Below the pieces are notes generated by a model. That model did no database searches, had not been told where the DNA came from, and saw only the letters and a program-made list of their open reading frames with translations. From Candidatus Multivoradales bacterium (GTDB lineage: Bacteria > Acidobacteriota > Thermoanaerobaculia > Multivoradales > Multivoraceae), in the NCBI GenBank assembly GCA_965223325.1, contig CBDCWI010000002.1, forward strand, positions 1,216,001 through 1,280,000: DNA of 64,000 bases. The letters are read 5' to 3'. The position numbers were made by a program, and so were the translations under genes. This document shows, piece by piece, positions 1-64,000 of this stretch; position 1 is the stretch's first letter, and every line of letters starts with the position of its first letter.

Positions 1-1
1 G

Positions 2-388
2 ATGACCGCGCTCGCCTTCACGATCCTTCTCCAGGCCAAGGTGCGGGACACCCCGTGGATCGTCGGCACTGGTCTGTTGACCTGGCTCGTGGCCCAGCAG
101 GCGGCGGTCTTCGGGACCGAGGTTGGCGCTGCCGCCGGAGCCACGATCCTGGGTGTGACTTCAAACCTCTACAGCCGCGTCCTCCATCGGCCCGCGATCG
201 TGACCCGCGTCTCCTCGGTGCTCCTTCTGGTTCCGGGTGCGATCGGCTTCCGAGGAGTCGCCTCCTTGCTCCATCACGATACGATTTCGGGCGTCGATGC
301 GGTGCTCGATGTGGCGACGATCGCCGTCGCAATCGTGGTTGGGTTGCTGCTCGCCAACGCCATCCTGCCACCCCGCAGAACCCTGTAG
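2..388 (+). CDS. Threonine/serine exporter (ThrE family), C-terminal part; begins before the window
   Basis: Hydrophobic helices and an 'LLLVPG' motif typical of the ThrE C-terminal domain; ORF runs off the left edge. Confidence 0.75.
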   Translation: MTALAFTILLQAKVRDTPWIVGTGLLTWLVAQQAAVFGTEVGAAAGATILGVTSNLYSRVLHRPAIVTRVSSVLLLVPGAIGFRGVASLLHHDTISGVDAVLDVATIAVAIVVGLLLANAILPPRRTL

Positions 389-427
389 AGGGAGCCTCTG
401 AAGACCCCTGCTCCTTCCGGACGGCCT

Positions 428-940
428 CTAGTCGCGCGCCGAATCGGACTCTTGAATGGTCATCAGGTAGCTGAGCAAGGCATCGATCGCCGCTTCCACG
501 TCGACCTCCTGCTCGGCGACCTTGTCCGAACTCGAGAAGACGAGCCCCCATACCGGCATTGCCCGACGACCGTGCCCACGAATCTCGTAGCGTCCATCGA
601 TCGACGCCCGGACGCGCTCTCGGGGGAAGCCATCGTCTTCTCGTGCGGCAAGAGCCGTCAGGTCGGCCGGCGCGACGCGCAGGATCTCCGCCATTTCTCC
701 GCTACCCCGGCCAGTTGCTCCGTGGCAACCGGCGCAGTGCACGCGGTAGAGGCGCTCGCCCCGCCGGACTCGCAGCTCGTCGCTCGAACTGGCCACATCG
801 GTCTGGCACAGGGCAGGTACGGCGGGCGCCACCATGAGCGTCAACGCGCCGAGGAAACGAAGCCCAACCGGCGCTCTCGGGCGATTCAGGGATCTGCGCA
901 TCACGGAGCTACTCTCCATCTCCCTCATTGATGACTTCAT
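428..940 (-). CDS. Class I c-type cytochrome (monoheme, exported); start may be at 901
   Basis: Signal peptide, 'GERLY..HCAGCHG' heme motif, distal Met in 'HG...MPVWG'. Confidence 0.85.
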   Translation of the reverse strand: MKSSMREMESSSVMRRSLNRPRAPVGLRFLGALTLMVAPAVPALCQTDVASSSDELRVRRGERLYRVHCAGCHGATGRGSGEMAEILRVAPADLTALAAREDDGFPRERVRASIDGRYEIRGHGRRAMPVWGLVFSSSDKVAEQEVDVEAAIDALLSYLMTIQESDSARD

Positions 941-1171
941 GCTGCGATTGTTCCGGCTCTCGACCGGCAGGCCAAGCTTCGGTTATCCCATAGGTGCCTC
1001 GTAGATACCACGGGTGGCTCCTTCCGCATCCCTTCTGGGAGCATGCGATGGCTTTGTGTCCCATGGCCATCGTGGGGCGGTTCGCCGCCATCCACCATGA
1101 AGGACATCGCAGAACGCCGGACAGCCCAAGCTTGCACTGGTCTGAACCCTGAATCCGAGAGCCGAGCCACC

Positions 1172-2074
1172 ATGCAACCCAAGAAGATTCTCCTGCCGAC
1201 CGACTTCACCGCCGAATCCGTCAAAGCTCTCGAGCGTGGCTTCGACCTCTGTCGGCAATTCGACGCCGAACCGCACTTCGTCCATGTCGTGTTGCAAGTG
1301 GACTACGCGCCCCTCGTCCCACCAGACGTCATGACCGGAAACCTCGGCGATCTCTACGAAGATGTCGCCAAGCGAGCAACAGACTCCTTGCAGGAGATCG
1401 CCGATCGGGTCGCCGTTGGGAGCAATGACTCGGTGGTGCGAGTTCTCACCGGACCCTCGGTCACCCGCACGCTGATCGACTACACCGAGGAACATGACAT
1501 CGACCTCATGGTCGTCGGCACCCACGGCCGCACCGGGGCGAAACGAGTGCTGCTCGGCAGCGAAGCTGAACGGCTGGTGCGCGTTGCCCCATGCCCGGTA
1601 CTCACGGTCGGTCCCGACGTCGACCCCAGGCCGGAGCGGCCGCTCCGCATCCTGGGCGCGCTCGATCTCGCGGATACCAGCCTCGAGGTCGCCCGCAGCG
1701 TACGCGAGCTCAGCGAGCTCTACTCTGCCGACGCTCACTTCATCCACATCGTCGCTCCGGTCATCTTGCCGGCCTACGTCGAGGGCTACACCCAGGTCTC
1801 GGTACCGGTCGACAACCTGCTGGCTCAGGCGAACGAGAAACTGCTCGAGGTCGTCGAAACGGCCGGCGTGGTCGATTCGACACTTCGTGCCTCCTTTGGA
1901 GACACGGCGATCGAAGTCGTCAAGTATGCGAAGGAAACCAACGTCGACCTGATCGTCGTCGCCACCCACGGGCGTAGCGGTTTGCCGCACCTTCTCCTCG
2001 GCTCGGTTGCGGATCGCATCGTCAGGACTGCTCACTGTCCCGTGATGACCGTACGACCCTCGACTTCGGATTGA
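1172..2074 (+). CDS. Universal stress protein, tandem USP domains
   Basis: 'KILLPTDF' start; two 'DL.VV.THGR.G....LGS.A.R.VR.A.CPV' motifs. Confidence 0.95.
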   Translation: MQPKKILLPTDFTAESVKALERGFDLCRQFDAEPHFVHVVLQVDYAPLVPPDVMTGNLGDLYEDVAKRATDSLQEIADRVAVGSNDSVVRVLTGPSVTRTLIDYTEEHDIDLMVVGTHGRTGAKRVLLGSEAERLVRVAPCPVLTVGPDVDPRPERPLRILGALDLADTSLEVARSVRELSELYSADAHFIHIVAPVILPAYVEGYTQVSVPVDNLLAQANEKLLEVVETAGVVDSTLRASFGDTAIEVVKYAKETNVDLIVVATHGRSGLPHLLLGSVADRIVRTAHCPVMTVRPSTSD

Positions 2075-2133
2075 ACTTGGCAGCCAGAGGAGCATCGACA
2101 GCCAACCGTTCGGGTCTTGATAGCGTCGCCCGA

Positions 2134-3651
2134 ATGAACTCCGCGCACACGGACGAGGGGCAGCTGTTTGGGGTCCTTCTCGAGGCGGCAGTCGACGGCA
2201 TCGTCGTGATCGATCGCCGTGGAACCTTGCGCCGTATGAATCACCAGGGGCTCGCCCTCTTCGGTTACGAAGCAGACGAGATCATCGGCAGGAACATCTC
2301 GCAGCTCATGCCTGAGCCCCATGCGAGCCAGCACGACGCCTACGTGAGCCGTTACCTCAAAACAGGTACGAAACGCATCATCGGCATCGGTCGTGAGGTC
2401 CTGGGCAAGCGCAAAGACGGCAGCACCTTCGTCATGGACCTGTCGGTCGGCGAAGGTGAAGTCGACGGGGAGCACTTCTTCATTGGTGTCATGCGCGACC
2501 TCACCGAGCGCAACGCCCTCATCCATGAGCTCCGCGAACGAGAGAGTGAAGTGCGGGGTCTGGTTGAAAACGCACTGGTCGCGACCGGGGCTCTCGACCC
2601 CGAGGGGCGCTTCCTGGGCTGGAACGACTCGTTCGCGCGCGCGCTCCGGACCTCAGATCTGCAAGGCAAGAAGCTCATCGGTTTCCTTCCGACGAATCAG
2701 CAGCGTGACTTCGAACAGGCACTTCGCCGCCTCTCGGAGAGCGGCGAGTCGGAACTGCTCCACGATCGGCGTTTCCAGGTCAATGACGAGGAAACAGACG
2801 AAACACGCGTCGGTGACATTTACCTCTCTCCGGTCCGCGACCTCGACGCCCCCGACGAGCCGATCCATCGGCTCGTAGTCCAGTTCGTCGATCGCACGAC
2901 AGAGGTGCAAGCCGAGCGTGCGGCGCTCGAGGCTCAGAACCGAATCGCCCACCTCAATCGCCTGGGTACGCTCGGTGAAATGGCAGCGGGGATCTCGCAC
3001 GAGGTCAACCAACCCCTGGGCGCGATTTCGAACTATGCACAAGCGGCGCGCTTCATGCTGAGAGCACCCTCGACCGATCCGGAAGCATTGCTCGGCGTGC
3101 TCGAGAAAATCGCCGCCCAGGCAGAACGAGCCGGGAGCGTCATTCGGCGCATGCGCGCGCTGGCAGGCGACACCACTACGGCACGTGAGACCTGCGACCT
3201 CGCCGATTTGATCCATGAGGTCGTTGGGCTGTTCGGGAGCGACGCTCGTTTTGAACTTCCCCGCCTCGATGTCGACCTTGGATCAGACCTACCCGAAGTC
3301 CGAGTCGACCGCGTCCAGATTCAACAGGTGCTCTTGAACTTGCTGCGCAACGCCCTCGATGCCATGGCCGATGTGCCAGTCTACGACCGCCAGCTTCGGC
3401 TCGAGTGTCAGGGTGAACCGAGCCACGTCACCATCAGCGTCGTAGACCGTGGTCACGGCATCATCCCGGAGATCGCCGATCAGCTGACCGACCCGTTCTT
3501 CTCGACCAAAGAGCACGGAATGGGTATGGGCCTGGCTATCTGTGCTTCGATCGTTTCCTCTCACGCCGGCAAGCTCTGGCACTCCGCCAACGAGCCGGCC
3601 CCCGGTGCCACCTTCCATGTTCAACTTCCACTACCGGTTACCTCATCATGA
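2134..3651 (+). CDS. fixL: Heme-PAS oxygen-sensor histidine kinase, FixL-like, soluble, with two PAS domains
   Basis: 'LMPEPHASQHDAYVSRY...RIIGIGREV.G.RKDG' FixL heme PAS; HEVNQPL H-box; N/G1/F/G2 boxes. Confidence 0.85.
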   Translation: MNSAHTDEGQLFGVLLEAAVDGIVVIDRRGTLRRMNHQGLALFGYEADEIIGRNISQLMPEPHASQHDAYVSRYLKTGTKRIIGIGREVLGKRKDGSTFVMDLSVGEGEVDGEHFFIGVMRDLTERNALIHELRERESEVRGLVENALVATGALDPEGRFLGWNDSFARALRTSDLQGKKLIGFLPTNQQRDFEQALRRLSESGESELLHDRRFQVNDEETDETRVGDIYLSPVRDLDAPDEPIHRLVVQFVDRTTEVQAERAALEAQNRIAHLNRLGTLGEMAAGISHEVNQPLGAISNYAQAARFMLRAPSTDPEALLGVLEKIAAQAERAGSVIRRMRALAGDTTTARETCDLADLIHEVVGLFGSDARFELPRLDVDLGSDLPEVRVDRVQIQQVLLNLLRNALDAMADVPVYDRQLRLECQGEPSHVTISVVDRGHGIIPEIADQLTDPFFSTKEHGMGMGLAICASIVSSHAGKLWHSANEPAPGATFHVQLPLPVTSS

Positions 3652-4262
3652 CTAGTACTCCTCTACAGACAGTCTTCATCGTCGACGATGACGAGGCCTT
3701 TGCCGACTCGGTCTCGGTTCTGTGCCAATCCGTTGGCATCGCCTCGCAGACTTTCGAGTCTGCCGAAGAGTTTCTCGAGGAATTCGTACCCTCCTGGAAC
3801 GGTTGTCTGGTGCTCGACGTGCGCATGCCCAGGAAAAGCGGGCTAGATCTCTACAAGGAGCTCACCGAACTCGGCAACACCATGCCGGTGATCTTCATCA
3901 CCGGTCACGGGGACATCGGGATGGCGGTCAGCGCGATGAAAGACGGGGCCTTCGACTTTTTGACCAAGCCGTTCTCACATCAGGAACTTCTCGATCGAAT
4001 CCACACCGCGCTCGCCGGCGCGAGCAGAGAGCGAGCTGCCGGTGCCGAGCGGGCCGAGCTCTCTACCCGTCACCAGGGGCTGACGCCGCGCGAAAGCGAG
4101 GTCTTCGACCTGGTGGTCGCCGGCAACGCCAACAAGGTCATCGCCAGCCGTCTCGGAATCAGCCAGCGGACCGTCGAGCTTCACCGGGCCCAGGTGATGG
4201 CGAAGATGAAGGCCGATTCCCTGGCCGACCTGGTGCGCATGGCGGTCGCGATCGGTCAATAG
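3648..4262 (+). CDS. fixJ: FixJ-like response regulator (REC + LuxR HTH)
   Basis: VDDD, LDVRMP, FITGHGD, KPF and 'LTPRE..V...NKVIA..LGIS.RTVE.HR'; ATGA overlap with fixL. Confidence 0.9.
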   Translation: MTSTPLQTVFIVDDDEAFADSVSVLCQSVGIASQTFESAEEFLEEFVPSWNGCLVLDVRMPRKSGLDLYKELTELGNTMPVIFITGHGDIGMAVSAMKDGAFDFLTKPFSHQELLDRIHTALAGASRERAAGAERAELSTRHQGLTPRESEVFDLVVAGNANKVIASRLGISQRTVELHRAQVMAKMKADSLADLVRMAVAIGQ

Positions 4263-4381
4263 GCGACCGCGGCCAAACGCCGGCCGTGGCGAACCCTAGA
4301 GCCGCTTCGTGTTCGGGCGCCCTACCCTCTTCATGCCCTCGGCGCGCTCTGCGAGACCCCTAGGGCCCGCCAGCACCGCTC

Positions 4382-4966
4382 TCAGTGCGGGTGGTGGATC
4401 CCCTCCGAAGGCATCTCGGGCTTGTACTCCTGATGACAAGCCTCGCAGGCCGCAATGATGCTGTCGCCGGCCCGAAGGACGCGCTCGAGGTCGCGAGCCT
4501 GGGCCCCGGCATAACCTTCCATTGCGGCATCGGTCATGAGACGGGCCTGTTGCTGCCACGGCAGCTGCCGCACCCAGCCGTCATCGGAAGGTCCGGTCCC
4601 GCCGGCGGTGATCGCCGTGCCCGAGATCGCCAGCTGAACGGCGTGATGTTCGACTTCCTGCCAGTCTTTCTCGGTCACTGGAGCACCGCCTTCGCGACCG
4701 AGGTCCCACAGCTCGTGTGCTGAGTGGTCGACCAGCGCCACCATGACCGCGTTGAGACTGAGGGCTGGCTCGACGGCCGGCTCGAGACACCCGAGCTCAC
4801 ACTCCTCGACCGCACTCTTGACAGCAGTTTCGATCTCGTCAGCGGCTGCCGCAGACGTGGTTGCCGCAGACCCGTTGCCTTCCTGCGGCGCACAGGCTGC
4901 AAACGTCAGCAAGCCGAATGCGATCGAGAGACCGGTGAGAGCGAGAAGACCTGAGTTGCGTTCCAT
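4382..4966 (-). CDS. Cytochrome c'-like (class II) lipoprotein
   Basis: Lipobox FAAC, helical body, C-terminal CEACH heme motif; SD AGGAGG upstream. Confidence 0.65.
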   Translation of the reverse strand: MERNSGLLALTGLSIAFGLLTFAACAPQEGNGSAATTSAAAADEIETAVKSAVEECELGCLEPAVEPALSLNAVMVALVDHSAHELWDLGREGGAPVTEKDWQEVEHHAVQLAISGTAITAGGTGPSDDGWVRQLPWQQQARLMTDAAMEGYAGAQARDLERVLRAGDSIIAACEACHQEYKPEMPSEGIHHPH

Positions 4967-5073
4967 CTTCCTCAACCTCCTTCAAGCGGCCCATCGTGGC
5001 CCTCTTAGAGGGCCATGGGCAAGACGTCTGTTTCTTTCGGTCACCATCGCAGACGGGTGACACCTCGCTCCAG

Positions 5074-5109
5074 TAGGGCTCTCCCGTAACCACCTAGGGG
5101 TTTCCCGAA
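5074..5109. promoter_or_regulatory. Paired candidate FixJ/LuxR-type operator sites
   Basis: TAGGGCTCTCCCGTA (5074-5088) and TAGGGGTTTCCCGAA (5095-5109), 21 bp apart, between divergent heme-protein genes. Confidence 0.45.
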
Positions 5110-5206
5110 CGCACAGCGGTCTCTTGCCTGGATCACGACCTTGGATAAGGTCGATCCAACCGTTCCCCCTTTCGTTTTCACCCACAACCCATGGAGAGCG
5201 CAGCTC

Positions 5207-5590
5207 ATGGCCGACCCCCAGGAATCCGTCTACGACCGAATCGGCGGCAGCGAGGTGATCGATGAACTCGTCACGCAGTTTTACGAAAGGGTGTTTGCTG
5301 ACCCCGAGCTGGCGACGTTCTTCCAGGACACTGCCCGGGAGAAGCTGATCAAGATGCAGCGCGAGTTCTTCGCCGCCGCACTCGGCGGACCGATCAAGTA
5401 CTCCGGTTTGTCACTGGCCCACGCGCACCATGGCCGCGGCATCCGCCGCCGACACTTCCAGCGCTACGTCGGCCACCTGGTCGATACCCTGGAGGGAATG
5501 AACGTTGGCGACGATGAGATGCGCGACGTCATCGAAAGGGTCGACACCTACGTTACGGAAATCACCGGCTCGATGGGCGATGCCGGATAG
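5207..5590 (+). CDS. glbN: Group I truncated haemoglobin (2/2 globin)
   Basis: 'SVYDRIGG', 'FYERV..DP.L..FF', 'Q..F...LGGP..Y.G..L..AH' globin pattern. Confidence 0.9.
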   Translation: MADPQESVYDRIGGSEVIDELVTQFYERVFADPELATFFQDTAREKLIKMQREFFAAALGGPIKYSGLSLAHAHHGRGIRRRHFQRYVGHLVDTLEGMNVGDDEMRDVIERVDTYVTEITGSMGDAG

Positions 5591-5615
5591 GCGGCAGGCG
5601 CGAGGAAGGAGCGAG

Positions 5616-5652
5616 AAAAAAATAGACCGACCCTTGTTCCGAGAGTCGGCCT
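5616..5652 (-). terminator. Intrinsic terminator on the minus strand
   Basis: AGGCCGACUCU/AGGGUCGGUCU 11-bp stem with G-U pairs, followed by A and U7. Confidence 0.75.
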
Positions 5653-5787
5653 TTCATAAGGAGAGTCTGCTTGTCCGGGCGGATGAGAACGGCGGAACGC
5701 ACAGGAACTGCCATCAGGGGAATGGGCACCTCGGGGACGATGGTTAAGTGCCAATACGCTCCACCGTTCTCACCCACCGCCAGACAC
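5616..5787 (-). ncRNA. Candidate sigma54-dependent structured small RNA (~172 nt), family unknown
   Basis: Long stem 5754-5786/5672-5702 whose plus-strand A-C mismatches become G-U pairs on the minus strand; bounded by a sigma54 promoter and a terminator; no credible ORF. Confidence 0.65.
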
Positions 5788-5797
5788 CCCTCCCTAG

Positions 5798-5813
5798 AGC
5801 AACCCCCGTGCCA
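5798..5813 (-). promoter_or_regulatory. Sigma54 (-24/-12) promoter
   Basis: Minus strand TGGCACG-GGGG-TTGCT, an exact match to TGGCACG-N4-TTGCW. Confidence 0.8.
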
Positions 5814-6063
5814 GCCCGCTCCAGGCTGCAGGAAAAGGCCTCCAACCCTGTATCTTCCGCCGGTTCAACCCTTTAGAGACGGGCCTCTGGGTCGGCTCGA
5901 GGCCTCCTGGCTCCCCCTGCTTCGCCGGCGGTGCTCCAGATCGAAGCACGCCAACAAGCTGGGCACAGACCGCTCAGTTCCGGTCCGGCGCAACCGATAC
6001 ACCTGAGCTACAATACATTTAATAGTCTGCATATTTGTACTATTTCTCTCAAGGAGGGTGCCT

Positions 6064-7710
6064 GTGTCACTCGACCGGTTCTTGTTCGCCAGCGGCCTGC
6101 TCTGGCTCGTCGCCATCTTCTTTGCCCTTGCGGCCAGGGGCCAGGGCTGGGACCAAACGATCTGGGTCCTCCAGCAACACCCCAGCGCTTCCGACGCCAA
6201 CCCGGGCAGTCAAAGCCTGCCACTCGAGACCATCCAGGAAGCCGTCGACCGGGCTCTCGTCAACAAGCGCGCCGAGCGCTCGACCCGCGTCGTCATTGGA
6301 GCGGGTCTCTACCGCGAGTCCGTTCTCTTCGACCGCTACACCAACCACCCCAGCAATCAACCGGGCAACTCGACGGCGATGCTGGTCGAGCGCGACCCCG
6401 ACATAGAGCCCGGATCGGTCGTTATCTCGGGAGCCGACCTGTGGACAGACTGGAGCGCGGCCGGTGAAGGCCGGTTCACACACGCCTGGCCTCACGATTG
6501 GGGCGAGGCAGCCAGCGACCCGACGGGGGTTCCGCCGCTCTCTCAGCGCCGTGAGATGGTCATTGTCGACGGCCAGATGTTGCGCCAGGTAGCCGCACCC
6601 GAGGAGCTCGGGCCCGGCACCTTCTTCGTCGATGAGGCGGCAGATCTCCTCACCCTCGAGACCAGCGACGGTCAACTGGGAAACGTCGAGGTCGCGGTCC
6701 GCGAGCGACTCTGGTGGCTGGAGTTCGAGAGCAACATCACGATACGCGGACTGTCTTTCGAGCACGCCTCGACGCCGTGGCTAAACGGTTACGGTGCGGT
6801 CCGCACGAGCGGCGGTCAAAACGTCACCTTCGAAGACCTGGTCATCCGCTTCGTCAATGGCAACGGGATCTATCTAGAAGGCGAAGACCTGACCCTCAGG
6901 CGGGCGGACCTTTCGGACGTGGGCTACAACGCCTGGGCGACCTTCCACGCCAAGAACGTGCTCATCGAAGACATCGTCGCCAACCGCAACAACTGGCGCG
7001 GCAAGCTCACGGGCTGGGCCAGCTGGTCGGTCGGCAACAAGCTGTTCGGTATCCATGGGCTCACGCTCCGCCGTTACAGCGCCCACGACAACTTCGGTCG
7101 CGGTCTCTGGCTTGACTACGACCTCCAGGACGTCCTCATCGAAGACATCGAACTAGAGGGCAACAGCCGCGATGGCATCTTCATCGAGGCCAGTCCGGGC
7201 CCCATCGTCATCCGCCGCGCCCGTATCTGTGGCAATGGCGAGTACGGCATCCTGACGGCCAACTCGATGGACACGACCCTCGATCGCGTCACCGTATGTG
7301 ATAACCAGCAGGCGGCCCTCATGGTCTCGGGAGAAGACGACGGACGCACGATCACCGACTGGGAGACCGGCACGCAGCACACCCTCTTCCTCGACAACTG
7401 GACCATCCTCGCCTCGTGCTTTGCCGGCAAAGAGGACTTCCTGTTCGCGACCACCCTCGACAACAGCTGGTCGACCTGGCTCGCCAACCTGAACTCCGGC
7501 TGGAACGACTGGCGGCACGATCAAACCGCGCTCGCCTTCCGCCTCCAACATGGCGAGGTGGTCGACTTCGAGGGCTTTCGAAGCCAAACCGGCGAAGGCT
7601 CTCGGTCTCTCTTCGCCATGACCGACGCCTCAGCCTGCCGACCCTTCCTGTTCGTCGACGACTTCGAGAGTGGCGCGCTGGGCCGCTGGTGGTTGGCGCG
7701 TGGCAGTTGA
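6064..7710 (+). CDS. Secreted right-handed parallel beta-helix protein with a C-terminal FxDDFESG motif
   Basis: SD AGGAGG 6 nt before GTG, signal peptide, repeated 'N.G.G(I/L)' beta-helix turns. Confidence 0.8.
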   Translation: MSLDRFLFASGLLWLVAIFFALAARGQGWDQTIWVLQQHPSASDANPGSQSLPLETIQEAVDRALVNKRAERSTRVVIGAGLYRESVLFDRYTNHPSNQPGNSTAMLVERDPDIEPGSVVISGADLWTDWSAAGEGRFTHAWPHDWGEAASDPTGVPPLSQRREMVIVDGQMLRQVAAPEELGPGTFFVDEAADLLTLETSDGQLGNVEVAVRERLWWLEFESNITIRGLSFEHASTPWLNGYGAVRTSGGQNVTFEDLVIRFVNGNGIYLEGEDLTLRRADLSDVGYNAWATFHAKNVLIEDIVANRNNWRGKLTGWASWSVGNKLFGIHGLTLRRYSAHDNFGRGLWLDYDLQDVLIEDIELEGNSRDGIFIEASPGPIVIRRARICGNGEYGILTANSMDTTLDRVTVCDNQQAALMVSGEDDGRTITDWETGTQHTLFLDNWTILASCFAGKEDFLFATTLDNSWSTWLANLNSGWNDWRHDQTALAFRLQHGEVVDFEGFRSQTGEGSRSLFAMTDASACRPFLFVDDFESGALGRWWLARGS

Positions 7711-7819
7711 GGCTCGAGCGGCGCGCAACCGATCGAGGAACCTCATGTTCTCTGGTTGATACGCTTCTGCCTGGGTCTACGGCCCACCTTCCCAACCACC
7801 CTCCAGGAAACGGTCCCCG

Positions 7820-8704
7820 ATGCCTCCCAAGCCCGCCAGCGCCACCGAAGGCGCTCCAACAATGATCATTCCCAACGGCACGCGGATCGAGGTCGACGGC
7901 CACAATCAGCTTTCGATTCGGACTCCCGGCAACCTCGTGCTTCAGAACTCCGGTTCGTACGGCACCATCGAGTCGGCCACCGGCTCGATTCGCATCGAGC
8001 CCAACGTCCAGGTCGAAGCGGTTACCGTAGAGTGCGCCGACGTCTGCTACATCCAGGGCAGCCTCACGGCGTGGAAGGTCAAGGCTCGCTCGATCGAGCT
8101 CGAGGAGTCGGCCCGCGCCCACATCATCCTGCAGGAGACCGAGAGTCTGCACATTGGGCGCGAGGCTCGGATGGTGGGCAACTTCCGGTCGGAGAAGGAG
8201 CTCTTCCTGCTGCTCTCACGCTTCGCCAAACAACTGCGCGGCATGCCCTTCTACAACGAAAAACGCATGTCAGTTCCCCAGGACATGATTGCCGGCGCCG
8301 AGGCGGTGCTCGACATCACCAGCACCGGCAGTTCGCCGGCAGCGGCGCCCGAGCACGATCCCTATGCCGGGCGCTACGGGCATCCCGAGGCGGCACCCAT
8401 CGCAGCGAACCTCGCAGAAGACGCTGCCCCGCCGGCACCCGCACCGGGTGGTGACGAACTGCCCGAGGGCCTCTTGTTTGCCCTCGTACTGCTCGAGCGC
8501 GAAGGTGAACGCCCGGGCAACGGCCCGCGCGCCGATCAGGCCGTCAGCCAGCTTCTGAAGCTGCTACGCAGTCGCGACCTCGAAACGCTCGGCGACACCT
8601 ACCATGAGCTCTTCCGGAGTATTGTCGAGCCAAGCGACGACATCAGCCGCGCGCGCGAGATGGTTCACGGGCACTTCTCAACTGCTCCGCAGCCGGCCTC
8701 CTAG
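7820..8704 (+). CDS. Hypothetical protein with a bactofilin-like N-terminal beta-solenoid, Pro/Ala linker and helical C-terminal domain
   Basis: Typical codon pattern; 'IQGSLTA..VKA.SIELEESA......LHIG.EA.MVG.F' resembles the bactofilin repeat. Confidence 0.6.
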   Translation: MPPKPASATEGAPTMIIPNGTRIEVDGHNQLSIRTPGNLVLQNSGSYGTIESATGSIRIEPNVQVEAVTVECADVCYIQGSLTAWKVKARSIELEESARAHIILQETESLHIGREARMVGNFRSEKELFLLLSRFAKQLRGMPFYNEKRMSVPQDMIAGAEAVLDITSTGSSPAAAPEHDPYAGRYGHPEAAPIAANLAEDAAPPAPAPGGDELPEGLLFALVLLEREGERPGNGPRADQAVSQLLKLLRSRDLETLGDTYHELFRSIVEPSDDISRAREMVHGHFSTAPQPAS

Positions 8705-8723
8705 AAGGGTTGCGAGCCAGCCC

Positions 8724-9794
8724 ATGATGCGGTTTCTGTTTCGGCTCCTCCTGATCCTCCTGGTCGTTGGAGGTCTCTTCTACGTCTACACAGCCAACCG
8801 GGCCGGCGAGTTCCGCTCGCTCGGAGAGCCGGTCGCTCTTGCCTGTGAGTCAGTTTCTGGCATGCCCGGCGCCGAAGACATCACCATCGACTACGCCAGC
8901 CGAACAGCTCTCGTGTCGTCTTTCGATCGTGCCCGGGCCCTCGCGGACGAGAACGTCCTGGGCGCGATCTTTGCGCTTCCCCTCGACGGCGGCGCGCCAC
9001 GGAACCTGACCGCCGACCTCGATCTCGAGCTGCGCCCACACGGGCTTTCGCTCTTGGTCCCGGGCAGCTTGCGCGAAGACCTCACCCAACCGCTCCTGTT
9101 CGTGATCAACCACCCTCTTGATCGCAGCGAACCGGACCGGGTCGAAATCTTTGCCTGGGACGGCGAGCACCTCGCCCACCAGCAGACTCTCTCTCATCCC
9201 TCGTTTCGCAACTTCAACGACCTGGCGGCAGTCGACGTCGACTCCTTCTACGCCACCATGGACCACGGCGGGAGCGGCGCCGCCAATACCATCGAGGACT
9301 ATCTCGGTCTGGATCGCGCCGGCGTCCTCTACTACAACGGCGGGAGTGCCACGCAAGTCGCTTTCGATCTCGGCTATGCCAACGGCATTGCGCTCAGCCG
9401 CGAGGGTCGAGTGGTCTACGTCGCCTCGTCGACGAACGCGAAGATCCACGTCTTTGCGCGCGACGCAACCGCCGGCAGGCTCGAGGAAGTTGCACCGATC
9501 GACCTACCAACCCACCCCGACAACCTCGAGATCGACCGACATGGCAGGCTCTGGATCGGAGCGCACCCTCGCCTGCTGACCTTCGCCCGCCATGCCAGCG
9601 ACCCCGAGCGCCTGTCACCATCCGAGGCGCTCTGGGTCGACCCTGACGGTCAGACCGATCCGCCCATCCGCACTGTCTACCTCGACCCGGGCGACGAACT
9701 CTCGGGGTCGAGCGTTGCAGCGCCCTTCGGCGACCGCATCCTGATCGGCTCGGTCTTCGAACCCCATCTCCTGAACTGCGGCTACGGCCGCTGA
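8724..9794 (+). CDS. Arylesterase/paraoxonase-like six-bladed beta-propeller
   Basis: 'GAED', 'PHGLS', 'ND', 'YANGI' and 'PDNL' Ca-propeller motifs; N-terminal anchor. Confidence 0.85.
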   Translation: MMRFLFRLLLILLVVGGLFYVYTANRAGEFRSLGEPVALACESVSGMPGAEDITIDYASRTALVSSFDRARALADENVLGAIFALPLDGGAPRNLTADLDLELRPHGLSLLVPGSLREDLTQPLLFVINHPLDRSEPDRVEIFAWDGEHLAHQQTLSHPSFRNFNDLAAVDVDSFYATMDHGGSGAANTIEDYLGLDRAGVLYYNGGSATQVAFDLGYANGIALSREGRVVYVASSTNAKIHVFARDATAGRLEEVAPIDLPTHPDNLEIDRHGRLWIGAHPRLLTFARHASDPERLSPSEALWVDPDGQTDPPIRTVYLDPGDELSGSSVAAPFGDRILIGSVFEPHLLNCGYGR

Positions 9795-9804
9795 TCTGGG
9801 CGCT

Positions 9805-11748
9805 CTACTGGGCTTCTTCGACTTCGAGTAGCTTGCCTGAGGCCAGGCCTTCGCTCACCACCTGGGTTTTGCCGTTCGGCCACACCACTTCGACCTTCTC
9901 CGGCTGCGCACCGCCAAGACCGAACCAGAGCGGCTGCGAGCTCTGTGAGAGATAGCCGGAGCGACCGTCGTGAAGCTGGGTCTGCACACGGCCCTTGGCA
10001 TAGACCCGCACGAGGGCACCCAGACCATCGCGATTCGAGGTCGTTCCGCGTAGCTCGATCGCCAACCAGGTGGTTCGGCGACGCTCGCTCAGGTCGCTGA
10101 CCAGGACCTGCGGCAGGCTGTTCCATTCCCCGGTCACGATGTCGAGATCGCCGTCCCCTTCGATGTCGAAGATCGCAGCCGTCCGCGTTCCCTTCGTTCC
10201 CTCGACCACGTAGCGGCCTCGTCGAGGACCGCAAATGCGTCCGTGGCGCGGCCAGGCTCGGTCGACCTCGTCACCGCAGTCGACGACGAAGTACGGGAGA
10301 TGGAAGTTGCCATCGGCGCGGGGCTCGATTCCGAGCACGAACTCTGCGTGGCGGAAAACCTCGCCCTCATCGTTGAGCAACACCGAGTTCACCGCATAGC
10401 GGTAGGGATAAGCCATGCTCGAGGCGATGAACACGTCGCTCCAACCGTCGGCGTTGAGGTCGCCGACACTCGCCCCCCACGGCCAGTAGTTCTCCGCGTT
10501 GATCTCATCGGAGAGCTCTTCGAAGGGTGCCTCGCCGGTGTTGCGATAGAAGGCGTTGCCGAAAATGTTGTCGTCGCCACCCTGAAGGTGGTTGTCGTCC
10601 CACATCATGATGGCCTTTTCGTACTCTCCCGGCGGATCGACCTCGAGGCTCATGTCGGAGTGCATGTCGGTCAACAGGAGGTCGAGCAGCCCATCGCCGT
10701 TCTGGTCGAGGACCGCCACACCCATCGCACCCCAGGGGGTCTTGGGAAACCACTTGGCCCGCTGTTCGACGAAACGTTCTCCCCCCTGGTTGACCCAGAA
10801 ATGGTCATCTCCCTGCATGTTGAGAACGTAGAGGTCGACCAGACCGTCACCGGTGAAGTCGACCGGCGCTGCATCGCCCGACCAGCTGTCATCGAGAAGA
10901 CCGGTTGCTTCGGTCACATCTTCGAAACGGATCCGGCCTTCCGCCGACTTTCCGAGACCGCGGTACAAACGGCTGGTTTCGGCCCGCTCCGGAAAGAGGT
11001 GACCCGAGAAGGCGTCTTCACGGCCGATGTAGTACCCCCCGGGGCCGCGCTCATCAACTGTGTATGAGCCCACATTGGTCACGAACAGGTCGAGCACCCC
11101 GTCGCGGTCGTAGTCGAAGAAGACGGCACCGGATGAATGCGCCGACTCCTCGAGACCACTTTCGGCGGTCACGTCGCGGAACCGACCCTTGCCGTCGTTC
11201 TCGAACAAGACGTTGCCACCGCGGACGCTGGTGACGAACAGGTCGGGGTCACCGTCGTTGTCGACGTCGGCAAAAGCGCCCGCCACACTGACCCGATCGG
11301 GCAACTCGACACCGACGGCCTTCTGTTCGAACTTGCCACCGCCCTTGTTCTCGTAGAACACGTTGGGGCCGACCTGGTTGAGTTGCAGCATGTCGGACAG
11401 TCCGTCGCCATCGACGTCGGCGAGCAGCAGGCCGTTGCCGTGGTCGTAGTGCACCATCTTCATGCGGCGCCCACCGTCTTCGGTGATGGTGTGTGGCTGG
11501 TCGAGGCCACTCGCCGCCTGCTGATCGGAGAAGGAGAACCCGGTAAAGACTTTCCAATCCTGCGCAGCGGCCAGCTGCGCATCACGACGCTGCGGCAGTT
11601 GACGGATACCGACGTCGACAGCCGGCACTTTGAGGTGTTCGAGTTCTCGAAGCTCCTCTTCGCTGGGTGTTCCTTGAGCCCACAATCCCGCGACTCCGAA
11701 CAAGGCCCCTGTTGCGCAAAGAAGCGCCTGCGGCACGATCATCTTCAT
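9805..11748 (-). CDS. CRTAC1-family protein (FG-GAP repeats + ASPIC/UnbV domain)
   Basis: Multiple DxDxDGxxDL repeats; C-terminal 'SNRDGLGA.V...SGYLSQ....L.FGLG'. Confidence 0.9.
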   Translation of the reverse strand: MKMIVPQALLCATGALFGVAGLWAQGTPSEEELRELEHLKVPAVDVGIRQLPQRRDAQLAAAQDWKVFTGFSFSDQQAASGLDQPHTITEDGGRRMKMVHYDHGNGLLLADVDGDGLSDMLQLNQVGPNVFYENKGGGKFEQKAVGVELPDRVSVAGAFADVDNDGDPDLFVTSVRGGNVLFENDGKGRFRDVTAESGLEESAHSSGAVFFDYDRDGVLDLFVTNVGSYTVDERGPGGYYIGREDAFSGHLFPERAETSRLYRGLGKSAEGRIRFEDVTEATGLLDDSWSGDAAPVDFTGDGLVDLYVLNMQGDDHFWVNQGGERFVEQRAKWFPKTPWGAMGVAVLDQNGDGLLDLLLTDMHSDMSLEVDPPGEYEKAIMMWDDNHLQGGDDNIFGNAFYRNTGEAPFEELSDEINAENYWPWGASVGDLNADGWSDVFIASSMAYPYRYAVNSVLLNDEGEVFRHAEFVLGIEPRADGNFHLPYFVVDCGDEVDRAWPRHGRICGPRRGRYVVEGTKGTRTAAIFDIEGDGDLDIVTGEWNSLPQVLVSDLSERRRTTWLAIELRGTTSNRDGLGALVRVYAKGRVQTQLHDGRSGYLSQSSQPLWFGLGGAQPEKVEVVWPNGKTQVVSEGLASGKLLEVEEAQ

Positions 11749-11857
11749 GACGAAAACCCCGTCGGCCGCGGGTGCTGGAGACCGCGGCCAGTTCTTTCTG
11801 TAGCCCTAGAGCCCCATGCTATCCGGTTGCGGGGCCCGGCACGGAAGTGGCCGTCGG

Positions 11858-12925
11858 CTAGCGCTGAATCAAGCGCGGCAGGGGCTCGAAGTCTGCCGAC
11901 GGAGCCTGCCGAGCGCGCACCAGGAGCTCTTCCTCGTCGCTCCAACGATGGTCGAGCATGTAGATGCGCGGATCGAGCGGCGTGAACTCACCGTCCTCGT
12001 TCGATTGACGGATTTCGTAGTGGAGATGGGGGTTGGTGCTCCAGCCCGTGTTGCCGACGGTTCCAATGATGTCGCCCTGCCGAACGCGTTGGCCGGTGCG
12101 CACCTCGACCTGGTCCATGTGCCCGAAAAGGGTGATGAAGCGATCACCGTGGCGCAGTGAGACCATGTTGCCGTAACGCCACCAGGCCACGCTTTGTTTG
12201 AGTGGGTAGCGCCCCGCGAAAGTGACCTTGCCGTCTGCCGGTGCGTAGATCGGCACACCGGTGTGGGCGGCGAGGTCGAGCCCGGCGTGAAAGTCGGCCT
12301 TCTTGGTGAACGGGCTGCGGCGCATGCCAAACGGACTGGTGAGCCGGAAGTCCGAGTCCTGCAGCGGTGACATCGAGGGCACCGTGCGCACCTGATCGGT
12401 GTGGGCGTCTTCGAAGGTCTGGATCTCGCTGAGGAAGGCCTCGAGCACCCGGATCTGCTCACGCACCTCGGATTCGGCGGTGGCGGTGCGTTCGATGTCG
12501 GGGCCGAACGAGCCCGGCAGCTCCAGACCTTCGATCGAGAGCTCGCCCGGGTAGCCACCCTGGCCGATCGACGAGTCGTTCGCCAGACCGTAAGCAAGAT
12601 AGATCTTGTTCATCCGCAGGTTGAGCTCGGCACTGCGGTCGTTCAAGCCACCGAGCCGTCTTTCGAGCGCAATGAGCCGTTCGCCGAGCACTTGACGCGT
12701 CTCGAGCATCGCCTGGCGCTCCTGGGCCTGCAGGTGGGTCTTGATGACCGCCGGTGCGAGCGCCAGACCACCGACAATGAAGCCTACCCACGCGAGGCCC
12801 AGAGCGACCCAGGCCATCACCTTGGCACGGCTCAAGAAGACGTAGCGCACGCCCTTCTGGATGTCGCTGGGGTGGATCTGAATCTCGAGCTGGTGCTTTC
12901 GATCCTGGTTGGTGCTACGTGTCAC
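11858..12925 (-). CDS. M23 family metallopeptidase with TM anchor and coiled coil
   Basis: 'TSPFG.R..PF', HAGLD and HLHYE zinc motifs. Confidence 0.9.
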   Translation of the reverse strand: MTRSTNQDRKHQLEIQIHPSDIQKGVRYVFLSRAKVMAWVALGLAWVGFIVGGLALAPAVIKTHLQAQERQAMLETRQVLGERLIALERRLGGLNDRSAELNLRMNKIYLAYGLANDSSIGQGGYPGELSIEGLELPGSFGPDIERTATAESEVREQIRVLEAFLSEIQTFEDAHTDQVRTVPSMSPLQDSDFRLTSPFGMRRSPFTKKADFHAGLDLAAHTGVPIYAPADGKVTFAGRYPLKQSVAWWRYGNMVSLRHGDRFITLFGHMDQVEVRTGQRVRQGDIIGTVGNTGWSTNPHLHYEIRQSNEDGEFTPLDPRIYMLDHRWSDEEELLVRARQAPSADFEPLPRLIQR

Positions 12926-13023
12926 GGGATTGCGTCGAGTTGAAATGGTCGTGTTCTTGTTCGGATCGCTCGGCGGCGCGCTTGCGTCGTGCGGGTCTGG
13001 CCGCTCGTAATTCCAGTTTTATT

Positions 13024-13052
13024 AGTATACGGATCTATGGATGACCTGTCTC
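13024..13052 (-). promoter_or_regulatory. Sigma70-type promoter for the M23 gene
   Basis: GAGACA-17 bp-TATACT on the minus strand. Confidence 0.5.
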
Positions 13053-13157
13053 GCTCCGTGGATCCGGGGGGTTTTCGATGAATCTTGCTGAAACAAGTTC
13101 CGTGTGGTCAGGGGATGGGGTCTGAAAGGATCCTCTTGGCGCCTCTATACGCAACTC

Positions 13158-14027
13158 TCATGCCGGGCGCTCAATCTCCCCCGCCGGCTGGTCCGCCAGG
13201 AGTGCCCTCATTTCTTCCTCGCTGGTCGCCGCCTGGATGTGCTCGAGCAAACGCGCGTGAACCTCGGGCCGGCCGCCCACGATGTTGCCACTCGCCAACC
13301 AACCATCATCTCCATCCGTGTCCGAGACCACGCCGCCCGCCTCCTCGATCAGGAGGCCACCGGCCGCTGTGTCCCACGGCGACAGTGCAAACTCGAAAAA
13401 GCCGTCGTAGATTCCCGCCGCGACATGGGCGAGGTCGAGGGCGGCGGCACCGGCGCGCCGCACTCCCTGGGCCTCTAGAAAGACAGAACGAAAAACCTCC
13501 AGATAGGTTTCGAGGGCTGCGTGGGCCCGGAAGGGAAAGCCGGTGGCCAGAAAGGCACCGTCGAGGCCGTCTCGGCGCAGCGAACCGGCACGCTCACCGA
13601 GATCTTCACCGCCCCAACGGGTCCCCCTGCCATAGGTTGCCTCCCAGAGGTCCCCGGTGGTGGGCTGGTAGACCACCGCCGCGACCACGCGCCGCCGATG
13701 GCGCACCGCGATCGAAACGCACCAGGTCGGCAAACCGTGCACAAAGTTGCTGGTGCCATCGAGCGGATCGATGATCCACTCGAAGTCCGAGCCCTCTAGC
13801 GGAACGTCGAGCCCGCCTTCTTCGGCGAGAATGCGATGCCGCGGGCAGGCCTCGCGGATGACCGCGATGATCGCCTCTTCAGTCTCGCGATCGGCACGAG
13901 TCACCAGATCGTTGCGCGCTTTGACGTGGACCTCGAGCCGGGTGTCACGAAACCAGCGCAAGAGGCGCTCGCCACCCGCGTGTGCTGCCCGGATCGCCAG
14001 TGCAGCGAGCGGTTCGTATGTCGACAT
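13158..14027 (-). CDS. suhB: Inositol monophosphatase family protein
   Basis: 'WIIDPLDGTSNF', 'RR.G.AALDL' and 'WDTAAG' motifs; SD AAGGAG. Confidence 0.9.
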   Translation of the reverse strand: MSTYEPLAALAIRAAHAGGERLLRWFRDTRLEVHVKARNDLVTRADRETEEAIIAVIREACPRHRILAEEGGLDVPLEGSDFEWIIDPLDGTSNFVHGLPTWCVSIAVRHRRRVVAAVVYQPTTGDLWEATYGRGTRWGGEDLGERAGSLRRDGLDGAFLATGFPFRAHAALETYLEVFRSVFLEAQGVRRAGAAALDLAHVAAGIYDGFFEFALSPWDTAAGGLLIEEAGGVVSDTDGDDGWLASGNIVGGRPEVHARLLEHIQAATSEEEMRALLADQPAGEIERPA

Positions 14028-14072
14028 CACATTCTCCTTCACACCAAACAGGCTCCACGATCATCCGCCGCA

Positions 14073-14163
14073 GGGGACCGAGCCTCGCGGGAATCGGCCC
14101 CCGAGCACAGCGCGAAACAAAGGGGCAGTCAGGTCAAAGTAGAACGATCGAACACCGCATTGA
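14073..14163 (-). ncRNA. Candidate sigma54-driven structured RNA (~90 nt), or a structured 5' leader of suhB
   Basis: G-U-rich stem closing a pyrimidine-rich loop, then a GGGGGCCGA/UCGGUCCCC hairpin capped by a GCGA tetraloop. Confidence 0.4.
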
Positions 14164-14173
14164 AAGAGCGAGG

Positions 14174-14189
14174 TGCAAAGGGCCTGCCA
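14174..14189 (-). promoter_or_regulatory. Sigma54 (-24/-12) promoter
   Basis: Minus strand TGGCAGG-CCCT-TTGCA, one mismatch to consensus, in intergenic DNA. Confidence 0.6.
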
Positions 14190-14305
14190 TGGCTGTCATC
14201 CCCTGCGGGCTGCTGTCGCACCCACGCAGCAAGAACCACGGCCAGGGTCGAGAGATCGAACGCCGATCGCCCAGGAAACGGGAAGCTCAACGCCCGGCCG
14301 CCGTT

Positions 14306-15661
14306 TCACGACGCGTCGAGATCAACGGGTCGGCCACCGACGATCGTGCCCGCTGCACCGCCTTTGAGTGTCCAGCCTTTGAACGGAGTGTTTCGCGACC
14401 TGCTCCGAAAAAGGGCAGGATCGATGGTTCGTTCACACTCGAGATCGATCAACGTCACATCGCCGCTGCTACCCGGTGAAAGCGAACCGAGACCAAGGTC
14501 GAAGACCCGCGCCGGTTGGCATGACAACAGGTCAACGAGCCGCGACAGGTCCATCGTGCCAGCCCGCACGAACCGGTCGAGGCAGAGAGCCAGGGTGGTC
14601 TCGAGGCCAACGATGCCATTGGGAGCGGCGATGAAGTCGATGTCCTTTTCGTCTGCGTGATGGGGCGCATGGTCGCTGGCGATGCAATCGATCGTGCCAT
14701 CGAGCAACCCTTCGAGCATCGCATCGCGGTCCGCGGCTGCGCGCAGCGGCGGGTGCATCTTGAAATCCGGGTCGAGCCCCGACTCGAAGACGTCGCGGTC
14801 GGTCAGCAGCAGGTGATGCGCCGACACTTCGGTGGTGACACAAACCCCACGCGCTTTGGCGTCGCGCACCATCGCTACCGCACGCGCCGTCGAGATGTGA
14901 GCCAGGTGGTAGTGGCCGCCGGTATCTTCAGCCAGGCAGAGATCACGCGCGATCATCACGTCGTCGGCCGAGCCAGGGATGCCCGGAACGCCGAGGCGGG
15001 CTGAGTACTCACCTTCGTGCATGACACCGTCGCCGGCCAGGTTCAGGTCTTCGCAGTGCTGGACGACGGGAAGGTTCCAGTGGCGTGCGTGCAGGAGCGC
15101 ATTGCGCATCAGCTCGGCATCGCTGACCGGGCGACCGTCATCCGAGAGCGCCACCGCGCCTGCGGCATGCAGGAGACCAGCCTCCGTCAGCTCGGCGCCC
15201 TCGAGACCACGGCTGATCGCCGCAATCGGGAAGACTCGTGCGAGAAGATGCCGGCGGGCTTCCTTCATCATGTGCTCGGTAACCGACGGCGTGTCGTTGA
15301 CCGGCGCGGTGTTGGGCATGCAGGCAACCGCGGTGAAACCGCCGGCGGCGGCGCTCCGGCAACCGGTCTCGATGGTCTCCTTGTACTCGAAGCCCGGTTC
15401 GCGCAGGTGCACATGAATGTCGATCAGCCCCGGAGTGACGACGAGGCCCTCCGCATCGACAACGCGGTCGCCGTCCCGACGCGCGATTCCTTCGGCGAGC
15501 TCTGAGACCACTCCGTCTTCGATCAACACATCAAGTGAGCGATCGAGCTCCTGGCTGGGGTCGACGACGCGCCCGCCGCGCACCAGAGTCCGTCCAGGAC
15601 AACGAAACGGCTGGGCAAATGGGTGCTCGGGACCGCCGGGCCTGGAAGCTCTGCCTGTCAC
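14306..15661 (-). CDS. pyrC: Dihydroorotase
   Basis: '[13 protein letters not shown]', 'MPNT.P', 'IASDHAPH'; directly after pyrB. Confidence 0.95.
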
Positions 15662-16626
15662 GGCAGCGCTCCCCCGACGCGGGTCGCGCGCCTGCCACTG
15701 CCGACGGTCAAGAGGTAGAGCACCGCCATGCGTACCGCGACACCGTTGGCGACCTGTTCGAGAATCACGGAGAACGGGCCATCTGCTACCTCGCTGGAGA
15801 TTTCGACACCGCGGTTCATCGGCCCGGGGTGCATGACGATGACGTCATCGTTGGCGCGTTCCAGGCGTTCGTTGGTCAGCCCGAACATCGCGAAGTACTC
15901 ACGCACGGTAGGAAAAGCTTTGCGACTCTGGCGCTCGAGCTGAATGCGCAACATCATCACCACGTCGGCCCCTTCGAGGGCCTCGTCGAGGCTGGCCGTC
16001 ACCTCGGCACCGAGTGCTTCCGGGCGGGTCGGCAGCATGGTGTGCGGCCCCGCCACGACGACGTTGGCACCCATCCTCTGCAGCAGGTGGATGTTCGAGC
16101 GCACCACTCGGCTATGGGCGATGTCGCCGATGATGGCCACCCGCAGGCCGTCGAGCTTGCCCTTGTGTTGCCGAATGGTGAGTGCGTCGAGCAGAGCCTG
16201 TGTGGGGTGTTCGTGACTGCCGTCACCGGCGTTGATCACCCCAGCCTCGACCCGCCGGGCGACCGCCTGTGGCACTCCGGGGTGGGCGTGACGCAGAACG
16301 ACAACGTCGGGGGCCATCGACTGTAGGTTGCGCACCGTGTCGAGCAGGGTTTCACCCTTAGACAGCGACGACGACCCGGTGCCGAAGTTGATTGCGTCGG
16401 CCGACATGCGTTTGGCCGCGATCTCGAAGCTGGTGCGGGTACGGGTCGAGGGCTCGAAGAAGGCGTTGATGACCGTACGCCCACGCAGCGTAGGCACCTT
16501 CTTGATGGGCCGCGCGGCGACCTCGAGGAATGACTCCGCCGTGTCGAGTATGTGGTCGATCTCGCCGACTTCGAGTTCGTCGGTGCCGAGCAGATCCTTG
16601 CGCTCCCAGAGTGGATCACCTGCCAC
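15658..16626 (-). CDS. pyrB: Aspartate carbamoyltransferase catalytic subunit
   Basis: 'FFEPSTRT', 'HPTQALLD', 'MHPGP'. Confidence 0.97.
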
Positions 16627-16664
16627 GGTCTGACCTCGGCGCTGAGACGCTCGGCGACATTGCT

Positions 16665-17222
16665 CTAGCCGTCACCGGATAGTTCGAGGATCTGTACCGC
16701 TTCATTGTCGTCGGTGCCTTCGTAGGAGACTTTGATCACCTCGCTGTCGGAGGTGCGCACGTACTCGCCGACGTAGTCGGCCTGGATGGGCAGCTCCCGG
16801 TGGCCCCGATCGACCAGGACTGCCAGTTGCACCGCCTGCGGGCGACCGAAGTCCATCAGCGCATCGAGGGCGGCACGCACCGTGCGACCGGTGTAGAGCA
16901 CATCGTCACAAAGCACCACCCAGCAGCCGTCGAGTGAATCTGGCAGGTTGCTTTCTTTCACCACCGGTTGTGGCGCCACCAGCGACAGATCGTCGCGGTA
17001 GAGGGTGATATCGAGAGTACCGAGTGGCACCTCGATCTCTTCGAGCCGCTCCGCCTCGCGCTTCAGGGCCTCCGCCAACGGCACGCCGCGCGTACGAATG
17101 CCGACCAACAAGAGGCTGTCGACGCCCGCCGTCTTCTCGAGGATCTCACCGGCCATACGCCGTGTCACGCGGGCCATCTGGTCCTTGTCGAGAATGGTTG
17201 CCTTGTGGAGCAGGTCCGCCAT
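16665..17222 (-). CDS. pyrR: Bifunctional pyr operon regulator / uracil phosphoribosyltransferase
   Basis: 'GIRTRG', 'LDITLYRDD', 'DDVLYTGRT', 'DRGHRELPI'. Confidence 0.97.
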
Positions 17223-17483
17223 CGCGAGTTCTCCGCTTGTCGTGTCCAGGGCCGGAATGCTTCTCTAGGCTTTCTACTTCGAGAGCTCTGAGGAGGGGGC
17301 GCGGGCATCATAGCCCCGCTTCCCGACCGCGTCACCCCACGGATCTCCGCCGTGACGAGAAGGACCTTCAGGCTGTCTCTCGACCCGCAGGGCGCAGCTT
17401 CCGTATGATCGGACGACCCGGCCGCAATCGTGGCTGACCCACTGCCGACCCACCCCTGGATCCCCGCCGCAGAGATTCCTTCG

Positions 17484-18068
17484 ATGTCAAAACGAGATCC
17501 GTCTCCGCCCCGTTCCGAAGACCAGGCTCCGACCTCCGCCAGTCAGCCAGCCGGTCGCTCGGCACGTAACCGTCAGATCCGCTTCCTGGTGATCTTCATC
17601 CTGGTGCTCGGAATCGGATTCACGCTGATCTCGCTCCCGGCGATCAACGACTCGCTGGTGGTGCCCTTCACCGCCGGAATCGCCAAGGTGTCGGCCGGCG
17701 TCCTCGACGTCATCGGGCAAGACGTCACCCTCGACGGCGTGCAGATTCGCAACCAGGCCTTCGCGGTCGAGATTCTCAACGGCTGCAACGGCATCGAAGC
17801 CATGACGATCTTCCTCGCCGCGGTGCTCGCCTACCCCGCCTCCTGGAAATCGAAGGCGATCGGGCTGGTCGGCGGCATGATCGCGATTCAGATCGTCAAC
17901 CTGATTCGAGTGGTGGCGCTTTTCCTGACCGGGGTGTACTGGCCCTCGTTCTTCCACTCATCGCATACCGTCATCTGGCAGACGGTCGTTATTGCTGCCG
18001 CGGTGCTCTTGTGGATCTTCTGGGCGGACCGGCTGGCGGGACCCACCGCCACTCCAGAAGCGGCCTAG
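17484..18068 (+). CDS. xrtH: Exosortase H-type transpeptidase
   Basis: Catalytic 'GCNG' Cys, 'NLIR' Arg and 'H..IWQ' His in a short multi-TM protein. Confidence 0.85.
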   Translation: MSKRDPSPPRSEDQAPTSASQPAGRSARNRQIRFLVIFILVLGIGFTLISLPAINDSLVVPFTAGIAKVSAGVLDVIGQDVTLDGVQIRNQAFAVEILNGCNGIEAMTIFLAAVLAYPASWKSKAIGLVGGMIAIQIVNLIRVVALFLTGVYWPSFFHSSHTVIWQTVVIAAAVLLWIFWADRLAGPTATPEAA

Positions 18069-18084
18069 AGGTCCGGGCTCCCGC

Positions 18085-18720
18085 ATGGCCGCTGGTCAAT
18101 CGAAACCGGCCCCGTCCCGGAAGTCCCCGGCTGAGTCTGCGCCTCCGGCGACGCTCGACTACCGGCGCTTCCTCTTGCGCTTTTTCGCATTCCTGGTGCC
18201 GGTGATCGTTGTCTGGGTGGCGCTGACACCGGTCTACAACCGCTTCTTGACCCTCGCCACCGAGAATCTCGTCCAGCTGATCGAGAGCCCGGACTACACC
18301 TCCCTCGAACACGTCGAGCGGCACTACTTCCTGATTCAGCACGAGCGCGTTCGTGGAACCGCCAGGGCCGGGTCGGTGTCGTCGGTGCGCATCACCGACA
18401 CTCACTTTCCGTTGCTCTATCTCGCAGCCTTGTTTCTGGCGGTCCCTGGCATCCATCTCAGGAGCCGGCTCGAGCGCCTGGGCCAGGCGCTTCTGGTGAT
18501 GGTCTTCTTCCATCTGCTCGCCCTGGTCTTTCAGGTCCAGTTCGTTCTCGCCCTCCAGGCTGGCGACTGGAGTGCCGAACATTACAGTTCGTTCAGTCGC
18601 AACGCCTGGGCGCTGGGTAAGCATCTCCTCGACCTGCCGTTCAAGTTTGCGATGCCGCTCATTCTGTGGTGCGCCTTCTTCTTCGATCAGCTCCCCGGCG
18701 GGCAGTCCGCCCGCGCTTGA
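18085..18720 (+). CDS. Exosortase H-associated membrane protein
   Basis: Multi-TM ORF 16 bp after xrtH; lacks the catalytic Cys. Confidence 0.65.
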   Translation: MAAGQSKPAPSRKSPAESAPPATLDYRRFLLRFFAFLVPVIVVWVALTPVYNRFLTLATENLVQLIESPDYTSLEHVERHYFLIQHERVRGTARAGSVSSVRITDTHFPLLYLAALFLAVPGIHLRSRLERLGQALLVMVFFHLLALVFQVQFVLALQAGDWSAEHYSSFSRNAWALGKHLLDLPFKFAMPLILWCAFFFDQLPGGQSARA

Positions 18721-18797
18721 TCGCCTGAGGATCGACCAGGCGGGGTTCCCAGAGCGGCGTTTTCCACAACGTCTATTCGGTCTAAGTGATGGATCTA

Positions 18798-18845
18798 CCA
18801 CAACCTATTGTGGTTTCGGGGTTCAGAGGCCCCAACCCCTTGTGG
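18798..18845. promoter_or_regulatory. Tandem NrdR-like boxes upstream of smc
   Basis: CCACAACCTATTGTGG (18798-18813) and CCCCAACCCCTTGTGG (18830-18845), 32 bp apart. Confidence 0.6.
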
Positions 18846-18968
18846 TCTTTGGAACGGCGTTGTTATCCTGCGCGGAAGATATGTGCCTCTATCCATGAGC
18901 CCCGGCCCTGCGGCCCGTCTGCGGTTGCAGCTCTGGCGCCTGGTCACCCTAAAGGGAGCCCCTACTCC

Positions 18969-21900
18969 GTGCTCAAGCTCGATCGCCTAGAAATCAGCGG
19001 TTTCAAATCTTTTGTCGATCCGGTGGCGACCGCGTTCGCCGACGGCATCACCTGCATCGTCGGACCGAACGGCTGCGGCAAGTCGAACCTCTCCGAGGCG
19101 ATCACCTGGGTCCTCGGTGAACAAAGCGCCAAGTCCCTGCGTGGCGGTCGCATGGAAGATGTCATCTTCAGCGGCACCGACCAGCGCAAGGCGCTCGGCA
19201 TGGCGGAAGTGAACATGTCGTTTCGCACCGAACCCGGGCACCCGCACGCCGATGACGACGGTCGCATCACCATCGGTCGCCGAGTCTTCCGTTCGGGTGA
19301 AGGCCAGTACCGCCTGAACGACCAGATGGTGCGGCTCAAGGACATCAAGGACGTGCTGATGGACACCGGCCTGGGCGTGCGCGCCTACGCGGTGATCGAA
19401 CAGGGCCGCATCGGCCAGATTCTTTCCGGCAAACCACAGGATCGTCGCAGGCTGATCGAGGAGGCCGCCGGCATCACCCGCTACCGCCAGCGCAAGCGGG
19501 TAGCGGAGCTTAAGCTCCAAGAAGCCTCGGCCAACCTGCTGCGCCTCGACGACATTCTCTCCGAAGTCGAGCGCGCCCTGCGGTCGCTCAAGCGGCAGGC
19601 GAACTCGGCGCGTCGCTACCAGGAGCGCGAACGGGAGTTCCGCCAACTGCTCGAGCGCTTCCTGGTCGCACGCTGGGCGGTCCTCGAGAACGAGCTCACC
19701 GTCCTCAAGCGGGATCTCAGCGAGCGCACAGCGGCCGATGCCGAGCTCGGCCGAGAACTCAACCAGACTCAGCAGGCAGCCAGCGAGGCATTGGACGAGC
19801 TCGACTCACTCGGCAAAGAGCTCGCCAAGCGTCACGAGCGGCAGACTGAGCTCGCCGGTCGCATCGAGGGTCGCCAGGAGTTCGTCAAAGCGACGCGTCA
19901 GACGCTCACCGACATCGATGAGCGTCTGCACTCGGGTACCGCACTGGCCGGCCAGCGCGAACGCGAAATCGAAGCCGCCAGGCAAAGCCTCGGAGCGCTG
20001 TCGTCGCGCGGCGAAGCGCTGGCCTCTGAACGCGACCAGGCGCGCGACGCGGTCCTTCAGGACCAGCGCCGCATCGAGCTCGCCGACGAGCACGCGCGGA
20101 CTACCGCGGCCGAGCTCGAAGATATGCGCGGCCGCCTGATGGCCGCGATGAACCGTGTTTCGGGCCTCCAGAATCGAATGCACCAGCAGCAACTCGAAGC
20201 CGAGAAGGGCACCTACCGCCACGATCATCTGCGGACCGAGCTCGCCGAGCGTCGTGCGCTCTTGGCGAAGGCCCGCGAAACCGCGGAGGCTGCCGAACAC
20301 AAGGTGTCGACCCTCGGCGAGCAAGAGGCGGCACTGGTTGCGCGTCGCAAAGAAGTCGAAGAGAACCTGCAAACGGTCCTCACTCGCGAGGCAGAGACCC
20401 AACGCAACCTCGAAGAGGCGCAAGACCGGCTATCGGTGATGCGTAACCGCCGCACCGTGCTCGAAGAGCTCGAGCGAGCCCAGGTCGAGCGCCGCGCCAA
20501 GATCAAGGAGACGCTCGACGCACAGGGGTTCTCACACCTTCAGTTCCTCGACCAGGTGGTCACGGTGCCGTCGGGCTGGGAGGCGGCACTCGACCTCTGG
20601 TTGGGCCAGCTGCGCGACGCCCTTCTGGTTCCTGGCGATGAGGACGTGATGGCGCTGGCAGAGGCGCTCACGGAGTCGGACTCGAGCGCCACTCTGTTGC
20701 GCGAGACGTCACCGGGTGATCGTTGGTCGGCCGATCTGCCGCGCGATCCGGCGATCAGGAGCAGTCTCGGTGAGGCCCTCGGCCTTCCGCGAGGCTTTGC
20801 CGACTCGCTGCCCCCGGCCTTCCTGGTCGAGGACCGCGACGATGCCGATCGGCTGGCGCGAACTTTCCCTGCGGTTGCCTTCATCAGCCGTGACCGCCTT
20901 TGGGCTCAGAACGGCGTCCTGCATTTGCAGGGACAGCGTGCCGCACCGGGAACGTTGACCCGTCAGCGGGAGCTCACCGATATTCACCAGGGCCTCCCCA
21001 CTCTCGAGGAGCACATCGCAGCCACCAAGACCGAGCGCACTCGATTGGTCGAGGAGCGCACGGCCGCGGCAGCCAATGCTCACCGCCTCGATCAGGAGAT
21101 CGCAGCCTGCCGGCAGGAGTTGGCGGTCGCCGAAGCGCGCAAGCAGGACACGCTCCATCGCCAGCAGCGGGCCGAGGTGGACTGTGACGAGCTCGGCAAC
21201 CAGGAAGGTGAACTGGTTCGCGAGCTCGAGCGGCTCGAAGCGGCGCGCTCGCGTCTGGTCGACGAGCTCACCACCGCTCAGGAGGAACATGCAGCACTCG
21301 AGCAGCACTTCGACCGAGCACAGGCGGTAGCCGACGAGGCACGGGCAGCGCGCGCCGCTCTTGAAACCGAGGGAGCGGGTCGTCGCGGGCGGCTAGAACT
21401 CCTGCAGGAGCGAGTGAGCTCCCACGGCAGCGAGCGCACCCGGCTCGAGGAGCAGATCAAGGGCCTGACCGCAACGCTCGCGGGCTGGCTGAGCGACCGC
21501 GCGATGCTCACCGAGCGCAAGACTTCGCTCCGCACTCAGCTGGAGGCGGCTCAGCTGGAACTGCAAGAAGCGCTCGAGGATCGCTCGGGAGCTGACCAGG
21601 AGCTGGTCGAGAGTCAGCAGGCTCTCGACGACAAGCGGGCCGAGCTTCAGGAAACCGAGAAGCGTCTCAAGGAGATGCGCGAGCGCCGCGAACTCGGGCG
21701 CGAGCAGATCGAGGAGCTGCGGGTGGTCCAGGCGGAGCGCCTTACCGAAGGAGAGCATCTCCAGGACTCGTTCCGGGAGTCTTTTGGGCGCTCGTTGCCG
21801 ATGGAGCCGGAGTTGGAAGAAGAGCTGCGCGAAGAGGCGGCGATGTCTGCCCTCGAAGATCGAGTCTCCGAGCTCAAGCGCGCGCTCGAGAAGATGGGGC

Positions 21901-22517
21901 CGGTGAATGTGCTGGCTGCACACGAGTACGCCGAGCAGGAGGAGCGCTTCGAGTTCTTGAGTGAGCAACGTCAGGACGTGGTGTCTTCGATCACCAGCCT
22001 GCGCAACACGATCAAGGAGCTGAACGACACGTCGACGAAGCGTTTTCTGGAGACGTTCGGCGTCGTCAATGAGGCGTTTGGCCGCATGTTCGTGGACTTG
22101 TTCCAGGGCGGCGAAGCGTTGATGCGCCTGATGGACGAAGACGAACCGCTCGAGTGCGGCATCGAGATCACCGCGCGCCCACCGGGGAAGCGCCCCCAGA
22201 ACATCAATCTGCTCTCTGGTGGCGAGAAGGCGTTGACTGCGATAGCGCTCTTGTTCGCCCTCTTTCAGACGCGCCCGTCACCGTTTTGCATTCTCGACGA
22301 GGTCGACGCGCCGCTCGATGACGCGAACATCCTGCGCTTCGTCAAGACGTTGCGCAAGATGGCCGAGGACACGCAGTTCTTGGTGATCTCGCACAACAAG
22401 CTGACGATGGAAGCGGCGAGTTCGTTGTATGGCGTGACGATGGAAGAGAAGGGCGTTTCGAAGTTGGTGGGCGTAGAGGTCGACAAGATCCACCCCGAAA
22501 AGGCACTCGCCTCGTAG
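18969..22517 (+). CDS. smc: Chromosome segregation protein SMC
   Basis: 'GFKSF', Walker A GPNGCGKSN, long coiled coils, LSGGE signature, LDEVD Walker B. Confidence 0.97.
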   Translation: MLKLDRLEISGFKSFVDPVATAFADGITCIVGPNGCGKSNLSEAITWVLGEQSAKSLRGGRMEDVIFSGTDQRKALGMAEVNMSFRTEPGHPHADDDGRITIGRRVFRSGEGQYRLNDQMVRLKDIKDVLMDTGLGVRAYAVIEQGRIGQILSGKPQDRRRLIEEAAGITRYRQRKRVAELKLQEASANLLRLDDILSEVERALRSLKRQANSARRYQEREREFRQLLERFLVARWAVLENELTVLKRDLSERTAADAELGRELNQTQQAASEALDELDSLGKELAKRHERQTELAGRIEGRQEFVKATRQTLTDIDERLHSGTALAGQREREIEAARQSLGALSSRGEALASERDQARDAVLQDQRRIELADEHARTTAAELEDMRGRLMAAMNRVSGLQNRMHQQQLEAEKGTYRHDHLRTELAERRALLAKARETAEAAEHKVSTLGEQEAALVARRKEVEENLQTVLTREAETQRNLEEAQDRLSVMRNRRTVLEELERAQVERRAKIKETLDAQGFSHLQFLDQVVTVPSGWEAALDLWLGQLRDALLVPGDEDVMALAEALTESDSSATLLRETSPGDRWSADLPRDPAIRSSLGEALGLPRGFADSLPPAFLVEDRDDADRLARTFPAVAFISRDRLWAQNGVLHLQGQRAAPGTLTRQRELTDIHQGLPTLEEHIAATKTERTRLVEERTAAAANAHRLDQEIAACRQELAVAEARKQDTLHRQQRAEVDCDELGNQEGELVRELERLEAARSRLVDELTTAQEEHAALEQHFDRAQAVADEARAARAALETEGAGRRGRLELLQERVSSHGSERTRLEEQIKGLTATLAGWLSDRAMLTERKTSLRTQLEAAQLELQEALEDRSGADQELVESQQALDDKRAELQETEKRLKEMRERRELGREQIEELRVVQAERLTEGEHLQDSFRESFGRSLPMEPELEEELREEAAMSALEDRVSELKRALEKMGPVNVLAAHEYAEQEERFEFLSEQRQDVVSSITSLRNTIKELNDTSTKRFLETFGVVNEAFGRMFVDLFQGGEALMRLMDEDEPLECGIEITARPPGKRPQNINLLSGGEKALTAIALLFALFQTRPSPFCILDEVDAPLDDANILRFVKTLRKMAEDTQFLVISHNKLTMEAASSLYGVTMEEKGVSKLVGVEVDKIHPEKALAS

Positions 22518-22594
22518 CGGGGCTCAACCTCCGTCCTTGCCGCTTTCGTTGGTGGTTGGTTTGTGGTGGTTGGTTTAGGGTGGGGTGTTGGGTG

Positions 22595-22781
22595 GTGCCG
22601 CGGCGGAGAACGCGTGGGGCGACGATCCTGGGCACGGCGGCGCTTGTTCGGACTTCGAGGGGTAGCGCCGCCTTCGCTCGACGGCCGCCTGTCGTTTGCC
22701 GCCTGCGATGGATTTGCCATTGCGGCCGTCGAGAGAGCCCTGGATCGTCGCCCCACGCGCCCTCCCCCGCTACCGCGGTAC
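22595..22781 (+). repeat. Nested inverted-repeat element (REP/MITE-like or structured RNA)
   Basis: 23-bp IR 22611-22633/22737-22759 with one mismatch, enclosing two further hairpins. Confidence 0.6.
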
Positions 22782-22881
22782 ACATGCGCACCCGGCAGCC
22801 AGCGGCATCTAGATGGACGGGGGGTTCGCTTAGGGCGGGGGACCGTGGTGACTGGCACCGCCGGGGTTGGTCTACCCGTCG

Positions 22882-22916
22882 CTGTGGGAACTGTGGGAAA
22901 CGCGGAGCGTTTTCCA
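22882..22916. repeat. CTGTGGGAA tandem repeat overlapping a GGGAAACGC/GCGTTTTCC hairpin; possible terminator between convergent genes
   Basis: Read directly from the sequence. Confidence 0.4.
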
Positions 22917-22953
22917 AGCCCTGGGGAATCGCGCGGTCTCGATCCCTTTCCTA

Positions 22954-23871
22954 TCAGGTGGCTGAGGTTGTGGCGCGCCTGCTGCCCAGGACCTGGAGTG
23001 GGGTTGTTTCTACTTCGACGGTTACCGGCAGGGGCAGGCCGGGGTCGCCGTCGATCTGGGTGATTTCGCCGGCGCCTGGATTGATGTTCTCGATCTCTGC
23101 TTGTTGGGCGGTGACGACCCGGATTCTTGGCGATCGGTGGAGGCGACCAGTGGCGAGGTTCGTTAGGTCGCGGGCGAGGTCCCAGAGGTTTTTCCCCTGG
23201 AAGAGGACGAGCCATAGTTGCGGCGCCGAGACGTTGGCTTCGTGGGCGAGGACGAAGCTGCCGCCGTAGAGGCGCGCTTTGGTTACGACGAGAGAGGTGG
23301 CGTGGTGGGTTTGCTCGCCCACGGTGACGCTGTAGCTGTGCTTCCCGAAGTGGAGGGCGTGACGCAGGCCTGAAACGGCGTAGGCGATGCGTCCTACGCG
23401 TTTCTTGAAAGCCAGGTCGACTCCTCCGACGACCCAGGCGTCGAAACCACAGCCGACCATGAGAACGAACCGGCGGCCGTTGACGGTGGCGGGATAGATG
23501 GGCATCGCGGGGCCGGTGGTGAGGGCCTCGGCGAGTCGCTGGGGGTCTTTGTGAAGTCTCAGTTCGCGGGCAAAGACGTTGGTCGTACCGATGGGGAGGA
23601 CGCCCAGAGCGACGCCTGGGTGAGGGACGAGGCCGTTGGTGACTTCGTTGATCGTGCCGTCGCCGCCCGCCGCGACCACAACGTCCCAGGGGGCAATGCT
23701 TCGCTCCTCTGCGACCTGGCGTAGGAAGTGGCACGCATCGTCGGGACCCTTCGTGCCATAGATTTCAACACTGGCTCCACGGGCCCGGAGTGCTTCGGCC
23801 AGCGCTTCCACGATCCCGCGACGACGGCGGCCAGAGGTGGGGTTGTGGAGGATGAGGAGAGACTTAGGCAC
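22954..23871 (-). CDS. Diacylglycerol/lipid kinase family protein (YegS/DgkB-like)
   Basis: 'NPTSG', 'GGDGTINEV', 'LP.GT.NVFA', 'QIDGD'. Confidence 0.92.
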   Translation of the reverse strand: MPKSLLILHNPTSGRRRRGIVEALAEALRARGASVEIYGTKGPDDACHFLRQVAEERSIAPWDVVVAAGGDGTINEVTNGLVPHPGVALGVLPIGTTNVFARELRLHKDPQRLAEALTTGPAMPIYPATVNGRRFVLMVGCGFDAWVVGGVDLAFKKRVGRIAYAVSGLRHALHFGKHSYSVTVGEQTHHATSLVVTKARLYGGSFVLAHEANVSAPQLWLVLFQGKNLWDLARDLTNLATGRLHRSPRIRVVTAQQAEIENINPGAGEITQIDGDPGLPLPVTVEVETTPLQVLGSRRATTSAT

Positions 23872-24004
23872 TGTTGTGAAGGAGCTGCTTGGAGGATTGT
23901 GGCTTCTTTGGGCCGTTGAGATCTTCCATACTTCCAGAGATCGACTACCGAGATGTTTGACGCGCGAGAGCCTTGGGCTCTCTTGACTCCCTGGCCCACC
24001 CATC

Positions 24005-25171
24005 ATGACGTCTCCACAAAAACCGCGACGCATCTTGCTCGCGATCACCTCGAGCGGTACCGGCGGCGCAGAGAGCTGGCTGCGCGACCTGGCGCTGGGC
24101 CTCGACCGGCAGCGGATCGAGCCACATGTCTTGTCCCTGCGGCCGCTCGGCGATGCGGGTCATCGTATTCGAGAGGCCGGCGTTCCGACCCAGAGTTTCG
24201 ACATGGACGAGGGTCCCCTGCCGGGTGAGATGTTGCGCGCCCGGGCAAGATTGGCGGGGCTGATCGAGCGCTTCGAGATCGAACTCGTGCATGCGGTGCT
24301 CTACCGCGCTTGTCTGTTGACTGCGATCGCCAGCACCGGTCCCGAGACTCTTCTGGTTCGTGGGCAGCATGCCATGGGTGCGATGAGTGGCCGCCTTCCG
24401 GAGAGGATCCTGCAGGTTGTCGAGCGCCGCTTTCATCACAACATTGCAGTCTCGGCGGCCATCAAGAGACATCTGATCGACAGCGACGGTGTTCCGCCAG
24501 ATGAGATCTCAGTCATTCACAATGGAGTCGACACGCAGCGCTTTGCACCCAGCGAGACCCGCTGGCGCTCCGGCCGCCAACGCTTTGGCTTGCCTTTCGA
24601 TGAACCGGTGGTCGGTTTTGTCGGCAGGCTGCAACGGAAGAAACGAGTCGGTGCCTTGATCGCGGCTTGTCGAGTAGCGGCGGACACCACTCCGTTTCAT
24701 CTCGCGCTCGGCGGTGATGGCAACCAGCGCGACTTCCTGCGCGAGGAGGCGGAGCGACTGGGGATTACCGATCGGGTTCACTTCCTCGGCCCGCTGCAAG
24801 ACCCGGAAGCGCTTCTTGCCTCGATCGATGTGTTTGCCCTGGCTTCTAAAGTCGAGGGCATGCCGATGGCGGCTCTCGAGGCGATGGCGAGCGGGGTTCC
24901 GAGTGTCGCTACTGCGGTCGGTGGGGTGCCGGAACTTCTGTCGGCCAAGGGCGAGAGAGAAGCGTCCGGAGTCCTGGTCGACGGCGCCGCCGAGGGTCTT
25001 GCCCAGCGACTGGCGGCGGCGATCACGGCGCTTCTCGAGAACCCCGAGGAGCGTCAGCGCATGGGGGCAGTCGCCCGCCAGCGAGCCGAGTGCGAACTGT
25101 CCGTGCGCGCGATGATCGAGGCGCATACGCGGCTGTACCTCGAACTCATCGAGGGTTCTAAGCGCGAATGA
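24005..25171 (+). CDS. GT4 family glycosyltransferase
   Basis: 'GGAE', 'IHNGVD', 'VGRL...K', 'EGMP...LEAMA.G.P'. Confidence 0.92.
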   Translation: MTSPQKPRRILLAITSSGTGGAESWLRDLALGLDRQRIEPHVLSLRPLGDAGHRIREAGVPTQSFDMDEGPLPGEMLRARARLAGLIERFEIELVHAVLYRACLLTAIASTGPETLLVRGQHAMGAMSGRLPERILQVVERRFHHNIAVSAAIKRHLIDSDGVPPDEISVIHNGVDTQRFAPSETRWRSGRQRFGLPFDEPVVGFVGRLQRKKRVGALIAACRVAADTTPFHLALGGDGNQRDFLREEAERLGITDRVHFLGPLQDPEALLASIDVFALASKVEGMPMAALEAMASGVPSVATAVGGVPELLSAKGEREASGVLVDGAAEGLAQRLAAAITALLENPEERQRMGAVARQRAECELSVRAMIEAHTRLYLELIEGSKRE

Positions 25172-26552
25172 CGTTGTCGTTGGCTTCGCGGTACACGCCG
25201 CGGGAGTCGATAATCAGCGGGGCGTGTTCGAGCACCATTGGCCATTCAATCTCGTCGTGGGCAGTGACGACGACGACCGCGTCCTGCTCGGCGAGCGACT
25301 TCGGATCGAGCGCCACCGACTCCATGACGGGAAGGTCGGGCCACGAACGCATCTCGGGCGCCATCGGCACGTGGGGGTCGTGGTAGGACACGTCGGCACC
25401 GCGCGCGAGGAGCAGGTCCAGTAGCTCGAAGGCAGGACTCTCGCGCGGATCGCCAACGTTCTTCTTGTAGGCCAGACCGAGCAGCATGATCTTGCTGCCC
25501 CGCAGGGGCTTGCCCATGTCGTCGAGTCCGTCGCGTAGTTTGCCGATCACGTACTTCGGCATCTCGACGTTGATCACGCCGGCAAGCTCGACGAAGCGCG
25601 CACTGTTACCCGACTCGCGCGCCTTCCACGCCAGGTAGAAGGGGTCGACCGGAATGCAGTGTCCTCCCCAGCCGGGACCGGGATCAAAGCGCATGAAGCC
25701 GAACGGTTTGGTCTCGGCAGCATCGAGTACTTCGCGCACGTCGATGTCCATGTCCTGGTAGATCATCTTGAGTTCGTTGACGAGCGCGATGTTGACGGCT
25801 CGAAAGATGTTCTCGGTCAGCTTGGTGGCCTCAGCGGCGCGGGTCGAAGACACTTCGACGACGTCCGGAACGATCTGGCGGTAGGCCATCGATGCAACTT
25901 CGGTGCTCTTTCGCCCGACTCCGCCGACGACTTTGGGAATCGACCGGGTGTCGAAGAACTTGTTGCCCGGGTCCTCTCGTTCGGGTGAAAAGGCCAGGAA
26001 GTAGTGCTCGCCGATATCGAGACCGCTGCGCTGGAGAATGGGTTGGACGACTTCTTCGGTCGTACCCGGCCAGGTGGTCGACTCGAGAACCACCAGCTGC
26101 CCCGGGCGCAGGTTGAGTGCGATCTGCTCTGCGGTCTGGCGCACGTAGCGAAGATCCGGATCGCGCTGTGGAGTGAGTGGAGTCGGGACACAGATCAGGA
26201 GCACATCGGGTTCGCCGAGGCGTGCGAAGTCGGCCGTCGCATCCAAATGAACGTCGACATCCTCGAGGCGGTCGCTGGCAATGTGCGGCAGATAGCTATA
26301 GCGATCTTCGATCGCCGCCACCTTCTCGAGGTCGACGTCGAAGCCGAGGGTGAGAAAGTTCTGCTCGGCAAAGGCCAGCTGGAGAGGGAGGCCCACGTAC
26401 CCCAGTCCGATCACGCCGATCGTCGCTTCTCTGGTTTCGAGTCGCTCGAGTAGCTGGGCATGCCAGTCGAACTGAGCGGTCGGCGCGGCGCGGCGAACGA
26501 TCCGAATCTCTGGGCGGCGACGGGAGTTCTGCGTGTCGACAGGAGGGGTCAT
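25158..26552 (-). CDS. Nucleotide-sugar (UDP-HexNAc) dehydrogenase
   Basis: GLGYVG, CVPTP, ESTT, GGHC catalytic Cys, 'YK..V.D.RESP'. Confidence 0.92.
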   Translation of the reverse strand: MTPPVDTQNSRRRPEIRIVRRAAPTAQFDWHAQLLERLETREATIGVIGLGYVGLPLQLAFAEQNFLTLGFDVDLEKVAAIEDRYSYLPHIASDRLEDVDVHLDATADFARLGEPDVLLICVPTPLTPQRDPDLRYVRQTAEQIALNLRPGQLVVLESTTWPGTTEEVVQPILQRSGLDIGEHYFLAFSPEREDPGNKFFDTRSIPKVVGGVGRKSTEVASMAYRQIVPDVVEVSSTRAAEATKLTENIFRAVNIALVNELKMIYQDMDIDVREVLDAAETKPFGFMRFDPGPGWGGHCIPVDPFYLAWKARESGNSARFVELAGVINVEMPKYVIGKLRDGLDDMGKPLRGSKIMLLGLAYKKNVGDPRESPAFELLDLLLARGADVSYHDPHVPMAPEMRSWPDLPVMESVALDPKSLAEQDAVVVVTAHDEIEWPMVLEHAPLIIDSRGVYREANDNVIRA

Positions 26553-26674
26553 ACTGGCTCGTTGGTTGAGGGGATGGGCAGGGGCCAAAGGGCGCACGAA
26601 GTGGCCTGAAGCCACCTCAGCCTCGATTCTAGCTAATCTATCAAAACAAAAAAAGCTCTTGGAGCCGATCCTCT

Positions 26675-27421
26675 GTGTGGTCACGACCCTTTCAGCCGCT
26701 GGGACGGGCTCTGCTGGATTTCCAGAAAGAACCCACCAAGATAGACAGGTTTCCGCTTGTGGTCAATCTGCTCGAGCGTGGAGTGACGTTCGGCACCTCG
26801 CCGATGCCGATGGCCGATGTCCTGCGCCTCGACGGGTTGACCACTCTCGACCGCTCCCACATCGAGCGCGCACGGGGCCGGGTTCTCGACGTCGGTGCCG
26901 GCGGTGGCCCGCTAGCTCTCGCTCTCCTCGCACGGGGCTTTCGGGTCACCGCGCTCGACCCGGAGCCCGAGGTCGCGGCGTTTCTCGTCGCGCGCGGTCT
27001 CGGCGACACCCGCTGCGACGACCTCGACGGCATGGCGGCGGGCGACGAGACCTGGGACACACTCCTCCTGGCGATGAATGGCCTCGGATTCGCTGGAGCA
27101 CGGCGCAACCTTCCGGCGCTGCTTTCGAAGCTCTGTCAGGTCATGGCGCCCGGGGGATGCATCGTGGCCGACTCGGCGAACCTACTCAGCAATGACGACC
27201 CAGAGGAGAAGGAGCGCGCTCACCGACGGTTGGCTGCCGGCCGGGAACCGGGCGAAATCGAAATGGCGCTGACCTACCGCGGCCACACCGGCCCATCGTT
27301 TCCCTGGTTCTACGCCGGGCAAGACGACATCGCCTGGGCCGCCGCACTCTGCGGACTCGAGGGCGAGACCCTCGCTTGCGAGACCGACGGCACCTTCAGC
27401 GTGGCGCTCACCCGAAAGTGA
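26675..27421 (+). CDS. Class I SAM-dependent methyltransferase
   Basis: 'RVLDVGAGGG' motif I; 'WDTLLL.MNG.G'. Confidence 0.85.
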   Translation: MWSRPFQPLGRALLDFQKEPTKIDRFPLVVNLLERGVTFGTSPMPMADVLRLDGLTTLDRSHIERARGRVLDVGAGGGPLALALLARGFRVTALDPEPEVAAFLVARGLGDTRCDDLDGMAAGDETWDTLLLAMNGLGFAGARRNLPALLSKLCQVMAPGGCIVADSANLLSNDDPEEKERAHRRLAAGREPGEIEMALTYRGHTGPSFPWFYAGQDDIAWAAALCGLEGETLACETDGTFSVALTRK

Positions 27422-27525
27422 GGAATCGTCGCAGCCTCTTCCGGTAGGCTCCCTTGACCGAAAACCGATCCGCTGAAAAGAGAGCGCCTAACGGCTCGCC
27501 CACCTTCGTTGACTGGAGGATCGTC

Positions 27526-29505
27526 ATGCGTCGTATCGAGAGCACACTGACTCGCACAACCCTGATCGCCCTTTTGGCACCGGCCCTCTTGTGGGGCTGC
27601 ACCCGGGCCGATACCGACCAAGCGGCGAAAGACACAGAGCGGGAACCGGTGCGCTACGACGCACGCACCTTCCACGAAACCACCTCGATCTCGGGAACCT
27701 CCTTCTCGGCCGACGGCACACGCATTCTGGTCACCAGCGACGCCACCGGCGTCTTCAATGTCTATTCCCAGCCGGTCGCCGGCGGCGAACCGGTCGCCCT
27801 GACCGACTCGACGGTCGACGCGCACTATGCGGTCTCCTGGTTTCCGGCCGATGATCGCTTCCTCTTCTCGGCCGACAAGGGAGGCAACGAGCTCACCCAC
27901 CTCTACGTCCAGGAAGAGGACGGGACGGTCATCGACCTGACGCCAGGCGAATCCGTCAAGGCCTTCTTCGCCGGCTGGAGTGGCGACGACCAGTCGTTCT
28001 ATGTCGCCAGCAACGAGCGCGATCCGCGCGCCTTCGATATCTACGCCTACGCGGTCGCCAAGAGCGGCGACACCTACCCGCGCACTCTTCTGTTCGAGAA
28101 TCCGGGCGACGTACAGCCTGGTGCGATCAGTCGCGACGGGCGCTACATGGCCCTCTCGGAGCCCAGGAGCAACACGCGCAGTGACCTGCACGTGCTCGAG
28201 TTGGCCTCGGGCAAGCGCCAGCGGATCTCCGCCGACAGCGATGGCGAACGAGGCATCCTGGGATTCGCCCCCGACACATCGGCGCTCTACTACTCGACCG
28301 ATGAACACGGTGAGTTCAGCCAGGCCTGGTCCTACGACCTCGCGAGCGATGAGCACTCGATGGTCCTGGCGCCCGACTGGGATGTGTGGAACGTGTCGTT
28401 CTCAGACTCCGGTCGCTATCGGGTGGCGGTGATCAACGAAGACGCTGCGGCACAAGTCTCGATCCTCGAAACGGCGACCGGCAACGAAGTCGAGATTCCC
28501 GGTCTGCCTCCAGGCGACCTCAGCCAGGTGACCTTCTCCGAAGACGAGACGCAAATGGCCTTCTATGTTCGCGGCAGCACCTCGCCAGCAGACCTGTGGA
28601 CATGGCGCATTGGCGAGGAGCGCGCCCGCCGGTTGACGAGCAGCTTGAATCCCCAGATCGACGAGAACGATCTGGTGGCTTCCGAAGTGATTCGCTACCC
28701 GAGCTTCGACGGCCTCGAGATCCCGGCGATCCTCTGGCGTGCGCACTCGGCGACGGCCGAGACGCCCGGACCCGCCATCGTCTTCGTGCACGGGGGCCCG
28801 GGCGGCCAGACGCGCCGCACCTACAACGCCATGCTCCAGCACCTGGTCAACCACGGCTACACCATTCTGGGCGTCAACAACCGCGGCTCCTCTGGCTACG
28901 GCAAGACCTTCTACCACCTCGACGACCGCAAACACGGCGACGTCGACCTCGACGACTGTGTCGAGGCCCGCAACTGGCTGGCCGAACGGGACTGGATCGA
29001 CGGCAACCGCATCGCCATCATGGGAGGTAGCTACGGCGGCTACATGACCGCCGCGGCGCTGGCGTTTCGGCCCGAGGTCTTCGACGCCGGCATCGACATC
29101 TTCGGGGTCACCAACTGGATCCGCACGATCGAGAACACGCCGCCCTGGTGGGGCGTTGGGCGCGACGCGCTGCTCGAAGAGATCGGCGACCCGGGAACCG
29201 AGGATCGCGCCCGGCTCGAGCGCATCTCACCGCTCTTCCACGCCCACAACATCACCAAGCCCCTGCTCGTCATCCAGGGCGCCAACGACCCCCGGGTTCT
29301 AAAGGTCGAGAGTGATGAACTGGTTGCCGCCGCGCGTGAGAACGGTGCGCCGGTCGAATACGTCGTCTTCGACGACGAAGGCCACGGCTTCGCCAAAAAG
29401 GAAAACCGCATCGAAGCCTCAGAGGCCTATCGCCAGTTCCTCGACCGCTACCTCGGCGGGCCTTCCGACGAAACGTCCGACCACGAGCTACCGAGCGGAA
29501 GCTGA
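27526..29505 (+). CDS. S9 family (prolyl oligo/acylaminoacyl) peptidase, lipoprotein
   Basis: Lipobox LWGC; HGGPG, GGSYGG, 'GANDPRV' and 'EGHGF' catalytic triad. Confidence 0.95.
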   Translation: MRRIESTLTRTTLIALLAPALLWGCTRADTDQAAKDTEREPVRYDARTFHETTSISGTSFSADGTRILVTSDATGVFNVYSQPVAGGEPVALTDSTVDAHYAVSWFPADDRFLFSADKGGNELTHLYVQEEDGTVIDLTPGESVKAFFAGWSGDDQSFYVASNERDPRAFDIYAYAVAKSGDTYPRTLLFENPGDVQPGAISRDGRYMALSEPRSNTRSDLHVLELASGKRQRISADSDGERGILGFAPDTSALYYSTDEHGEFSQAWSYDLASDEHSMVLAPDWDVWNVSFSDSGRYRVAVINEDAAAQVSILETATGNEVEIPGLPPGDLSQVTFSEDETQMAFYVRGSTSPADLWTWRIGEERARRLTSSLNPQIDENDLVASEVIRYPSFDGLEIPAILWRAHSATAETPGPAIVFVHGGPGGQTRRTYNAMLQHLVNHGYTILGVNNRGSSGYGKTFYHLDDRKHGDVDLDDCVEARNWLAERDWIDGNRIAIMGGSYGGYMTAAALAFRPEVFDAGIDIFGVTNWIRTIENTPPWWGVGRDALLEEIGDPGTEDRARLERISPLFHAHNITKPLLVIQGANDPRVLKVESDELVAAARENGAPVEYVVFDDEGHGFAKKENRIEASEAYRQFLDRYLGGPSDETSDHELPSGS

Positions 29506-29512
29506 GGCGGGG

Positions 29513-32194
29513 TCACTCTCTGAGGGTGAGCGCCGGGGCCACCCGCGCCGCCCGCCTGGCCGGACCAACGGCAGCGAGAACCGCGGTGGTGGCCAACGCT
29601 GCCATCACCAGGAAAAACGACCAGGGGTCGCGCGCCGGAACCGCGAAGAGAAGCGAGTCGAGGCGGGGACTGAGCAAGTAGGCGACGGCGGCTCCAACGA
29701 ACACCGCCCCCACACTGAGCACGAGCGCTCGCGTCAAGACATCGCGTGCGATGTCACCTGGCGACGCTCCCAGTGCCAACCGCACGCCGAACTCCTGGCG
29801 GCGCTGCGCGACGACGAACGCCGCCACGCCGTAGACCCCGAGCAGTGCGAGGCCAAGCGCTGCGAGGGCGAGTACTGCGAGGATCTGCACCAGGGCGCGG
29901 TCCTCTCTCATCGAGCGTCTGACGACACTCTGCATCGAGGCGACGTCGAAGACCGGAACTTCAGGGTCGATCCCGGCCACCAGGCTTTGCACCCGCCCGG
30001 CGAGACCCTCGGGGGACCCGTCGGAACGCACCAGGACCGAGAGCGCTGTCGCCCACTCCTGCTCCTGCGGGAAGTAGATCGCAGCGCGCGGTGGGGTGCG
30101 CGAGTTGACGTGCAACACGTCACCGACGACGCCCACGATCGTCCTCTCGCCGCCGTCTCCCCAGTGGACGTGCACGGACTTGCCGAGTGCCGACTGGCCA
30201 GGCCATTCGGCGCTCGCCAGAGTCCGATTCACGAGCACCACTGGCGGAGCCTCCCGGGTGTCTGAGGGCCTGAAGGCGCGGCCCTCGACCAACGGGATTC
30301 CGGCTGCCTGCAGGTAGTCGCCACGAAGCACCCTGATGTTGGCCGGCGGTGCCTGCCCATCCTCGGGCGGTGGGCGATCTCCCGGGTAGTACGACGTCGC
30401 CGCGCCTACCGAGGTCATCGGCACATGCGAGGCGGCACCCACCGCGGTGACTCCGGGTAGCGAGGCCAGCCCCGCTTCGAGGCGCAAGAAAAAGGTCTCG
30501 GCAGAGGAGCGCTCGATCCGACGCGGTAGGGAAACTTTGAACGACAAGACTCCCTCGGCGTTAAAGCCCTGGTCAACCCGGACCTGTTCGGCCAGCGAGC
30601 GCACCATCAATACCGCACCGACCAACAGCACGACGGCCAGCGCGATCTGCACAAAAACCAGGGCACCCCGCAAAGCACTTCGTCGACGCCCCGGAGAGAT
30701 GGCGCGCCGCAAGAGAGAGGCCGAGTCGCGACGAAGCGCCACCAGAGCCGGCACGAGCCCGAAGAGCAGGCTGCACACAACGAGCAACACGGCCACGAAG
30801 CCAACCACCCGCAAGTCCCACGAAGTCTCGAGGCTGAGCATGTGCTCGGGCAACAAGAGTCGCAGCAGACGTTCGAGCGGCCAGGCCAGGAGCAGCCCCA
30901 GCCCCAGTGCCACTGTCGATGTCACCAGCCCTTCGTTGAGCACCTGGCGCGCGATCCGCCCCTTCCCGGCACCGAGTGCACCCCGGATGGCCACCTCGCG
31001 CGTCCGGGCGCTGGCCCGGACGGTCAGGAGGCTGGCAACGTTGACGCAGACGATCGCGAGGACCAGAAGAACCGCAACCAGGAGCGCCAGCAGCGGCAGT
31101 CGACTCGCCGACCGCACGTGTTCAGCGAGCGGGTAAGCAGCAACCGTCCAGCGTGCGTTGGCCTCGGGGTAAGCCTCCAGCATGCGCTCGGTGAGGATCT
31201 TGGTTTCCAGGGCGACATCGGCGTGCGTCGCTCCGGGCACCCGTCGCCCAATGACCATCAGCCAACGCCCACCGGCAGCCTCCCATTCGGCGGTCACCGG
31301 CAGGGCGGCATAGAGATCGCCGCGGCGCCCGAAGTTGCCGTTGCCGGGTCCCATGTCGAGGGCGAAATCGGCCGGCATCACACCGACGACTTCGGAAGGT
31401 TCGCCGTTGAGCTCGATCTCCTTGCCGACGATTCGCGGGTCGCGGCCGTAGCGTTCGGCCCACAATGCCTCGCCGAGGACGACGACCGAAGCGGCTCCTG
31501 GAAGACCGTCTTCCTCGATGAGCGTGCGCCCCATGAGCGGCGGTCGATCGAGAACGCGGAAGTAGTCAGCGGTGGCCAACCGCATGCGGGCGCGGGCCGC
31601 GGGAGCGTCGGATGCCCCGCCGTCGGTGAGGTTGGTGTCGACGGTGATGAAGCCCGCCACCGCCTCGAGCGTGGTGGTATTGCGTTGCCACAGCAGGAAG
31701 TTGGCTGGGCTGGTGACGTTCTTGAAGGCTCCGCGGTGAACCTGCTCCTCCCAGAGGGTCTCGAGCTCCCCTGGTGCCGCAAAGGGCAGCGCCCGAAGCA
31801 AGACCGCGTTGGTGAGCGAGAAGACGGCAATGGTCGCCGCCAGCCCCAGGGTCAGAATGCCGATCAAGGTGGCGCTCCAACCGGGATAGCGCCGGAACTG
31901 GCGCAGAGCGTAGAGAACGTCAAGGCGAAACTCTGAAGCCCAGATCTCGAAGTTCCTTTGCCGATCGCGTCGCTCGGCAATGCGCAGGCAGTCGTTTTCG
32001 ATCTCGCCGAGGTCTCCGAGGCGAGCGCGGGCCCGGGCGCGCGCCTCTCCTTCGCTCAAGCCTTCCGCGACGTACTGGCGCCAGCGCGCCTCAAAGTGAT
32101 GCTCGATCTCCTCTCGCACCTCATCTCGCACCGGGACCTTCCACAGCGGCGACCGGGGCGAGTGACGATGGTCCTCCGGGCGTTTCGGGCTCAT
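29513..32194 (-). CDS. ADOP-family duplicated ABC permease (MacB/FtsX x2)
   Basis: Permease-prefix domain, 'D..YA.R..RR.PG', two 'R.RE..(I/V)R.ALGA' motifs; ATGA overlap with padR. Confidence 0.9.
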   Translation of the reverse strand: MSPKRPEDHRHSPRSPLWKVPVRDEVREEIEHHFEARWRQYVAEGLSEGEARARARARLGDLGEIENDCLRIAERRDRQRNFEIWASEFRLDVLYALRQFRRYPGWSATLIGILTLGLAATIAVFSLTNAVLLRALPFAAPGELETLWEEQVHRGAFKNVTSPANFLLWQRNTTTLEAVAGFITVDTNLTDGGASDAPAARARMRLATADYFRVLDRPPLMGRTLIEEDGLPGAASVVVLGEALWAERYGRDPRIVGKEIELNGEPSEVVGVMPADFALDMGPGNGNFGRRGDLYAALPVTAEWEAAGGRWLMVIGRRVPGATHADVALETKILTERMLEAYPEANARWTVAAYPLAEHVRSASRLPLLALLVAVLLVLAIVCVNVASLLTVRASARTREVAIRGALGAGKGRIARQVLNEGLVTSTVALGLGLLLAWPLERLLRLLLPEHMLSLETSWDLRVVGFVAVLLVVCSLLFGLVPALVALRRDSASLLRRAISPGRRRSALRGALVFVQIALAVVLLVGAVLMVRSLAEQVRVDQGFNAEGVLSFKVSLPRRIERSSAETFFLRLEAGLASLPGVTAVGAASHVPMTSVGAATSYYPGDRPPPEDGQAPPANIRVLRGDYLQAAGIPLVEGRAFRPSDTREAPPVVLVNRTLASAEWPGQSALGKSVHVHWGDGGERTIVGVVGDVLHVNSRTPPRAAIYFPQEQEWATALSVLVRSDGSPEGLAGRVQSLVAGIDPEVPVFDVASMQSVVRRSMREDRALVQILAVLALAALGLALLGVYGVAAFVVAQRRQEFGVRLALGASPGDIARDVLTRALVLSVGAVFVGAAVAYLLSPRLDSLLFAVPARDPWSFFLVMAALATTAVLAAVGPARRAARVAPALTLRE

Positions 32195-32538
32195 GCGAAC
32201 AACACCTCTGAGACAGCGGTCGAGAATTCGCGCCAGCGTTGTGTCCGCTCCGCCAATGAGGCACGCCCGCTGGCGGTGAGTTGGTAGAACTTGGCGCGCC
32301 GACCGAGCTCCGAGGTCCCCCACTCGGCTTCGACCAGACCCTTCTTCTCGAGCCTGTAGAGAGCCGGATAGAGCGAACCCTCTTCGAGGGCTAGAGCGTC
32401 GTTGGTGGTGCTTTCGAGCCAACGCGCGATGCCATAGCCATGACGTGGGCCCCAGGTCAGGGTCTTGAGAATGAGTGTGTCGACGGTTCCGCGCAGCAGG
32501 TCGTTGGCCGGATGCTGCTTTGAAGAATGCTGTGGCAC
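32191..32538 (-). CDS. PadR-family transcriptional regulator (acidobacterial type)
   Basis: 'LL.GT.D.LILK.L', 'HGYGIA', 'GSLYPAL.RLE', 'RRAKFY.LT'. Confidence 0.95.
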   Translation of the reverse strand: MPQHSSKQHPANDLLRGTVDTLILKTLTWGPRHGYGIARWLESTTNDALALEEGSLYPALYRLEKKGLVEAEWGTSELGRRAKFYQLTASGRASLAERTQRWREFSTAVSEVLFA

Positions 32539-32626
32539 GCCGCGGCTCCTTCTCCACCCGCCCGGGTCCGGGCCTCGGCGGGCTCTCTGGTTCTCTGGTC
32601 TGTTCTCTGTTCTGGTACCTGGCTTG

Positions 32627-32663
32627 TCTAGGTAAGGCTAGATCGCATTACCCAGCTTGTCAA
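32627..32663 (-). promoter_or_regulatory. Sigma70 promoter with an overlapping palindromic operator (likely PadR)
   Basis: TTGACA-17 bp-TAGCCT on the minus strand; TCTAG-N6-CTAGA (32627-32642) covers the -10 element. Confidence 0.7.
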
Positions 32664-32691
32664 GGTATCGGTCCCGTTGCCCTCCGGCCCC

Positions 32692-33978
32692 TCAAAGCCA
32701 GCGGCGGACACCCTGGCAATAGCTCCGGTAGCGATCCTGGAACTTCCGCTCGAGGTAGCGCTCCTCGCGCCGCACCACTCCAGGCTCGAGAAGCAAGAGG
32801 AAGATCACCGCCAGGACCAGGAACCAGGCACTGTTCGCCCACAGCCCGAGGCCGCCCAGGAGGGCGAGCATCGCCAGGTAGATCGGGTTGCGCGACCAAC
32901 GATAGGGCCCCGTCACAACGATCGCCTCGGTGGGCTGCTTGCACGGCACCGTCGCTGCGCCGCGCCGCATCGTGGCGACGGCCCAGACGAACAACGCCAC
33001 TGCAAGCGCCACCAACAACGGGCCGATCACCAACGGCCACGGCTGCGAGAGGAAAGCGAGCTGCCTCCAGCCCCTCAAGAGCACGCCGAGACCGATCAAG
33101 AGCAAGAGCACCACCGGTGGATGAAAAGCGACCTCGGCCCAGTCGGGCGCTGGGTGAGAAACCTGTTCTGGTGCCGGCTGGCGACGGAAGGGGGCAAGCA
33201 GAAGAACGGGCAACCGATTCGCATCCGGCTCGCGCAGATCTCTCAGTCCGAGTTGCATGCCTTCGTGCCCGTCACGCGGCTCGGCACGAAAGGTGCCGAA
33301 GAAGAGGTCCCAGATCGGAAACACGGCGCCAAAGTTGCTGTCGGTCTCAGGCTGCCAACTCGAGTGGTGAACGCGATGCAGATCAGGCGTCACGATGAGG
33401 TAGCGCAGTCGGCGATCGATCCACTGCGGAATCCTGAGGTTCGAATGCGAGAACAGGGTCACCGCAACGTCGAGCAGCTCGTAGACAGCCAGAACCCATG
33501 GTGACAGCCCAAAGGCAAACACGATCGGTAGACCAATCGCTGAACTGAGGAAGAACTCGACCGGGTGAAAGCGCACGGTCGAGGAGACATCGAGCTCGGT
33601 GTCGAGATGGTGGACACGATGAAAGCGCCACAGGAACGGAATCTTGTGGTTGAGAAAGTGAGTGAAGAACGAGATGAAGCCCCGGACCAAGAGGGTCAAG
33701 AGCACCAGTAGCGGGAGCGGCATCGCAACCTGGTGGAAGAGCCCGACCATGCGTTGCTCAGCGATCACCGCGGCACCGATGAAGGAAAGCGGGATGAACC
33801 CTAGGGAGACGATATTGATCGCCGTAAGCGCCCAGTTGGTTGGCCAGCGTCGCAGACGGTCGAGCCGAAGGCGCCGCGGTAGGAGTCGCTCGGCGATCAC
33901 CAAGAGCACCAGGGTGCCGAAGAAGAGCGGCACCTGAAGCTGTCCGCCGTTGTCGAGAATCCAATCTTCAAAAGCCAC
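32692..33978 (-). CDS. Fusion of a sterol desaturase/fatty-acid hydroxylase domain and an ICMT/PEMT-type membrane methyltransferase
   Basis: His boxes HFLNH, HRVHH, HRVHH; C-terminal 'GPY..SRNPIY' and 'REE.YL'; SD AGGAGG before GTG. Confidence 0.85.
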   Translation of the reverse strand: MAFEDWILDNGGQLQVPLFFGTLVLLVIAERLLPRRLRLDRLRRWPTNWALTAINIVSLGFIPLSFIGAAVIAEQRMVGLFHQVAMPLPLLVLLTLLVRGFISFFTHFLNHKIPFLWRFHRVHHLDTELDVSSTVRFHPVEFFLSSAIGLPIVFAFGLSPWVLAVYELLDVAVTLFSHSNLRIPQWIDRRLRYLIVTPDLHRVHHSSWQPETDSNFGAVFPIWDLFFGTFRAEPRDGHEGMQLGLRDLREPDANRLPVLLLAPFRRQPAPEQVSHPAPDWAEVAFHPPVVLLLLIGLGVLLRGWRQLAFLSQPWPLVIGPLLVALAVALFVWAVATMRRGAATVPCKQPTEAIVVTGPYRWSRNPIYLAMLALLGGLGLWANSAWFLVLAVIFLLLLEPGVVRREERYLERKFQDRYRSYCQGVRRWL

Positions 33979-34005
33979 AGTGGCCTCCTTTCTGCCATCG
34001 TTCAT

Positions 34006-34046
34006 ATGACAATACGAATTGTCATGATGACAAGTTACAGTGTCAT
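34006..34046. promoter_or_regulatory. Two palindromic MarR-type operators
   Basis: ATGACAAT-N4-ATTGTCAT (34006-34025) and ATGACA-N8-TGTCAT (34027-34046) between divergent genes. Confidence 0.75.
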
Positions 34047-34522
34047 TGACAGAAAGTTCAGAAAGTTGCGAGACTGCCCCCGTGAGCCCCGCCCTGCAAG
34101 AGACGATCGACGAGGTCCGCCTGCTCTTCCATGCCCTGGTGCGGGCCGGCGAGAGCCTGCACGCGGGAGAGAGCGTCACCATGGGCATGCGCGCGGTGCT
34201 CGAGTACCTGCTCGAGAACGGAGCCACGACGGTCCCAGCGATGGCTCGCGCGCGGGGGGTGACTCGGCAGCACATCCAGAGCCTGGTCAACGCTCTGCGG
34301 ACGCTCGGCTATGTCGAACAAACCAGGAACCCCGAGCACCAGCGCTCCCACCTGATCAGCCTCACCGCCAGCGGCCTCGGAACCATCGAGCGGATGCGCC
34401 GGCGTGAGGGCGAAGCCCTGGCTGGCGTCCGAAAGAAACTCAAGCGAGAAGAACTTCGCCAGGCCGCACAGACTCTGCGCACCCTGCGCTCCACCATTCC
34501 GTCTTCTGCGGCCCGGGAATGA
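34040..34522 (+). CDS. MarR-family transcriptional regulator (start may be at 34082)
   Basis: 'TVP.MAR...VTRQ.IQ..VN.L...G.V....NP.H.RS.LI.LT..G'. Confidence 0.9.
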   Translation: MSLTESSESCETAPVSPALQETIDEVRLLFHALVRAGESLHAGESVTMGMRAVLEYLLENGATTVPAMARARGVTRQHIQSLVNALRTLGYVEQTRNPEHQRSHLISLTASGLGTIERMRRREGEALAGVRKKLKREELRQAAQTLRTLRSTIPSSAARE

Positions 34523-34609
34523 GGTGAGCTGCTACCCTCGTCTGGTTGTTTCTCAGAAACCGTTAGACGATTCGCGCTGGTCGCCGTCCGGGCGCGCGGG
34601 AGGGTTCCC

Positions 34610-36529
34610 ATGAAGACTTCTGCTCCACCGCTCCAATGCTTGTTCCAACGTTGCGCCGCCATCGCCCTCGGCCTTCTGGCAGCGATCCTGGTGATCGGTT
34701 GCAGCGACTCGAGTGAACCAAGCGATGAAGCGGAGTCGAACGCCGGCACCGCCACCGGTGAGATCGCAGTGAATGCAGACCGCGAGGCCTACTTCGGCGA
34801 TCTTCACGTGCATACACGCTTCTCTTTCGACGCCTATCTCTTTGGCACGCGTCGCAACCCCGACGATGCCTACGTTTTTGCCAAAGGTGGCGCCATCGAG
34901 CATGCCTCGGGTTTCGAGATGAAGATGAAGAAGCCGCTCGACTTCCAGGCGGTGACCGATCACGCCTTCTATCTCGGCATGATGCCGGCGATCGGCGAGG
35001 TCGGTGGCGCGTTTTCTGACCATCGCCTCGCCGAGGTGGTCCGCGCAGCGACCACACCGGAGGGTTCGAACGCGGCGTTTGCCGCCGCGCTAGTCAACGT
35101 GCGCCGCGCCGCGCAAGGCGAAGACGTCGAGGACGATCTCGACAATCGTGAGATCGCACGTGAAGCCTGGGCAAAGATCATCGAGTCAGCCGAGCGCCAC
35201 AACGATCCCGGCACCTTCACCACCTTTATCGGCTACGAGTACACCAGCTCCGGTCCGGCCTTCGAGAACCTCCATCGCAATGTCATCTTCAAGGGCAGCG
35301 AAGCACCGGCACAGCCTTTCAGTCGTCTCGATTCGACCAACCCCGAGGATCTGTGGGCATGGATGGACGAGAATCGCGAGAAGGGCATGGATTCGGTCGC
35401 CTTCCCGCACAACATGAATGGCTCCGATGGCTGGATGTTCCAGACCACCAACTGGGCCGGCGAAGCGATCGACGGCGACTACGCCGACCTGCGCATGCGC
35501 AACGAGCCGGTGGTCGAGAACACCCAGGTCAAGGGGACCTCCGACACCCATCCCCTCTTGTCGCCCAACGACGAATGGGCAAACTACGAGATCATGCCGC
35601 TGCGCGTCGCTTCGACCCTCGAGAGCCGACCGCCTGGTAGTTACGTCCGCGACGCCTACCTGCGCGGCCTGGTGATGCAGGAAACCGGTGGCTTCAACCC
35701 CTACAAGTTCGGCGTCATCGGTTCCTCAGACACCCATAACGCCGCCGGTTCCTTTGAGGAAGACAACTATTGGAGCAAGACCGGCATTCGCGATATCGAG
35801 CCCCAGCAGCGTGGCTCGGTGCCACTCGATGAGCCTGGGCCGGACGGCGAGCCCTATGCCAACGGTGCGTCGAAGTACTGGGGAGCCTCGGGACTTGCGG
35901 GAGTGTGGGCGGAGTCCAACACCCGCGAGTCGATCTTCCAGGCTTTCCGTCGCAAGGAGACCTTCAGCACCAGCGGGCCGCACATCAAAGTGCGCTTCTT
36001 CGGCGGCTGGGGTATCGATCCAGCACTCATCAGCGACACAGACAACATTTCGAAGCTCTACCAGGACGCCGTGCCGATGGGCGGCGACCTGTTCGCCAAC
36101 GACAGCGCCGCACCGTCGTTCTTCGTCTGGGCCATGCGCGACCCCGACGCCGGCACCTTGCAACGCCTGCAAGTGATCAAGGGCTGGGTCGAGAACGGCA
36201 AGGTTTCCGAGAAGGTGTTCGACATCGCCTGCTCGGACGGCTCGACCATCGACGCGACCACCCACCGTTGCTCAGACAACGGCGCCACGGTCGATCTCGC
36301 GACCTGCGAGCCAACCCCTGGCAAGGGGGCCACCGAGCTCGTCACCGTGTGGACCGACCCCGAGTTCGACCCTTCGCTACACGCCTTCTACTACACCCGG
36401 GTGCTCGAGAACCCGGTCTGTCGCTGGTCGACCTGGGATGCCCTTCGCGCCGGCGTGGCACCGCGCCCCGACATGCAGGCCACCATTCAGGACCGCGCCT
36501 GGTCGTCACCCATCTGGTACACGCCGTAG
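34610..36529 (+). CDS. DUF3604 PHP-like metallohydrolase lipoprotein
   Basis: Lipobox VIGC; 'FGDLHVHT..S.DA', 'VTDH', 'NLHRNV', 'SDTH', 'RAWSSPIWY'. Confidence 0.85.
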   Translation: MKTSAPPLQCLFQRCAAIALGLLAAILVIGCSDSSEPSDEAESNAGTATGEIAVNADREAYFGDLHVHTRFSFDAYLFGTRRNPDDAYVFAKGGAIEHASGFEMKMKKPLDFQAVTDHAFYLGMMPAIGEVGGAFSDHRLAEVVRAATTPEGSNAAFAAALVNVRRAAQGEDVEDDLDNREIAREAWAKIIESAERHNDPGTFTTFIGYEYTSSGPAFENLHRNVIFKGSEAPAQPFSRLDSTNPEDLWAWMDENREKGMDSVAFPHNMNGSDGWMFQTTNWAGEAIDGDYADLRMRNEPVVENTQVKGTSDTHPLLSPNDEWANYEIMPLRVASTLESRPPGSYVRDAYLRGLVMQETGGFNPYKFGVIGSSDTHNAAGSFEEDNYWSKTGIRDIEPQQRGSVPLDEPGPDGEPYANGASKYWGASGLAGVWAESNTRESIFQAFRRKETFSTSGPHIKVRFFGGWGIDPALISDTDNISKLYQDAVPMGGDLFANDSAAPSFFVWAMRDPDAGTLQRLQVIKGWVENGKVSEKVFDIACSDGSTIDATTHRCSDNGATVDLATCEPTPGKGATELVTVWTDPEFDPSLHAFYYTRVLENPVCRWSTWDALRAGVAPRPDMQATIQDRAWSSPIWYTP

Positions 36530-36547
36530 CCTCCTGGGCTCTCTCCT

Positions 36548-37411
36548 GTGAGCACCGATCTGCAGTTCCTCACCAAAGAGCAGCACGACGCCTTCTCTCG
36601 CGACGGGTTCCTGGTTCTCCCTGACTTTGTCGATGCATCGGCCGTCGCCGCCGTCATGGCGCGCGCCAACCAGCTCGTCAGGGCATTCGATCCAAGAGAA
36701 GTGGTTTCGATCTTCTCCACCAGGGCAGAGTCGCGCACCGCCGACGCCTACTTCCTCGACTCGGCCGACAAGATCAGCTTCTTCTTCGAAGAGGAGGCCT
36801 TCGACGCCGATGGCACCCTTCAGCAGGCCAAGGAACTGTCGATCAACAAGATCGGCCACGCCCTCCACGACCTCGACCCGGTCTTCCAGGAGTTCTCTCA
36901 CACCAGAGATCTAGCGGCCGTCGCCTCAGACATCGGCATGGAAGATCCTCTGCTCTTACAGTCGATGTACATCTTCAAGCAGCCAAAGATCGGCGGCGAA
37001 GTCAACGTCCACAGTGACGCCACCTTCCTCTACACCGACCCGATTTCGGTCGTCGGGTTCTGGTTCGCGATCGAAGACGCCACCACCGAGAACGGCTGCC
37101 TCTGGGCCTTGCCGGGTGGCCACTCGATCCCGATCAAGGAACGCTTTCGGCGACTGCCTTCCGGCGAGACCGACTTCGAGGTCTTCGACGAGACGCCCTT
37201 CCCCGAGGAAGGCATGGTTCCCCTCGAGGCACCGGCGGGGACGCTGGTTCTCCTGCATGGTCTGTTGCCCCACTACAGCGCTCCCAACCGTTCCGAGCGA
37301 TCGCGCCACGCCTACGCGATTCATGCCGTAGAGCGCGCCGCGCACTACCCGAGCGACAACTGGCTGCAGCGCCCGGCAGACTTTCCCTTCGGCGGGTTCG
37401 CCACCACATGA
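36548..37411 (+). CDS. Phytanoyl-CoA dioxygenase family (PHYHD1-like) 2OG-Fe(II) oxygenase
   Basis: 'NKIGHALH', 'QSMYIFKQP.IGG', HxD and distal H with 'N.S..SR'. Confidence 0.9.
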   Translation: MSTDLQFLTKEQHDAFSRDGFLVLPDFVDASAVAAVMARANQLVRAFDPREVVSIFSTRAESRTADAYFLDSADKISFFFEEEAFDADGTLQQAKELSINKIGHALHDLDPVFQEFSHTRDLAAVASDIGMEDPLLLQSMYIFKQPKIGGEVNVHSDATFLYTDPISVVGFWFAIEDATTENGCLWALPGGHSIPIKERFRRLPSGETDFEVFDETPFPEEGMVPLEAPAGTLVLLHGLLPHYSAPNRSERSRHAYAIHAVERAAHYPSDNWLQRPADFPFGGFATT

Positions 37412-37528
37412 CAAGGGCAGCCTCCAGTCTCACCACCTGAGTGGTTGCGTTCGTCCGGTGGCGAAACCATCGGCCGCCACTCTTCGTACTGCTAGTACGG
37501 CCGGCCACACGGCCCGCCACTCGCGACC

Positions 37529-39145
37529 ATGACGGGCGCCTCCACGACATCAGAGCCTCAGCCGCTCGCCCGGCGCCTGGCACTGGCGCTCGCCGGGACC
37601 AAGGTCGCGGTCCACTCCGCGCTGCTCGGGCGCTATGGCATTCACGGCGACGAGATGTACTTCCTCGACTGCGGGCGCCACCTGGCTGCTGGATATGTCG
37701 ATCACGGTCCGTTGGTACCCTGGATCGCGCGCCTCGTCGAGGTCACACTCGGCGACAGCGCCGCCTTCTTACGCATTCCCTCGACGCTCGCCGGCGCGCT
37801 CACCATCGTGCTCGCAATGCTTTTGGCGGCCCAGCTCGGCGGCAGGCGCTGGGCGCAGGGGATCGCGGGCTTGTGCGTTCTGGTCGCACCGGTCTACCTG
37901 CGCGCGCAAAGCCTCCTGAGCCTGCCTGCCTTCGAACCGCTCTACTGGACGGCGGCAAGTCTGCTCGCGCTGTGGGCGCTTTCCCGCGACGCTCGGCTGT
38001 GGCTGGCGGTCGGCGCGGTTGCGGGGTTTGGCCTGCTCAACAAGCACACCATGGCCGTGTGGGGAGTTGCCGTTCTCCTGGGCATGTTGCTCTCACCGGC
38101 CCGCACGGCACTCCGTCGGCCGTGGCCGTGGCTGGGCGGCGCGATGGCCTTTCTGGTGTTTCTTCCCAACCTTCTCTGGCAGATCTCTAACGGTGCCCCA
38201 ACCCTGGCGTTCCTTTCTTCGATGCAAAGCGGCGTGTTGGCTGAGATTCCCCGCTCATTGTTCGTTCTCGGGCAGGTGCTCTACCAGCATCCGCTGACGC
38301 TGCCGATCTGGCTGACGGGCGTGGTCTTCTTCTTTCGCGGCCCCGGCGAAAGTCGGTTTCTTGGCTGGCTATGTGGCCTGAGCTTTCTCATTTTCTTCGT
38401 GCTGCACTCCAAGCCGTACTACCTGGCCCCGGTTTATCCGCTCCTCTACGCCGGCGGCGCGATCGCCATCGAACGCTGGCTCGACCGGTCGCCTACCAGA
38501 CTCAGGTCTGTGCGTTGGCTTCGCTGGCTGGTTCCTGGAGCCCTCGCCGCCGGAGGAGTTCTCACCGGCCTCTTTGCACTACCGGTGCTGCCGCTTGCGC
38601 GGGCCGACGCGCTTCTTACGCCGCTTACCCGCCCGGTTCTCGAGGACCCGGCCGATCTGACCAGCGAGTTCCACGAGCAACATGGCTGGCGAGAGCTCGC
38701 CGAAGGCGTCGACGACTTCGTCGGCGCCCTCTCCTCCGATCTTCAGTCCGAAGTGGTCATCCTGGCCTGGGGCTATGTCGAAGCTGGCGCCGTGGCACGC
38801 TTCTCACGAACCGCGCAGACGAGGCCTGTCTTGAGCGGTCACCTCACCTGGTGGCTGTGGGGACCGGGTGACGCAAGCGATCGAGCCATTGTCGCGGTCG
38901 GCTTTGATCCCGAAGACCTCGGTGAATGGTGCCCCAAGCCGCAAAAACTCATGCGCCTCGGAGCCGAAGCCGCCGGAGAACCTGGAGGCGACCAGAGCTC
39001 GCGGCAAGGGTCGCGACACCTGGCGCCACGCTGGCAGCGCGATCTTCCGATCGCGCTGTGTGAAGGCCGGGGCGAGCCGATCGAGCGCATATGGCCCGAG
39101 CTTCAACGCTACGAGCATCGACCTCGCGCCCAGCTCATCCGCTGA
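37529..39145 (+). CDS. GT-C fold membrane glycosyltransferase (GT39/ArnT-like)
   Basis: 'DE.Y', 'GYVDH.PL', many TM helices, 'KPYY..P.YP'. Confidence 0.85.
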   Translation: MTGASTTSEPQPLARRLALALAGTKVAVHSALLGRYGIHGDEMYFLDCGRHLAAGYVDHGPLVPWIARLVEVTLGDSAAFLRIPSTLAGALTIVLAMLLAAQLGGRRWAQGIAGLCVLVAPVYLRAQSLLSLPAFEPLYWTAASLLALWALSRDARLWLAVGAVAGFGLLNKHTMAVWGVAVLLGMLLSPARTALRRPWPWLGGAMAFLVFLPNLLWQISNGAPTLAFLSSMQSGVLAEIPRSLFVLGQVLYQHPLTLPIWLTGVVFFFRGPGESRFLGWLCGLSFLIFFVLHSKPYYLAPVYPLLYAGGAIAIERWLDRSPTRLRSVRWLRWLVPGALAAGGVLTGLFALPVLPLARADALLTPLTRPVLEDPADLTSEFHEQHGWRELAEGVDDFVGALSSDLQSEVVILAWGYVEAGAVARFSRTAQTRPVLSGHLTWWLWGPGDASDRAIVAVGFDPEDLGEWCPKPQKLMRLGAEAAGEPGGDQSSRQGSRHLAPRWQRDLPIALCEGRGEPIERIWPELQRYEHRPRAQLIR

Positions 39146-39225
39146 TCACCCACCCGCCTGGTACTCCACCTGCGGTAGCGTGATCGCCTCTCGCAACGTT
39201 CATTCATTCCTCGGAGGCGCTCGCT

Positions 39226-40122
39226 TTGACTATGCCTGCTCTCTCACTCGCCGCGATTCCCAAGCGTCGGCGAGCAATTCTCGACCTGGCGCCGGAAGTC
39301 GAGCGCCGTGGCTGGAACGGCATCTGGTGCCCGAGCCTGGGCGACAACATGTCGTTGGCGCTGGCTCTCGCGATGGCGACCGAGCGGATCGAGATTGCGA
39401 CTTCGATCGCGCCGATCTACCTTCGCCATCCATCAGACTGGGCACAGGCGGCGGCGTTTTTACACGAGATCTCAGAAGGTCGCTTCCGGTTTGGAGTCGG
39501 GGTGAGCCACGGCCCGGTCCACGACCGGCTCCAGATCACACCTGGGAAACCGCTTTCGGACATGCGACGTTTCGTTGGTGCGCTGCGCGAGGTCCCGCGT
39601 ATCGGTGAGCTGCCACCCGTCATTCTCGCCACGCTGCGCGACAAGATGCTGGGGCTTTCAGCCGAGATCGCGGAAGGCGCCGTGTTTGCCAACGGTGCCC
39701 TTTCTCACATGCCGCACTCGCTTGCGGTGCTCGACGACAAGGGTCGCGGCAGCGACTTCGTCGTCGCAAACATGCTGCCAACCGTCATCTCGAATGACTC
39801 ACAAGCCGCAGCGGCACGCAACCGCAGAACCCTTGCCGGCTACGTCGCGCTCCCCAACTACCGCAACTACTGGCGTGCAGCCGGCTTCGAGGAAGAAATG
39901 GACCAGGCCGAGAAGGCCCTCGCGGCTGGCGACCAGGACGCCTTGCAGGCGGCGATGTCGGACCGCTGGCTGCGGAACGTCACGCTCTACGGTTCGGTCG
40001 AACAGGTGAGAGACGGGGTCGCCGCCTGGTACGAAGCCGGGGTGACACCGATCCTCGTGCCGTCGTCAGCGAGCGGCAACCAGCTACAGGCCATCCAGGA
40101 AGTCTTTGACGCCTTCGCCTGA
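39226..40122 (+). CDS. LLM-class flavin-dependent oxidoreductase
   Basis: 'ATERI..ATSI..IY.R.P', 'SEGRF.FG.G.SH'. Confidence 0.85.
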   Translation: MTMPALSLAAIPKRRRAILDLAPEVERRGWNGIWCPSLGDNMSLALALAMATERIEIATSIAPIYLRHPSDWAQAAAFLHEISEGRFRFGVGVSHGPVHDRLQITPGKPLSDMRRFVGALREVPRIGELPPVILATLRDKMLGLSAEIAEGAVFANGALSHMPHSLAVLDDKGRGSDFVVANMLPTVISNDSQAAAARNRRTLAGYVALPNYRNYWRAAGFEEEMDQAEKALAAGDQDALQAAMSDRWLRNVTLYGSVEQVRDGVAAWYEAGVTPILVPSSASGNQLQAIQEVFDAFA

Positions 40123-40145
40123 CTTACTCCGGCCGGTCCCAGAGG

Positions 40146-41864
40146 TCACGAGCCGACGGGGCCGATCTCTTCTGTGGCCCATTCGCGCAGGCCGTTGTAG
40201 TCCGCCTTGCCGTTGGCGGCCCGGCCGACGGGTCGAAAAAGAATGCGGCGCGGCGCCTTGTAGGGTGCAAGCTCGCTTCTCACCCACGCGGCGATGCGCT
40301 CGGCAGCTTCGGGCGGAGGTGCCGCTTCGGGTTCAACGTCGGCCTCGACGACCGCGGTGACCATCTGGCCGAAGCGCGGATGCGGCACACCGACGCAGAC
40401 CGCATCGCGGACCAGTTCGTGACGCTTGAGCACCTCCTCGACCTCTTCGGGAAAGACCTTCTCGCCGCCAGTGTTGATGCACACCGAACCACGGCCAAGG
40501 AGCTGAATCGAGCCGTCCGCCTCGATCGTCGCCCAGTCTCCCGGTATGGAGTAGCGCACGCCGTCGTACGTCGGAAAGGTGGCGGCGGTCTTTTCAGGAT
40601 CCTTGTAGTAGCCGACCGGCAGGTAGCCGAAAATCGCCACCCGGCCGCGTTCACCGCTCCCCGGCCGCACGCGGCGACCGTCTTCGGTGAGCACACAGGC
40701 ACGGTCGCCGAGAGTGAACGAAGCGGTTCCGGCGGCGGCCTCGCCAGTCGACTCCGACTTGCCCATTCCAATCGCCTCCGACGATCCGAGGCCGTCGGCA
40801 AGTACGACCTCCGGGTGATGCCGCAACATGCCGCGCTTGACTTCCTCGCTCCACATGACGCCTGACGACACGACACTCAAGAGACTGGTGATGTCCCAGC
40901 GCCCGGGTTCGGCGTCGAGGGCCTCGACCATCGGGCGGCCAAAGGCGTCACCAACGATCGCCATCGCCTGCACCTTTTCCTGCTCAATCACATCGAGCAC
41001 GAACTCGGGGCGATAGCTGCGCTCACCCAGGGTCACCACAGAACCGCCGCCGAGTAGAGCACCCAGGGCGGTCAGAAAGCCCGTGCCGTGCATCAGCGGA
41101 CAGGCCGGTAGTTGAACGGGACGGGTGAGCTTCGCTTCGTACTGATTCTCGAGACCAACCAGTCCGCCGGTGAGATCGAAAGGCTCGAGGCGACCGGCGT
41201 TCATGATCCGCCAGAGATCGTCGTGGCGCCACATGACGCCCTTTGGCATGCCGGTGGTGCCGCCGGTGTAGAGAATCCACAGGTCATCGCCGTCGCGTTT
41301 CCAGGGCGGAGAAAACGCATCGACACCGCCTCCGACAACGTCTTCGTAGGGCACCGCCCACTCCGGACACGGCGAACCATCGTCGTCGACCTGAATCCAG
41401 ACAGACACGCCGGGAACCTTTCGGCGAACGAGAGCGGCGCGTTTTGCCAACGAGCTGTGGAAGATCACCGCCTCCGCGTCGGCGTTGTCCCACAGGTAGA
41501 CCAGCTCGGACTCGACATAGCGATAGTTGGTGTTGACCGGGACCAGCGATGCCTTGAAACAACCGAAGACCGACTCCATGTACTCGGGGCCGTTCCACAG
41601 GTACTGCGCCACCTTGCCTTGCCGAGTGCAGCCACGTTCGACCAGATAGCGCGCCAGGGCGTTGGCGCGCTTGTCCATGGCGCGATAGTCGAAGCGTCGC
41701 ACAGCATGTCCGCCAGAAGTCTGGTCGTCAGGCGGAACGCGGCGAACGTAGGCCTGCGCTGGCGCGGTGGGATCATCTCGCACCAGAGCCTCGAAGAGAT
41801 CGGCGAGATTCCACTCGGTACTGCCGACGACGATGTCCTCGGGGGACTCTGGGTTCTCTGACAT
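40146..41864 (-). CDS. Acyl-CoA synthetase (FadD19-like)
   Basis: 'YTGGTTGMPKGVMW', 'GYYKDP.KT', 'GRGS.CINTGGEKV.PEEVE'. Confidence 0.92.
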   Translation of the reverse strand: MSENPESPEDIVVGSTEWNLADLFEALVRDDPTAPAQAYVRRVPPDDQTSGGHAVRRFDYRAMDKRANALARYLVERGCTRQGKVAQYLWNGPEYMESVFGCFKASLVPVNTNYRYVESELVYLWDNADAEAVIFHSSLAKRAALVRRKVPGVSVWIQVDDDGSPCPEWAVPYEDVVGGGVDAFSPPWKRDGDDLWILYTGGTTGMPKGVMWRHDDLWRIMNAGRLEPFDLTGGLVGLENQYEAKLTRPVQLPACPLMHGTGFLTALGALLGGGSVVTLGERSYRPEFVLDVIEQEKVQAMAIVGDAFGRPMVEALDAEPGRWDITSLLSVVSSGVMWSEEVKRGMLRHHPEVVLADGLGSSEAIGMGKSESTGEAAAGTASFTLGDRACVLTEDGRRVRPGSGERGRVAIFGYLPVGYYKDPEKTAATFPTYDGVRYSIPGDWATIEADGSIQLLGRGSVCINTGGEKVFPEEVEEVLKRHELVRDAVCVGVPHPRFGQMVTAVVEADVEPEAAPPPEAAERIAAWVRSELAPYKAPRRILFRPVGRAANGKADYNGLREWATEEIGPVGS

Positions 41865-41932
41865 GGCTCAGCGGCGCTCTCAACAACGTTCTGTTTTGAT
41901 ACAGCCTACCGCGATGTTCTCACCCCGCCCGG

Positions 41933-43027
41933 CTACGGCTCGACGAGGATCTTGGCGTGCCGTTCGGCTGACTCGAGTTCCCTGAAGGCGTCTCGAACCC
42001 CATCGAGACCGACGGTGCCGGTAATCAGCTCGCGCGCTCCGATCCGGCCGGCGGCGAGGTCCTCGAGAGTCACTTTGAACTCGGCGGGGGTGCTGCCGAG
42101 TGTGAACTGCAGCGACAGCTCCTTGTTGATGCCATAGAGCGGCCTGAAGTGATCGGTCTGCATGCACACACCGACCACGACGATCCGTGCCGAGCGCGGC
42201 GCCTGGCGCATCAGCGAGTCGATCATGCCCGGTGTTCCCACGCATTCGAAGATCACCGCCGGTCGAAGCGCCGGCCCCGCGGGCATGAAGCTGAGCTCTG
42301 GCGGTGGGATGTGCGGCGGGACGCTCGCGGGATCGATCGACGCGGCCGCGGCCCAGGGTTCGATCGGGTCGCCCGCTGCCGGATCGACAACCACGTCTGC
42401 CCCCAGGAGAGCGGCGAGTTCCCGGCGACGTGGCGAAAAGTCCGCGGCGACGATTGGCTCGGCACCCGCCAGTCGCAGAGCGGCGATTACCGCCAGGCCT
42501 ACCGGACCGCAACCGACCACCAACGGTGTGTCACCGGGCTGAAGACGTGCCAGAGCAACGGCATGACGACCGACGGCCAGCGGTTCGGTCAACGCCGCGT
42601 ACTCGGTCGCCAGCCCGTTCGGCACCTCGACCAGAGTCTCTTCGCGCAGCACCATGTACTCACCGAAACCACCCGGCAGATCGTTGTGGTACCCGACGGT
42701 GGCCGCCTGGCCGTGACGCAGGCCGAGAGGAATGCCACACACCCGCGTTCCCGGCGAGAGCACTCTCTGACACCCCGGTCCGAAGTCGACGACCTCGGCG
42801 CAATACTCGTGCCCCATCACCACGTCGCGATCGAGGTCCATCCCGAACTCGGTCTCGCCGGCGGCCAACGACGCCTCCATCATTTCGCGACCATGAACGC
42901 GCGCATGCAGGTCTGAGCCGCAGATTCCACAGGCGAGGGTACGCACGACCACCTCGGCGTGCTCGGGCACCGGGTCTGGCACAAGGTCGACGACGATCTC
43001 GCCGGCGCGCAAGACGGCAGCCTTCAT
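41933..43027 (-). CDS. Zinc-dependent MDR dehydrogenase
   Basis: CGICGSDLH, GHE, GCGPVG; lacks the structural 4-Cys zinc site. Confidence 0.9.
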   Translation of the reverse strand: MKAAVLRAGEIVVDLVPDPVPEHAEVVVRTLACGICGSDLHARVHGREMMEASLAAGETEFGMDLDRDVVMGHEYCAEVVDFGPGCQRVLSPGTRVCGIPLGLRHGQAATVGYHNDLPGGFGEYMVLREETLVEVPNGLATEYAALTEPLAVGRHAVALARLQPGDTPLVVGCGPVGLAVIAALRLAGAEPIVAADFSPRRRELAALLGADVVVDPAAGDPIEPWAAAASIDPASVPPHIPPPELSFMPAGPALRPAVIFECVGTPGMIDSLMRQAPRSARIVVVGVCMQTDHFRPLYGINKELSLQFTLGSTPAEFKVTLEDLAAGRIGARELITGTVGLDGVRDAFRELESAERHAKILVEP

Positions 43028-43049
43028 CTGTAGCGATCCTCTCCGCGCA

Positions 43050-44315
43050 TCAACGGCCGGCCTCGGCCGCGCCGAAGGTCGGCGACGGAACCTCGGCCTT
43101 CTCAACCGACGCCTCAACGACCGGCACCTGCTCGCGGGCGAGCGTCGGCATGACCTTCTTGCGCGCCAACGCAGCCTCGATGTAGGGCGCCAGTTCGGCC
43201 TCCTTCTTGGTAGCTCTCGCGGCCTCGCGCTCACGAAACTCGGGCATCACGTCGGAAGCGAACAGTTCCAACGACGAGCAGATGTGCTCGTGACGGTTGC
43301 GCCCCGCCTGTTGCAGACAGATCACCTGATCGACGCCCGCCTCTTCGAAGCCGCGCAGGTGGCGCCGCATGTCGGCTGGGGTTCCGATGGACGCTCGGTA
43401 GTCCTCTCCTAGAGCCTCTGCGGCCCGCACCAGTTCTTCGCTGCGGTCGCCGCGCTGGGCGATGAACTCGCCCCAGAGATCGGTGTGCCCTGGAATGGTG
43501 TCGCTGGCCACCAAAGCGTTGAGGGCAAAGCTGAAGAACTCGAAGCCCTCGGACCCACGCCGGATCGCCTCGGCGCGGTCTGGATGGAGCGAAAAACTCG
43601 ACACCATCGCCACGTTGGCATTGACGCGATGGCCGATCGGGCGGCACTGCTCGCTCTTGATGATGTCGTAGTAGATGCCCATCCAGGACATCGCCTCCTC
43701 GGGATCGAGAAACGAGAACGCCAGGGCACCGACGCCGAGACTCGCCGCGACCTTGATCGTGTCGCGGTTCGTACACGCCATCCACATCGGTGGGTGCGGT
43801 TTCTGCAATGGCTTCGGCAGGACGTTGCGACACGGCATCGAGAAGGCCTCGCCGTCGTAGCCTGGGTAAGGCTCCATCACCATCATGTTGGCGATCTGCT
43901 CGGCAGATTCGATCGCCAGGGCACGCTTCCGCTTGGTAGGAATGCCAAAACCACCGAGCTCGAGGCGGGTGGCTCCCTCCCCGATCCCGAAGTCCACCCG
44001 CCCGTTCGACACCAGATCGAGAGTTGCAATGCCCTCGGCGGTACGGGCTGGATGGTTGTAGTGCGGGATCACCTGGCGAATGCCATGACCGAGTCGAATG
44101 TTCTCAGTGCGTGCCGCAGCTGCCGCCAACAGCACCTCGGGGCTCGAACAGTGCGAGTACTCGTCGAGAAAGTGGTGCTCGACCGCCCAGGCGTAGTCGA
44201 AACCCAGGCGGTCGGCGAGCTCGACCTGCTCGAGGGCCTCCTGGAAGAGGCGGTGTTCGTCGCCCTCGTTCCATGGTCTGGGGAGTTGCTGCTCGTAGAA
44301 GATGCCGAACTTCAT
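43050..44315 (-). CDS. LLM-class flavin-dependent oxidoreductase
   Basis: 'MKFGIFYE.Q', 'VEHHF..EYSH', 'PKP.QKPHPP.W'. Confidence 0.92.
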   Translation of the reverse strand: MKFGIFYEQQLPRPWNEGDEHRLFQEALEQVELADRLGFDYAWAVEHHFLDEYSHCSSPEVLLAAAAARTENIRLGHGIRQVIPHYNHPARTAEGIATLDLVSNGRVDFGIGEGATRLELGGFGIPTKRKRALAIESAEQIANMMVMEPYPGYDGEAFSMPCRNVLPKPLQKPHPPMWMACTNRDTIKVAASLGVGALAFSFLDPEEAMSWMGIYYDIIKSEQCRPIGHRVNANVAMVSSFSLHPDRAEAIRRGSEGFEFFSFALNALVASDTIPGHTDLWGEFIAQRGDRSEELVRAAEALGEDYRASIGTPADMRRHLRGFEEAGVDQVICLQQAGRNRHEHICSSLELFASDVMPEFREREAARATKKEAELAPYIEAALARKKVMPTLAREQVPVVEASVEKAEVPSPTFGAAEAGR

Positions 44316-44603
44316 CAGTTGATCCTCGAGAGAGATGGGGAGCGTAGTCGCTGGGAAACAAAGGAAAGCAGGCCGGACCCGCCGCCTCGACCACTGTACC
44401 GGCGCGACCCTACGCAATGCCTTCGGTGACTCGCGACGGGCCGCGGCCGGCGCCGTTGACCTGGGCCTGCCTGGTTGAGTCCTCGGACCAGCGTATCGCC
44501 CGCAGGGGCCCTGTGTTCTGCAGTGTTCCAGCGCTGGGGCTGTACTCTGCGGGCGCACACCCCTTGGACCTCGAACCGACCTCAACGACCCGAGAGACTT
44601 CTG

Positions 44604-45746
44604 ATGACCGAACTTCCTGCGCGCCAACTCCAACTGCAGTCGACGATCACCAAGGGCGGCGAGCTCCGCCTCGAGCTCGTCGAGGTTCCCACTCCCGAGC
44701 TCCGCGACCAGGACGTTCTGGTGCGGGTCGAGGCGAGCCCCATCAACCCCTCGGACCTCGGGCTCCTCTTCGGGGTTGCCGACATGTCGACCGCCCGCGC
44801 TACCGGCACCGATCAAAAACCTGAGATCACTGCCGACGTGCCGGAGAAGGTTCTCGGCGCGATGGCGGGCCGCCTTGACCAGGCGATGCCGGTGGGCAAC
44901 GAAGGCTGCGGCGTGGTCGTGGCTACCGGCTCGGATGAAGCGGCCCAGGCGCTCCTCGGCAAGACCGTGGCAATCCTCGGCGGCGCCATGTACTCCCAGT
45001 ACCGCGCCACCCCCGCCGCCGGTTGCCTGGTTCTTCCCGATGGAACCGACCCTGCGGCCGGTGCGTCGTGCTTCGTCAATCCGCTGACCGCCCTCGGCAT
45101 GGTCGAAACGATGCAACGTGAAGGGCACAGCGCGCTGGTGCACACTGCCGCAGCGTCGAACCTCGGCCAGATGCTCCAGAAAATCTGTCTCGCCGATGGA
45201 ATCGACCTGGTCAATATCGTCCGTCGCGAAGAACAAGCGCAGGTCTTGCGCGATCTCGGAGCGAAGCACGTCTGCGACTCGAGTGCCGAGACCTTTCGCT
45301 CCGACCTCGCCCGCGCGCTCGCTCAGTCGGGCGCCACCCTCGCCTTCGACGCCATCGGCGGCGGGCGCCTGGCCTCGGACATTCTGGCGGCGATGGAGGT
45401 CGCCGCGAGTCAGAACGCCGACACCTACAGCCGCTATGGATCGACCGTTCACAAGCAGGTCTACATCTACGGCGGCCTCGACCGCGGGCCAACGGAACTC
45501 CGCCGTGCCTACGGCATGGCCTGGGGCATCGGGGGCTGGCTGCTGCCGATCTTCCTCGACCGCGTCGGTCCCGAAGTCGGTGCGCGCATGCGGCAGCGGG
45601 TTGCCAACGAACTCCACACCACCTTCGCGAGCTCCTACGCACGCGAGATCTCACTCTTCGAGGCACTCGATCTCGACAACATCGCGATCTACGGCAAGCA
45701 GGCCACCGGCGAGAAGTTCCTGGTGCGTCCCAACAAGGGACTCTGA
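44604..45746 (+). CDS. MDR-family NAD(P)H oxidoreductase (enoyl/quinone reductase-like)
   Basis: 'PINPSD', 'GNEG.G', 'VNPLTA', 'TAAASNLG'. Confidence 0.85.
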   Translation: MTELPARQLQLQSTITKGGELRLELVEVPTPELRDQDVLVRVEASPINPSDLGLLFGVADMSTARATGTDQKPEITADVPEKVLGAMAGRLDQAMPVGNEGCGVVVATGSDEAAQALLGKTVAILGGAMYSQYRATPAAGCLVLPDGTDPAAGASCFVNPLTALGMVETMQREGHSALVHTAAASNLGQMLQKICLADGIDLVNIVRREEQAQVLRDLGAKHVCDSSAETFRSDLARALAQSGATLAFDAIGGGRLASDILAAMEVAASQNADTYSRYGSTVHKQVYIYGGLDRGPTELRRAYGMAWGIGGWLLPIFLDRVGPEVGARMRQRVANELHTTFASSYAREISLFEALDLDNIAIYGKQATGEKFLVRPNKGL

Positions 45747-45747
45747 A

Positions 45748-46545
45748 GTGGAACGGCTGAGCAACTACCAGACCCTCCAGTTCGAACGCTCTGACCGCGT
45801 CCTCACCATGACGCTTCAAGGTGCCCCACCGGTGAACGGCGTCACCGAACGCATGCACGAAGAGCTCGCGACGGTGTTCTTCGACCTGCAGCGTGACGAG
45901 GGAAGCGATCTGATCGTCATGACTGGCCAGGGGCGTGCCTTCTGTGCCGGCGCTGATATGGCGTTCTTCGAGCGCATGATCGACGACCCGAAGATCCTGC
46001 GCGACATGCTGCCCGACGCCAAGCGCATCATTCATGGCCTGATCGACCTCGAGAAACCCATCATCTGCCGCATGAACGGCGCCGCCGCAGGGTTGGGAGC
46101 CAGCCTTGCTCTCCTCTCTGACATCATCGTTGCCGACGAGACGTCGAAGATCGGTGATCCGCATGTCAAGGTCGGCCTGGTCGCCGGCGACGGCGGCGCA
46201 ATCATCTGGCCACAGCTCGTCGGCATGGCAAAGGCAAAGGAGCTCCTCCTGACCGGCGACATGATCACCGCCGGCGAGGCCGCCGACCTCGGGCTGATCA
46301 ACTACGCCGTCCCGGCACCGGAGCTCGACACCAAGGTCGAGGCTCTGGCGGCAAAGGTCCTCAGTAACCCCCGCTGGGCGGTGCGTTGGACCAAAACGGC
46401 GATGAACATCACCCTCCGCGACCTCGCCAACAAGATCAACGATGCGGCGATGGCCTACGAGCTGGTGAGCAACCTCACCGAAGACCGCAAAGAGGCGGTG
46501 CGCGCCTTCATCGAGAAGCGCGGGGCCCGGCTGACCGGCGAGTAG
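45748..46545 (+). CDS. Enoyl-CoA hydratase/isomerase (crotonase) family
   Basis: 'AFCAGAD', 'KP.I...NG.A.G.G', 'GL..GDGG'. Confidence 0.9.
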   Translation: MERLSNYQTLQFERSDRVLTMTLQGAPPVNGVTERMHEELATVFFDLQRDEGSDLIVMTGQGRAFCAGADMAFFERMIDDPKILRDMLPDAKRIIHGLIDLEKPIICRMNGAAAGLGASLALLSDIIVADETSKIGDPHVKVGLVAGDGGAIIWPQLVGMAKAKELLLTGDMITAGEAADLGLINYAVPAPELDTKVEALAAKVLSNPRWAVRWTKTAMNITLRDLANKINDAAMAYELVSNLTEDRKEAVRAFIEKRGARLTGE

Positions 46546-46721
46546 CGGGCCCACACCCTGCGGGCGAGCCTTCCACGCATCGCAACAGGTGCATACTCCG
46601 CGGTGGCGACCCCGGAAACGTATGATTGAGGGGCCGGCTCGCGCAGTCGGTCCTGCCCGTTTCCGCATCCCCGCGGCCCCACCCCCTCCTCAGCCTGACT
46701 CCCAGAAGGGCCTTAGCCTCC

Positions 46722-47618
46722 TTGATTGTCTGCCAGGGACTCACCAAGACCTATCGCAACGGCCACCGCGCCCTGGCGCCCCTCGACCTGACCGTCGACC
46801 AGGGTGTCGTGGGTCTCTTGGGGCCCAACGGGGCCGGGAAGACGACTCTCCTTTCGATGCTGGTCCTGGCACTCGAACCGAGCGCCGGGACCCGGGAGTG
46901 GTTCGGCCTCGACGACCGGCCGGCGCACCACGCAACCATTCGACCCTGGATCGGCTTTCTGCCTCAGGAGATGGACCTGGTAGCCGGCCTGACCGGTCGC
47001 GAGGTCCTCTACTTCGCTGCCCGGCTGCGCCAGGTCGACTTGACGCGCCACCAACTCGACCGGCGCATCACCGGGCTGCTGGCGGCGGTCGGGCTCGAAC
47101 AAGACGGTAACCGTCGGGCCGATCACTACTCGGGCGGCATGCAACGACGACTCGGAACGGCCATGGCCCTCGTGCACCGGCCGCGCTTCCTGGTCGTCGA
47201 CGAACCCACCGCCGGCCTCGATCCTGAAGAACGGTTGCGCTTTCGCGCCCTGGTGACCGAGCTCGGAGACCGCATTCCAGTGCTCCTCTCGACACACATC
47301 GTCGAAGACATCGAGGCCACCTGTCCACGGCTGGTGATCCTCGAAGAAGGTCAGGCCATCTTCGACGATGGGCCGGGGGTGCTCTTCGAGGCAACGGCCG
47401 GCAAAGTCTGGCGCCTGCCACCCGACGCTGCCGACCGGCAAACCGACGCACCGGTCATCGGCCGTGCCAGTGACGGCGAACGGCCGTGCGACGTAGTGTG
47501 GAGCGCCGGACCGCCCGCCGGCTTCGCCGGCGACGAAGTGACATTGCTCGAGCCGAGCCTCGAACAGGCCTATGCGGCCTGGCTCGCCGCCAGCAACGCC
47601 CGGAAGGTGGCGGCATGA
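46722..47618 (+). CDS. ABC-2 type ATP-binding protein
   Basis: GPNGAGKT, YSGGM, VDEPT, STH. Confidence 0.93.
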   Translation: MIVCQGLTKTYRNGHRALAPLDLTVDQGVVGLLGPNGAGKTTLLSMLVLALEPSAGTREWFGLDDRPAHHATIRPWIGFLPQEMDLVAGLTGREVLYFAARLRQVDLTRHQLDRRITGLLAAVGLEQDGNRRADHYSGGMQRRLGTAMALVHRPRFLVVDEPTAGLDPEERLRFRALVTELGDRIPVLLSTHIVEDIEATCPRLVILEEGQAIFDDGPGVLFEATAGKVWRLPPDAADRQTDAPVIGRASDGERPCDVVWSAGPPAGFAGDEVTLLEPSLEQAYAAWLAASNARKVAA

Positions 47619-50407
47619 ACAGCCATCGCTCCAGCCCTTCAATGCTGTGGCCCCTCTTGCGGCTCGAGTGGCTCCTGCAGCTCCGTTCGCTGCGCTTTCG
47701 CTTTGCGGTCGCGCTCTCTCTCGCCCTGGCGGCTTTCCCGCCGCTCCTCCTCCACCTGAACCTGGCAGAGCAGCGCTGGCAGTTCGGACCGACGAGCTTT
47801 CTCACCGAGACCCAGGCGCTTCTGCCACTGCTTTCGGTTCTGTTGACCGTCGCAATCGTCGGCAACACCGCCCGCCGCCCCGGCATGACGCAACTCTTGA
47901 TCTCTTCGCCGATTTCAGTCGCGGGCTACTCGCTGACCAGGCTGTTGGCGCAAATCGCCACCGTCCTGCCGCTCACGTTGCTGGCTCTTCTCCCGGCGCT
48001 CGGCCTGGGCATTTGGCATTTCGGTACCGGCGACCTACCGCTGCGCACGGCTCTCTTGCTGTGGCTCTTGGAGATCGCACCACGTGTTCTGATCGTTGCG
48101 TCTGCCTGGCTGGGCCTGGTTCTCCTGGTGCAGAGTGAGGTGGCGGCCTTCTTCCTCGCCTGGCTCGGTGGGCTGACGGGCGAGGCGCTCCTCGACCGGC
48201 TGACCTTCCCGCTCGGCGTTCGCCTCAGCGAGTCAACGAGCTGGATCGGCATTCAGGAGTTCGGCCAGTGGGTGACAGTCCACTTCTTCATGAACGACAA
48301 CGAGCGGGCATGGCTCACGTTGCCGGCCACCGAGGCCCCGATCGTGCTCGACGCGGCCACCGCCGAGAGCCTGCTGCCCCTCCTCTTGCCACTCGCGGGG
48401 GCGCTCTTGGCTCTCTTGATCGGCATGAGCCGCATGGGTCGAACGACGCCCGACACGGGAGTGCGCCCGATTCCGCCGGATCATCCATTGCGCACCTTTC
48501 TTCAGCGGGCGCGCGACGTCCGCGACGCGATGCGCGCCGACGCCGGGCAGACGACCCGCGATCGCGCCCTTCGTTGGTCCGCTGCGGCCCTGGCCATCGT
48601 GATCGTCTCGATCGCGGTCCTGCGCGCCCGCGCGGTGGTCGATGCCGCAAACCGTCGCTACAACGCCATGGTTGCACCCGCGATCACCGCGACCGACTCC
48701 GCGGCTCGCATCGAGAGGTGGTCCGTCGTCGGCAGCCTTGGACCCCGCGGCCAGCTTTCTACGACGACCACCGGCGTCGTCACCAACACCGGCAATCGAG
48801 CTCTCTTAGCCCTGGGGTTCGAGCTCACCGACGGCGTCCGGGTCGACGCGGTCACGGCGACGGTCGCCGGCCAGACGCGCACAATCACCAAAGAGCGCCA
48901 GTTCGACCGCTTGGGTCTGCTCCTCGAACCCGCCCTCGATCCCGGCGCTACGCTCGAGCTCGAGGTCAAGACTTCGGGCCGGCCGCGCCATCTTGTCCTT
49001 CCGATTCGTGGATCTCTGGCGATCCGTTGGAAGCGCCATCTCGAGGCACGCTTTCCCCGCCATCTCGTCGCCGCCGGGAGCGCTCGTTTTGGCTCGGGGA
49101 TGAGTCCCGAAAGAACCGAACTCGGTCTTTCCGACCTGTCTCCACAGCCTCGCTTCACGACCTGGGAACTCACCCCTCCACCCGAGTTTCCCGGCGGACC
49201 CGGCCGGACCGTTCCGCCAGAGGAGGGACCGAGAGAGGTCGATCTGCGCTTCGATCTCGAGGTGCCAGACACCTGGACGCTCGTCGACTCGTGCGGGCAG
49301 GTGGCAAACGCCGGCCGGCTCCGATCGAGCTGCCGACAGCAGCCTGCGACCTGGCAGCTGGTGGGTGGCCGCGACTATGAACTCCACTCCTCCGCGGACG
49401 GGCAAGTCAAAGCGGCGCTCCTCGCTCCGCATGCGGAAGGTGCAGGTACTGTCTTGTCTGCCATGTCGCGGGTGGCTGAACTGTCGCGCGAAGGAAGAGG
49501 TGGCTTCGCTCCGATCGAGCGCATCACCCTCTGGGAGTACACGCCTCCCTTCGGCGCGCATCCCCAAACGGCACTAGCCGGCTTCCTCAGAAACCGTGAC
49601 GACAAGCCGATCATCAAGGGTCGACTGGTGTGGTTGCCCGAAGCATCGATCCTTCGTCCAGAGCCAATTGCCGCCGAAGCGCTCGCCGCGGCGATCCTCA
49701 TACAGGACGTCGAACTGCCCGAAGCCGCCACCGAAGCGGACGGCCGGGCACTGCGGGCTCTGCTTCGCACCTGGGTCCTCGAGCGCCTGGGCGTCGAACG
49801 GGAGAGTGCGGTGGTGTTCGCCAGCGGCTGGCAGTCCTGGAGCCTCTATCAACCGATGCTCGGAGCTGACCCCTACGACGGCCACTACTGGGGGCAACGC
49901 GTCCCAGCGCTTCTGGTTGACCTCAAGCACCGGGTCGGCGGCGCTGCACTCGACCGGGCCTTTAGGACCACTCTCCTCGAGCCGGAAGCCGCCGCTGCAC
50001 TCCCGGGCCCGGTGAGCGTACGCGGTTTGATCGAAGCGATCGCGCGCGAGTCGGGCAAAGACCTGTCGCAGTACTACGCCGACTACATCGCCCGCGGGCA
50101 CCTGCCGAGACTCATTCTGGCGAACGTCACCTCACGCCCCGAACGCGGTGTCTGGCGGGTCGAAGGCCAGCTGCGCAACGAGGGCCGTGGGCAGTCCGAG
50201 TGCCCCATCGTCGTGCAGACAGTGGCTGGCCCTGCGAGCATCAGAGTCACCGTCGACGGGTCCAGCCAGACGTCCTTCGAACTCGAGACCGATGGGCGCC
50301 CGCACACCGTCGTCGTGGACCCTGAAGAAACCTGTCTGCGTTTTCGCGCCTGGCGGCAACGTCGTCAGGAACGAGCTGACCTGGTCGGCGGAGATGAGGG
50401 CACATGA
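47615..50407 (+). CDS. ABC-2 permease fused to a degenerate M1 aminopeptidase-like extracytoplasmic domain
   Basis: About 6-7 N-terminal TM helices, then a soluble region with an M1-like 'L...VG...D.A.R' helix and 'P..VVVDP' C-terminus; no HExxH. Confidence 0.6.
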   Translation: MNSHRSSPSMLWPLLRLEWLLQLRSLRFRFAVALSLALAAFPPLLLHLNLAEQRWQFGPTSFLTETQALLPLLSVLLTVAIVGNTARRPGMTQLLISSPISVAGYSLTRLLAQIATVLPLTLLALLPALGLGIWHFGTGDLPLRTALLLWLLEIAPRVLIVASAWLGLVLLVQSEVAAFFLAWLGGLTGEALLDRLTFPLGVRLSESTSWIGIQEFGQWVTVHFFMNDNERAWLTLPATEAPIVLDAATAESLLPLLLPLAGALLALLIGMSRMGRTTPDTGVRPIPPDHPLRTFLQRARDVRDAMRADAGQTTRDRALRWSAAALAIVIVSIAVLRARAVVDAANRRYNAMVAPAITATDSAARIERWSVVGSLGPRGQLSTTTTGVVTNTGNRALLALGFELTDGVRVDAVTATVAGQTRTITKERQFDRLGLLLEPALDPGATLELEVKTSGRPRHLVLPIRGSLAIRWKRHLEARFPRHLVAAGSARFGSGMSPERTELGLSDLSPQPRFTTWELTPPPEFPGGPGRTVPPEEGPREVDLRFDLEVPDTWTLVDSCGQVANAGRLRSSCRQQPATWQLVGGRDYELHSSADGQVKAALLAPHAEGAGTVLSAMSRVAELSREGRGGFAPIERITLWEYTPPFGAHPQTALAGFLRNRDDKPIIKGRLVWLPEASILRPEPIAAEALAAAILIQDVELPEAATEADGRALRALLRTWVLERLGVERESAVVFASGWQSWSLYQPMLGADPYDGHYWGQRVPALLVDLKHRVGGAALDRAFRTTLLEPEAAAALPGPVSVRGLIEAIARESGKDLSQYYADYIARGHLPRLILANVTSRPERGVWRVEGQLRNEGRGQSECPIVVQTVAGPASIRVTVDGSSQTSFELETDGRPHTVVVDPEETCLRFRAWRQRRQERADLVGGDEGT

Positions 50408-51147
50408 GTCGGCAAGCCCGGAGCTCTCTCGGCAGCGTGCCGACGAGAGTGCAGGCCGTTCTCTGGCGCGCCTGGTACGACGTCGACCTCCTCCTCGGCC
50501 GACGCATCTGGCTGCTGCTCCTGGTCGACGGCATGCTGATCCTCTCCGGAATCCAGACCGCCGTCGACGCCGACGGCGACCAGCAAGCCTGGGTTCTGTA
50601 CCGCCAGACCGTGCTCATTCCCGCTTTCGTTCTCATGCTGCCCGCCCTTTCGGCGGTGCTTGCCCTCGAACGGCGGGCGGGGTCTTTAGAACTGGCTCTC
50701 TCCTCGGTCTCGGTAACGCGCTACGTCGCCCGTCGCGTGTGGCCTCTACCTGTGTTCTTTATCGTGCAGTCGCTTTTGGTGATCCCTTTCCTCCCCCACC
50801 CGCGCCGCGCCTGGCTCCTGCTCGTCGCCCTGCACGCGATCGCCGTCATTCTCAGCCTGGTGGCGGTGGTGGTCTTTTGGATCGTACGCATCGAGACTGC
50901 GGGAGGCGTGCTGGTCGCGGCGCTGGCGAGCTCGATCGCGCTCTCGACATTCGTCTTCAGGAGCCCGTTTCCACCGCGCACCGTCTTGACATTCGACCGA
51001 CTGCGACTGCCCCTACTCGAGAACGTCTCGACGCACCTGGTTGAGACTTTGTGGGGAATCGTCGTGCTTCTCGCGACCAGCCTGGTCTTGTTGATCGCTG
51101 CACGGTGGCGACTCCGACGACCGCATCGCCTGGCAGGCCATCACTGA
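50404..51147 (+). CDS. ABC-2 permease-like membrane protein
   Basis: About 6 TM helices, 'ERRAGSLEL.L' coupling motif; ATGA overlap. Confidence 0.7.
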   Translation: MSRQARSSLGSVPTRVQAVLWRAWYDVDLLLGRRIWLLLLVDGMLILSGIQTAVDADGDQQAWVLYRQTVLIPAFVLMLPALSAVLALERRAGSLELALSSVSVTRYVARRVWPLPVFFIVQSLLVIPFLPHPRRAWLLLVALHAIAVILSLVAVVVFWIVRIETAGGVLVAALASSIALSTFVFRSPFPPRTVLTFDRLRLPLLENVSTHLVETLWGIVVLLATSLVLLIAARWRLRRPHRLAGHH

Positions 51148-51207
51148 TCGACGGGCCCTCCCCTGCCCCATGGACTCTTCCTACCCGCTAACACCGAGAA
51201 CCCGAAC

Positions 51208-52419
51208 ATGAACCACCTTCAACGACCGCAACAGCGGGCTGCCCCCATCGGGGCGACCGGACTGGTTTGCGTTCTCTGCCTCACCGCGTGCGTAACGCCC
51301 GAGTCCCCACCGGTCGAACCGACAGCGGTCGCCGTGACCTCGGAAGTGGTGGCCAGGAAGCCGTTTCGCGCCGCCATTGACCTACTCGGTGAAGTCGAGG
51401 CTCACTCGCTCACACCCATCACCGCACCCATCGCCGGCGAGCTCGAACTGGCCGCGCGCTTTCGCAACGGGTTCGAAACGGGAGCCAGCGTCCGGCGCGG
51501 TGAGGTGCTGGCAACCATCTCCAACCTCGACCTACGCCTGGAGGTCGACCGCGCCACACTCGAAGTGTCCACCAAGGACGCCGAACTCGAACGGACCCAA
51601 GCTGGCGTTGATGCAGGAGTCGTGCGCGACGTCGATTTGGAGCGGGCGCGAGACGAGGCGAAGATCGCCCACGCGCAGCTCGAGGCTGCGCGAGCACGTC
51701 TAGAACGTCGTATCGTGCGCTCGCCGAGAACCGGATGGCTGCGGGTCGCCGAAACGATCCACTCGGCAACTGAAGTCTCGGCCGGGCAGGTCTTGGCAAG
51801 CGTCGCGGAAGGTGGACCCCAGCGCATCGTCGCGTGGGCCAGTGCCTCGGACCTGCCGCGTCTTCGCTCGGCGCTCGACGACCCCTCGACCGTTGTCGAG
51901 GCTCGGCTTCCAGGCCGAATCGAGCCGATCGCCAGCGGGCGGTTGGTCGAAGTCGCCCGCGACCTCGACCAGCACGGCGCGGCGCGGATCGGCGCAGTAG
52001 CCCTCGAGTCCTACCTGCTTCCGCCAGCCGGTCAGGGGCTCGAAGTGCGGGTCCTCATCGGCGAGGCCGAAGACAGCCTCACGGTGCCCGAAGACGCCCT
52101 GGTCAAACGCTCGGGCATCTCCTCGGTCTGGGTCCTCGAAACCACGGGCGATCACTTCCGGGCGAACCATCGCATCGTCACCCTCGGCGGCCAGAACGAC
52201 GGCACCTGGCAGGTCGTCGACGGGCTGGCCGAAGGCGAGCGCATTGCTGTGCGTGGGGTGGAGTTGCTCAGCGACGGTGGACTCGCCATTCGCGACGACC
52301 GTCGGCGGACGGCCTCGGGTCGCTGGGTGAGCAGCGACGACTCACCGCCGGAATCCGCGCGCACAGGCCAGGACGAAAGTGAACCCGGCGACCAGGAGCA
52401 GGAGACGGCCGACCCTTGA
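51208..52419 (+). CDS. RND periplasmic adaptor (MFP) lipoprotein
   Basis: Lipobox LTAC, lipoyl halves, helical hairpin, 'VP..A' and 'GL..G..I'. Confidence 0.88.
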   Translation: MNHLQRPQQRAAPIGATGLVCVLCLTACVTPESPPVEPTAVAVTSEVVARKPFRAAIDLLGEVEAHSLTPITAPIAGELELAARFRNGFETGASVRRGEVLATISNLDLRLEVDRATLEVSTKDAELERTQAGVDAGVVRDVDLERARDEAKIAHAQLEAARARLERRIVRSPRTGWLRVAETIHSATEVSAGQVLASVAEGGPQRIVAWASASDLPRLRSALDDPSTVVEARLPGRIEPIASGRLVEVARDLDQHGAARIGAVALESYLLPPAGQGLEVRVLIGEAEDSLTVPEDALVKRSGISSVWVLETTGDHFRANHRIVTLGGQNDGTWQVVDGLAEGERIAVRGVELLSDGGLAIRDDRRRTASGRWVSSDDSPPESARTGQDESEPGDQEQETADP

Positions 52420-55400
52420 CGACCCGCAAGTCAGAGGACAGGGAAAACGATCCGGCGCCCCCCGGACCACCGCTAGAGGGCCCGGTGCGGCGACTGGTGT
52501 CGGCCTGCCTCGAGCGCCCGACCGCCGTCACCATCGCCAGCCTTGCGTTGGTGGCACTCGGCGCTCTCTCACTCCTTCGACTGCCGGTCGCCCTCTTGCC
52601 GCAGCTCGAACGACCCGCCCTGGTGGTCTTGCTCGAGGACCCGGAAGCCGGCCGGGAGGATCTGCTCCTGCGCGCCGTCGAGCCGCTCGAGCGCCGTTTG
52701 ATGACGCTCCCGGGAGTCTTGCGCGTCGAAAGTTGGGTCGGCGACGGTACAGCGCGCCTGGTCACTGAAGCCGAGTGGCAAACCGATCCTGACACCTTGC
52801 GCATCGACGCAGAGCGCCGCCTCGCCGGAATCGATCTCGGCAACGCACGGCGCACCATCACGATGCGCTCGGGCGACTCCGAACCGGTTCTCTCGATTGT
52901 CATCACCGGCGGCCGTTCGGCGATCCACCGCGCACGATTCACCGACCGCACCCTGGTTCCCGAGTTGGCGACCAGCCGTGGCGCCGGCGACCTGCACCGC
53001 ACGGGCGGTGCCACCCTGCGGCCCGTGGTTCGGCCCCATGCGGCAGCTCTTGCCGCCAACGACCTGTCCGCCCACAGCATCGCACTGCGACTCGAGAGCA
53101 TCGGAGAAAGCCGGCCGATCGGCCGCATCCGCGAAGGAGGCGAACGCAGAGCGCTCGAGTTCGGAGAGACGGTGCGTACTATCGAAGAACTCGCGCGCGT
53201 CCGCGTGTACCGCGAAGGCGAGATGAGCGAGGGGCCCGGTGTCGCTCTCGGAGACCTTGCCCAGGTGGCGCTCGAGTCGGTGCGTGAGGACGGCCTCTAT
53301 CGCTACCGCGGACGCGACGCGGTCCTGCTCGAGCTCTGGCGAGGCCCCGGCCAGAACGCGGTGCGACTGGCGCGCGACGCCAAACAGAAGGTCGCCTCCC
53401 TCAAAAGTGCGGCGAACGCCGAAGGGATCGAGCTGCAGACGATCGACAACGCCGGCGACGAGGTGGAGCAAGCACTGCTGGCGCTCGGCGGAGCGGCGCT
53501 CCTCGGCCTGTTCTTCGCCACCGTCATTCTGCGTTTGCTCCTCGGCGCCTGGCTCCCGACCCTGGTTCTCGCGGTCATCATTCCGGCGTCTCTCGCGATT
53601 ACCTTTGGCCTCTTCCTGCTCACCGGCACGACGCTCGACATCGTGGCGCTCGCTGGCCTGGCGCTGGCGATCGGACTCCTGGTCGACAACTCGATCGTGG
53701 TGCTCGAAGCGATCGCGGTGACAAGTCGCCGAGGAAAGCAGGAAGTAGGCGATGAAGCGGACGCTGGTGTCAGTGAGCTGGGAACACAGGCCACGGTACG
53801 AACGGTTGTCGCGACCGGCGTCGGAGGAGTTGCGGCGGCATTGGTGGGCAGTTTTCTCACCACCGCTGCGATCTTCATTCCCCTCATCTATCTACGCGGC
53901 CTGGCTCGCGCGTTCTTTGGCGTTCAGGCCTTCGCCATCGTCGGAGCGCTCCTGGTCTCGCTCCTCTTGTCGTTGACTCTGCTTCCCGTCATCGTTTCGG
54001 TCTTCGGTCGAGGTCGTCGATCGGCTCCTCGCGCCCTCCTTCGATCGGCGGTTGAGAGCGGGCGTCAACCGCTGCGCCCCCTCTTTCTGCGCCTTCTCCG
54101 CGCCGCGCTCAGAACACCGCGAACTACCGTGGTCTTCGCCTCGCTCGTCGCCCTTGTGACCGGTGGTCTCGCGTACCTGACCCTACCGCGCGCCTTGATG
54201 CCTGGCGGACCGGCCCAGGGTCTCGAGGCCACCCTCACCTTCCCCGGTGACCTCGACGAGGACGCGGTGCTCGAGCGGATGCTCGAACTCGAGGCGAACC
54301 TGGTGGGCAACGCCAACCATCCCTGGTCGTTGCGCTGGCGGACCGCTGGCCTCGCCGATCCCGACCCCGACGAACGGGAGAATGGCCTCCTCCGTCTGGT
54401 GGGAGAACCGGACAACCGTGAGTTTGACGAGTTCATCGCCCGTACCCGCGAAGCGCTCCTCCGAACGCCTGGCCTCGACTCGAGCCTCAGGCGCCGGGGT
54501 AGCGCCCTCGAGCGCGCCTTCGATCGCAGCCTGGCCCGCTTCGAGATCGATGCCAGCGCGCCCACACCGGTCAGCGCTCGCCAGTTGGCCGACCGCGTTC
54601 TCGAGGCCGACGCGACCCAAGCGGGAGGAGCCCGGCTCGTCGAGCGTTACCCACCCACACCGCATCGCACGCTCCACCTCCGCCCAGGTGTTCTCGGCAA
54701 GGTCGACGCGGTGAGTATCGAGCGCCAGGTGGGAGCGAGCCTCGGCGGCATCGAAGCCGGTCGTCTCGACGGCGACGCCTATCCCGATGCCGACGCCGCC
54801 ATCCTCCTCGAGGCTACCGAACCAAGAGATCCAGCACGCCTCCCGGTGGTCACCGCAAGCGTGACCCAGGGAGGCGAGCGAGCGGTGCCGCTTGGAGTCC
54901 TGGCGGTCTTCGAAGACCGACGCTCACCTGCACCGTGGTTCAGAGTCAACGGCCGGCCGTCGGTGCGCATCGAGCAGGCCTCCGGCGCACCGCTCCATGA
55001 GGGAGCGCTCGAGCTCCGGCCGGACGAAACCCTCCGGCCAACCGGAACCGCCTTCGAAACGCGGCGTTCCTTCAGACAGCTCGGCCTCGCTCTGGGACTC
55101 GGCCTGGTCCTCATGTGGCTAACCCTCGCGGCGCTTCAGGAGTCGCTCGTTCTGCCCCTCGCGACCCTCTTGACCCTCCCGATCGCAATCGCCGGCGGCC
55201 TGACGGCGCTTCTGGTCTCTGGGCAGACCCTCAACGTCGCGTCGATTCTCGGACTGGTGCTGTTGTCTGGGATCGTGGTCAACAACTCCATCGTACTTCT
55301 CTTTCGAATGGAGTCGCATTGGCGAGGCGGTGCCAGCGCGCCCGAGGCCGCGCTCCTAGGAGCACGCGAGCGCTACCGCCCCATCCTCATGACCTCGGCC

Positions 55401-55556
55401 ACCACGGTCGCAGCCCTCCTGCCCTTGGCCATCGCCGGTGCCGGAATCGAGGCATCGCTCGCTGTCGGCGTCATCGGTGGGCTGCTCGCCGGCTTCATCG
55501 GCTCGCTGATCGTCTCGCCGGCGACCTGGGCACTGCTGCGCCGGGCGAGTCAGTAG
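52416..55556 (+). CDS. RND efflux permease (AcrB/MdtBC-like)
   Basis: 'RP', 'LPV.LLP', 'AIGLLVDNSIVV.E', 'GIVVNNSI', 'R.RPILMT'. Confidence 0.88.
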   Translation: MTTRKSEDRENDPAPPGPPLEGPVRRLVSACLERPTAVTIASLALVALGALSLLRLPVALLPQLERPALVVLLEDPEAGREDLLLRAVEPLERRLMTLPGVLRVESWVGDGTARLVTEAEWQTDPDTLRIDAERRLAGIDLGNARRTITMRSGDSEPVLSIVITGGRSAIHRARFTDRTLVPELATSRGAGDLHRTGGATLRPVVRPHAAALAANDLSAHSIALRLESIGESRPIGRIREGGERRALEFGETVRTIEELARVRVYREGEMSEGPGVALGDLAQVALESVREDGLYRYRGRDAVLLELWRGPGQNAVRLARDAKQKVASLKSAANAEGIELQTIDNAGDEVEQALLALGGAALLGLFFATVILRLLLGAWLPTLVLAVIIPASLAITFGLFLLTGTTLDIVALAGLALAIGLLVDNSIVVLEAIAVTSRRGKQEVGDEADAGVSELGTQATVRTVVATGVGGVAAALVGSFLTTAAIFIPLIYLRGLARAFFGVQAFAIVGALLVSLLLSLTLLPVIVSVFGRGRRSAPRALLRSAVESGRQPLRPLFLRLLRAALRTPRTTVVFASLVALVTGGLAYLTLPRALMPGGPAQGLEATLTFPGDLDEDAVLERMLELEANLVGNANHPWSLRWRTAGLADPDPDERENGLLRLVGEPDNREFDEFIARTREALLRTPGLDSSLRRRGSALERAFDRSLARFEIDASAPTPVSARQLADRVLEADATQAGGARLVERYPPTPHRTLHLRPGVLGKVDAVSIERQVGASLGGIEAGRLDGDAYPDADAAILLEATEPRDPARLPVVTASVTQGGERAVPLGVLAVFEDRRSPAPWFRVNGRPSVRIEQASGAPLHEGALELRPDETLRPTGTAFETRRSFRQLGLALGLGLVLMWLTLAALQESLVLPLATLLTLPIAIAGGLTALLVSGQTLNVASILGLVLLSGIVVNNSIVLLFRMESHWRGGASAPEAALLGARERYRPILMTSATTVAALLPLAIAGAGIEASLAVGVIGGLLAGFIGSLIVSPATWALLRRASQ

Positions 55557-55557
55557 C

Positions 55558-58500
55558 GTGAGGCAAACCAACCGAAAGCCTGCCGGGCAGAATCGGAGCC
55601 TTTCGGCGATTCTCATTCTCCTTTCCCTCTGGATCATCGGCGGAGTCGCCGCCACCGAGCTCCAACCGAGCTGGCTGCCAACGGCCGGTGGCGGCGACCT
55701 GCGCATCAACCTCACGCTCAGAAACGCCCTGCCCGTCGAAGTGGTCACCGAACGCTTCGTCGTGCCCATCGAGGCGGCGACGCGCGCCGCCGGAGGAATC
55801 CAGGAAGCGGTCGGTAGAGTTTCGACACACGGCGCTGATCTCCAGCTGCGCCTGGCGCCCGCACCCGCGACCGGGATCCCGAGGAGCACAACCACCGCTG
55901 GCGAGCGCAAACTCGCACGCCTCGAAACCGAGCTTTTGCCTCTGCGCGAAACACTGCCCGAAGGCGCGCGACTCGAGGTTTCAGCCGGCAGTCGCACGCG
56001 CAGCTTCGCGCTCGCACTGTGGATCGATGACGACGAGGCGGCCATCACCTCGCACCGCGATCGTTTGCGCGCCCTGCCGGAGGTGCGCCACGTCGATCTA
56101 GCGGGCGTTGGAAACACGCGTGTCGAAATCACGCCGCGACCAGAGTCGAATGACCCGGAGTCGAGGCGCGCCATAGAGACAGCCGCTAACCACGTCGCTC
56201 GCAGCGTCGACCTCGGGACCTATCGCACAGAGACCGGGCAGGAGATTCCGCTACGCACCGGTAGCCCCGCCTCCAGGAACCAGACCCTGGGTGAGACCGT
56301 CATCGCTGCTGGAGGCACGGCCCCGCCCATGCGACTCGACGCGATCGCCGATCTCGCCATCAACCGTCGCGCCGCCGACTTCCGCGTGCGCGCCGACGGA
56401 GAGGCCGGACGAGCCCTCCTCATCCATGGCCAAGACGGCGGCACACAGCGCGATGCGGCGGGCGGCCCGCTGGCCCTGCGGCGCGCGCTCGACCGTTACC
56501 GCGCCACGCACGACCTGCTGGAGAACAGCCGCATTCTCTTCGACGACGGTGGGCCGCTGCGCGACTTTCTAGGCCGCGGCTTGACGGCCCTTGTTGTCCT
56601 CGCACTCGTTCTCCTCGTCGCTGGTTGGTCGTCGCTCGGACCGCGAGCGGGACTCTGGTGGGCTTCCTCGCTCCCCACCGCCATGGCTCTGGTTGCGACC
56701 GCAGCCCGACTTTTGGACTTCGAACTGACGATCGTCACCATGCCGACCATCCTCGTGGGACTTCTCGCGGGGCCGCTGGCCCACTCGCTTCTCATGATGG
56801 CGAGGTCCGACGAAGGTGGGAGGGGCAGTCGCTGGCTCTGGTTCTTCGCCGCCTCGAGTCTCAGCCTGGTGGCCATCCGTTGGCTCGGAGGACCTCTGGC
56901 GCCAATCCTCGAAGGGCCGGCGCGCGTGTTCTGGACAACCACTACGCTGGCCGCGTTGGGCGGTACGGGAACAGGCCTCTTCGCGCGCCGCGCTGCAACG
57001 CGGGGTGGGCAGCGGCCCAAGCTGCGACCGACGGCACAGCGCTTCGCCCGCACCATCCTGCGCCTCAACTTGCGCCACGCACCAGCGGTCGTAGCGGTCA
57101 CCCTTCTACCGGTCTGGTTCGCTGTCGGCTGGCTCTTGCCCACCCTCACGCCGCGGCCAACCAGCCTGGCTCCTCCGAGCGACGACCTGGTGATCGAGGT
57201 CATGCCTCCGCATGGGTACACGGTCTCGGAAACGGAACAGTTGGTCGCCAATATCGAAGCCCATCTACAAGCGAAGTTCAAGCAGCGCCCACCTGGTGGG
57301 ACGCCCGAAAACGACGGTGCAACCTGGTGGTCGTGGCTCGGCGCCTCCCAGGCGCGCATTCTCATCGACCTCCACGAGGACTTGGGGCGGGGCGAGCTGG
57401 AACGCCGCGCGCTGCGCCTCGAAAGCGAGCTCGCGGTCCTCCCGGCGATCATAGAAGTCAAGAGTCTGACCGACGGTGCGGCGGCATCGGCCCCGGCCGT
57501 GCGTTTCTCGGGCAGCCTGGCGAGCGAGGCCGAGACCGACGACGACGCCTTCAGCTATCGCGTCCTCTTGAGCGCCACCCGCCTCGAGGCGCTGCGCCGC
57601 GCCGAGCGCCTCATCACTCGCGGCCTGTCGACACGCGGCATTCCGCCGCGCTCGATTCACACCGCCTGGAGCACTCCCGAAACCATCGTTCGCCTCGAAC
57701 CGATCACCGCCGGTGGTCTCGGGGCCAGCGAAGCGGCGGCCCTCGATCTGCTCGCCGAACGCAGCCGACCGCCGGTCAGCCGACCGCTGGCGGGTCAACG
57801 TGACATCGAGTGGACGCTTCGCCGGCCCGGCACTCCGACTCACGTCGACCCAGAACAGCTACCGCCGCCTGAACTCGAAACACTCCGCCGCCCCGAGGTC
57901 ACCACCCTCGGGCCAATCGCTCCGCTCGATGCCTTTCGCCTCAGACGGACCCTACGCGAGCCCATGGTTCTGCGCGAGAACGGCCGCTACGTGCTACCTG
58001 TCGATATCGCGCTTTCCGGTAGCGAATCAAAGCGCCGAGCGCTGCAAAGAGACACCCACCGCTGGCTGGGACAAAGGGCAGGCTCACTCGGCGTCCACAT
58101 CGAACGTCCGCGCATGGGGCGCTGGGAGAGGGCACTGGAGCACCAGCGCCTCTTGTCTCTCCTGCTCTTTCTCCCGGTTCTGGCGCTGGTCCTCGCCGGC
58201 ATCCGGCTCGACTCCTCTACTCTCGCCCTCTTCTCAGGCGCAGCGTTGGCGGTGGCGATCTCGGTTGCGATCCTGGCGTTGCGCGCCGGCAGTGGCCAGG
58301 CCTCCGCGATGAGTCTCTTCGCCCTCGCGACGGGGATCTCGCTGTCGTTGCCGATGCTCCTCGAGCACCTGGCGCGCGGCGCCGATGCCTCTCGGGTTCA
58401 CCAACCGTATGGCTGGCGCGGTGACCTCCGCGTCTCCGGTTTCTCGATTGCCGCGCTGCGACGACTGCTCCAAAACATCGTGCCGTTCGCCTGCGTGGCG

Positions 58501-59778
58501 ATGTTGCCGCTTCTGCTGGCTGTCCTGGCAGGTGCCGGCCTCGAGAGAACTCGCGAACCGTGGGTGGAACCGCTCTACACCGCTGGCTTCGCGGCAACCG
58601 CTCTGATGCTGACCGCGTTGGCGCTGACACCGGCGCTCCTGGCTCTTCGTCGCGCCGCGATCTCGAAAGCGAGGACCAGTAGAGGCGCCCGCTCAGAAGA
58701 ATGGCAGAAACTGACCTCGCCGCCGCCCTGGCGCGAGCCGGCCCTCGGCAAGGCGGGCGACGGCGGCGCTCCGGAGATCGAAGTCCGGCACCTGACCCGG
58801 GTGTACCGACCGCCGACAGTCAGACTGCATCGCAAGATCAGCGATGGCCGGCCGCCCGACCCGCGCCAGGCGCGCGAGGGTTTCAGGGCGCTCTATGACC
58901 TGAACTTCGAACTCGGTCCCGGCATCGTGGGCCTGCTTGGTCCCAACGGAGCCGGCAAGACGACTCTTCTCCACCTCCTGTGCGGCCTGGCACATCCAGA
59001 CCGTGGTCGCTTGATGTACCGCGGCGTGACCGTCACACCGCTCAACCTGACCGCCTATCGCCGACGCATCGGCTACCTTCCCCAAACGTTCAACGCACCT
59101 GCCCGGGTTTCGGTTGAGCGCTTTCTCGACTATCAGGCGCTCGAACTCGGCATTCACGATCGGAGCGAGCGCCGGCGGATCATCGACGGGTTACTCGAGC
59201 GGGTCGAGCTCGAACAGGCGCGCACCACCGAGGTCCGAGAGCTGTCCGGTGGTATGCGAAGGCGTGCTGGCGTAGCGCGAGCACTGATCGGTGACCCTGG
59301 TGTTCTGATCGTCGATGAACCGACCACCGGGCTCGACGTCGACTCGCGTCGCAAGTTGCGCCAGACCCTGCTCGAGGTCGCCGACCAGCGCATCGTCTTC
59401 TTCTCGACCCACATCGCCAGTGACATTCAAGCCGCCGCGGTTCGCATTCTGGTTCTTGGGGCTGGTCGACTGCTCTTCGACGGTTCGGCTGAAGAGCTCA
59501 AGCGACGCGCCGGGAGCCGGGTAGCCGTTGCCACGACTGACGACGTCGCGCTGCGTGCTCTCCTCACCGAATACCGCGTGACAACCCGGGTGCGCACGGC
59601 CGACGGAGTGAAAGTGCGCTTCGTGCTCGCACCAGGCCAACCGCTGCCTCCCGGCGCGGTTGCCGAGAAGCCGACTCTCGAGGAGGCCTGCGTCGCCCTC
59701 ATGGCGGAGCAACTAGACGGTGCGTTAGAGCTCGAGCCCGAGCGCGCCACCTCGGTCTTGTGGCCTTCGGCCAGCTAG
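55558..59778 (+). CDS. Degenerate RND permease fused to a C-terminal ABC ATPase
   Basis: RND-like two-repeat topology over about 1070 aa, then GPNGAGKT, LSGGM, VDEPT and STH in the same frame. Confidence 0.8.
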   Translation: MRQTNRKPAGQNRSLSAILILLSLWIIGGVAATELQPSWLPTAGGGDLRINLTLRNALPVEVVTERFVVPIEAATRAAGGIQEAVGRVSTHGADLQLRLAPAPATGIPRSTTTAGERKLARLETELLPLRETLPEGARLEVSAGSRTRSFALALWIDDDEAAITSHRDRLRALPEVRHVDLAGVGNTRVEITPRPESNDPESRRAIETAANHVARSVDLGTYRTETGQEIPLRTGSPASRNQTLGETVIAAGGTAPPMRLDAIADLAINRRAADFRVRADGEAGRALLIHGQDGGTQRDAAGGPLALRRALDRYRATHDLLENSRILFDDGGPLRDFLGRGLTALVVLALVLLVAGWSSLGPRAGLWWASSLPTAMALVATAARLLDFELTIVTMPTILVGLLAGPLAHSLLMMARSDEGGRGSRWLWFFAASSLSLVAIRWLGGPLAPILEGPARVFWTTTTLAALGGTGTGLFARRAATRGGQRPKLRPTAQRFARTILRLNLRHAPAVVAVTLLPVWFAVGWLLPTLTPRPTSLAPPSDDLVIEVMPPHGYTVSETEQLVANIEAHLQAKFKQRPPGGTPENDGATWWSWLGASQARILIDLHEDLGRGELERRALRLESELAVLPAIIEVKSLTDGAAASAPAVRFSGSLASEAETDDDAFSYRVLLSATRLEALRRAERLITRGLSTRGIPPRSIHTAWSTPETIVRLEPITAGGLGASEAAALDLLAERSRPPVSRPLAGQRDIEWTLRRPGTPTHVDPEQLPPPELETLRRPEVTTLGPIAPLDAFRLRRTLREPMVLRENGRYVLPVDIALSGSESKRRALQRDTHRWLGQRAGSLGVHIERPRMGRWERALEHQRLLSLLLFLPVLALVLAGIRLDSSTLALFSGAALAVAISVAILALRAGSGQASAMSLFALATGISLSLPMLLEHLARGADASRVHQPYGWRGDLRVSGFSIAALRRLLQNIVPFACVAMLPLLLAVLAGAGLERTREPWVEPLYTAGFAATALMLTALALTPALLALRRAAISKARTSRGARSEEWQKLTSPPPWREPALGKAGDGGAPEIEVRHLTRVYRPPTVRLHRKISDGRPPDPRQAREGFRALYDLNFELGPGIVGLLGPNGAGKTTLLHLLCGLAHPDRGRLMYRGVTVTPLNLTAYRRRIGYLPQTFNAPARVSVERFLDYQALELGIHDRSERRRIIDGLLERVELEQARTTEVRELSGGMRRRAGVARALIGDPGVLIVDEPTTGLDVDSRRKLRQTLLEVADQRIVFFSTHIASDIQAAAVRILVLGAGRLLFDGSAEELKRRAGSRVAVATTDDVALRALLTEYRVTTRVRTADGVKVRFVLAPGQPLPPGAVAEKPTLEEACVALMAEQLDGALELEPERATSVLWPSAS

Positions 59779-59824
59779 CCGACCCCAGGAAAGGCTGAGG
59801 AGCATGAGCCGCCCTTGCCGCTTC

Positions 59825-60844
59825 TCAGCGCCCGAGGACGATGTCGGCAACTCGGCGGAGAGTCTCGGGATCGCGGGTGCCGACCAGCAGCGTGGTGACC
59901 AGGCTGTCGTCCCAGGCGGCAAGCCGATCGCGGATTCTCTCGGGCGAACCCACCAGTGAGATCTCGTCGGCGAACTCCGTCGGCACGAGGGCTGCCGCCT
60001 CTTGGCGGCGGCCCGACATGAAGGCGTCCATGATCTCTTCTGCGAGCTTGGGATAGCCCATGCGCGCGAAGAGTTCGCGATGGAAGTTGCGCTTCTTCGA
60101 GCCCATGCCACCAACGTAGAAACTCACCCGCTCCCGCACGCTCATGAGCGCCTTGTCGACGTCGTCCTCGAGGACGATGGGAACGCCGTAGAAGATCTCG
60201 AACCCCTTCTCCATTCCCACCAGCGAATCTCTATAGACCTCGGGTCGGTAAGGCGTGTAGTAGAGCGGGATCCAACCGTCGCAGAGCTCGACCGCCAACG
60301 CAACGTTCTTCGGCCCTTCGGCTCCGAGAATGATGGGCAGGTCGGCTCGCAATGGGTGCACGATGGGCTTGAGCGGTTTGCCCATTCCCCACGAGCCCTC
60401 GCCGGTGTAGGGCAGCGGGTAGTGCTCGCCGTGGTTCTTGACCGGCGCTTCGCGCCGCATGACCTGGCGAATGATCGAAACGTACTCGCGAGTGCGTGAG
60501 AGAGGCTTCGCGAACGGTTGCCCGTACCATCCCTCGACGACCTGCGGCCCCGAAACTCCCAGCCCGAGGATGACCCGGCCACCGCTCAGATGATCGAGCG
60601 TGAGGGCATGCATCGCGGTCGCCGTCGGTGTGCGCGCCGAGAGCTGCGCGATCCCAGTACCCAGGCGAATGCTGGAGGTCTGGGAACCGATCCACGAAAG
60701 TGGCGTGAAAACGTCGCTACCCCAGGCCTCGGCGGTGAAGACCGAAGTAAAGCCAAGCTCCTCCGCCACGACGGCAAGATCGACAAAACCGGGAGTCGGT
60801 CCAGCGTCCCAATAACCGAGGGCGAGTCCGAGTTCGAGTGCCAT
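59825..60844 (-). CDS. LLM-class F420-dependent oxidoreductase
   Basis: 'AEAWGSD', 'Q.SARTP', 'GLGVSGPQVVEGWYG', 'GAEGPKNV'. Confidence 0.88.
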   Translation of the reverse strand: MALELGLALGYWDAGPTPGFVDLAVVAEELGFTSVFTAEAWGSDVFTPLSWIGSQTSSIRLGTGIAQLSARTPTATAMHALTLDHLSGGRVILGLGVSGPQVVEGWYGQPFAKPLSRTREYVSIIRQVMRREAPVKNHGEHYPLPYTGEGSWGMGKPLKPIVHPLRADLPIILGAEGPKNVALAVELCDGWIPLYYTPYRPEVYRDSLVGMEKGFEIFYGVPIVLEDDVDKALMSVRERVSFYVGGMGSKKRNFHRELFARMGYPKLAEEIMDAFMSGRRQEAAALVPTEFADEISLVGSPERIRDRLAAWDDSLVTTLLVGTRDPETLRRVADIVLGR

Positions 60845-60928
60845 CGCCGCCAAGGTAGCACAGCGAGCGAGCCGGCAGGAGCACCTGGCGATGTGCGCCC
60901 TGGCGGGTGATGTGGGCGCGGTGTGCTC

Positions 60929-61210
60929 TCAGGCCTGCAGGACGCGCGGCCGAACCCAACCGAACTCGCGCAGCGCGAGTTCCTCGGCGACGTTGAGCAT
61001 CTGGCATGCCGCGCGCGCCGAGTCGTCGGGCGAAACGCCCATGGCAACCTGCTCGGCGCGCACACTGTCGATCATCACGTCGAGCTGATGAAAGAAGGCG
61101 TCGATCTTGAGCTCGCGCTCGTGACCGTCGTAGTACTCCTCGGCGGCCTCCTTGAGTTGCTGCAGCGTGTCGAGCATCGCAAGTTTCATTTCCTGGTCTG
61201 TACGGATCAT
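60929..61210 (-). CDS. Small acidic helical hypothetical protein
   Basis: SD GGAG, typical codon usage, fills the intergenic gap. Confidence 0.7.
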   Translation of the reverse strand: MIRTDQEMKLAMLDTLQQLKEAAEEYYDGHERELKIDAFFHQLDVMIDSVRAEQVAMGVSPDDSARAACQMLNVAEELALREFGWVRPRVLQA

Positions 61211-61273
61211 CAGCAACTCCTCCAATGGATTCGGAAACGCCCCGAGAGGGCAGACAGGCGGCCTGACGTTCGC

Positions 61274-62464
61274 TCAGTTCCCATAGTCGATCTTCTGGGT
61301 CAACGTCGCGCGGCCTCGGCCTTCGAAGAACACCCCGTCAATTGCGCCGCGCATGATGACTGGTCCCTCGAGCGAGAACTCACGGTCGCGACAGCCCGCG
61401 AGATAGGTCTCACCGCGCCCGCCCAACTTGATGCCGAAGCGCATGTCATCGAGAGCCATCTTGGCGACCAGCGAAGCTTCGTACTCGGCCACCTCACCAC
61501 CCTTGCGCTTGCTGTGGCCGCTGACTCTGGTCACCAACTCCTCGACCGAGATCGCCGGGTCGAGTGCCAGATCCCCAACCAGCTGCCTGGGCTCTTGCAG
61601 CGCGCTGTTGGCAGTGATCGCGGATCGCGAGAGCTCGGTACAGCCGTTCATGCCGTCGGCACTCAGGCCCGGCAGATCGGTGAGCACCAGGCGACGCTCA
61701 TTGTCGCTCGCCTCGCGGCCATTCTCATGTCGAACGTTGGCGTCCTCGCCGTCGAGCAAAAGCATGTAGGTACGCCCGCTGACCACGTGGCGCTCGATGC
61801 GCGGATCGCGGGTGCCGAAGTTCTCGGTACGACTCGAGTCCTGGTACTTGACCATCACCGCCTGTGGTAGACCGTTTTCGGTCGCCAGAATCTCGGCCCG
61901 CACCTCGTTGCTCTCGCGCACGACCAAGGGCACGTCCTTGACTTTGCCGGCCTTGTCGTTGGCGGTGATCGAAATCGTGAAGCTGGTGACCACCGTGAAC
62001 GTCTCACCCTCTTTCCAGGCGCGGCGCTTGAAGGCGACGTCACGCCGCGACGGCTTGGGATCGGCGGGAGGGTCGGCGCGCCGCTTGCGCTTGGGCTTGG
62101 CGTCAGGCTCACGGCGCTTCGGCGGTGGATCGGCGCGCGGCGCGATCTCCGGCTCGGAGGTCGGGATCAGTTCACGAAACTCCGCCGGTTCGGTAATCGC
62201 GCGCAGACGCGAACGCACCGGGCTGAGATCAGCCGTCGCCACCTGGTCGCCGGCCAGACGATCCGGCGCGGCGGCCGGCTCGGGAGCCACCAGCGCCGAC
62301 ACACCTGGGGGCAGCACCGGCTGCTCGTGGATCGGCATGCCGGCCGGCGGCAGATCGATACCATCGGGCGTCGCGGCCATCAGCAAGGAACCTCCGAGGA
62401 GCAAGCTCGAGAAGGCGGTGGCGAGAGAAGGAATCGGTCGTCGAATGAGCATCGTCGGGCGCAT
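61274..62464 (-). CDS. Secreted hypothetical protein (Pro-rich linker + beta-rich C-terminal domain)
   Basis: Signal-peptide-like N-terminus, Pro/Lys/Arg-rich linker, amphipathic beta strands. Confidence 0.7.
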   Translation of the reverse strand: MRPTMLIRRPIPSLATAFSSLLLGGSLLMAATPDGIDLPPAGMPIHEQPVLPPGVSALVAPEPAAAPDRLAGDQVATADLSPVRSRLRAITEPAEFRELIPTSEPEIAPRADPPPKRREPDAKPKRKRRADPPADPKPSRRDVAFKRRAWKEGETFTVVTSFTISITANDKAGKVKDVPLVVRESNEVRAEILATENGLPQAVMVKYQDSSRTENFGTRDPRIERHVVSGRTYMLLLDGEDANVRHENGREASDNERRLVLTDLPGLSADGMNGCTELSRSAITANSALQEPRQLVGDLALDPAISVEELVTRVSGHSKRKGGEVAEYEASLVAKMALDDMRFGIKLGGRGETYLAGCRDREFSLEGPVIMRGAIDGVFFEGRGRATLTQKIDYGN

Positions 62465-62736
62465 GGTCAGCGGGGTCTCGAAGGGGTTTTTCCGAGGGTC
62501 CAGTGGCGGGGGCCTCGCCAAGGACCAAGACGATTGTAACCACAAAAACTAGAAGTTCTTGGTTTTCGAAGAACAAATCCACCAATTTCTCGGGAATATC
62601 GGGCCAGGCTCCCGGCACGTCGGGTTCGATCTGCTCTCCGGAACAGCAACCTCGTGCCGTCTAACTCGCTCAGAACGAGGCACTTACCCCAGCGAGAGAC
62701 TCCAGGCGGGCTGGGCTTTGGCCGAAGACCGCGACT

Positions 62737-63999
62737 TCAGAGGCTCCGCGACAGGACGCGATCGCGGTACCACGCCCAGGAGGCCTTCGGCACCCGCCGG
62801 CCGGTGCCCGGCTCCTGCCAGATCAGCCCCCAGCGCTTGCTCAAGCCGTCGGCCCACTCGAAGCCATCGACCAGGGTGCGGACGAAGAATCCTCGCAGGT
62901 CGATGCCGCGCTCGAGCGCCTCGAGGGCAGCCTCCAGGTGTTGCTCCAGGTAGCGGATGCGCCGGTGATCGTCGATGGGTCCGAGCCGTGCGGCTTCGTC
63001 TTCCGCTCGGCCGTCCGTTGCCAGCCCACACGCCGTGACCACCACCGGGACGCCGTAGCGCTCGCTCACCCGAGCGAGAACTTCAGTCAACCCCTGTGGA
63101 GCGATCAGACGACCCAGGCCGTCGCAGCGCTCCTGGTGACCGGGGGGAACAACCGCCGCATCGAAGAGCGGCGCCCCGCGGCGGGCCTCGACCCGTAGGC
63201 GCGTCGAATAGCTGAGTCCAAGGAAGTCGAGCTCGGTGTCTTCGAGACGAGCCAGGTCACCTTCACCGACCGCTGGGCTCATGTGAGAAGCGATCGCCTC
63301 GGGGTAGGCACCAGAGAAGAAGGGGTCGGCGCCGGAGCGATGAAGGAAGCCGTCGAGCAATTCGGTGGCCTCTCGATCGGCCATCCCGTCCGTCGCTGGC
63401 TCGAGTGCGTTCCACTCCAACACAGTGCCGATCGAGAGCCCCGGCCGCAGAGCACGCAGCGCCTCGCAACCGTGCGCCGTCGCCAGGTTCTGGTGGTGAA
63501 GAACGGCCACGTAGGTCGAGCTCTCTCTCGTTCCCGGTGCGTGGTCGCCGAAGAGATGGCCGCGGGTCGCAAACACCCCTGGCTCATTGAACATCAGCCA
63601 GTTCCGAACGCGGTCTGCCAGCCGCCGACCGACGACTGCGGCGTAGTCGGCGTAGCGGAAGATGACATCGCGGTTGCCAAACCCACCACGGTCTTCGAGC
63701 GCCGCTGGCAGGTCCCAGTGAAACAGGCAAGCCCAGGGTTCGACTCCCGCTTCGAGCAACTCGTCAACTAGACGATCGTAGAAGTCGAGCCCGACGATGC
63801 TCACTTCGCCCGAACCGGCTGGCAAGACGCGCGGCCAGGAAATCGAAAAGCGGTAGGCGTCGAGCTGAGCCTCGGCGAGCCGAAAGACATCTTCCGCCCA
63901 GCGTCTGCGGTGATCGGTTGCGAAGTTACCGTTCTGTCCGTCGACGATCGTGCCGTCGAGAAAACAGAAGCGATCCCAGATCGAACGACCGCGACCATC
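62737..63999 (-). CDS. Glycoside hydrolase family 1 homologue, 5' end outside the window, catalytic nucleophile missing
   Basis: 'GRSIWD', 'YRFSISWPR', 'HWDLP', 'NEP', 'FEW..G..KR'; the TENG motif reads TACG. Confidence 0.9.
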   Translation of the reverse strand, partial: DGRGRSIWDRFCFLDGTIVDGQNGNFATDHRRRWAEDVFRLAEAQLDAYRFSISWPRVLPAGSGEVSIVGLDFYDRLVDELLEAGVEPWACLFHWDLPAALEDRGGFGNRDVIFRYADYAAVVGRRLADRVRNWLMFNEPGVFATRGHLFGDHAPGTRESSTYVAVLHHQNLATAHGCEALRALRPGLSIGTVLEWNALEPATDGMADREATELLDGFLHRSGADPFFSGAYPEAIASHMSPAVGEGDLARLEDTELDFLGLSYSTRLRVEARRGAPLFDAAVVPPGHQERCDGLGRLIAPQGLTEVLARVSERYGVPVVVTACGLATDGRAEDEAARLGPIDDHRRIRYLEQHLEAALEALERGIDLRGFFVRTLVDGFEWADGLSKRWGLIWQEPGTGRRVPKASWAWYRDRVLSRSL

Positions 64000-64000
64000 C

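Follow-up and report, generated by a model that had tools for sequence, protein, structure and literature searches.

We found that an intergenic stretch of 172 nt on the minus strand, at 5787-5616, has the organization of a small RNA (sRNA) gene under sigma-54 control. Coordinates refer to the window, by which we mean the whole 64-kb stretch of DNA analyzed (G000:C2:1216001-1280000), part of an acidobacterial genome, G000, of 6.69 Mb in two contigs that is 98.2% complete. Our best explanation of the locus is a sigma-54-driven sRNA of ~172 nt that most likely acts through Hfq-assisted pairing of an unpaired linker with Shine-Dalgarno (SD) regions, and on the sequence evidence we put the probability of this explanation as a whole at roughly two in three. 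That the unit is a stand-alone sigma-54-dependent sRNA gene, as a first-pass annotation of the window had proposed, appears likely: the fold is strand-asymmetric, the module is conserved between unrelated flanks with its promoter boxes kept, and the genome carries rpoN, sigma-54 activators and hfq. From this anatomy, which is probably that of a trans-acting, Hfq-dependent sRNA, we infer transcription and its start site, dependence on Hfq, pairing at ribosome binding sites (RBSs), a signal and targets. The elements of the unit and the genes on either side of it are as follows.

5813-5798, minus strand: predicted sigma-54 promoter TGGCACGGGGGTTGCT, an exact match to TGGCAC-N5-TTGCW
5813-5808, minus strand: -24 box TGGCAC, followed by a 5-nt spacer
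5802-5798, minus strand: -12 box TTGCT, kept in the congener G001 and in the contig of sequencing run X8
5787, minus strand: putative transcription start, a G, 12 nt downstream of C5799 taken as -12
5786-5672, minus strand: long 5' hairpin of ~115 nt, in the minimum free energy (MFE) and centroid folds
5737-5717, minus strand: large apical loop closed by CCAUCG/UGAUGG, with the conserved core GAGGUGCCCA and C/U-rich runs on either side
5671-5653, minus strand: single-stranded linker of 19 nt in the folds, with CUCUCCUU at 5665-5658
5652-5616, minus strand: intrinsic terminator from the terminator scan, an 11-bp stem with a 7-nt loop (5652-5624), an A and U7 (5622-5616)
5141-5590, convergent to the RNA unit: truncated globin gene (Pfam), with its stop codon at 5590, 26 nt from the RNA unit
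6058/6064-7710, plus strand, divergent from the RNA unit: gene for a right-handed beta-helix protein (Pfam)

Sigma-54 recognizes a -24 GG/-12 GC element with the consensus TGGCAC-N5-TTGCW. The 64-kb window holds a single exact match, at 5813-5798, which upholds the promoter first annotated there; 100 shuffles of the window gave an expectation of 0.05, with at least one match in 5 of the 100. When C5799 is taken as -12, the usual sigma-54 geometry of +1 relative to the -12 GC leads to G5787, in agreement with the earlier estimate of about 5787, and we take G5787 as the putative +1. A start at G5787 is supported by conservation, which in both G001 and the X8 contig begins at 5786 and leaves -11 to +1 variable. 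No sigma-70-like promoter was found in 5000-6500. Transcription by sigma-54 would tie synthesis of the RNA to the activity of some enhancer-binding activator.

Since the strict motif occurs 13 times in G000 and 12 times in a reversed-genome control when position is ignored, its frequency alone is uninformative. Position separates the two sets: when genes were called with a crude method based on GC3, 11 of the 13 matches in G000 fell between genes, compared with 2 of the 12 in the control. Ten of these 11 have a same-strand ORF of 184 to >490 aa within 400 nt, with a GC3 of at least 0.70. The eleventh is the promoter of the candidate RNA, which alone precedes a hairpin and T7 and has no ORF longer than 71 aa. 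One of the ten, at G000:C2:3009000-3013400, is followed by a gene for glutamine synthetase (glnA; PF00120, 446 bits) and then by one for a GAF-domain activator, an arrangement showing that this acidobacterium has the classical sigma-54 control of nitrogen. The intergenic enrichment and the glnA promoter together validate the consensus in G000, and we conclude from the placement of its matches that the strict motif marks real sigma-54 promoters there. The gene for sigma-54 itself, rpoN, whose presence the first-pass annotation had named as a check, was found at C2:195514 (PF04552, 224.5 bits). The sigma-54 activator domain PF00158 gave 24 matches in G000, 20 of them above 120 bits; in this search none lay within 60 kb of the RNA locus, the nearest being ~60 kb away. 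We found no upstream activator site common to G000 and G001 at comparable positions.

Other sigma-54 promoters of G000 provided observations of their own. The promoter at G000:C2:2317672-2317687 (minus), which precedes a gene for a DsbA-like thioredoxin, has a core one base off that of the RNA promoter. A 12-mer at -144 of the RNA promoter recurs with one mismatch, in the opposite orientation, at -182 of the promoter of the DsbA-like gene; the resemblance is weak, and the 12-mer could be a shared enhancer. The promoters at G000:C1:484700-484715 and C1:501583-501598, 17 kb apart, have near-identical upstream regions of 260 nt and a long ORF after each, as if a unit under sigma-54 control had recently been duplicated.

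Folded from G5787, the MFE structure of the RNA opens with a 7-bp hairpin base (5786-5780 with 5678-5672) and a 2-nt bulge, above which 24 continuous pairs and two more lead into an irregular apex. This amounts to about 31-33 bp and matches the stem of ~30 bp that had been proposed for 5786-5754 with 5672-5702. The whole MFE structure contains 56 pairs, of which 10 are G-U. On the minus strand the fold reaches -87.7 kcal/mol (z -5.44), and 0 of 200 shuffles were as good, whereas the same stretch of the plus strand reaches -63.1 kcal/mol (z -1.40), with 17 of 200 shuffles as good; the plus strand has A-C mismatches in the hairpin and merely 2-3 U after it. This difference in z bears out the argument that A-C mismatches of the plus strand become G-U pairs on the minus strand only. 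Two UCCCC motifs had been described at the apex, and both are present in G000, at ~5737-5733 and ~5721-5717, but of the two G001 retains just the second; its first C-run reads UUCCU instead of UCCCC. A TGGCAC in the hairpin at ~5753-5748 was considered as a mimic of the sigma-54 promoter and rejected, as the motif is unconserved in G001.

The anti-SD motif reported in the linker, CUCUCCUU, was verified at 5665-5658 and is predicted to be unpaired with a probability of 0.91 in G000 and 0.93 in G001; over the conserved 18-nt seed the corresponding values are 0.82 and 0.83. Downstream of the linker, the terminator scan of 5000-6500 returned one terminator-like site, at 5652-5616 (shuffle mean 1.2). 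With its 11-bp stem and U7 it closes a unit of 172 nt, the length of ~172 nt first given. As the sole terminator hairpin between two convergent units, the globin stop codon lying at 5590, this site would also suit a cis-linked element, either an antisense or convergent partner or a shared terminator of the globin gene in G000, and in G001 a leader of the metallo-beta-lactamase-fold (MBL-fold) hydrolase gene, which is there the next same-strand gene and starts ~175 nt past the U-tract. We consider a cis-acting role very unlikely. The plus-strand hairpin that would have to serve the globin gene carries the A-C mismatches and is followed by only 2-3 U, the crude gene calls place no same-strand gene within several kb after the RNA unit in G000, and the RNA module is conserved between species whose neighboring genes are unrelated.

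The comparison between species rests on G001, the only other species of the genus, in which BLAST matched the RNA unit at 81% identity (E 2.6e-33). Homology between G000 and G001 is limited to the stretch from promoter to terminator. In G001 an arylesterase-like gene lies upstream and the MBL-fold hydrolase gene downstream, both unrelated to the globin and beta-helix genes of G000. The G001 promoter, cGGCACG-ctgc-TTGCT, keeps the GG and GC boxes at the same spacing, and differs in the spacer sequence and upstream flank. The first 11 nt of the predicted transcript are identical in the two species, as are all positions of a 23-nt block covering the linker (5678-5656, 23/23). Cut at the U-tract, the G001 RNA adopts the same architecture at -86.1 kcal/mol.

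When these two sequences are aligned, each of the 41 defined pairs (41/41) is intact in either species; 4 of the changes between them are compensatory and 6 are one-sided. The long stem accounts for 32 of these pairs (32/32 held), 1 compensatory change and 4 one-sided changes, every one of the latter (4/4) being a switch between G-C and G-U. Such switches keep pairing solely in the minus-strand RNA and would thus be neutral only for an RNA of that strand. The terminator stem of G001 differs in sequence and still pairs: among 9 counted pairs, 3 show compensatory changes and 2 show one-sided ones, and the U7 run is retained. One stem position, G-C in G000 and A-C in G001, was left out of the defined structure. 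A homologue that keeps the promoter boxes and carries compensatory changes, which the first-pass annotation had set as a test, is thus found in G001 with its 4 compensatory pairs, but the covariation is statistically weak: in a control on the two sequences, 31 of 500 shuffles reached the observed score, and the comparison consists of two full sequences and one partial.

These data also bear on whether there is a gene here at all. Chance is expected to give about 12 strict motifs in a genome and one other full copy of the unit is known, so a chance sigma-54-like motif could have come to lie beside a chance or relic palindrome and terminator, the whole being conserved through close kinship. Such chance motifs mostly fall within genes (10/12), whereas the RNA promoter is intergenic and correctly spaced. 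Also against this reading, conservation ends at both limits of the module, where unrelated flanks begin, the substitutions keep RNA pairing on one strand only, and compensatory changes have rebuilt the terminator stem. No second copy of the unit exists genome-wide in G000, and as a single-copy element it is no dispersed repeat or relic of a mobile element. We regard a chance assembly as highly improbable. A small protein is almost certainly not the explanation either. Two minus-strand ORFs exist, at 5562-5777 (71 aa) and 5548-5754 (68 aa), but both cross the terminator, neither has a sensibly placed SD and start, and their GC3 values of 0.64 and 0.51 fall below the 0.70-0.84 of real genes here; in G001, indels and stop codons break all three reading frames.

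Further variation came from contigs of four sequencing runs, which we aligned to the RNA stretch. Three of the four runs yielded 151-nt pieces identical to the window. The fourth, X8, yielded one 173-nt contig at a depth of 4.2, which matches 5633-5786 (154 nt) with 1 change, located at a U-U mismatch within the stem. The contig remains colinear beyond this body: of the 11 positions that separate it from the -12 box (-11 to +1), 6 differ, and the last 8 nt covered, 5798-5805 including the TTGCT box, are again identical to the window. If the X8 contig is correct, selection would maintain both the -12 box and the RNA body, the latter from its first nucleotides, and would leave the sequence between them free to vary, the pattern predicted for a sigma-54 promoter with +1 near 5787.

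We then asked how far the RNA extends beyond these two species. A BLAST search of 61 related genomes with the 231-nt unit gave real matches in G000 and G001 alone, the matches in G029 and G055 being mere fragments of 23-30 nt. With up to 3 mismatches allowed, the 23-nt linker had matches in 2 of the 300 genomes searched from the order, and these two belong to the genus. A covariance model (R1) run on 57 genomes of the family likewise had real matches in G000 and G001 alone; of six more matches at E <=1, the four longest (E 0.024-0.86) resemble coding sequence and the other two span 27 and 49 nt. The exact 18-mer occurs at 22 loci in metagenome contigs, 0 of them homologous, and at 16 loci in 185,579 species genomes; four of these were read, of which G001 alone is homologous, and record titles (Ruminococcus and other gut taxa) served to judge the remaining 12. 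A composite pattern of the promoter, 115-145 nt and CTCTCCTT matched 12 of 300 genomes of the order, compared with 6 control matches, and the 10 matches outside the genus were without hairpin and terminator. No plasmid or phage match to the RNA unit was found.

Known RNA families gave no match either. A scan of the whole window with 4227 Rfam models, among them those for GlmY/GlmZ, 6S and Acido-1, produced 0 matches at gathering thresholds, which agrees with the earlier failure to recognize the sequence as Qrr, CrcZ, Pxr or any other known sRNA. In a permissive scan (E <=10) of 5500-6100, two plant-miRNA models alone appeared, at 24-26 bits against thresholds of 137-168, and these sub-threshold matches simply reflect a long hairpin. 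The searches point to a new RNA family within a known kind of regulator, found in one genus (two species genomes and read traces).

In the model that we favor, sigma-54 RNA polymerase would transcribe the RNA from the minus strand and the intrinsic terminator would end the transcript. The very stable 5' hairpin, which begins at nucleotide 2, would probably shield the 5' end and present the conserved C-rich loop. The invariant unpaired pyrimidine-rich linker, AAGCAGACUCUCCUUAU, would be the pairing seed, to which the conserved flank AAGCAGA would add specificity. The terminator hairpin with its U7 tail would be of the type bound by Hfq. The RNA would most likely act through Hfq-assisted pairing of the linker, and possibly of the C-rich loop, with the purine-rich SD regions of mRNAs made elsewhere in the genome, whose translation would thereby be blocked. 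The traits of Hfq-class sRNAs are present, namely a terminator with U7, an unpaired conserved seed and hfq in the genome (62.1 bits). The linker shares CUCCUU with the 3' end of G000's own 16S rRNA (...CACCUCCUUUCU), and the seed would therefore pair with AAGGAG-type SD sequences.

Pairing energies were examined at start regions and across the genome. Against 1,500 sampled start regions the 18-nt seed had a mean energy of -10.6 kcal/mol, compared with -8.6 for intragenic windows. Twenty shuffled seeds averaged -9.6 +/- 0.8 kcal/mol at the start regions, 2 of the 20 being as good as the real seed (z ~ -1.3). We also used RNAduplex to scan the 25-nt linker against 11,215 SD-plus-start sites in G000, for which the mean was -11.9 kcal/mol (sd 2.9). 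The first-pass annotation had suggested the RBS of the divergent beta-helix gene as a partner for the linker. Reading the sequence confirmed AAGGAGGG before this gene, at 6051-6058 of the plus strand, but the gene found no support as a target: it ranked 435 of 11,215 at -17.6 kcal/mol, and it was not found in G001, which keeps the RNA. The best site, at -25.9 kcal/mol, precedes another beta-helix protein gene, at G000:C2:1333966 (minus), which encodes a distant paralogue of the divergent neighbor (25% identity, E 7e-13; 5 such paralogues in the genome). Part of this pairing uses linker nucleotides that are unconserved in G001. Neither of these two beta-helix genes was found in G001 with these queries, and we therefore treat the match as an intriguing coincidence and not as a finding. 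Elsewhere in G000 or G001, sites complementary at 15 or more of the 18 seed positions did not rise above control level, and counts of contiguous complementary sites of 10-12 nt were unremarkable against a rough hand-worked expectation. As the searches returned no convincing target and no activator site, RBS pairing is something that we infer. Given a real gene, we judge such pairing by the linker to be plausible, if a little short of an even chance.

The same results leave room for a real sigma-54 RNA that does not pair with RBSs, and that would instead bind or decoy a protein, serve as an RNase III substrate releasing a shorter RNA, or regulate transcription. A near-perfect duplex of ~31 bp is unusual among Hfq-type sRNAs, and the conserved apical core is superfluous to a pairing model; the seed is without significant excess pairing at start regions, and no conserved target was found. 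Set against this, the strictest conserved block (23/23) is the unpaired linker, a typical signature of a pairing seed. Neither 6S nor any other Rfam family was matched, and CsrA, the usual partner of a sponge, was not found in this 98%-complete genome. We consider a non-pairing RNA unlikely. A CsrA sponge in particular was rejected, PF02599 not being found in G000; GGA motifs are present in the terminator loop in both species and, once more, just before the linker. We are more doubtful still of a further reading, in which the long near-perfect 5' duplex and its conserved loop, and not the linker, would be the active part, and the RNA would found an Acidobacteriota-specific class of sigma-54 riboregulators. 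The duplex might then act as a double-stranded RNA signal, as a precursor processed by RNase III or as a decoy; in the last case the SD-like GAGGUG in the loop and the anti-SD-like CUCUCCUU would act on ribosomes or an RNA-binding protein, without specific mRNA targets.

The pairing model has its closest counterparts among sRNAs already known to depend on sigma-54. Qrr1-5 of Vibrio are sigma-54/LuxO-dependent and Hfq-dependent sRNAs of ~100 nt with several short hairpins. The candidate RNA is like them in being a stand-alone intergenic sRNA gene with a -24/-12 promoter, a U-tailed terminator and an invariant unpaired seed, in a genome that has hfq. It differs in having no similarity to them in sequence or structure and no Rfam match, and in being one ~115-nt hairpin encoded by a single copy without siblings. 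GlmY/GlmZ of enterobacteria and CrcZ/CrcY of Pseudomonas are likewise sRNA genes under sigma-54 and a dedicated activator; GlmY (RapZ) and CrcZ/CrcY (Hfq/Crc) are protein decoys, and GlmZ pairs with glmS mRNA. These RNAs have Rfam families of their own, none of which was matched, and the A-rich Hfq/Crc motifs are absent from the G000 RNA.

Myxococcus Pxr is a sigma-54-dependent developmental sRNA, lineage-restricted and from a soil bacterium. The candidate resembles it in having a sigma-54 promoter on a lineage-restricted sRNA, but has no Rfam match, a different architecture and a host of another phylum. Anti-SD-type sRNA families carry repeated CCUCCUCCC or UCCC loop motifs. RsaE/RoxS (with C-rich motifs), the alpha-proteobacterial 'cuckoo'/NfeR1 RNAs and CJnc230 of Campylobacter have unpaired pyrimidine-rich motifs that could occlude an SD, as the candidate linker could; NfeR1 is reported to be tied to the NtrBC circuit and CJnc230 to RpoN, on which it depends. 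The G000 RNA shows no homology to these families and has the CUCUCCUU linker and one conserved C-run in its loop, with no repeated loop motifs. By analogy, the candidate would resemble Qrr, GlmY/GlmZ, CrcZ, Pxr, NfeR1 and CJnc230 in function, and its single long hairpin would be unlike all of them.

Acidobacteriota are among the most abundant soil bacteria, and to our knowledge almost nothing is known of their RNA regulators. Our literature searches, whose coverage mostly excluded subscription journals, found no paper describing an acidobacterial sRNA. A table in a 2022 review counts 4 annotated sRNA families in Acidobacteriota and 345 in Proteobacteria (PMC9029176). A candidate sigma-54 sRNA would offer a concrete entry to post-transcriptional control in this phylum, as a known kind of regulator where very few have been described. 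It would also make a simple test case, since the predictions for its promoter boxes, start, seed and terminator have single-nucleotide precision, although the candidate is limited to one genus of uncultured bacteria, represented by two species genomes and read-level traces.

The surroundings of the RNA unit showed several further features. By Pfam, the window encodes a PAS histidine kinase at 2071-3651, a FixJ/LuxR-type response regulator at 3648-4262 and, on the minus strand at 4382-4975, a weak match to a cytochrome c'-like protein; with the truncated globin gene (2071-5590 in all), this looks like an oxygen/NO-sensing cluster adjoining the RNA gene. On the other side, a perfect inverted repeat, AATAGT-N12-ACTATT, lies at 6021-6044 in AT-rich intergenic sequence separating the RNA promoter from the beta-helix gene; it is absent from G001 and might be bound by a regulator or be a site of the IHF type. 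In the divergent beta-helix gene, the longest ORF begins at a GTG, at 6058, that overlaps the end of its own SD sequence, and a second in-frame GTG, at 6064, is more likely to be its start.

Follow-up and report, generated by a model that had tools for sequence, protein, structure and literature searches.

Six adjacent genes on the + strand of the window (the whole 64,000-nucleotide stretch of DNA analysed here) combine parts of two transporter classes. We propose, with a probability of roughly 0.55, that they encode one envelope export system, in which two modules are tied together by the product of the last gene, g6. In this protein of 1406 residues, a degenerate RND module and a second ABC ATPase share one polypeptide. 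Module 1 would be a fully heterodimeric type-V (ABC-2) transporter, with g2 and g3 as its membrane subunits and with g1 and the C-terminal domain of g6 as its ATPases, to which g2 would also contribute a periplasmic chamber of M1 fold without zinc. In module 2, an RND pump would be assembled from g5 and the RND-like body of g6, with g4 as its lipoprotein adaptor, and would dock to a TolC-type channel whose gene lies at another site in the genome. Using ATP, the ABC module would bring a substrate, by transport or extraction, out of the cytoplasm or the inner leaflet and into the periplasmic M1-like domain, and the RND, adaptor and channel would then carry it across the outer membrane. A preliminary description of this DNA had already spoken of one composite envelope machine. 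That reading is now well supported by synteny, by co-occurrence, by the fusion protein and by the gene set of a second phylum; the probability just given applies to the scheme set out here.

An operon of ABC-2 and RND genes

All six open reading frames that had been placed at 46722-59778 are present there on the + strand (Table 1). The overlapping junctions are as first reported: ATGA at g1/g2 and at g2/g3, TTGA at g4/g5, and a 1-nt gap at g5/g6 (TAG-C-GTG), so that the sole intergenic gap of any length, 60 nt, lies between g3 and g4. The first gene begins with a TTG codon at 46722, and its orthologs align from residue 1. Between 46300 and 60100, a scan found no promoter-like sites, and 10 terminator-like sites compared with 7.4 ± 3.3 in shuffled sequences, an uninformative yield. 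A look-up for 46600-56599 listed four data sets of DNA type, all of one study, and none of RNA. The parts list of the preliminary description (an ABC ATPase, a permease-M1-like fusion, a small permease, an MFP lipoprotein, an RND permease and an RND-ATPase fusion) is borne out by family matches, hhalign comparisons and structure models.

Table 1. Genes and domains of the operon, in window coordinates.
Feature	Position	Strand	Description
g1	46722..47618	+	free ABC ATPase, 298 aa, ABC-2/DrrA-NodI-GldA type
g2	47615..50407	+	930-aa permease; multi-TM part, residues 1-345; predicted M1-aminopeptidase fold without zinc site, residues 350-924
g2 pseudo-M1 domain	48662..50386	+	residues 350-924 (model range)
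g3	50404..51147	+	247-aa six-helix permease, predicted ABC-2 (type V) fold
g4	51208..52419	+	periplasmic adaptor (MFP) lipoprotein, 403 aa
g5	52416..55556	+	RND permease, 1046 aa, non-canonical relay
g6 N-terminal part	55558..58707	+	degenerate RND-like module, residues 1-1050
g6 linker	58708..58896	+	conserved PPxW motif
g6 C-terminal part	58897..59778	+	second ABC ATPase, C-terminal PxLEEA motif

Two ATPases and two membrane subunits

The free ATPase, g1, matches ABC_tran (PF00005) at 82.9 bits. Its nearest NCBIfam models are DrrA, GldA and NodI, and its score against TIGR01188 (drrA), 163 bits, lies under the model cut-off. Across 7 g1 orthologs there is no variation in Walker A, Q-loop, SGGM, DE or H-loop. 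The second ATPase occupies residues 1114-1257 of g6 (ABC_tran, 100.9 bits), and its catalytic motifs are invariant in 12/12 sequences. Both domains carry Walker A, Q-loop, signature, Walker B with the catalytic Glu, and H-loop. The motifs that had made the two ATPases look paralogous (GLLGPNGAGKTT, SGGM, DEPT.GLD, STHI and P(S/T)LE) are found in the translations of g1 and g6 and do not vary across the ortholog alignments. The g1 orthologs (n = 12) form one clade with an SH-aLRT of 99, and 24 orthologous ATPase domains of the g6 type form another, apart from g1, with an SH-aLRT of 100. Judged from these sequences, the two ATPases belong to different ortholog groups that are inherited together, with the catalytic motifs intact in both.

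No Pfam family matches g3 in any of 6 orthologs. When its structure model (pLDDT 82.1) was compared with 48,161 chains using VIA-align, the top 20 were all membrane subunits of ABC transporters (Z 12.9-7.9, about 180-218 residues aligned). The structural matches comprise ABCG5/8, ABCA4, ABCA3, ABCG1, ABCG2, NosY, CcmB, PmtCD, Wzm, KpsM, LptF/G and an Mce permease, and Foldseek returned the same families with weak E-values. By its predicted six-helix fold, g3 is an ABC-2, or type V, membrane subunit.

The larger permease, g2, has no Pfam or NCBIfam match, its M1-like part included, and Peptidase_M1 (PF01433) went undetected both in g2 and in its orthologs. Its structure model (pLDDT 74.7) matches M1 aminopeptidases in Foldseek (E 8.5e-16). 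With VIA-align, model range 355-919 matches ERAP1 (Z 20.6, rmsd 5.6, 444 residues aligned), and LTA4 hydrolase is matched with Z 19.2 over 366 aligned residues. In the model, residues 350-924 have the M1 fold, with an N-terminal β domain and a thermolysin-like domain. The signature of M1 zinc aminopeptidases is a zinc site of HExxH plus Glu, together with the exopeptidase motif GxMEN. Neither HExxH nor GxMEN is conserved in the 6 g2 orthologs or in the homolog from the second phylum, and the g2 alignment contains no invariant His; without a zinc site, the M1-like domain is therefore not a peptidase. Two cysteines of this region, C560 and C573, are both invariant. One ortholog contains a lone, unconserved HDRQH.

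In the membrane part of g2, an Arg-rich loop (residues 274-323) precedes a seventh hydrophobic helix (324-342), and by the positive-inside rule the pseudo-M1 domain would lie in the periplasm. The membrane part (residues 1-345) has weak matches to ABC2_membrane_3 and ABC2_membrane_2, with E-values of 0.24-0.72, in 2 and 1 of the 6 orthologs, respectively. The nearest named ESM-Atlas clusters, identified from language-model features, are fusions of ABC2_membrane and Peptidase_M1. Together these weak Pfam matches and language-model neighbours hint that g2 may be of the ABC-2 type. Compared with g3, the g2 membrane part gave a probability of 2%. A word-indexed protein search with g2 returned only g2 itself, which reflects a limit of the index and is no sign of rarity.

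The numbers of parts match those of a heterodimer, with two ATPase ortholog groups and two distinct membrane subunits, g3 of ABC-2 type and g2 putatively so. A complex prediction for the g2 membrane part, g3 and g1, with the g6 ATPase domain as the partner, scored 0.30 against a mark of 0.32, a result that argues in neither direction on binding. With g2 and g3, two copies of g1 would by themselves make a complete ABC-2 transporter and leave the g6 ATPase unexplained, a point that counts against our proposal.

Conservation of the operon

The order g1-g2-g3-g4-g5-g6 is identical in all 7 related genome loci with enough context. These cover the same genus, family and order as well as a second order of the class, and ortholog identity across them is only 24-56%. 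A six-gene order that recurs in 7/7 related loci is therefore not due to chance. The preliminary description had named beforehand the loss of this order elsewhere as what would speak against its reading, and the order is kept. Among metagenome loci, which were retrieved using a 4-sequence alignment as query, g5 directly precedes g6 in 18 of 19, every gene that fits on the contig appears in the same order, and 4 loci are complete. The exception, a contig of 8.1 kb (L108), lacks g5, and a subtilase is encoded upstream of its g6 homolog. The 75 flanking ORFs belong to varied families with no conserved neighbour, and the unit is therefore these six genes.

That permease-M1 genes and RND-ATPase fusions co-occur had been suggested as a check. 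In a 301-genome sample of the window's phylum, the 5 genomes with g6 homologs (E ≤ 1e-20) are also the 5 with g2 homologs of full length, a count that does not represent independent events because all system-bearing genomes of this phylum belong to one class. Public data contain dozens of 50%-identity clusters of the g6 family of the window, and further canonical RND-ATPase fusions. A C-terminal tail of at least 313 residues is present in 39 of the 41 family representatives that span the whole RND-like profile, and the tails scanned, 3 of those 39, were all ABC_tran. Neither of the other two representatives has a complete ATPase tail: that of P0031 is 43 residues long and that of P0052 is cut within ABC_tran, and contig ends may have truncated both. 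The RND-ATPase architecture was also present in 11 of 13 long proteins scanned among matches at the level of generic RND proteins, and it marks 15 of the 30 nearest Atlas clusters. A word-indexed search with the g6 profile yielded one further family member and generic RNDs, again owing to the limit of the index and not to rarity.

Similar gene sets had been expected in other phyla, and the same parts do occur, re-ordered and interleaved, in a second phylum. There the order is MFP, ATPase, ABC-2 permease, RND, g2-like gene, RND-ATPase fusion and OEP in 8/8 loci, with the ABC and RND genes interleaved and each permease gene adjoining a gene that bears an ATPase. The g2-like gene is present in 25 of 35 genomes of this phylum. 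As a query, the g2-like protein gave only partial matches (query residues about 645-896) in 61 of 201 genomes from the phylum of a Bacteroidales record and no match in 5 named Bacteroidota genomes; the operon did not turn up there with this query. Between the small permease of these loci and the g3 family, hhalign gave a probability of 2%, and the tie between them is one of family and fold only. Neither this comparison nor that of g3 with the g2 membrane part revealed a link at the level of sequence, and only the loop motif after the second helix looked alike. Flanking the second-phylum operon, a glutamine amidotransferase gene occurs in 3, and a sulfatase gene in 2, of the 7 fetched loci, and both occur at the founder locus. 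These recurring neighbours look like lineage synteny and offer no clue to the substrate.

An alternative, which we consider unlikely, is that two independent pumps share one operon. One would be an ABC-2 transporter of two g1 subunits with g2 and g3, and the other an RND pump of g4, g5 and g6, with the g6 ATPase serving as a regulatory or dimerising appendage away from the ABC-2 permeases. The layout of g1-g2-g3 as ATPase, permease, permease, which is the usual one for a complete ABC-2 transporter, is what two pumps would predict, and the 60-nt gap falls exactly at their boundary. However, the second phylum interleaves its ABC and RND genes and does not keep them in two blocks, and the full-length g2 and g6 homologs are confined to the same 5/301 genomes. 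The g6 ATPase also retains every catalytic motif (12/12), which would be unexpected for a purely structural appendage. Finally, an ABC ATPase domain requires a partner domain and RND pumps are trimers, so three ATPase domains fused to an RND trimer could not pair symmetrically.

The adaptor and the RND proteins

The adaptor, g4, scores 111.6 bits against TIGR01730 (RND_mfp), for which the cut-off is 94.9. Its lipobox in the window is LTAC, and of 7 orthologs 6 clearly have a Cys after a hydrophobic stretch, the seventh being doubtful. The RND permease g5 matches PF00873 (ACR_tran) at 373 bits, with a cut-off of 28, and among solved structures it is closest to MdtB (E 1.3e-108, alignment range 16-1022). 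In TM4, all 23 sequences of g5 have an Asp and then Asn or Ser, compared with Asp-Asp in MdtB, and in TM10 an Asn replaces the MdtB Lys in 27/27. We rejected a loss of proton coupling as the explanation for these substitutions, since the variant is clade-wide: the single Asp and the Asn for Lys are common to 15/15 other RND proteins of the wider clade, including unfused proteins and RND-OEP fusions. This places g5 in a variant subclade.

No Pfam family matches the first 1050 residues of g6. They align with the g5 family in hhalign with a probability of 100% (E 8.9e-44, 938 columns), and the g6 homologs P0002-P0005 carry PF00873. The stretch equivalent to TM4 contains no acidic residue in 11/11 members of the g6 family, whereas the canonical fusion of the second phylum has an Asp at this position. 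The RND-like body of g6 has also lost the polar residues of TM10 and TM11 that g5 keeps. The linker, in which P1055 and W1058 do not vary, is long in the protein encoded in the window, but in most orthologs only ~25-35 residues connect the last TM helix to the first ATPase strand, and with so short a tether the ATPase must sit beside the RND body.

Such features invite the thought of an ATP-driven, RND-like machine, in which the g1/g6 ATPase pair would mechanically drive the RND body of g6 and, through it, g5, replacing proton coupling. The membrane proteins g2 and g3 would then form a coupling scaffold and not the transport pathway. The relay residues missing from the g6 body, the retention in g5 of only one of two Asp and not the Lys of the aligned MdtB, and the short tether all agree with this idea. 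We nevertheless consider it rather improbable, as the relay pattern of g5 recurs throughout its clade (15/15), canonical RND-ATPase fusions keep the TM4 Asp, and, to our knowledge, RND folds offer no docking site for ABC ATPases.

The outer-membrane channel

The operon had been described as having no outer-membrane channel, which is true of the locus and not of the genome. The flanks (41933-63999) contain no OEP/TolC gene and no recognisable regulator. The 26 related loci of the window's type likewise lack an adjacent OEP gene, with 0 among 75 flanking ORFs. The genome of the window has about ten OEP genes, and four of its OEP loci have no nearby RND match among the matches listed. Given these TolC-type genes away from any listed RND match, the channel probably comes in trans. 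In the second phylum, an OEP gene directly adjoins the operon in 8/8 loci.

Also rather improbable, in our judgement, is an envelope-building device that resembles the RND lipid carriers HpnN and MmpL3 and the ABC systems Lpt and Lol, with the ABC-2 module extracting a lipid, lipid-linked polymer or lipoprotein and the RND and adaptor delivering it to the outer membrane without a TolC-type duct. In its favour are the lack of an adjacent OEP gene in any window-type locus, the predominance of lipid or glycolipid transporters among the chains that g3 resembles in structure (ABCG5/8, ABCA4, ABCA3, ABCG1, Wzm, KpsM, LptF/G, Mce permease), and the presence in 25/35 second-phylum genomes, which fits a housekeeping role there. 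Against it, an OEP gene closes the second-phylum operon in 8/8 loci, g4 scores above the RND_mfp cut-off as an ordinary adaptor of that family, and the patchy distribution in the window's phylum (5/301 genomes) is unlike that of an essential envelope pathway.

Relation to known transport systems

ABC and RND transporters are the textbook cases of separate energy-coupling principles, one using ATP and the other the proton gradient. A polypeptide that belongs to both classes, in a conserved operon with ABC-2 and RND partners to match, would make this the first natural machine to unite the two. A bolder form of our proposal, which we put forward tentatively, is that a single particle draws on two energy sources, with the RND-ATPase fusion connecting an RND tripartite pump to a type-V ABC transporter. 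ATP and the proton gradient would power consecutive steps of one route that starts in the cytoplasm or inner membrane and leads out of the cell, the dead M1 chamber would act as a periplasmic transfer station, and the RND-ATPase architecture would represent a widespread, unrecognised transporter family. The architecture is not limited to one genome, and one phylum carries the operon in most genomes, as counted by the g2-like gene (25/35). The operon would provide an experimental handle on how a substrate passes from an inner-membrane transporter to a pump that clears the periplasm.

The closest parallel to the RND part is MdtABC, a heteromeric pump (MdtB2C with the adaptor MdtA), which likewise has two adjacent, diverged RND genes after an adaptor gene and which includes the best solved match of g5. 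By analogy with MdtBC, g5 and g6 may form a mixed RND assembly. Unlike in MdtABC, one RND paralog here (g6) ends in an ABC ATPase domain and no longer has the relay Asp, and the operon adds an ABC-2 transporter. Large periplasmic domains that handle cargo for an ABC-2 permease are known from NosDFY(L), which moves copper or sulfur species and whose NosY matches g3 (Z 11.6). The periplasmic protein of that system is, in contrast, a separate β-helix protein, and it has no RND protein, adaptor or outer-membrane duct.

We know of no ABC-type tripartite pump with an ATPase fused to an RND protein. MacAB-TolC, DevBCA and YbhGFSR share with this operon the joint encoding of an ABC transporter and a membrane-fusion adaptor, and their established or presumed partner is an outer-membrane channel. 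They differ in having no RND subunit, and MacB has its own fold, whereas g3 matches type-V ABC-2 folds. MacB is covered in a review (PMC8277102) and YbhFSR in a further paper (PMC7190983). Two-stage export, in which an inner-membrane transporter and an RND tripartite pump cooperate, is the topic of another paper (PMC4338810). The transporters known to cooperate in this way are separate and unlinked, while here the fusion protein and the conserved operon suggest a physical complex. Our literature search found nothing on RND-ATPase fusions or on this operon, including in the available portion of the review cited above (PMC8277102), and the operon appears never to have been studied.

The one catalogued part is the permease-M1 fusion, which TCDB lists as 3.A.1.145 (NCBI name 'ABC transporter permease/M1 family aminopeptidase') and which is itself without known function. 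Myxococcus xanthus Q1D520 served to define the family (PMC3924187). By its context, the operon would offer a testable role for such fusions of an ABC-2 permease with an M1 peptidase fold, a large and unexplained family. Their N-terminal membrane part of ABC-2 type and C-terminal M1 fold correspond to the probable architecture of g2; the match in architecture is one of fold, and the tie to named clusters of this type comes only from language-model features. In contrast to that family, g2 lacks PF01433, HExxH and GxMEN, has 7 predicted TM helices compared with 13, and is encoded in an RND operon.

Layout and families of the six genes

The operon is filled by six co-directional ORFs, g1 to g6, whose junctions, in order, are ATGA, ATGA, a 60-nt gap, TTGA and a 1-nt gap. 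The G+C content of the region, 66–69%, matches that of its surroundings. Together with the families found by profile searches (see table), these ORFs and junctions confirm the six-gene export operon with a fused RND-ATPase that the preliminary description had reported. The adaptor g4 carries a lipobox, LTAC, and a comparable cysteine is clear in six of seven orthologs. The best solved relative of the RND permease g5 is MdtB (E = 1.3e-108). Profile searches returned no Pfam or NCBIfam match for g2, g3 or the first 1050 residues of g6.

Coordinates, lengths and assignments of the operon genes, their surroundings and compared loci (window positions unless a contig or locus is named)
Feature	Position	Strand	Length	Assignment
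Operon	46722-59778	+		g1 to g6
g1		+	298 aa	ABC ATPase, DrrA/NodI/GldA kind
g2		+	930 aa	putative permease with M1 fold
g2 profile positions ~700-910	~49800-50350			stretch with partial matches
g3		+	247 aa	small permease
g4		+	403 aa	RND-type membrane-fusion adaptor; TIGR01730, 111.6 bits vs. cut-off 94.9
g5		+	1046 aa	RND permease; ACR_tran, 373 bits
g6		+	1406 aa	ABC_tran, residues 1114-1257
Flanking ORF	41933-43234	-
Flanking ORF	43050-45617	-
Flanking ORF	45118-46545	+
Flanking ORF	59825-60853	-
Flanking ORF	62737-63999	-
Long ORF	45211-46668	-		no family
Nearest OEP gene	G000 (window's genome) contig 2, 1302495-1303721			TolC-type channel
g6 homolog	L108:2725-6627
Neighbour of six-gene unit	L101:14606-15943			SRP54/ffh
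Neighbour of six-gene unit	L110:11235-12572			SRP54/ffh
Neighbour of six-gene unit	L112:9502-10911			SRP54/ffh
G330 (second phylum) gene 1			499 aa	adaptor
G330 gene 2			293 aa	ATPase, 40% identical to g1
G330 gene 3			285 aa	ABC-2 permease; PF12679 above cut-off
G330 gene 4			1101 aa	RND
G330 gene 5			922 aa	g2-like; hhalign probability 98.6% vs. g2 family, 782 columns
G330 gene 6			1437 aa	canonical RND-ATPase fusion; ACR_tran 561 bits, ABC_tran
G330 gene 7			555 aa	OEP

Folds behind the unmatched parts

The N-terminal part of g6 is a diverged RND body: hhalign matched its family profile to that of g5 across 938 columns (probability 100%, E = 8.9e-44), and several of its homologs have ACR_tran matches of their own. 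For g3, a model with a pLDDT of 82.1 was compared with 48,161 chains, independently of Foldseek. The top 20 were all ABC-transporter membrane subunits (Z 12.9–7.9), including ABCG5/8, ABCA4, ABCG2, NosY, CcmB, PmtCD, Wzm, KpsM, LptF/G and an Mce permease; Foldseek returned the same families with weak E-values.

For the membrane part of g2, an ABC-2 nature is less firmly established than for g3. The AlphaFold model of g2, built on six orthologs (mean pLDDT 74.7), has six or seven N-terminal helices followed by a large C-terminal domain. Only M1 aminopeptidases occupied the top Foldseek ranks (E = 8.5e-16, 9–14% identity), namely IRAP, ERAP1/2, puromycin-sensitive aminopeptidase and EryP. With VIA-align, model residues 355–919 matched ERAP1 over 444 residues (Z 20.6), and the model matched LTA4 hydrolase with a Z of 19.2. 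The six orthologs and the second-phylum homolog conserve neither HExxH nor GxMEN, and the ortholog alignment contains no invariant histidine, so this domain is a dead peptidase. An Arg-rich loop (274–323), a seventh hydrophobic helix (324–342) and two invariant cysteines suggest that the M1-like domain is periplasmic. The named ESM-Atlas clusters nearest g2 are ABC2_membrane and Peptidase_M1 fusions. Since 2013 such fusions have been catalogued as TCDB 3.A.1.145, a family defined from Myxococcus xanthus Q1D520 and without a known function (PMC3924187).

Conservation in two gene orders

Searching with the RND-like part of g6, we found homologs in seven of the 41 related genomes (one of them the window's own) and, in a phylum-wide sample of 301 genomes, in five that all belong to one class. 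These five are also exactly the genomes of the sample that have full-length g2 homologs. Such counts are not independent events, as all carriers in the phylum are related. The order g1-g2-g3-g4-g5-g6 is identical in all seven loci with enough context (from G001, G010, G025, G030, G031, G249 and G109), at only 24–56% identity. On a further contig, of 5.6 kb, an eighth locus shows g5 followed by g6. A metagenome scan gave 19 loci, with g5 directly upstream of g6 in 18; in these, all genes that fit on the contig follow the window's order, and four loci are complete.

The sole synteny break is L108, an 8.1-kb metagenome contig with neither g5 nor g4, where an S8 subtilase gene lies upstream of the g6 homolog and a CarboxypepD_reg-domain gene downstream on the opposite strand. 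Three loci have an SRP54/ffh gene just 3' of the six-gene unit, probably through shared ancestry of the three contigs and not through a functional link. Positions ~700–910 of the g2 profile alone were matched in 52 further genomes of the phylum, in ORFs of 377–2002 aa (these include the unpublished G189 and G088, on which nothing else is based), and the equivalent stretch of the second-phylum protein in 61 of 201 genomes of another phylum. Such partial matches are presumably ordinary M1-type proteins with a shared sub-domain.

From a locus of 47% G+C (L009), a second arrangement was traced to genome G330 of another phylum. The seven-gene order of G330 is repeated in all seven further loci examined from this second phylum, and a g2-like gene is present in 25 of the 35 second-phylum genomes of the collection. 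The G330 operon and these loci show that one parts list exists in two gene orders. The second interleaves ABC and RND genes, places every permease gene beside an ATPase-bearing gene and includes an outer-membrane channel gene.

Spread of the RND-ATPase fusion

The profile of the RND-like part returned 451 matches (E ≤ 1e-30) among 1.84 billion cluster representatives, about 80 of which form a distinct block, the window's family. A C-terminal tail of 313–373 residues is present in 39 of the 41 representatives spanning the full profile, with ABC_tran found in all three of these tails that were scanned; the exceptions are P0031, whose tail has 43 residues, and P0052, which is cut inside ABC_tran. 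Just below the block lie generic RND matches, and 11 of the 13 scanned (1441–1594 aa) combine ACR_tran with ABC_tran, the remaining two being ACR_tran and OEP fusions. ABC_tran is paired with ACR_tran in 15 of the 30 nearest ESM Atlas clusters; those displayed have 64–143 members, most commonly from Acidobacteriota and Bacteroidota. By these scans and counts the fusion is widespread, and the g6 family is a degenerate offshoot of it.

In six canonical fusions, where Pfam detects both domains (P0109, P0116, P0119, P0126, P0132 and P0168; 1565–1594 aa), ~260–280 residues separate ACR_tran from ABC_tran, a stretch much longer than the corresponding linker in the window's family. This insert matched no Pfam family at the threshold used. 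The RND-OEP fusions (P0020–P0026, P0125 and P0163) join a full ACR_tran permease and a TolC-type domain in one polypeptide of ~1483–1517 aa, some of them named 'AcrB/outer membrane protein TolC' in a source, and share an Asp-Asn / Asn relay variant with g5.

Energy coupling and the two ATPases

At the sites of the TM4 Asp-Asp and TM10 Lys of the aligned MdtB, g5 orthologs have Asp-Asn or Asp-Ser (23/23) and Asn (27/27); the RYRP motif of TM11 is kept. Lost proton coupling was considered and rejected as the meaning of this variant, which marks a subclade: it recurs in 15 of 15 related RND proteins, whether unfused, canonical fusions or RND-OEP fusions. The TM4-equivalent stretch of the g6 body has no acidic residue in any of 11 members, and proton translocation by this body itself is unlikely. 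Every sequence of both ATPases retains Walker A, Q-loop, SGGM, Asp-Glu and the H-loop histidine. One rival reading is an RND-like mechanotransducer driven by ATP.

When 130 ATPase domains were placed in one tree, the 12 g1 orthologs grouped as a clade (SH-aLRT 99), as did the 24 g6 domains (SH-aLRT 100), and both clades sit within a 53-row clade (SH-aLRT 99). The two ATPases are old partners that have been conserved separately, rather than products of a recent duplication. Both end in PxLE(E/Q)A, which we take to resemble the C-terminal motif by which DrrA-type ATPases contact the ABC-2 permease, as a lead only.

A proposed composite machine and its candidate channel

The alternative of two independent, co-transcribed pumps competes with the single composite machine of the preliminary description, for which comparative genomics provides good support. 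The composite machine would be one particle comprising the ABC-2 subunits g2 and g3, the ATPases g1 and the g6 domain, the RND bodies g5 and g6, and the adaptor g4, and would resemble MdtBC in having two different RND bodies. With one g6 in a mixed RND trimer, exactly one ATPase domain would be available to pair with g1. Since only ~25–35 residues connect the last RND helix to the ATPase in most g6 orthologs, the ABC-2 subunits would need to abut the RND body. In the presumed direction of transport, the ABC module would use ATP to bring substrate to the periplasmic M1-like chamber, and the RND/adaptor module would then hand it to an OEP channel.

The operon had been described as having no outer-membrane channel. 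This holds for the locus, which encodes none, but the genome has ~10 OEP genes elsewhere, and the channel would act in trans. Comparing coordinate listings of OEP and RND matches left four OEP loci without an RND match nearby, at ~182.8, 1302.5 and 4022.4 kb on contig 2 and at ~1763.7 kb on contig 1. The one at 1302.5 kb, ~22 kb past the window's end, is the OEP gene nearest the operon and a candidate in-trans channel. A further rival is an envelope-lipid delivery device without a duct. The flanks of window-type and second-phylum loci gave no substrate clue, and the 75 flanking ORFs of window-type loci included no OEP and no family recurring beyond local synteny.

Prior descriptions and flanking genes

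The literature searched, the main tripartite-pump review included, yielded nothing on RND-ATPase fusions or the six-gene operon; only the permease-M1 fusion is already catalogued. Around the operon, within the window, lie genes for two luciferase-like monooxygenases, an enoyl-CoA hydratase, a zinc alcohol dehydrogenase and a family-1 glycoside hydrolase. The listed starts of two flanking ORFs (855 and 475 aa) are probably too far upstream, as their Pfam domains fill only the C-terminal part. The long ORF without a family looks like an antisense artefact of high G+C.
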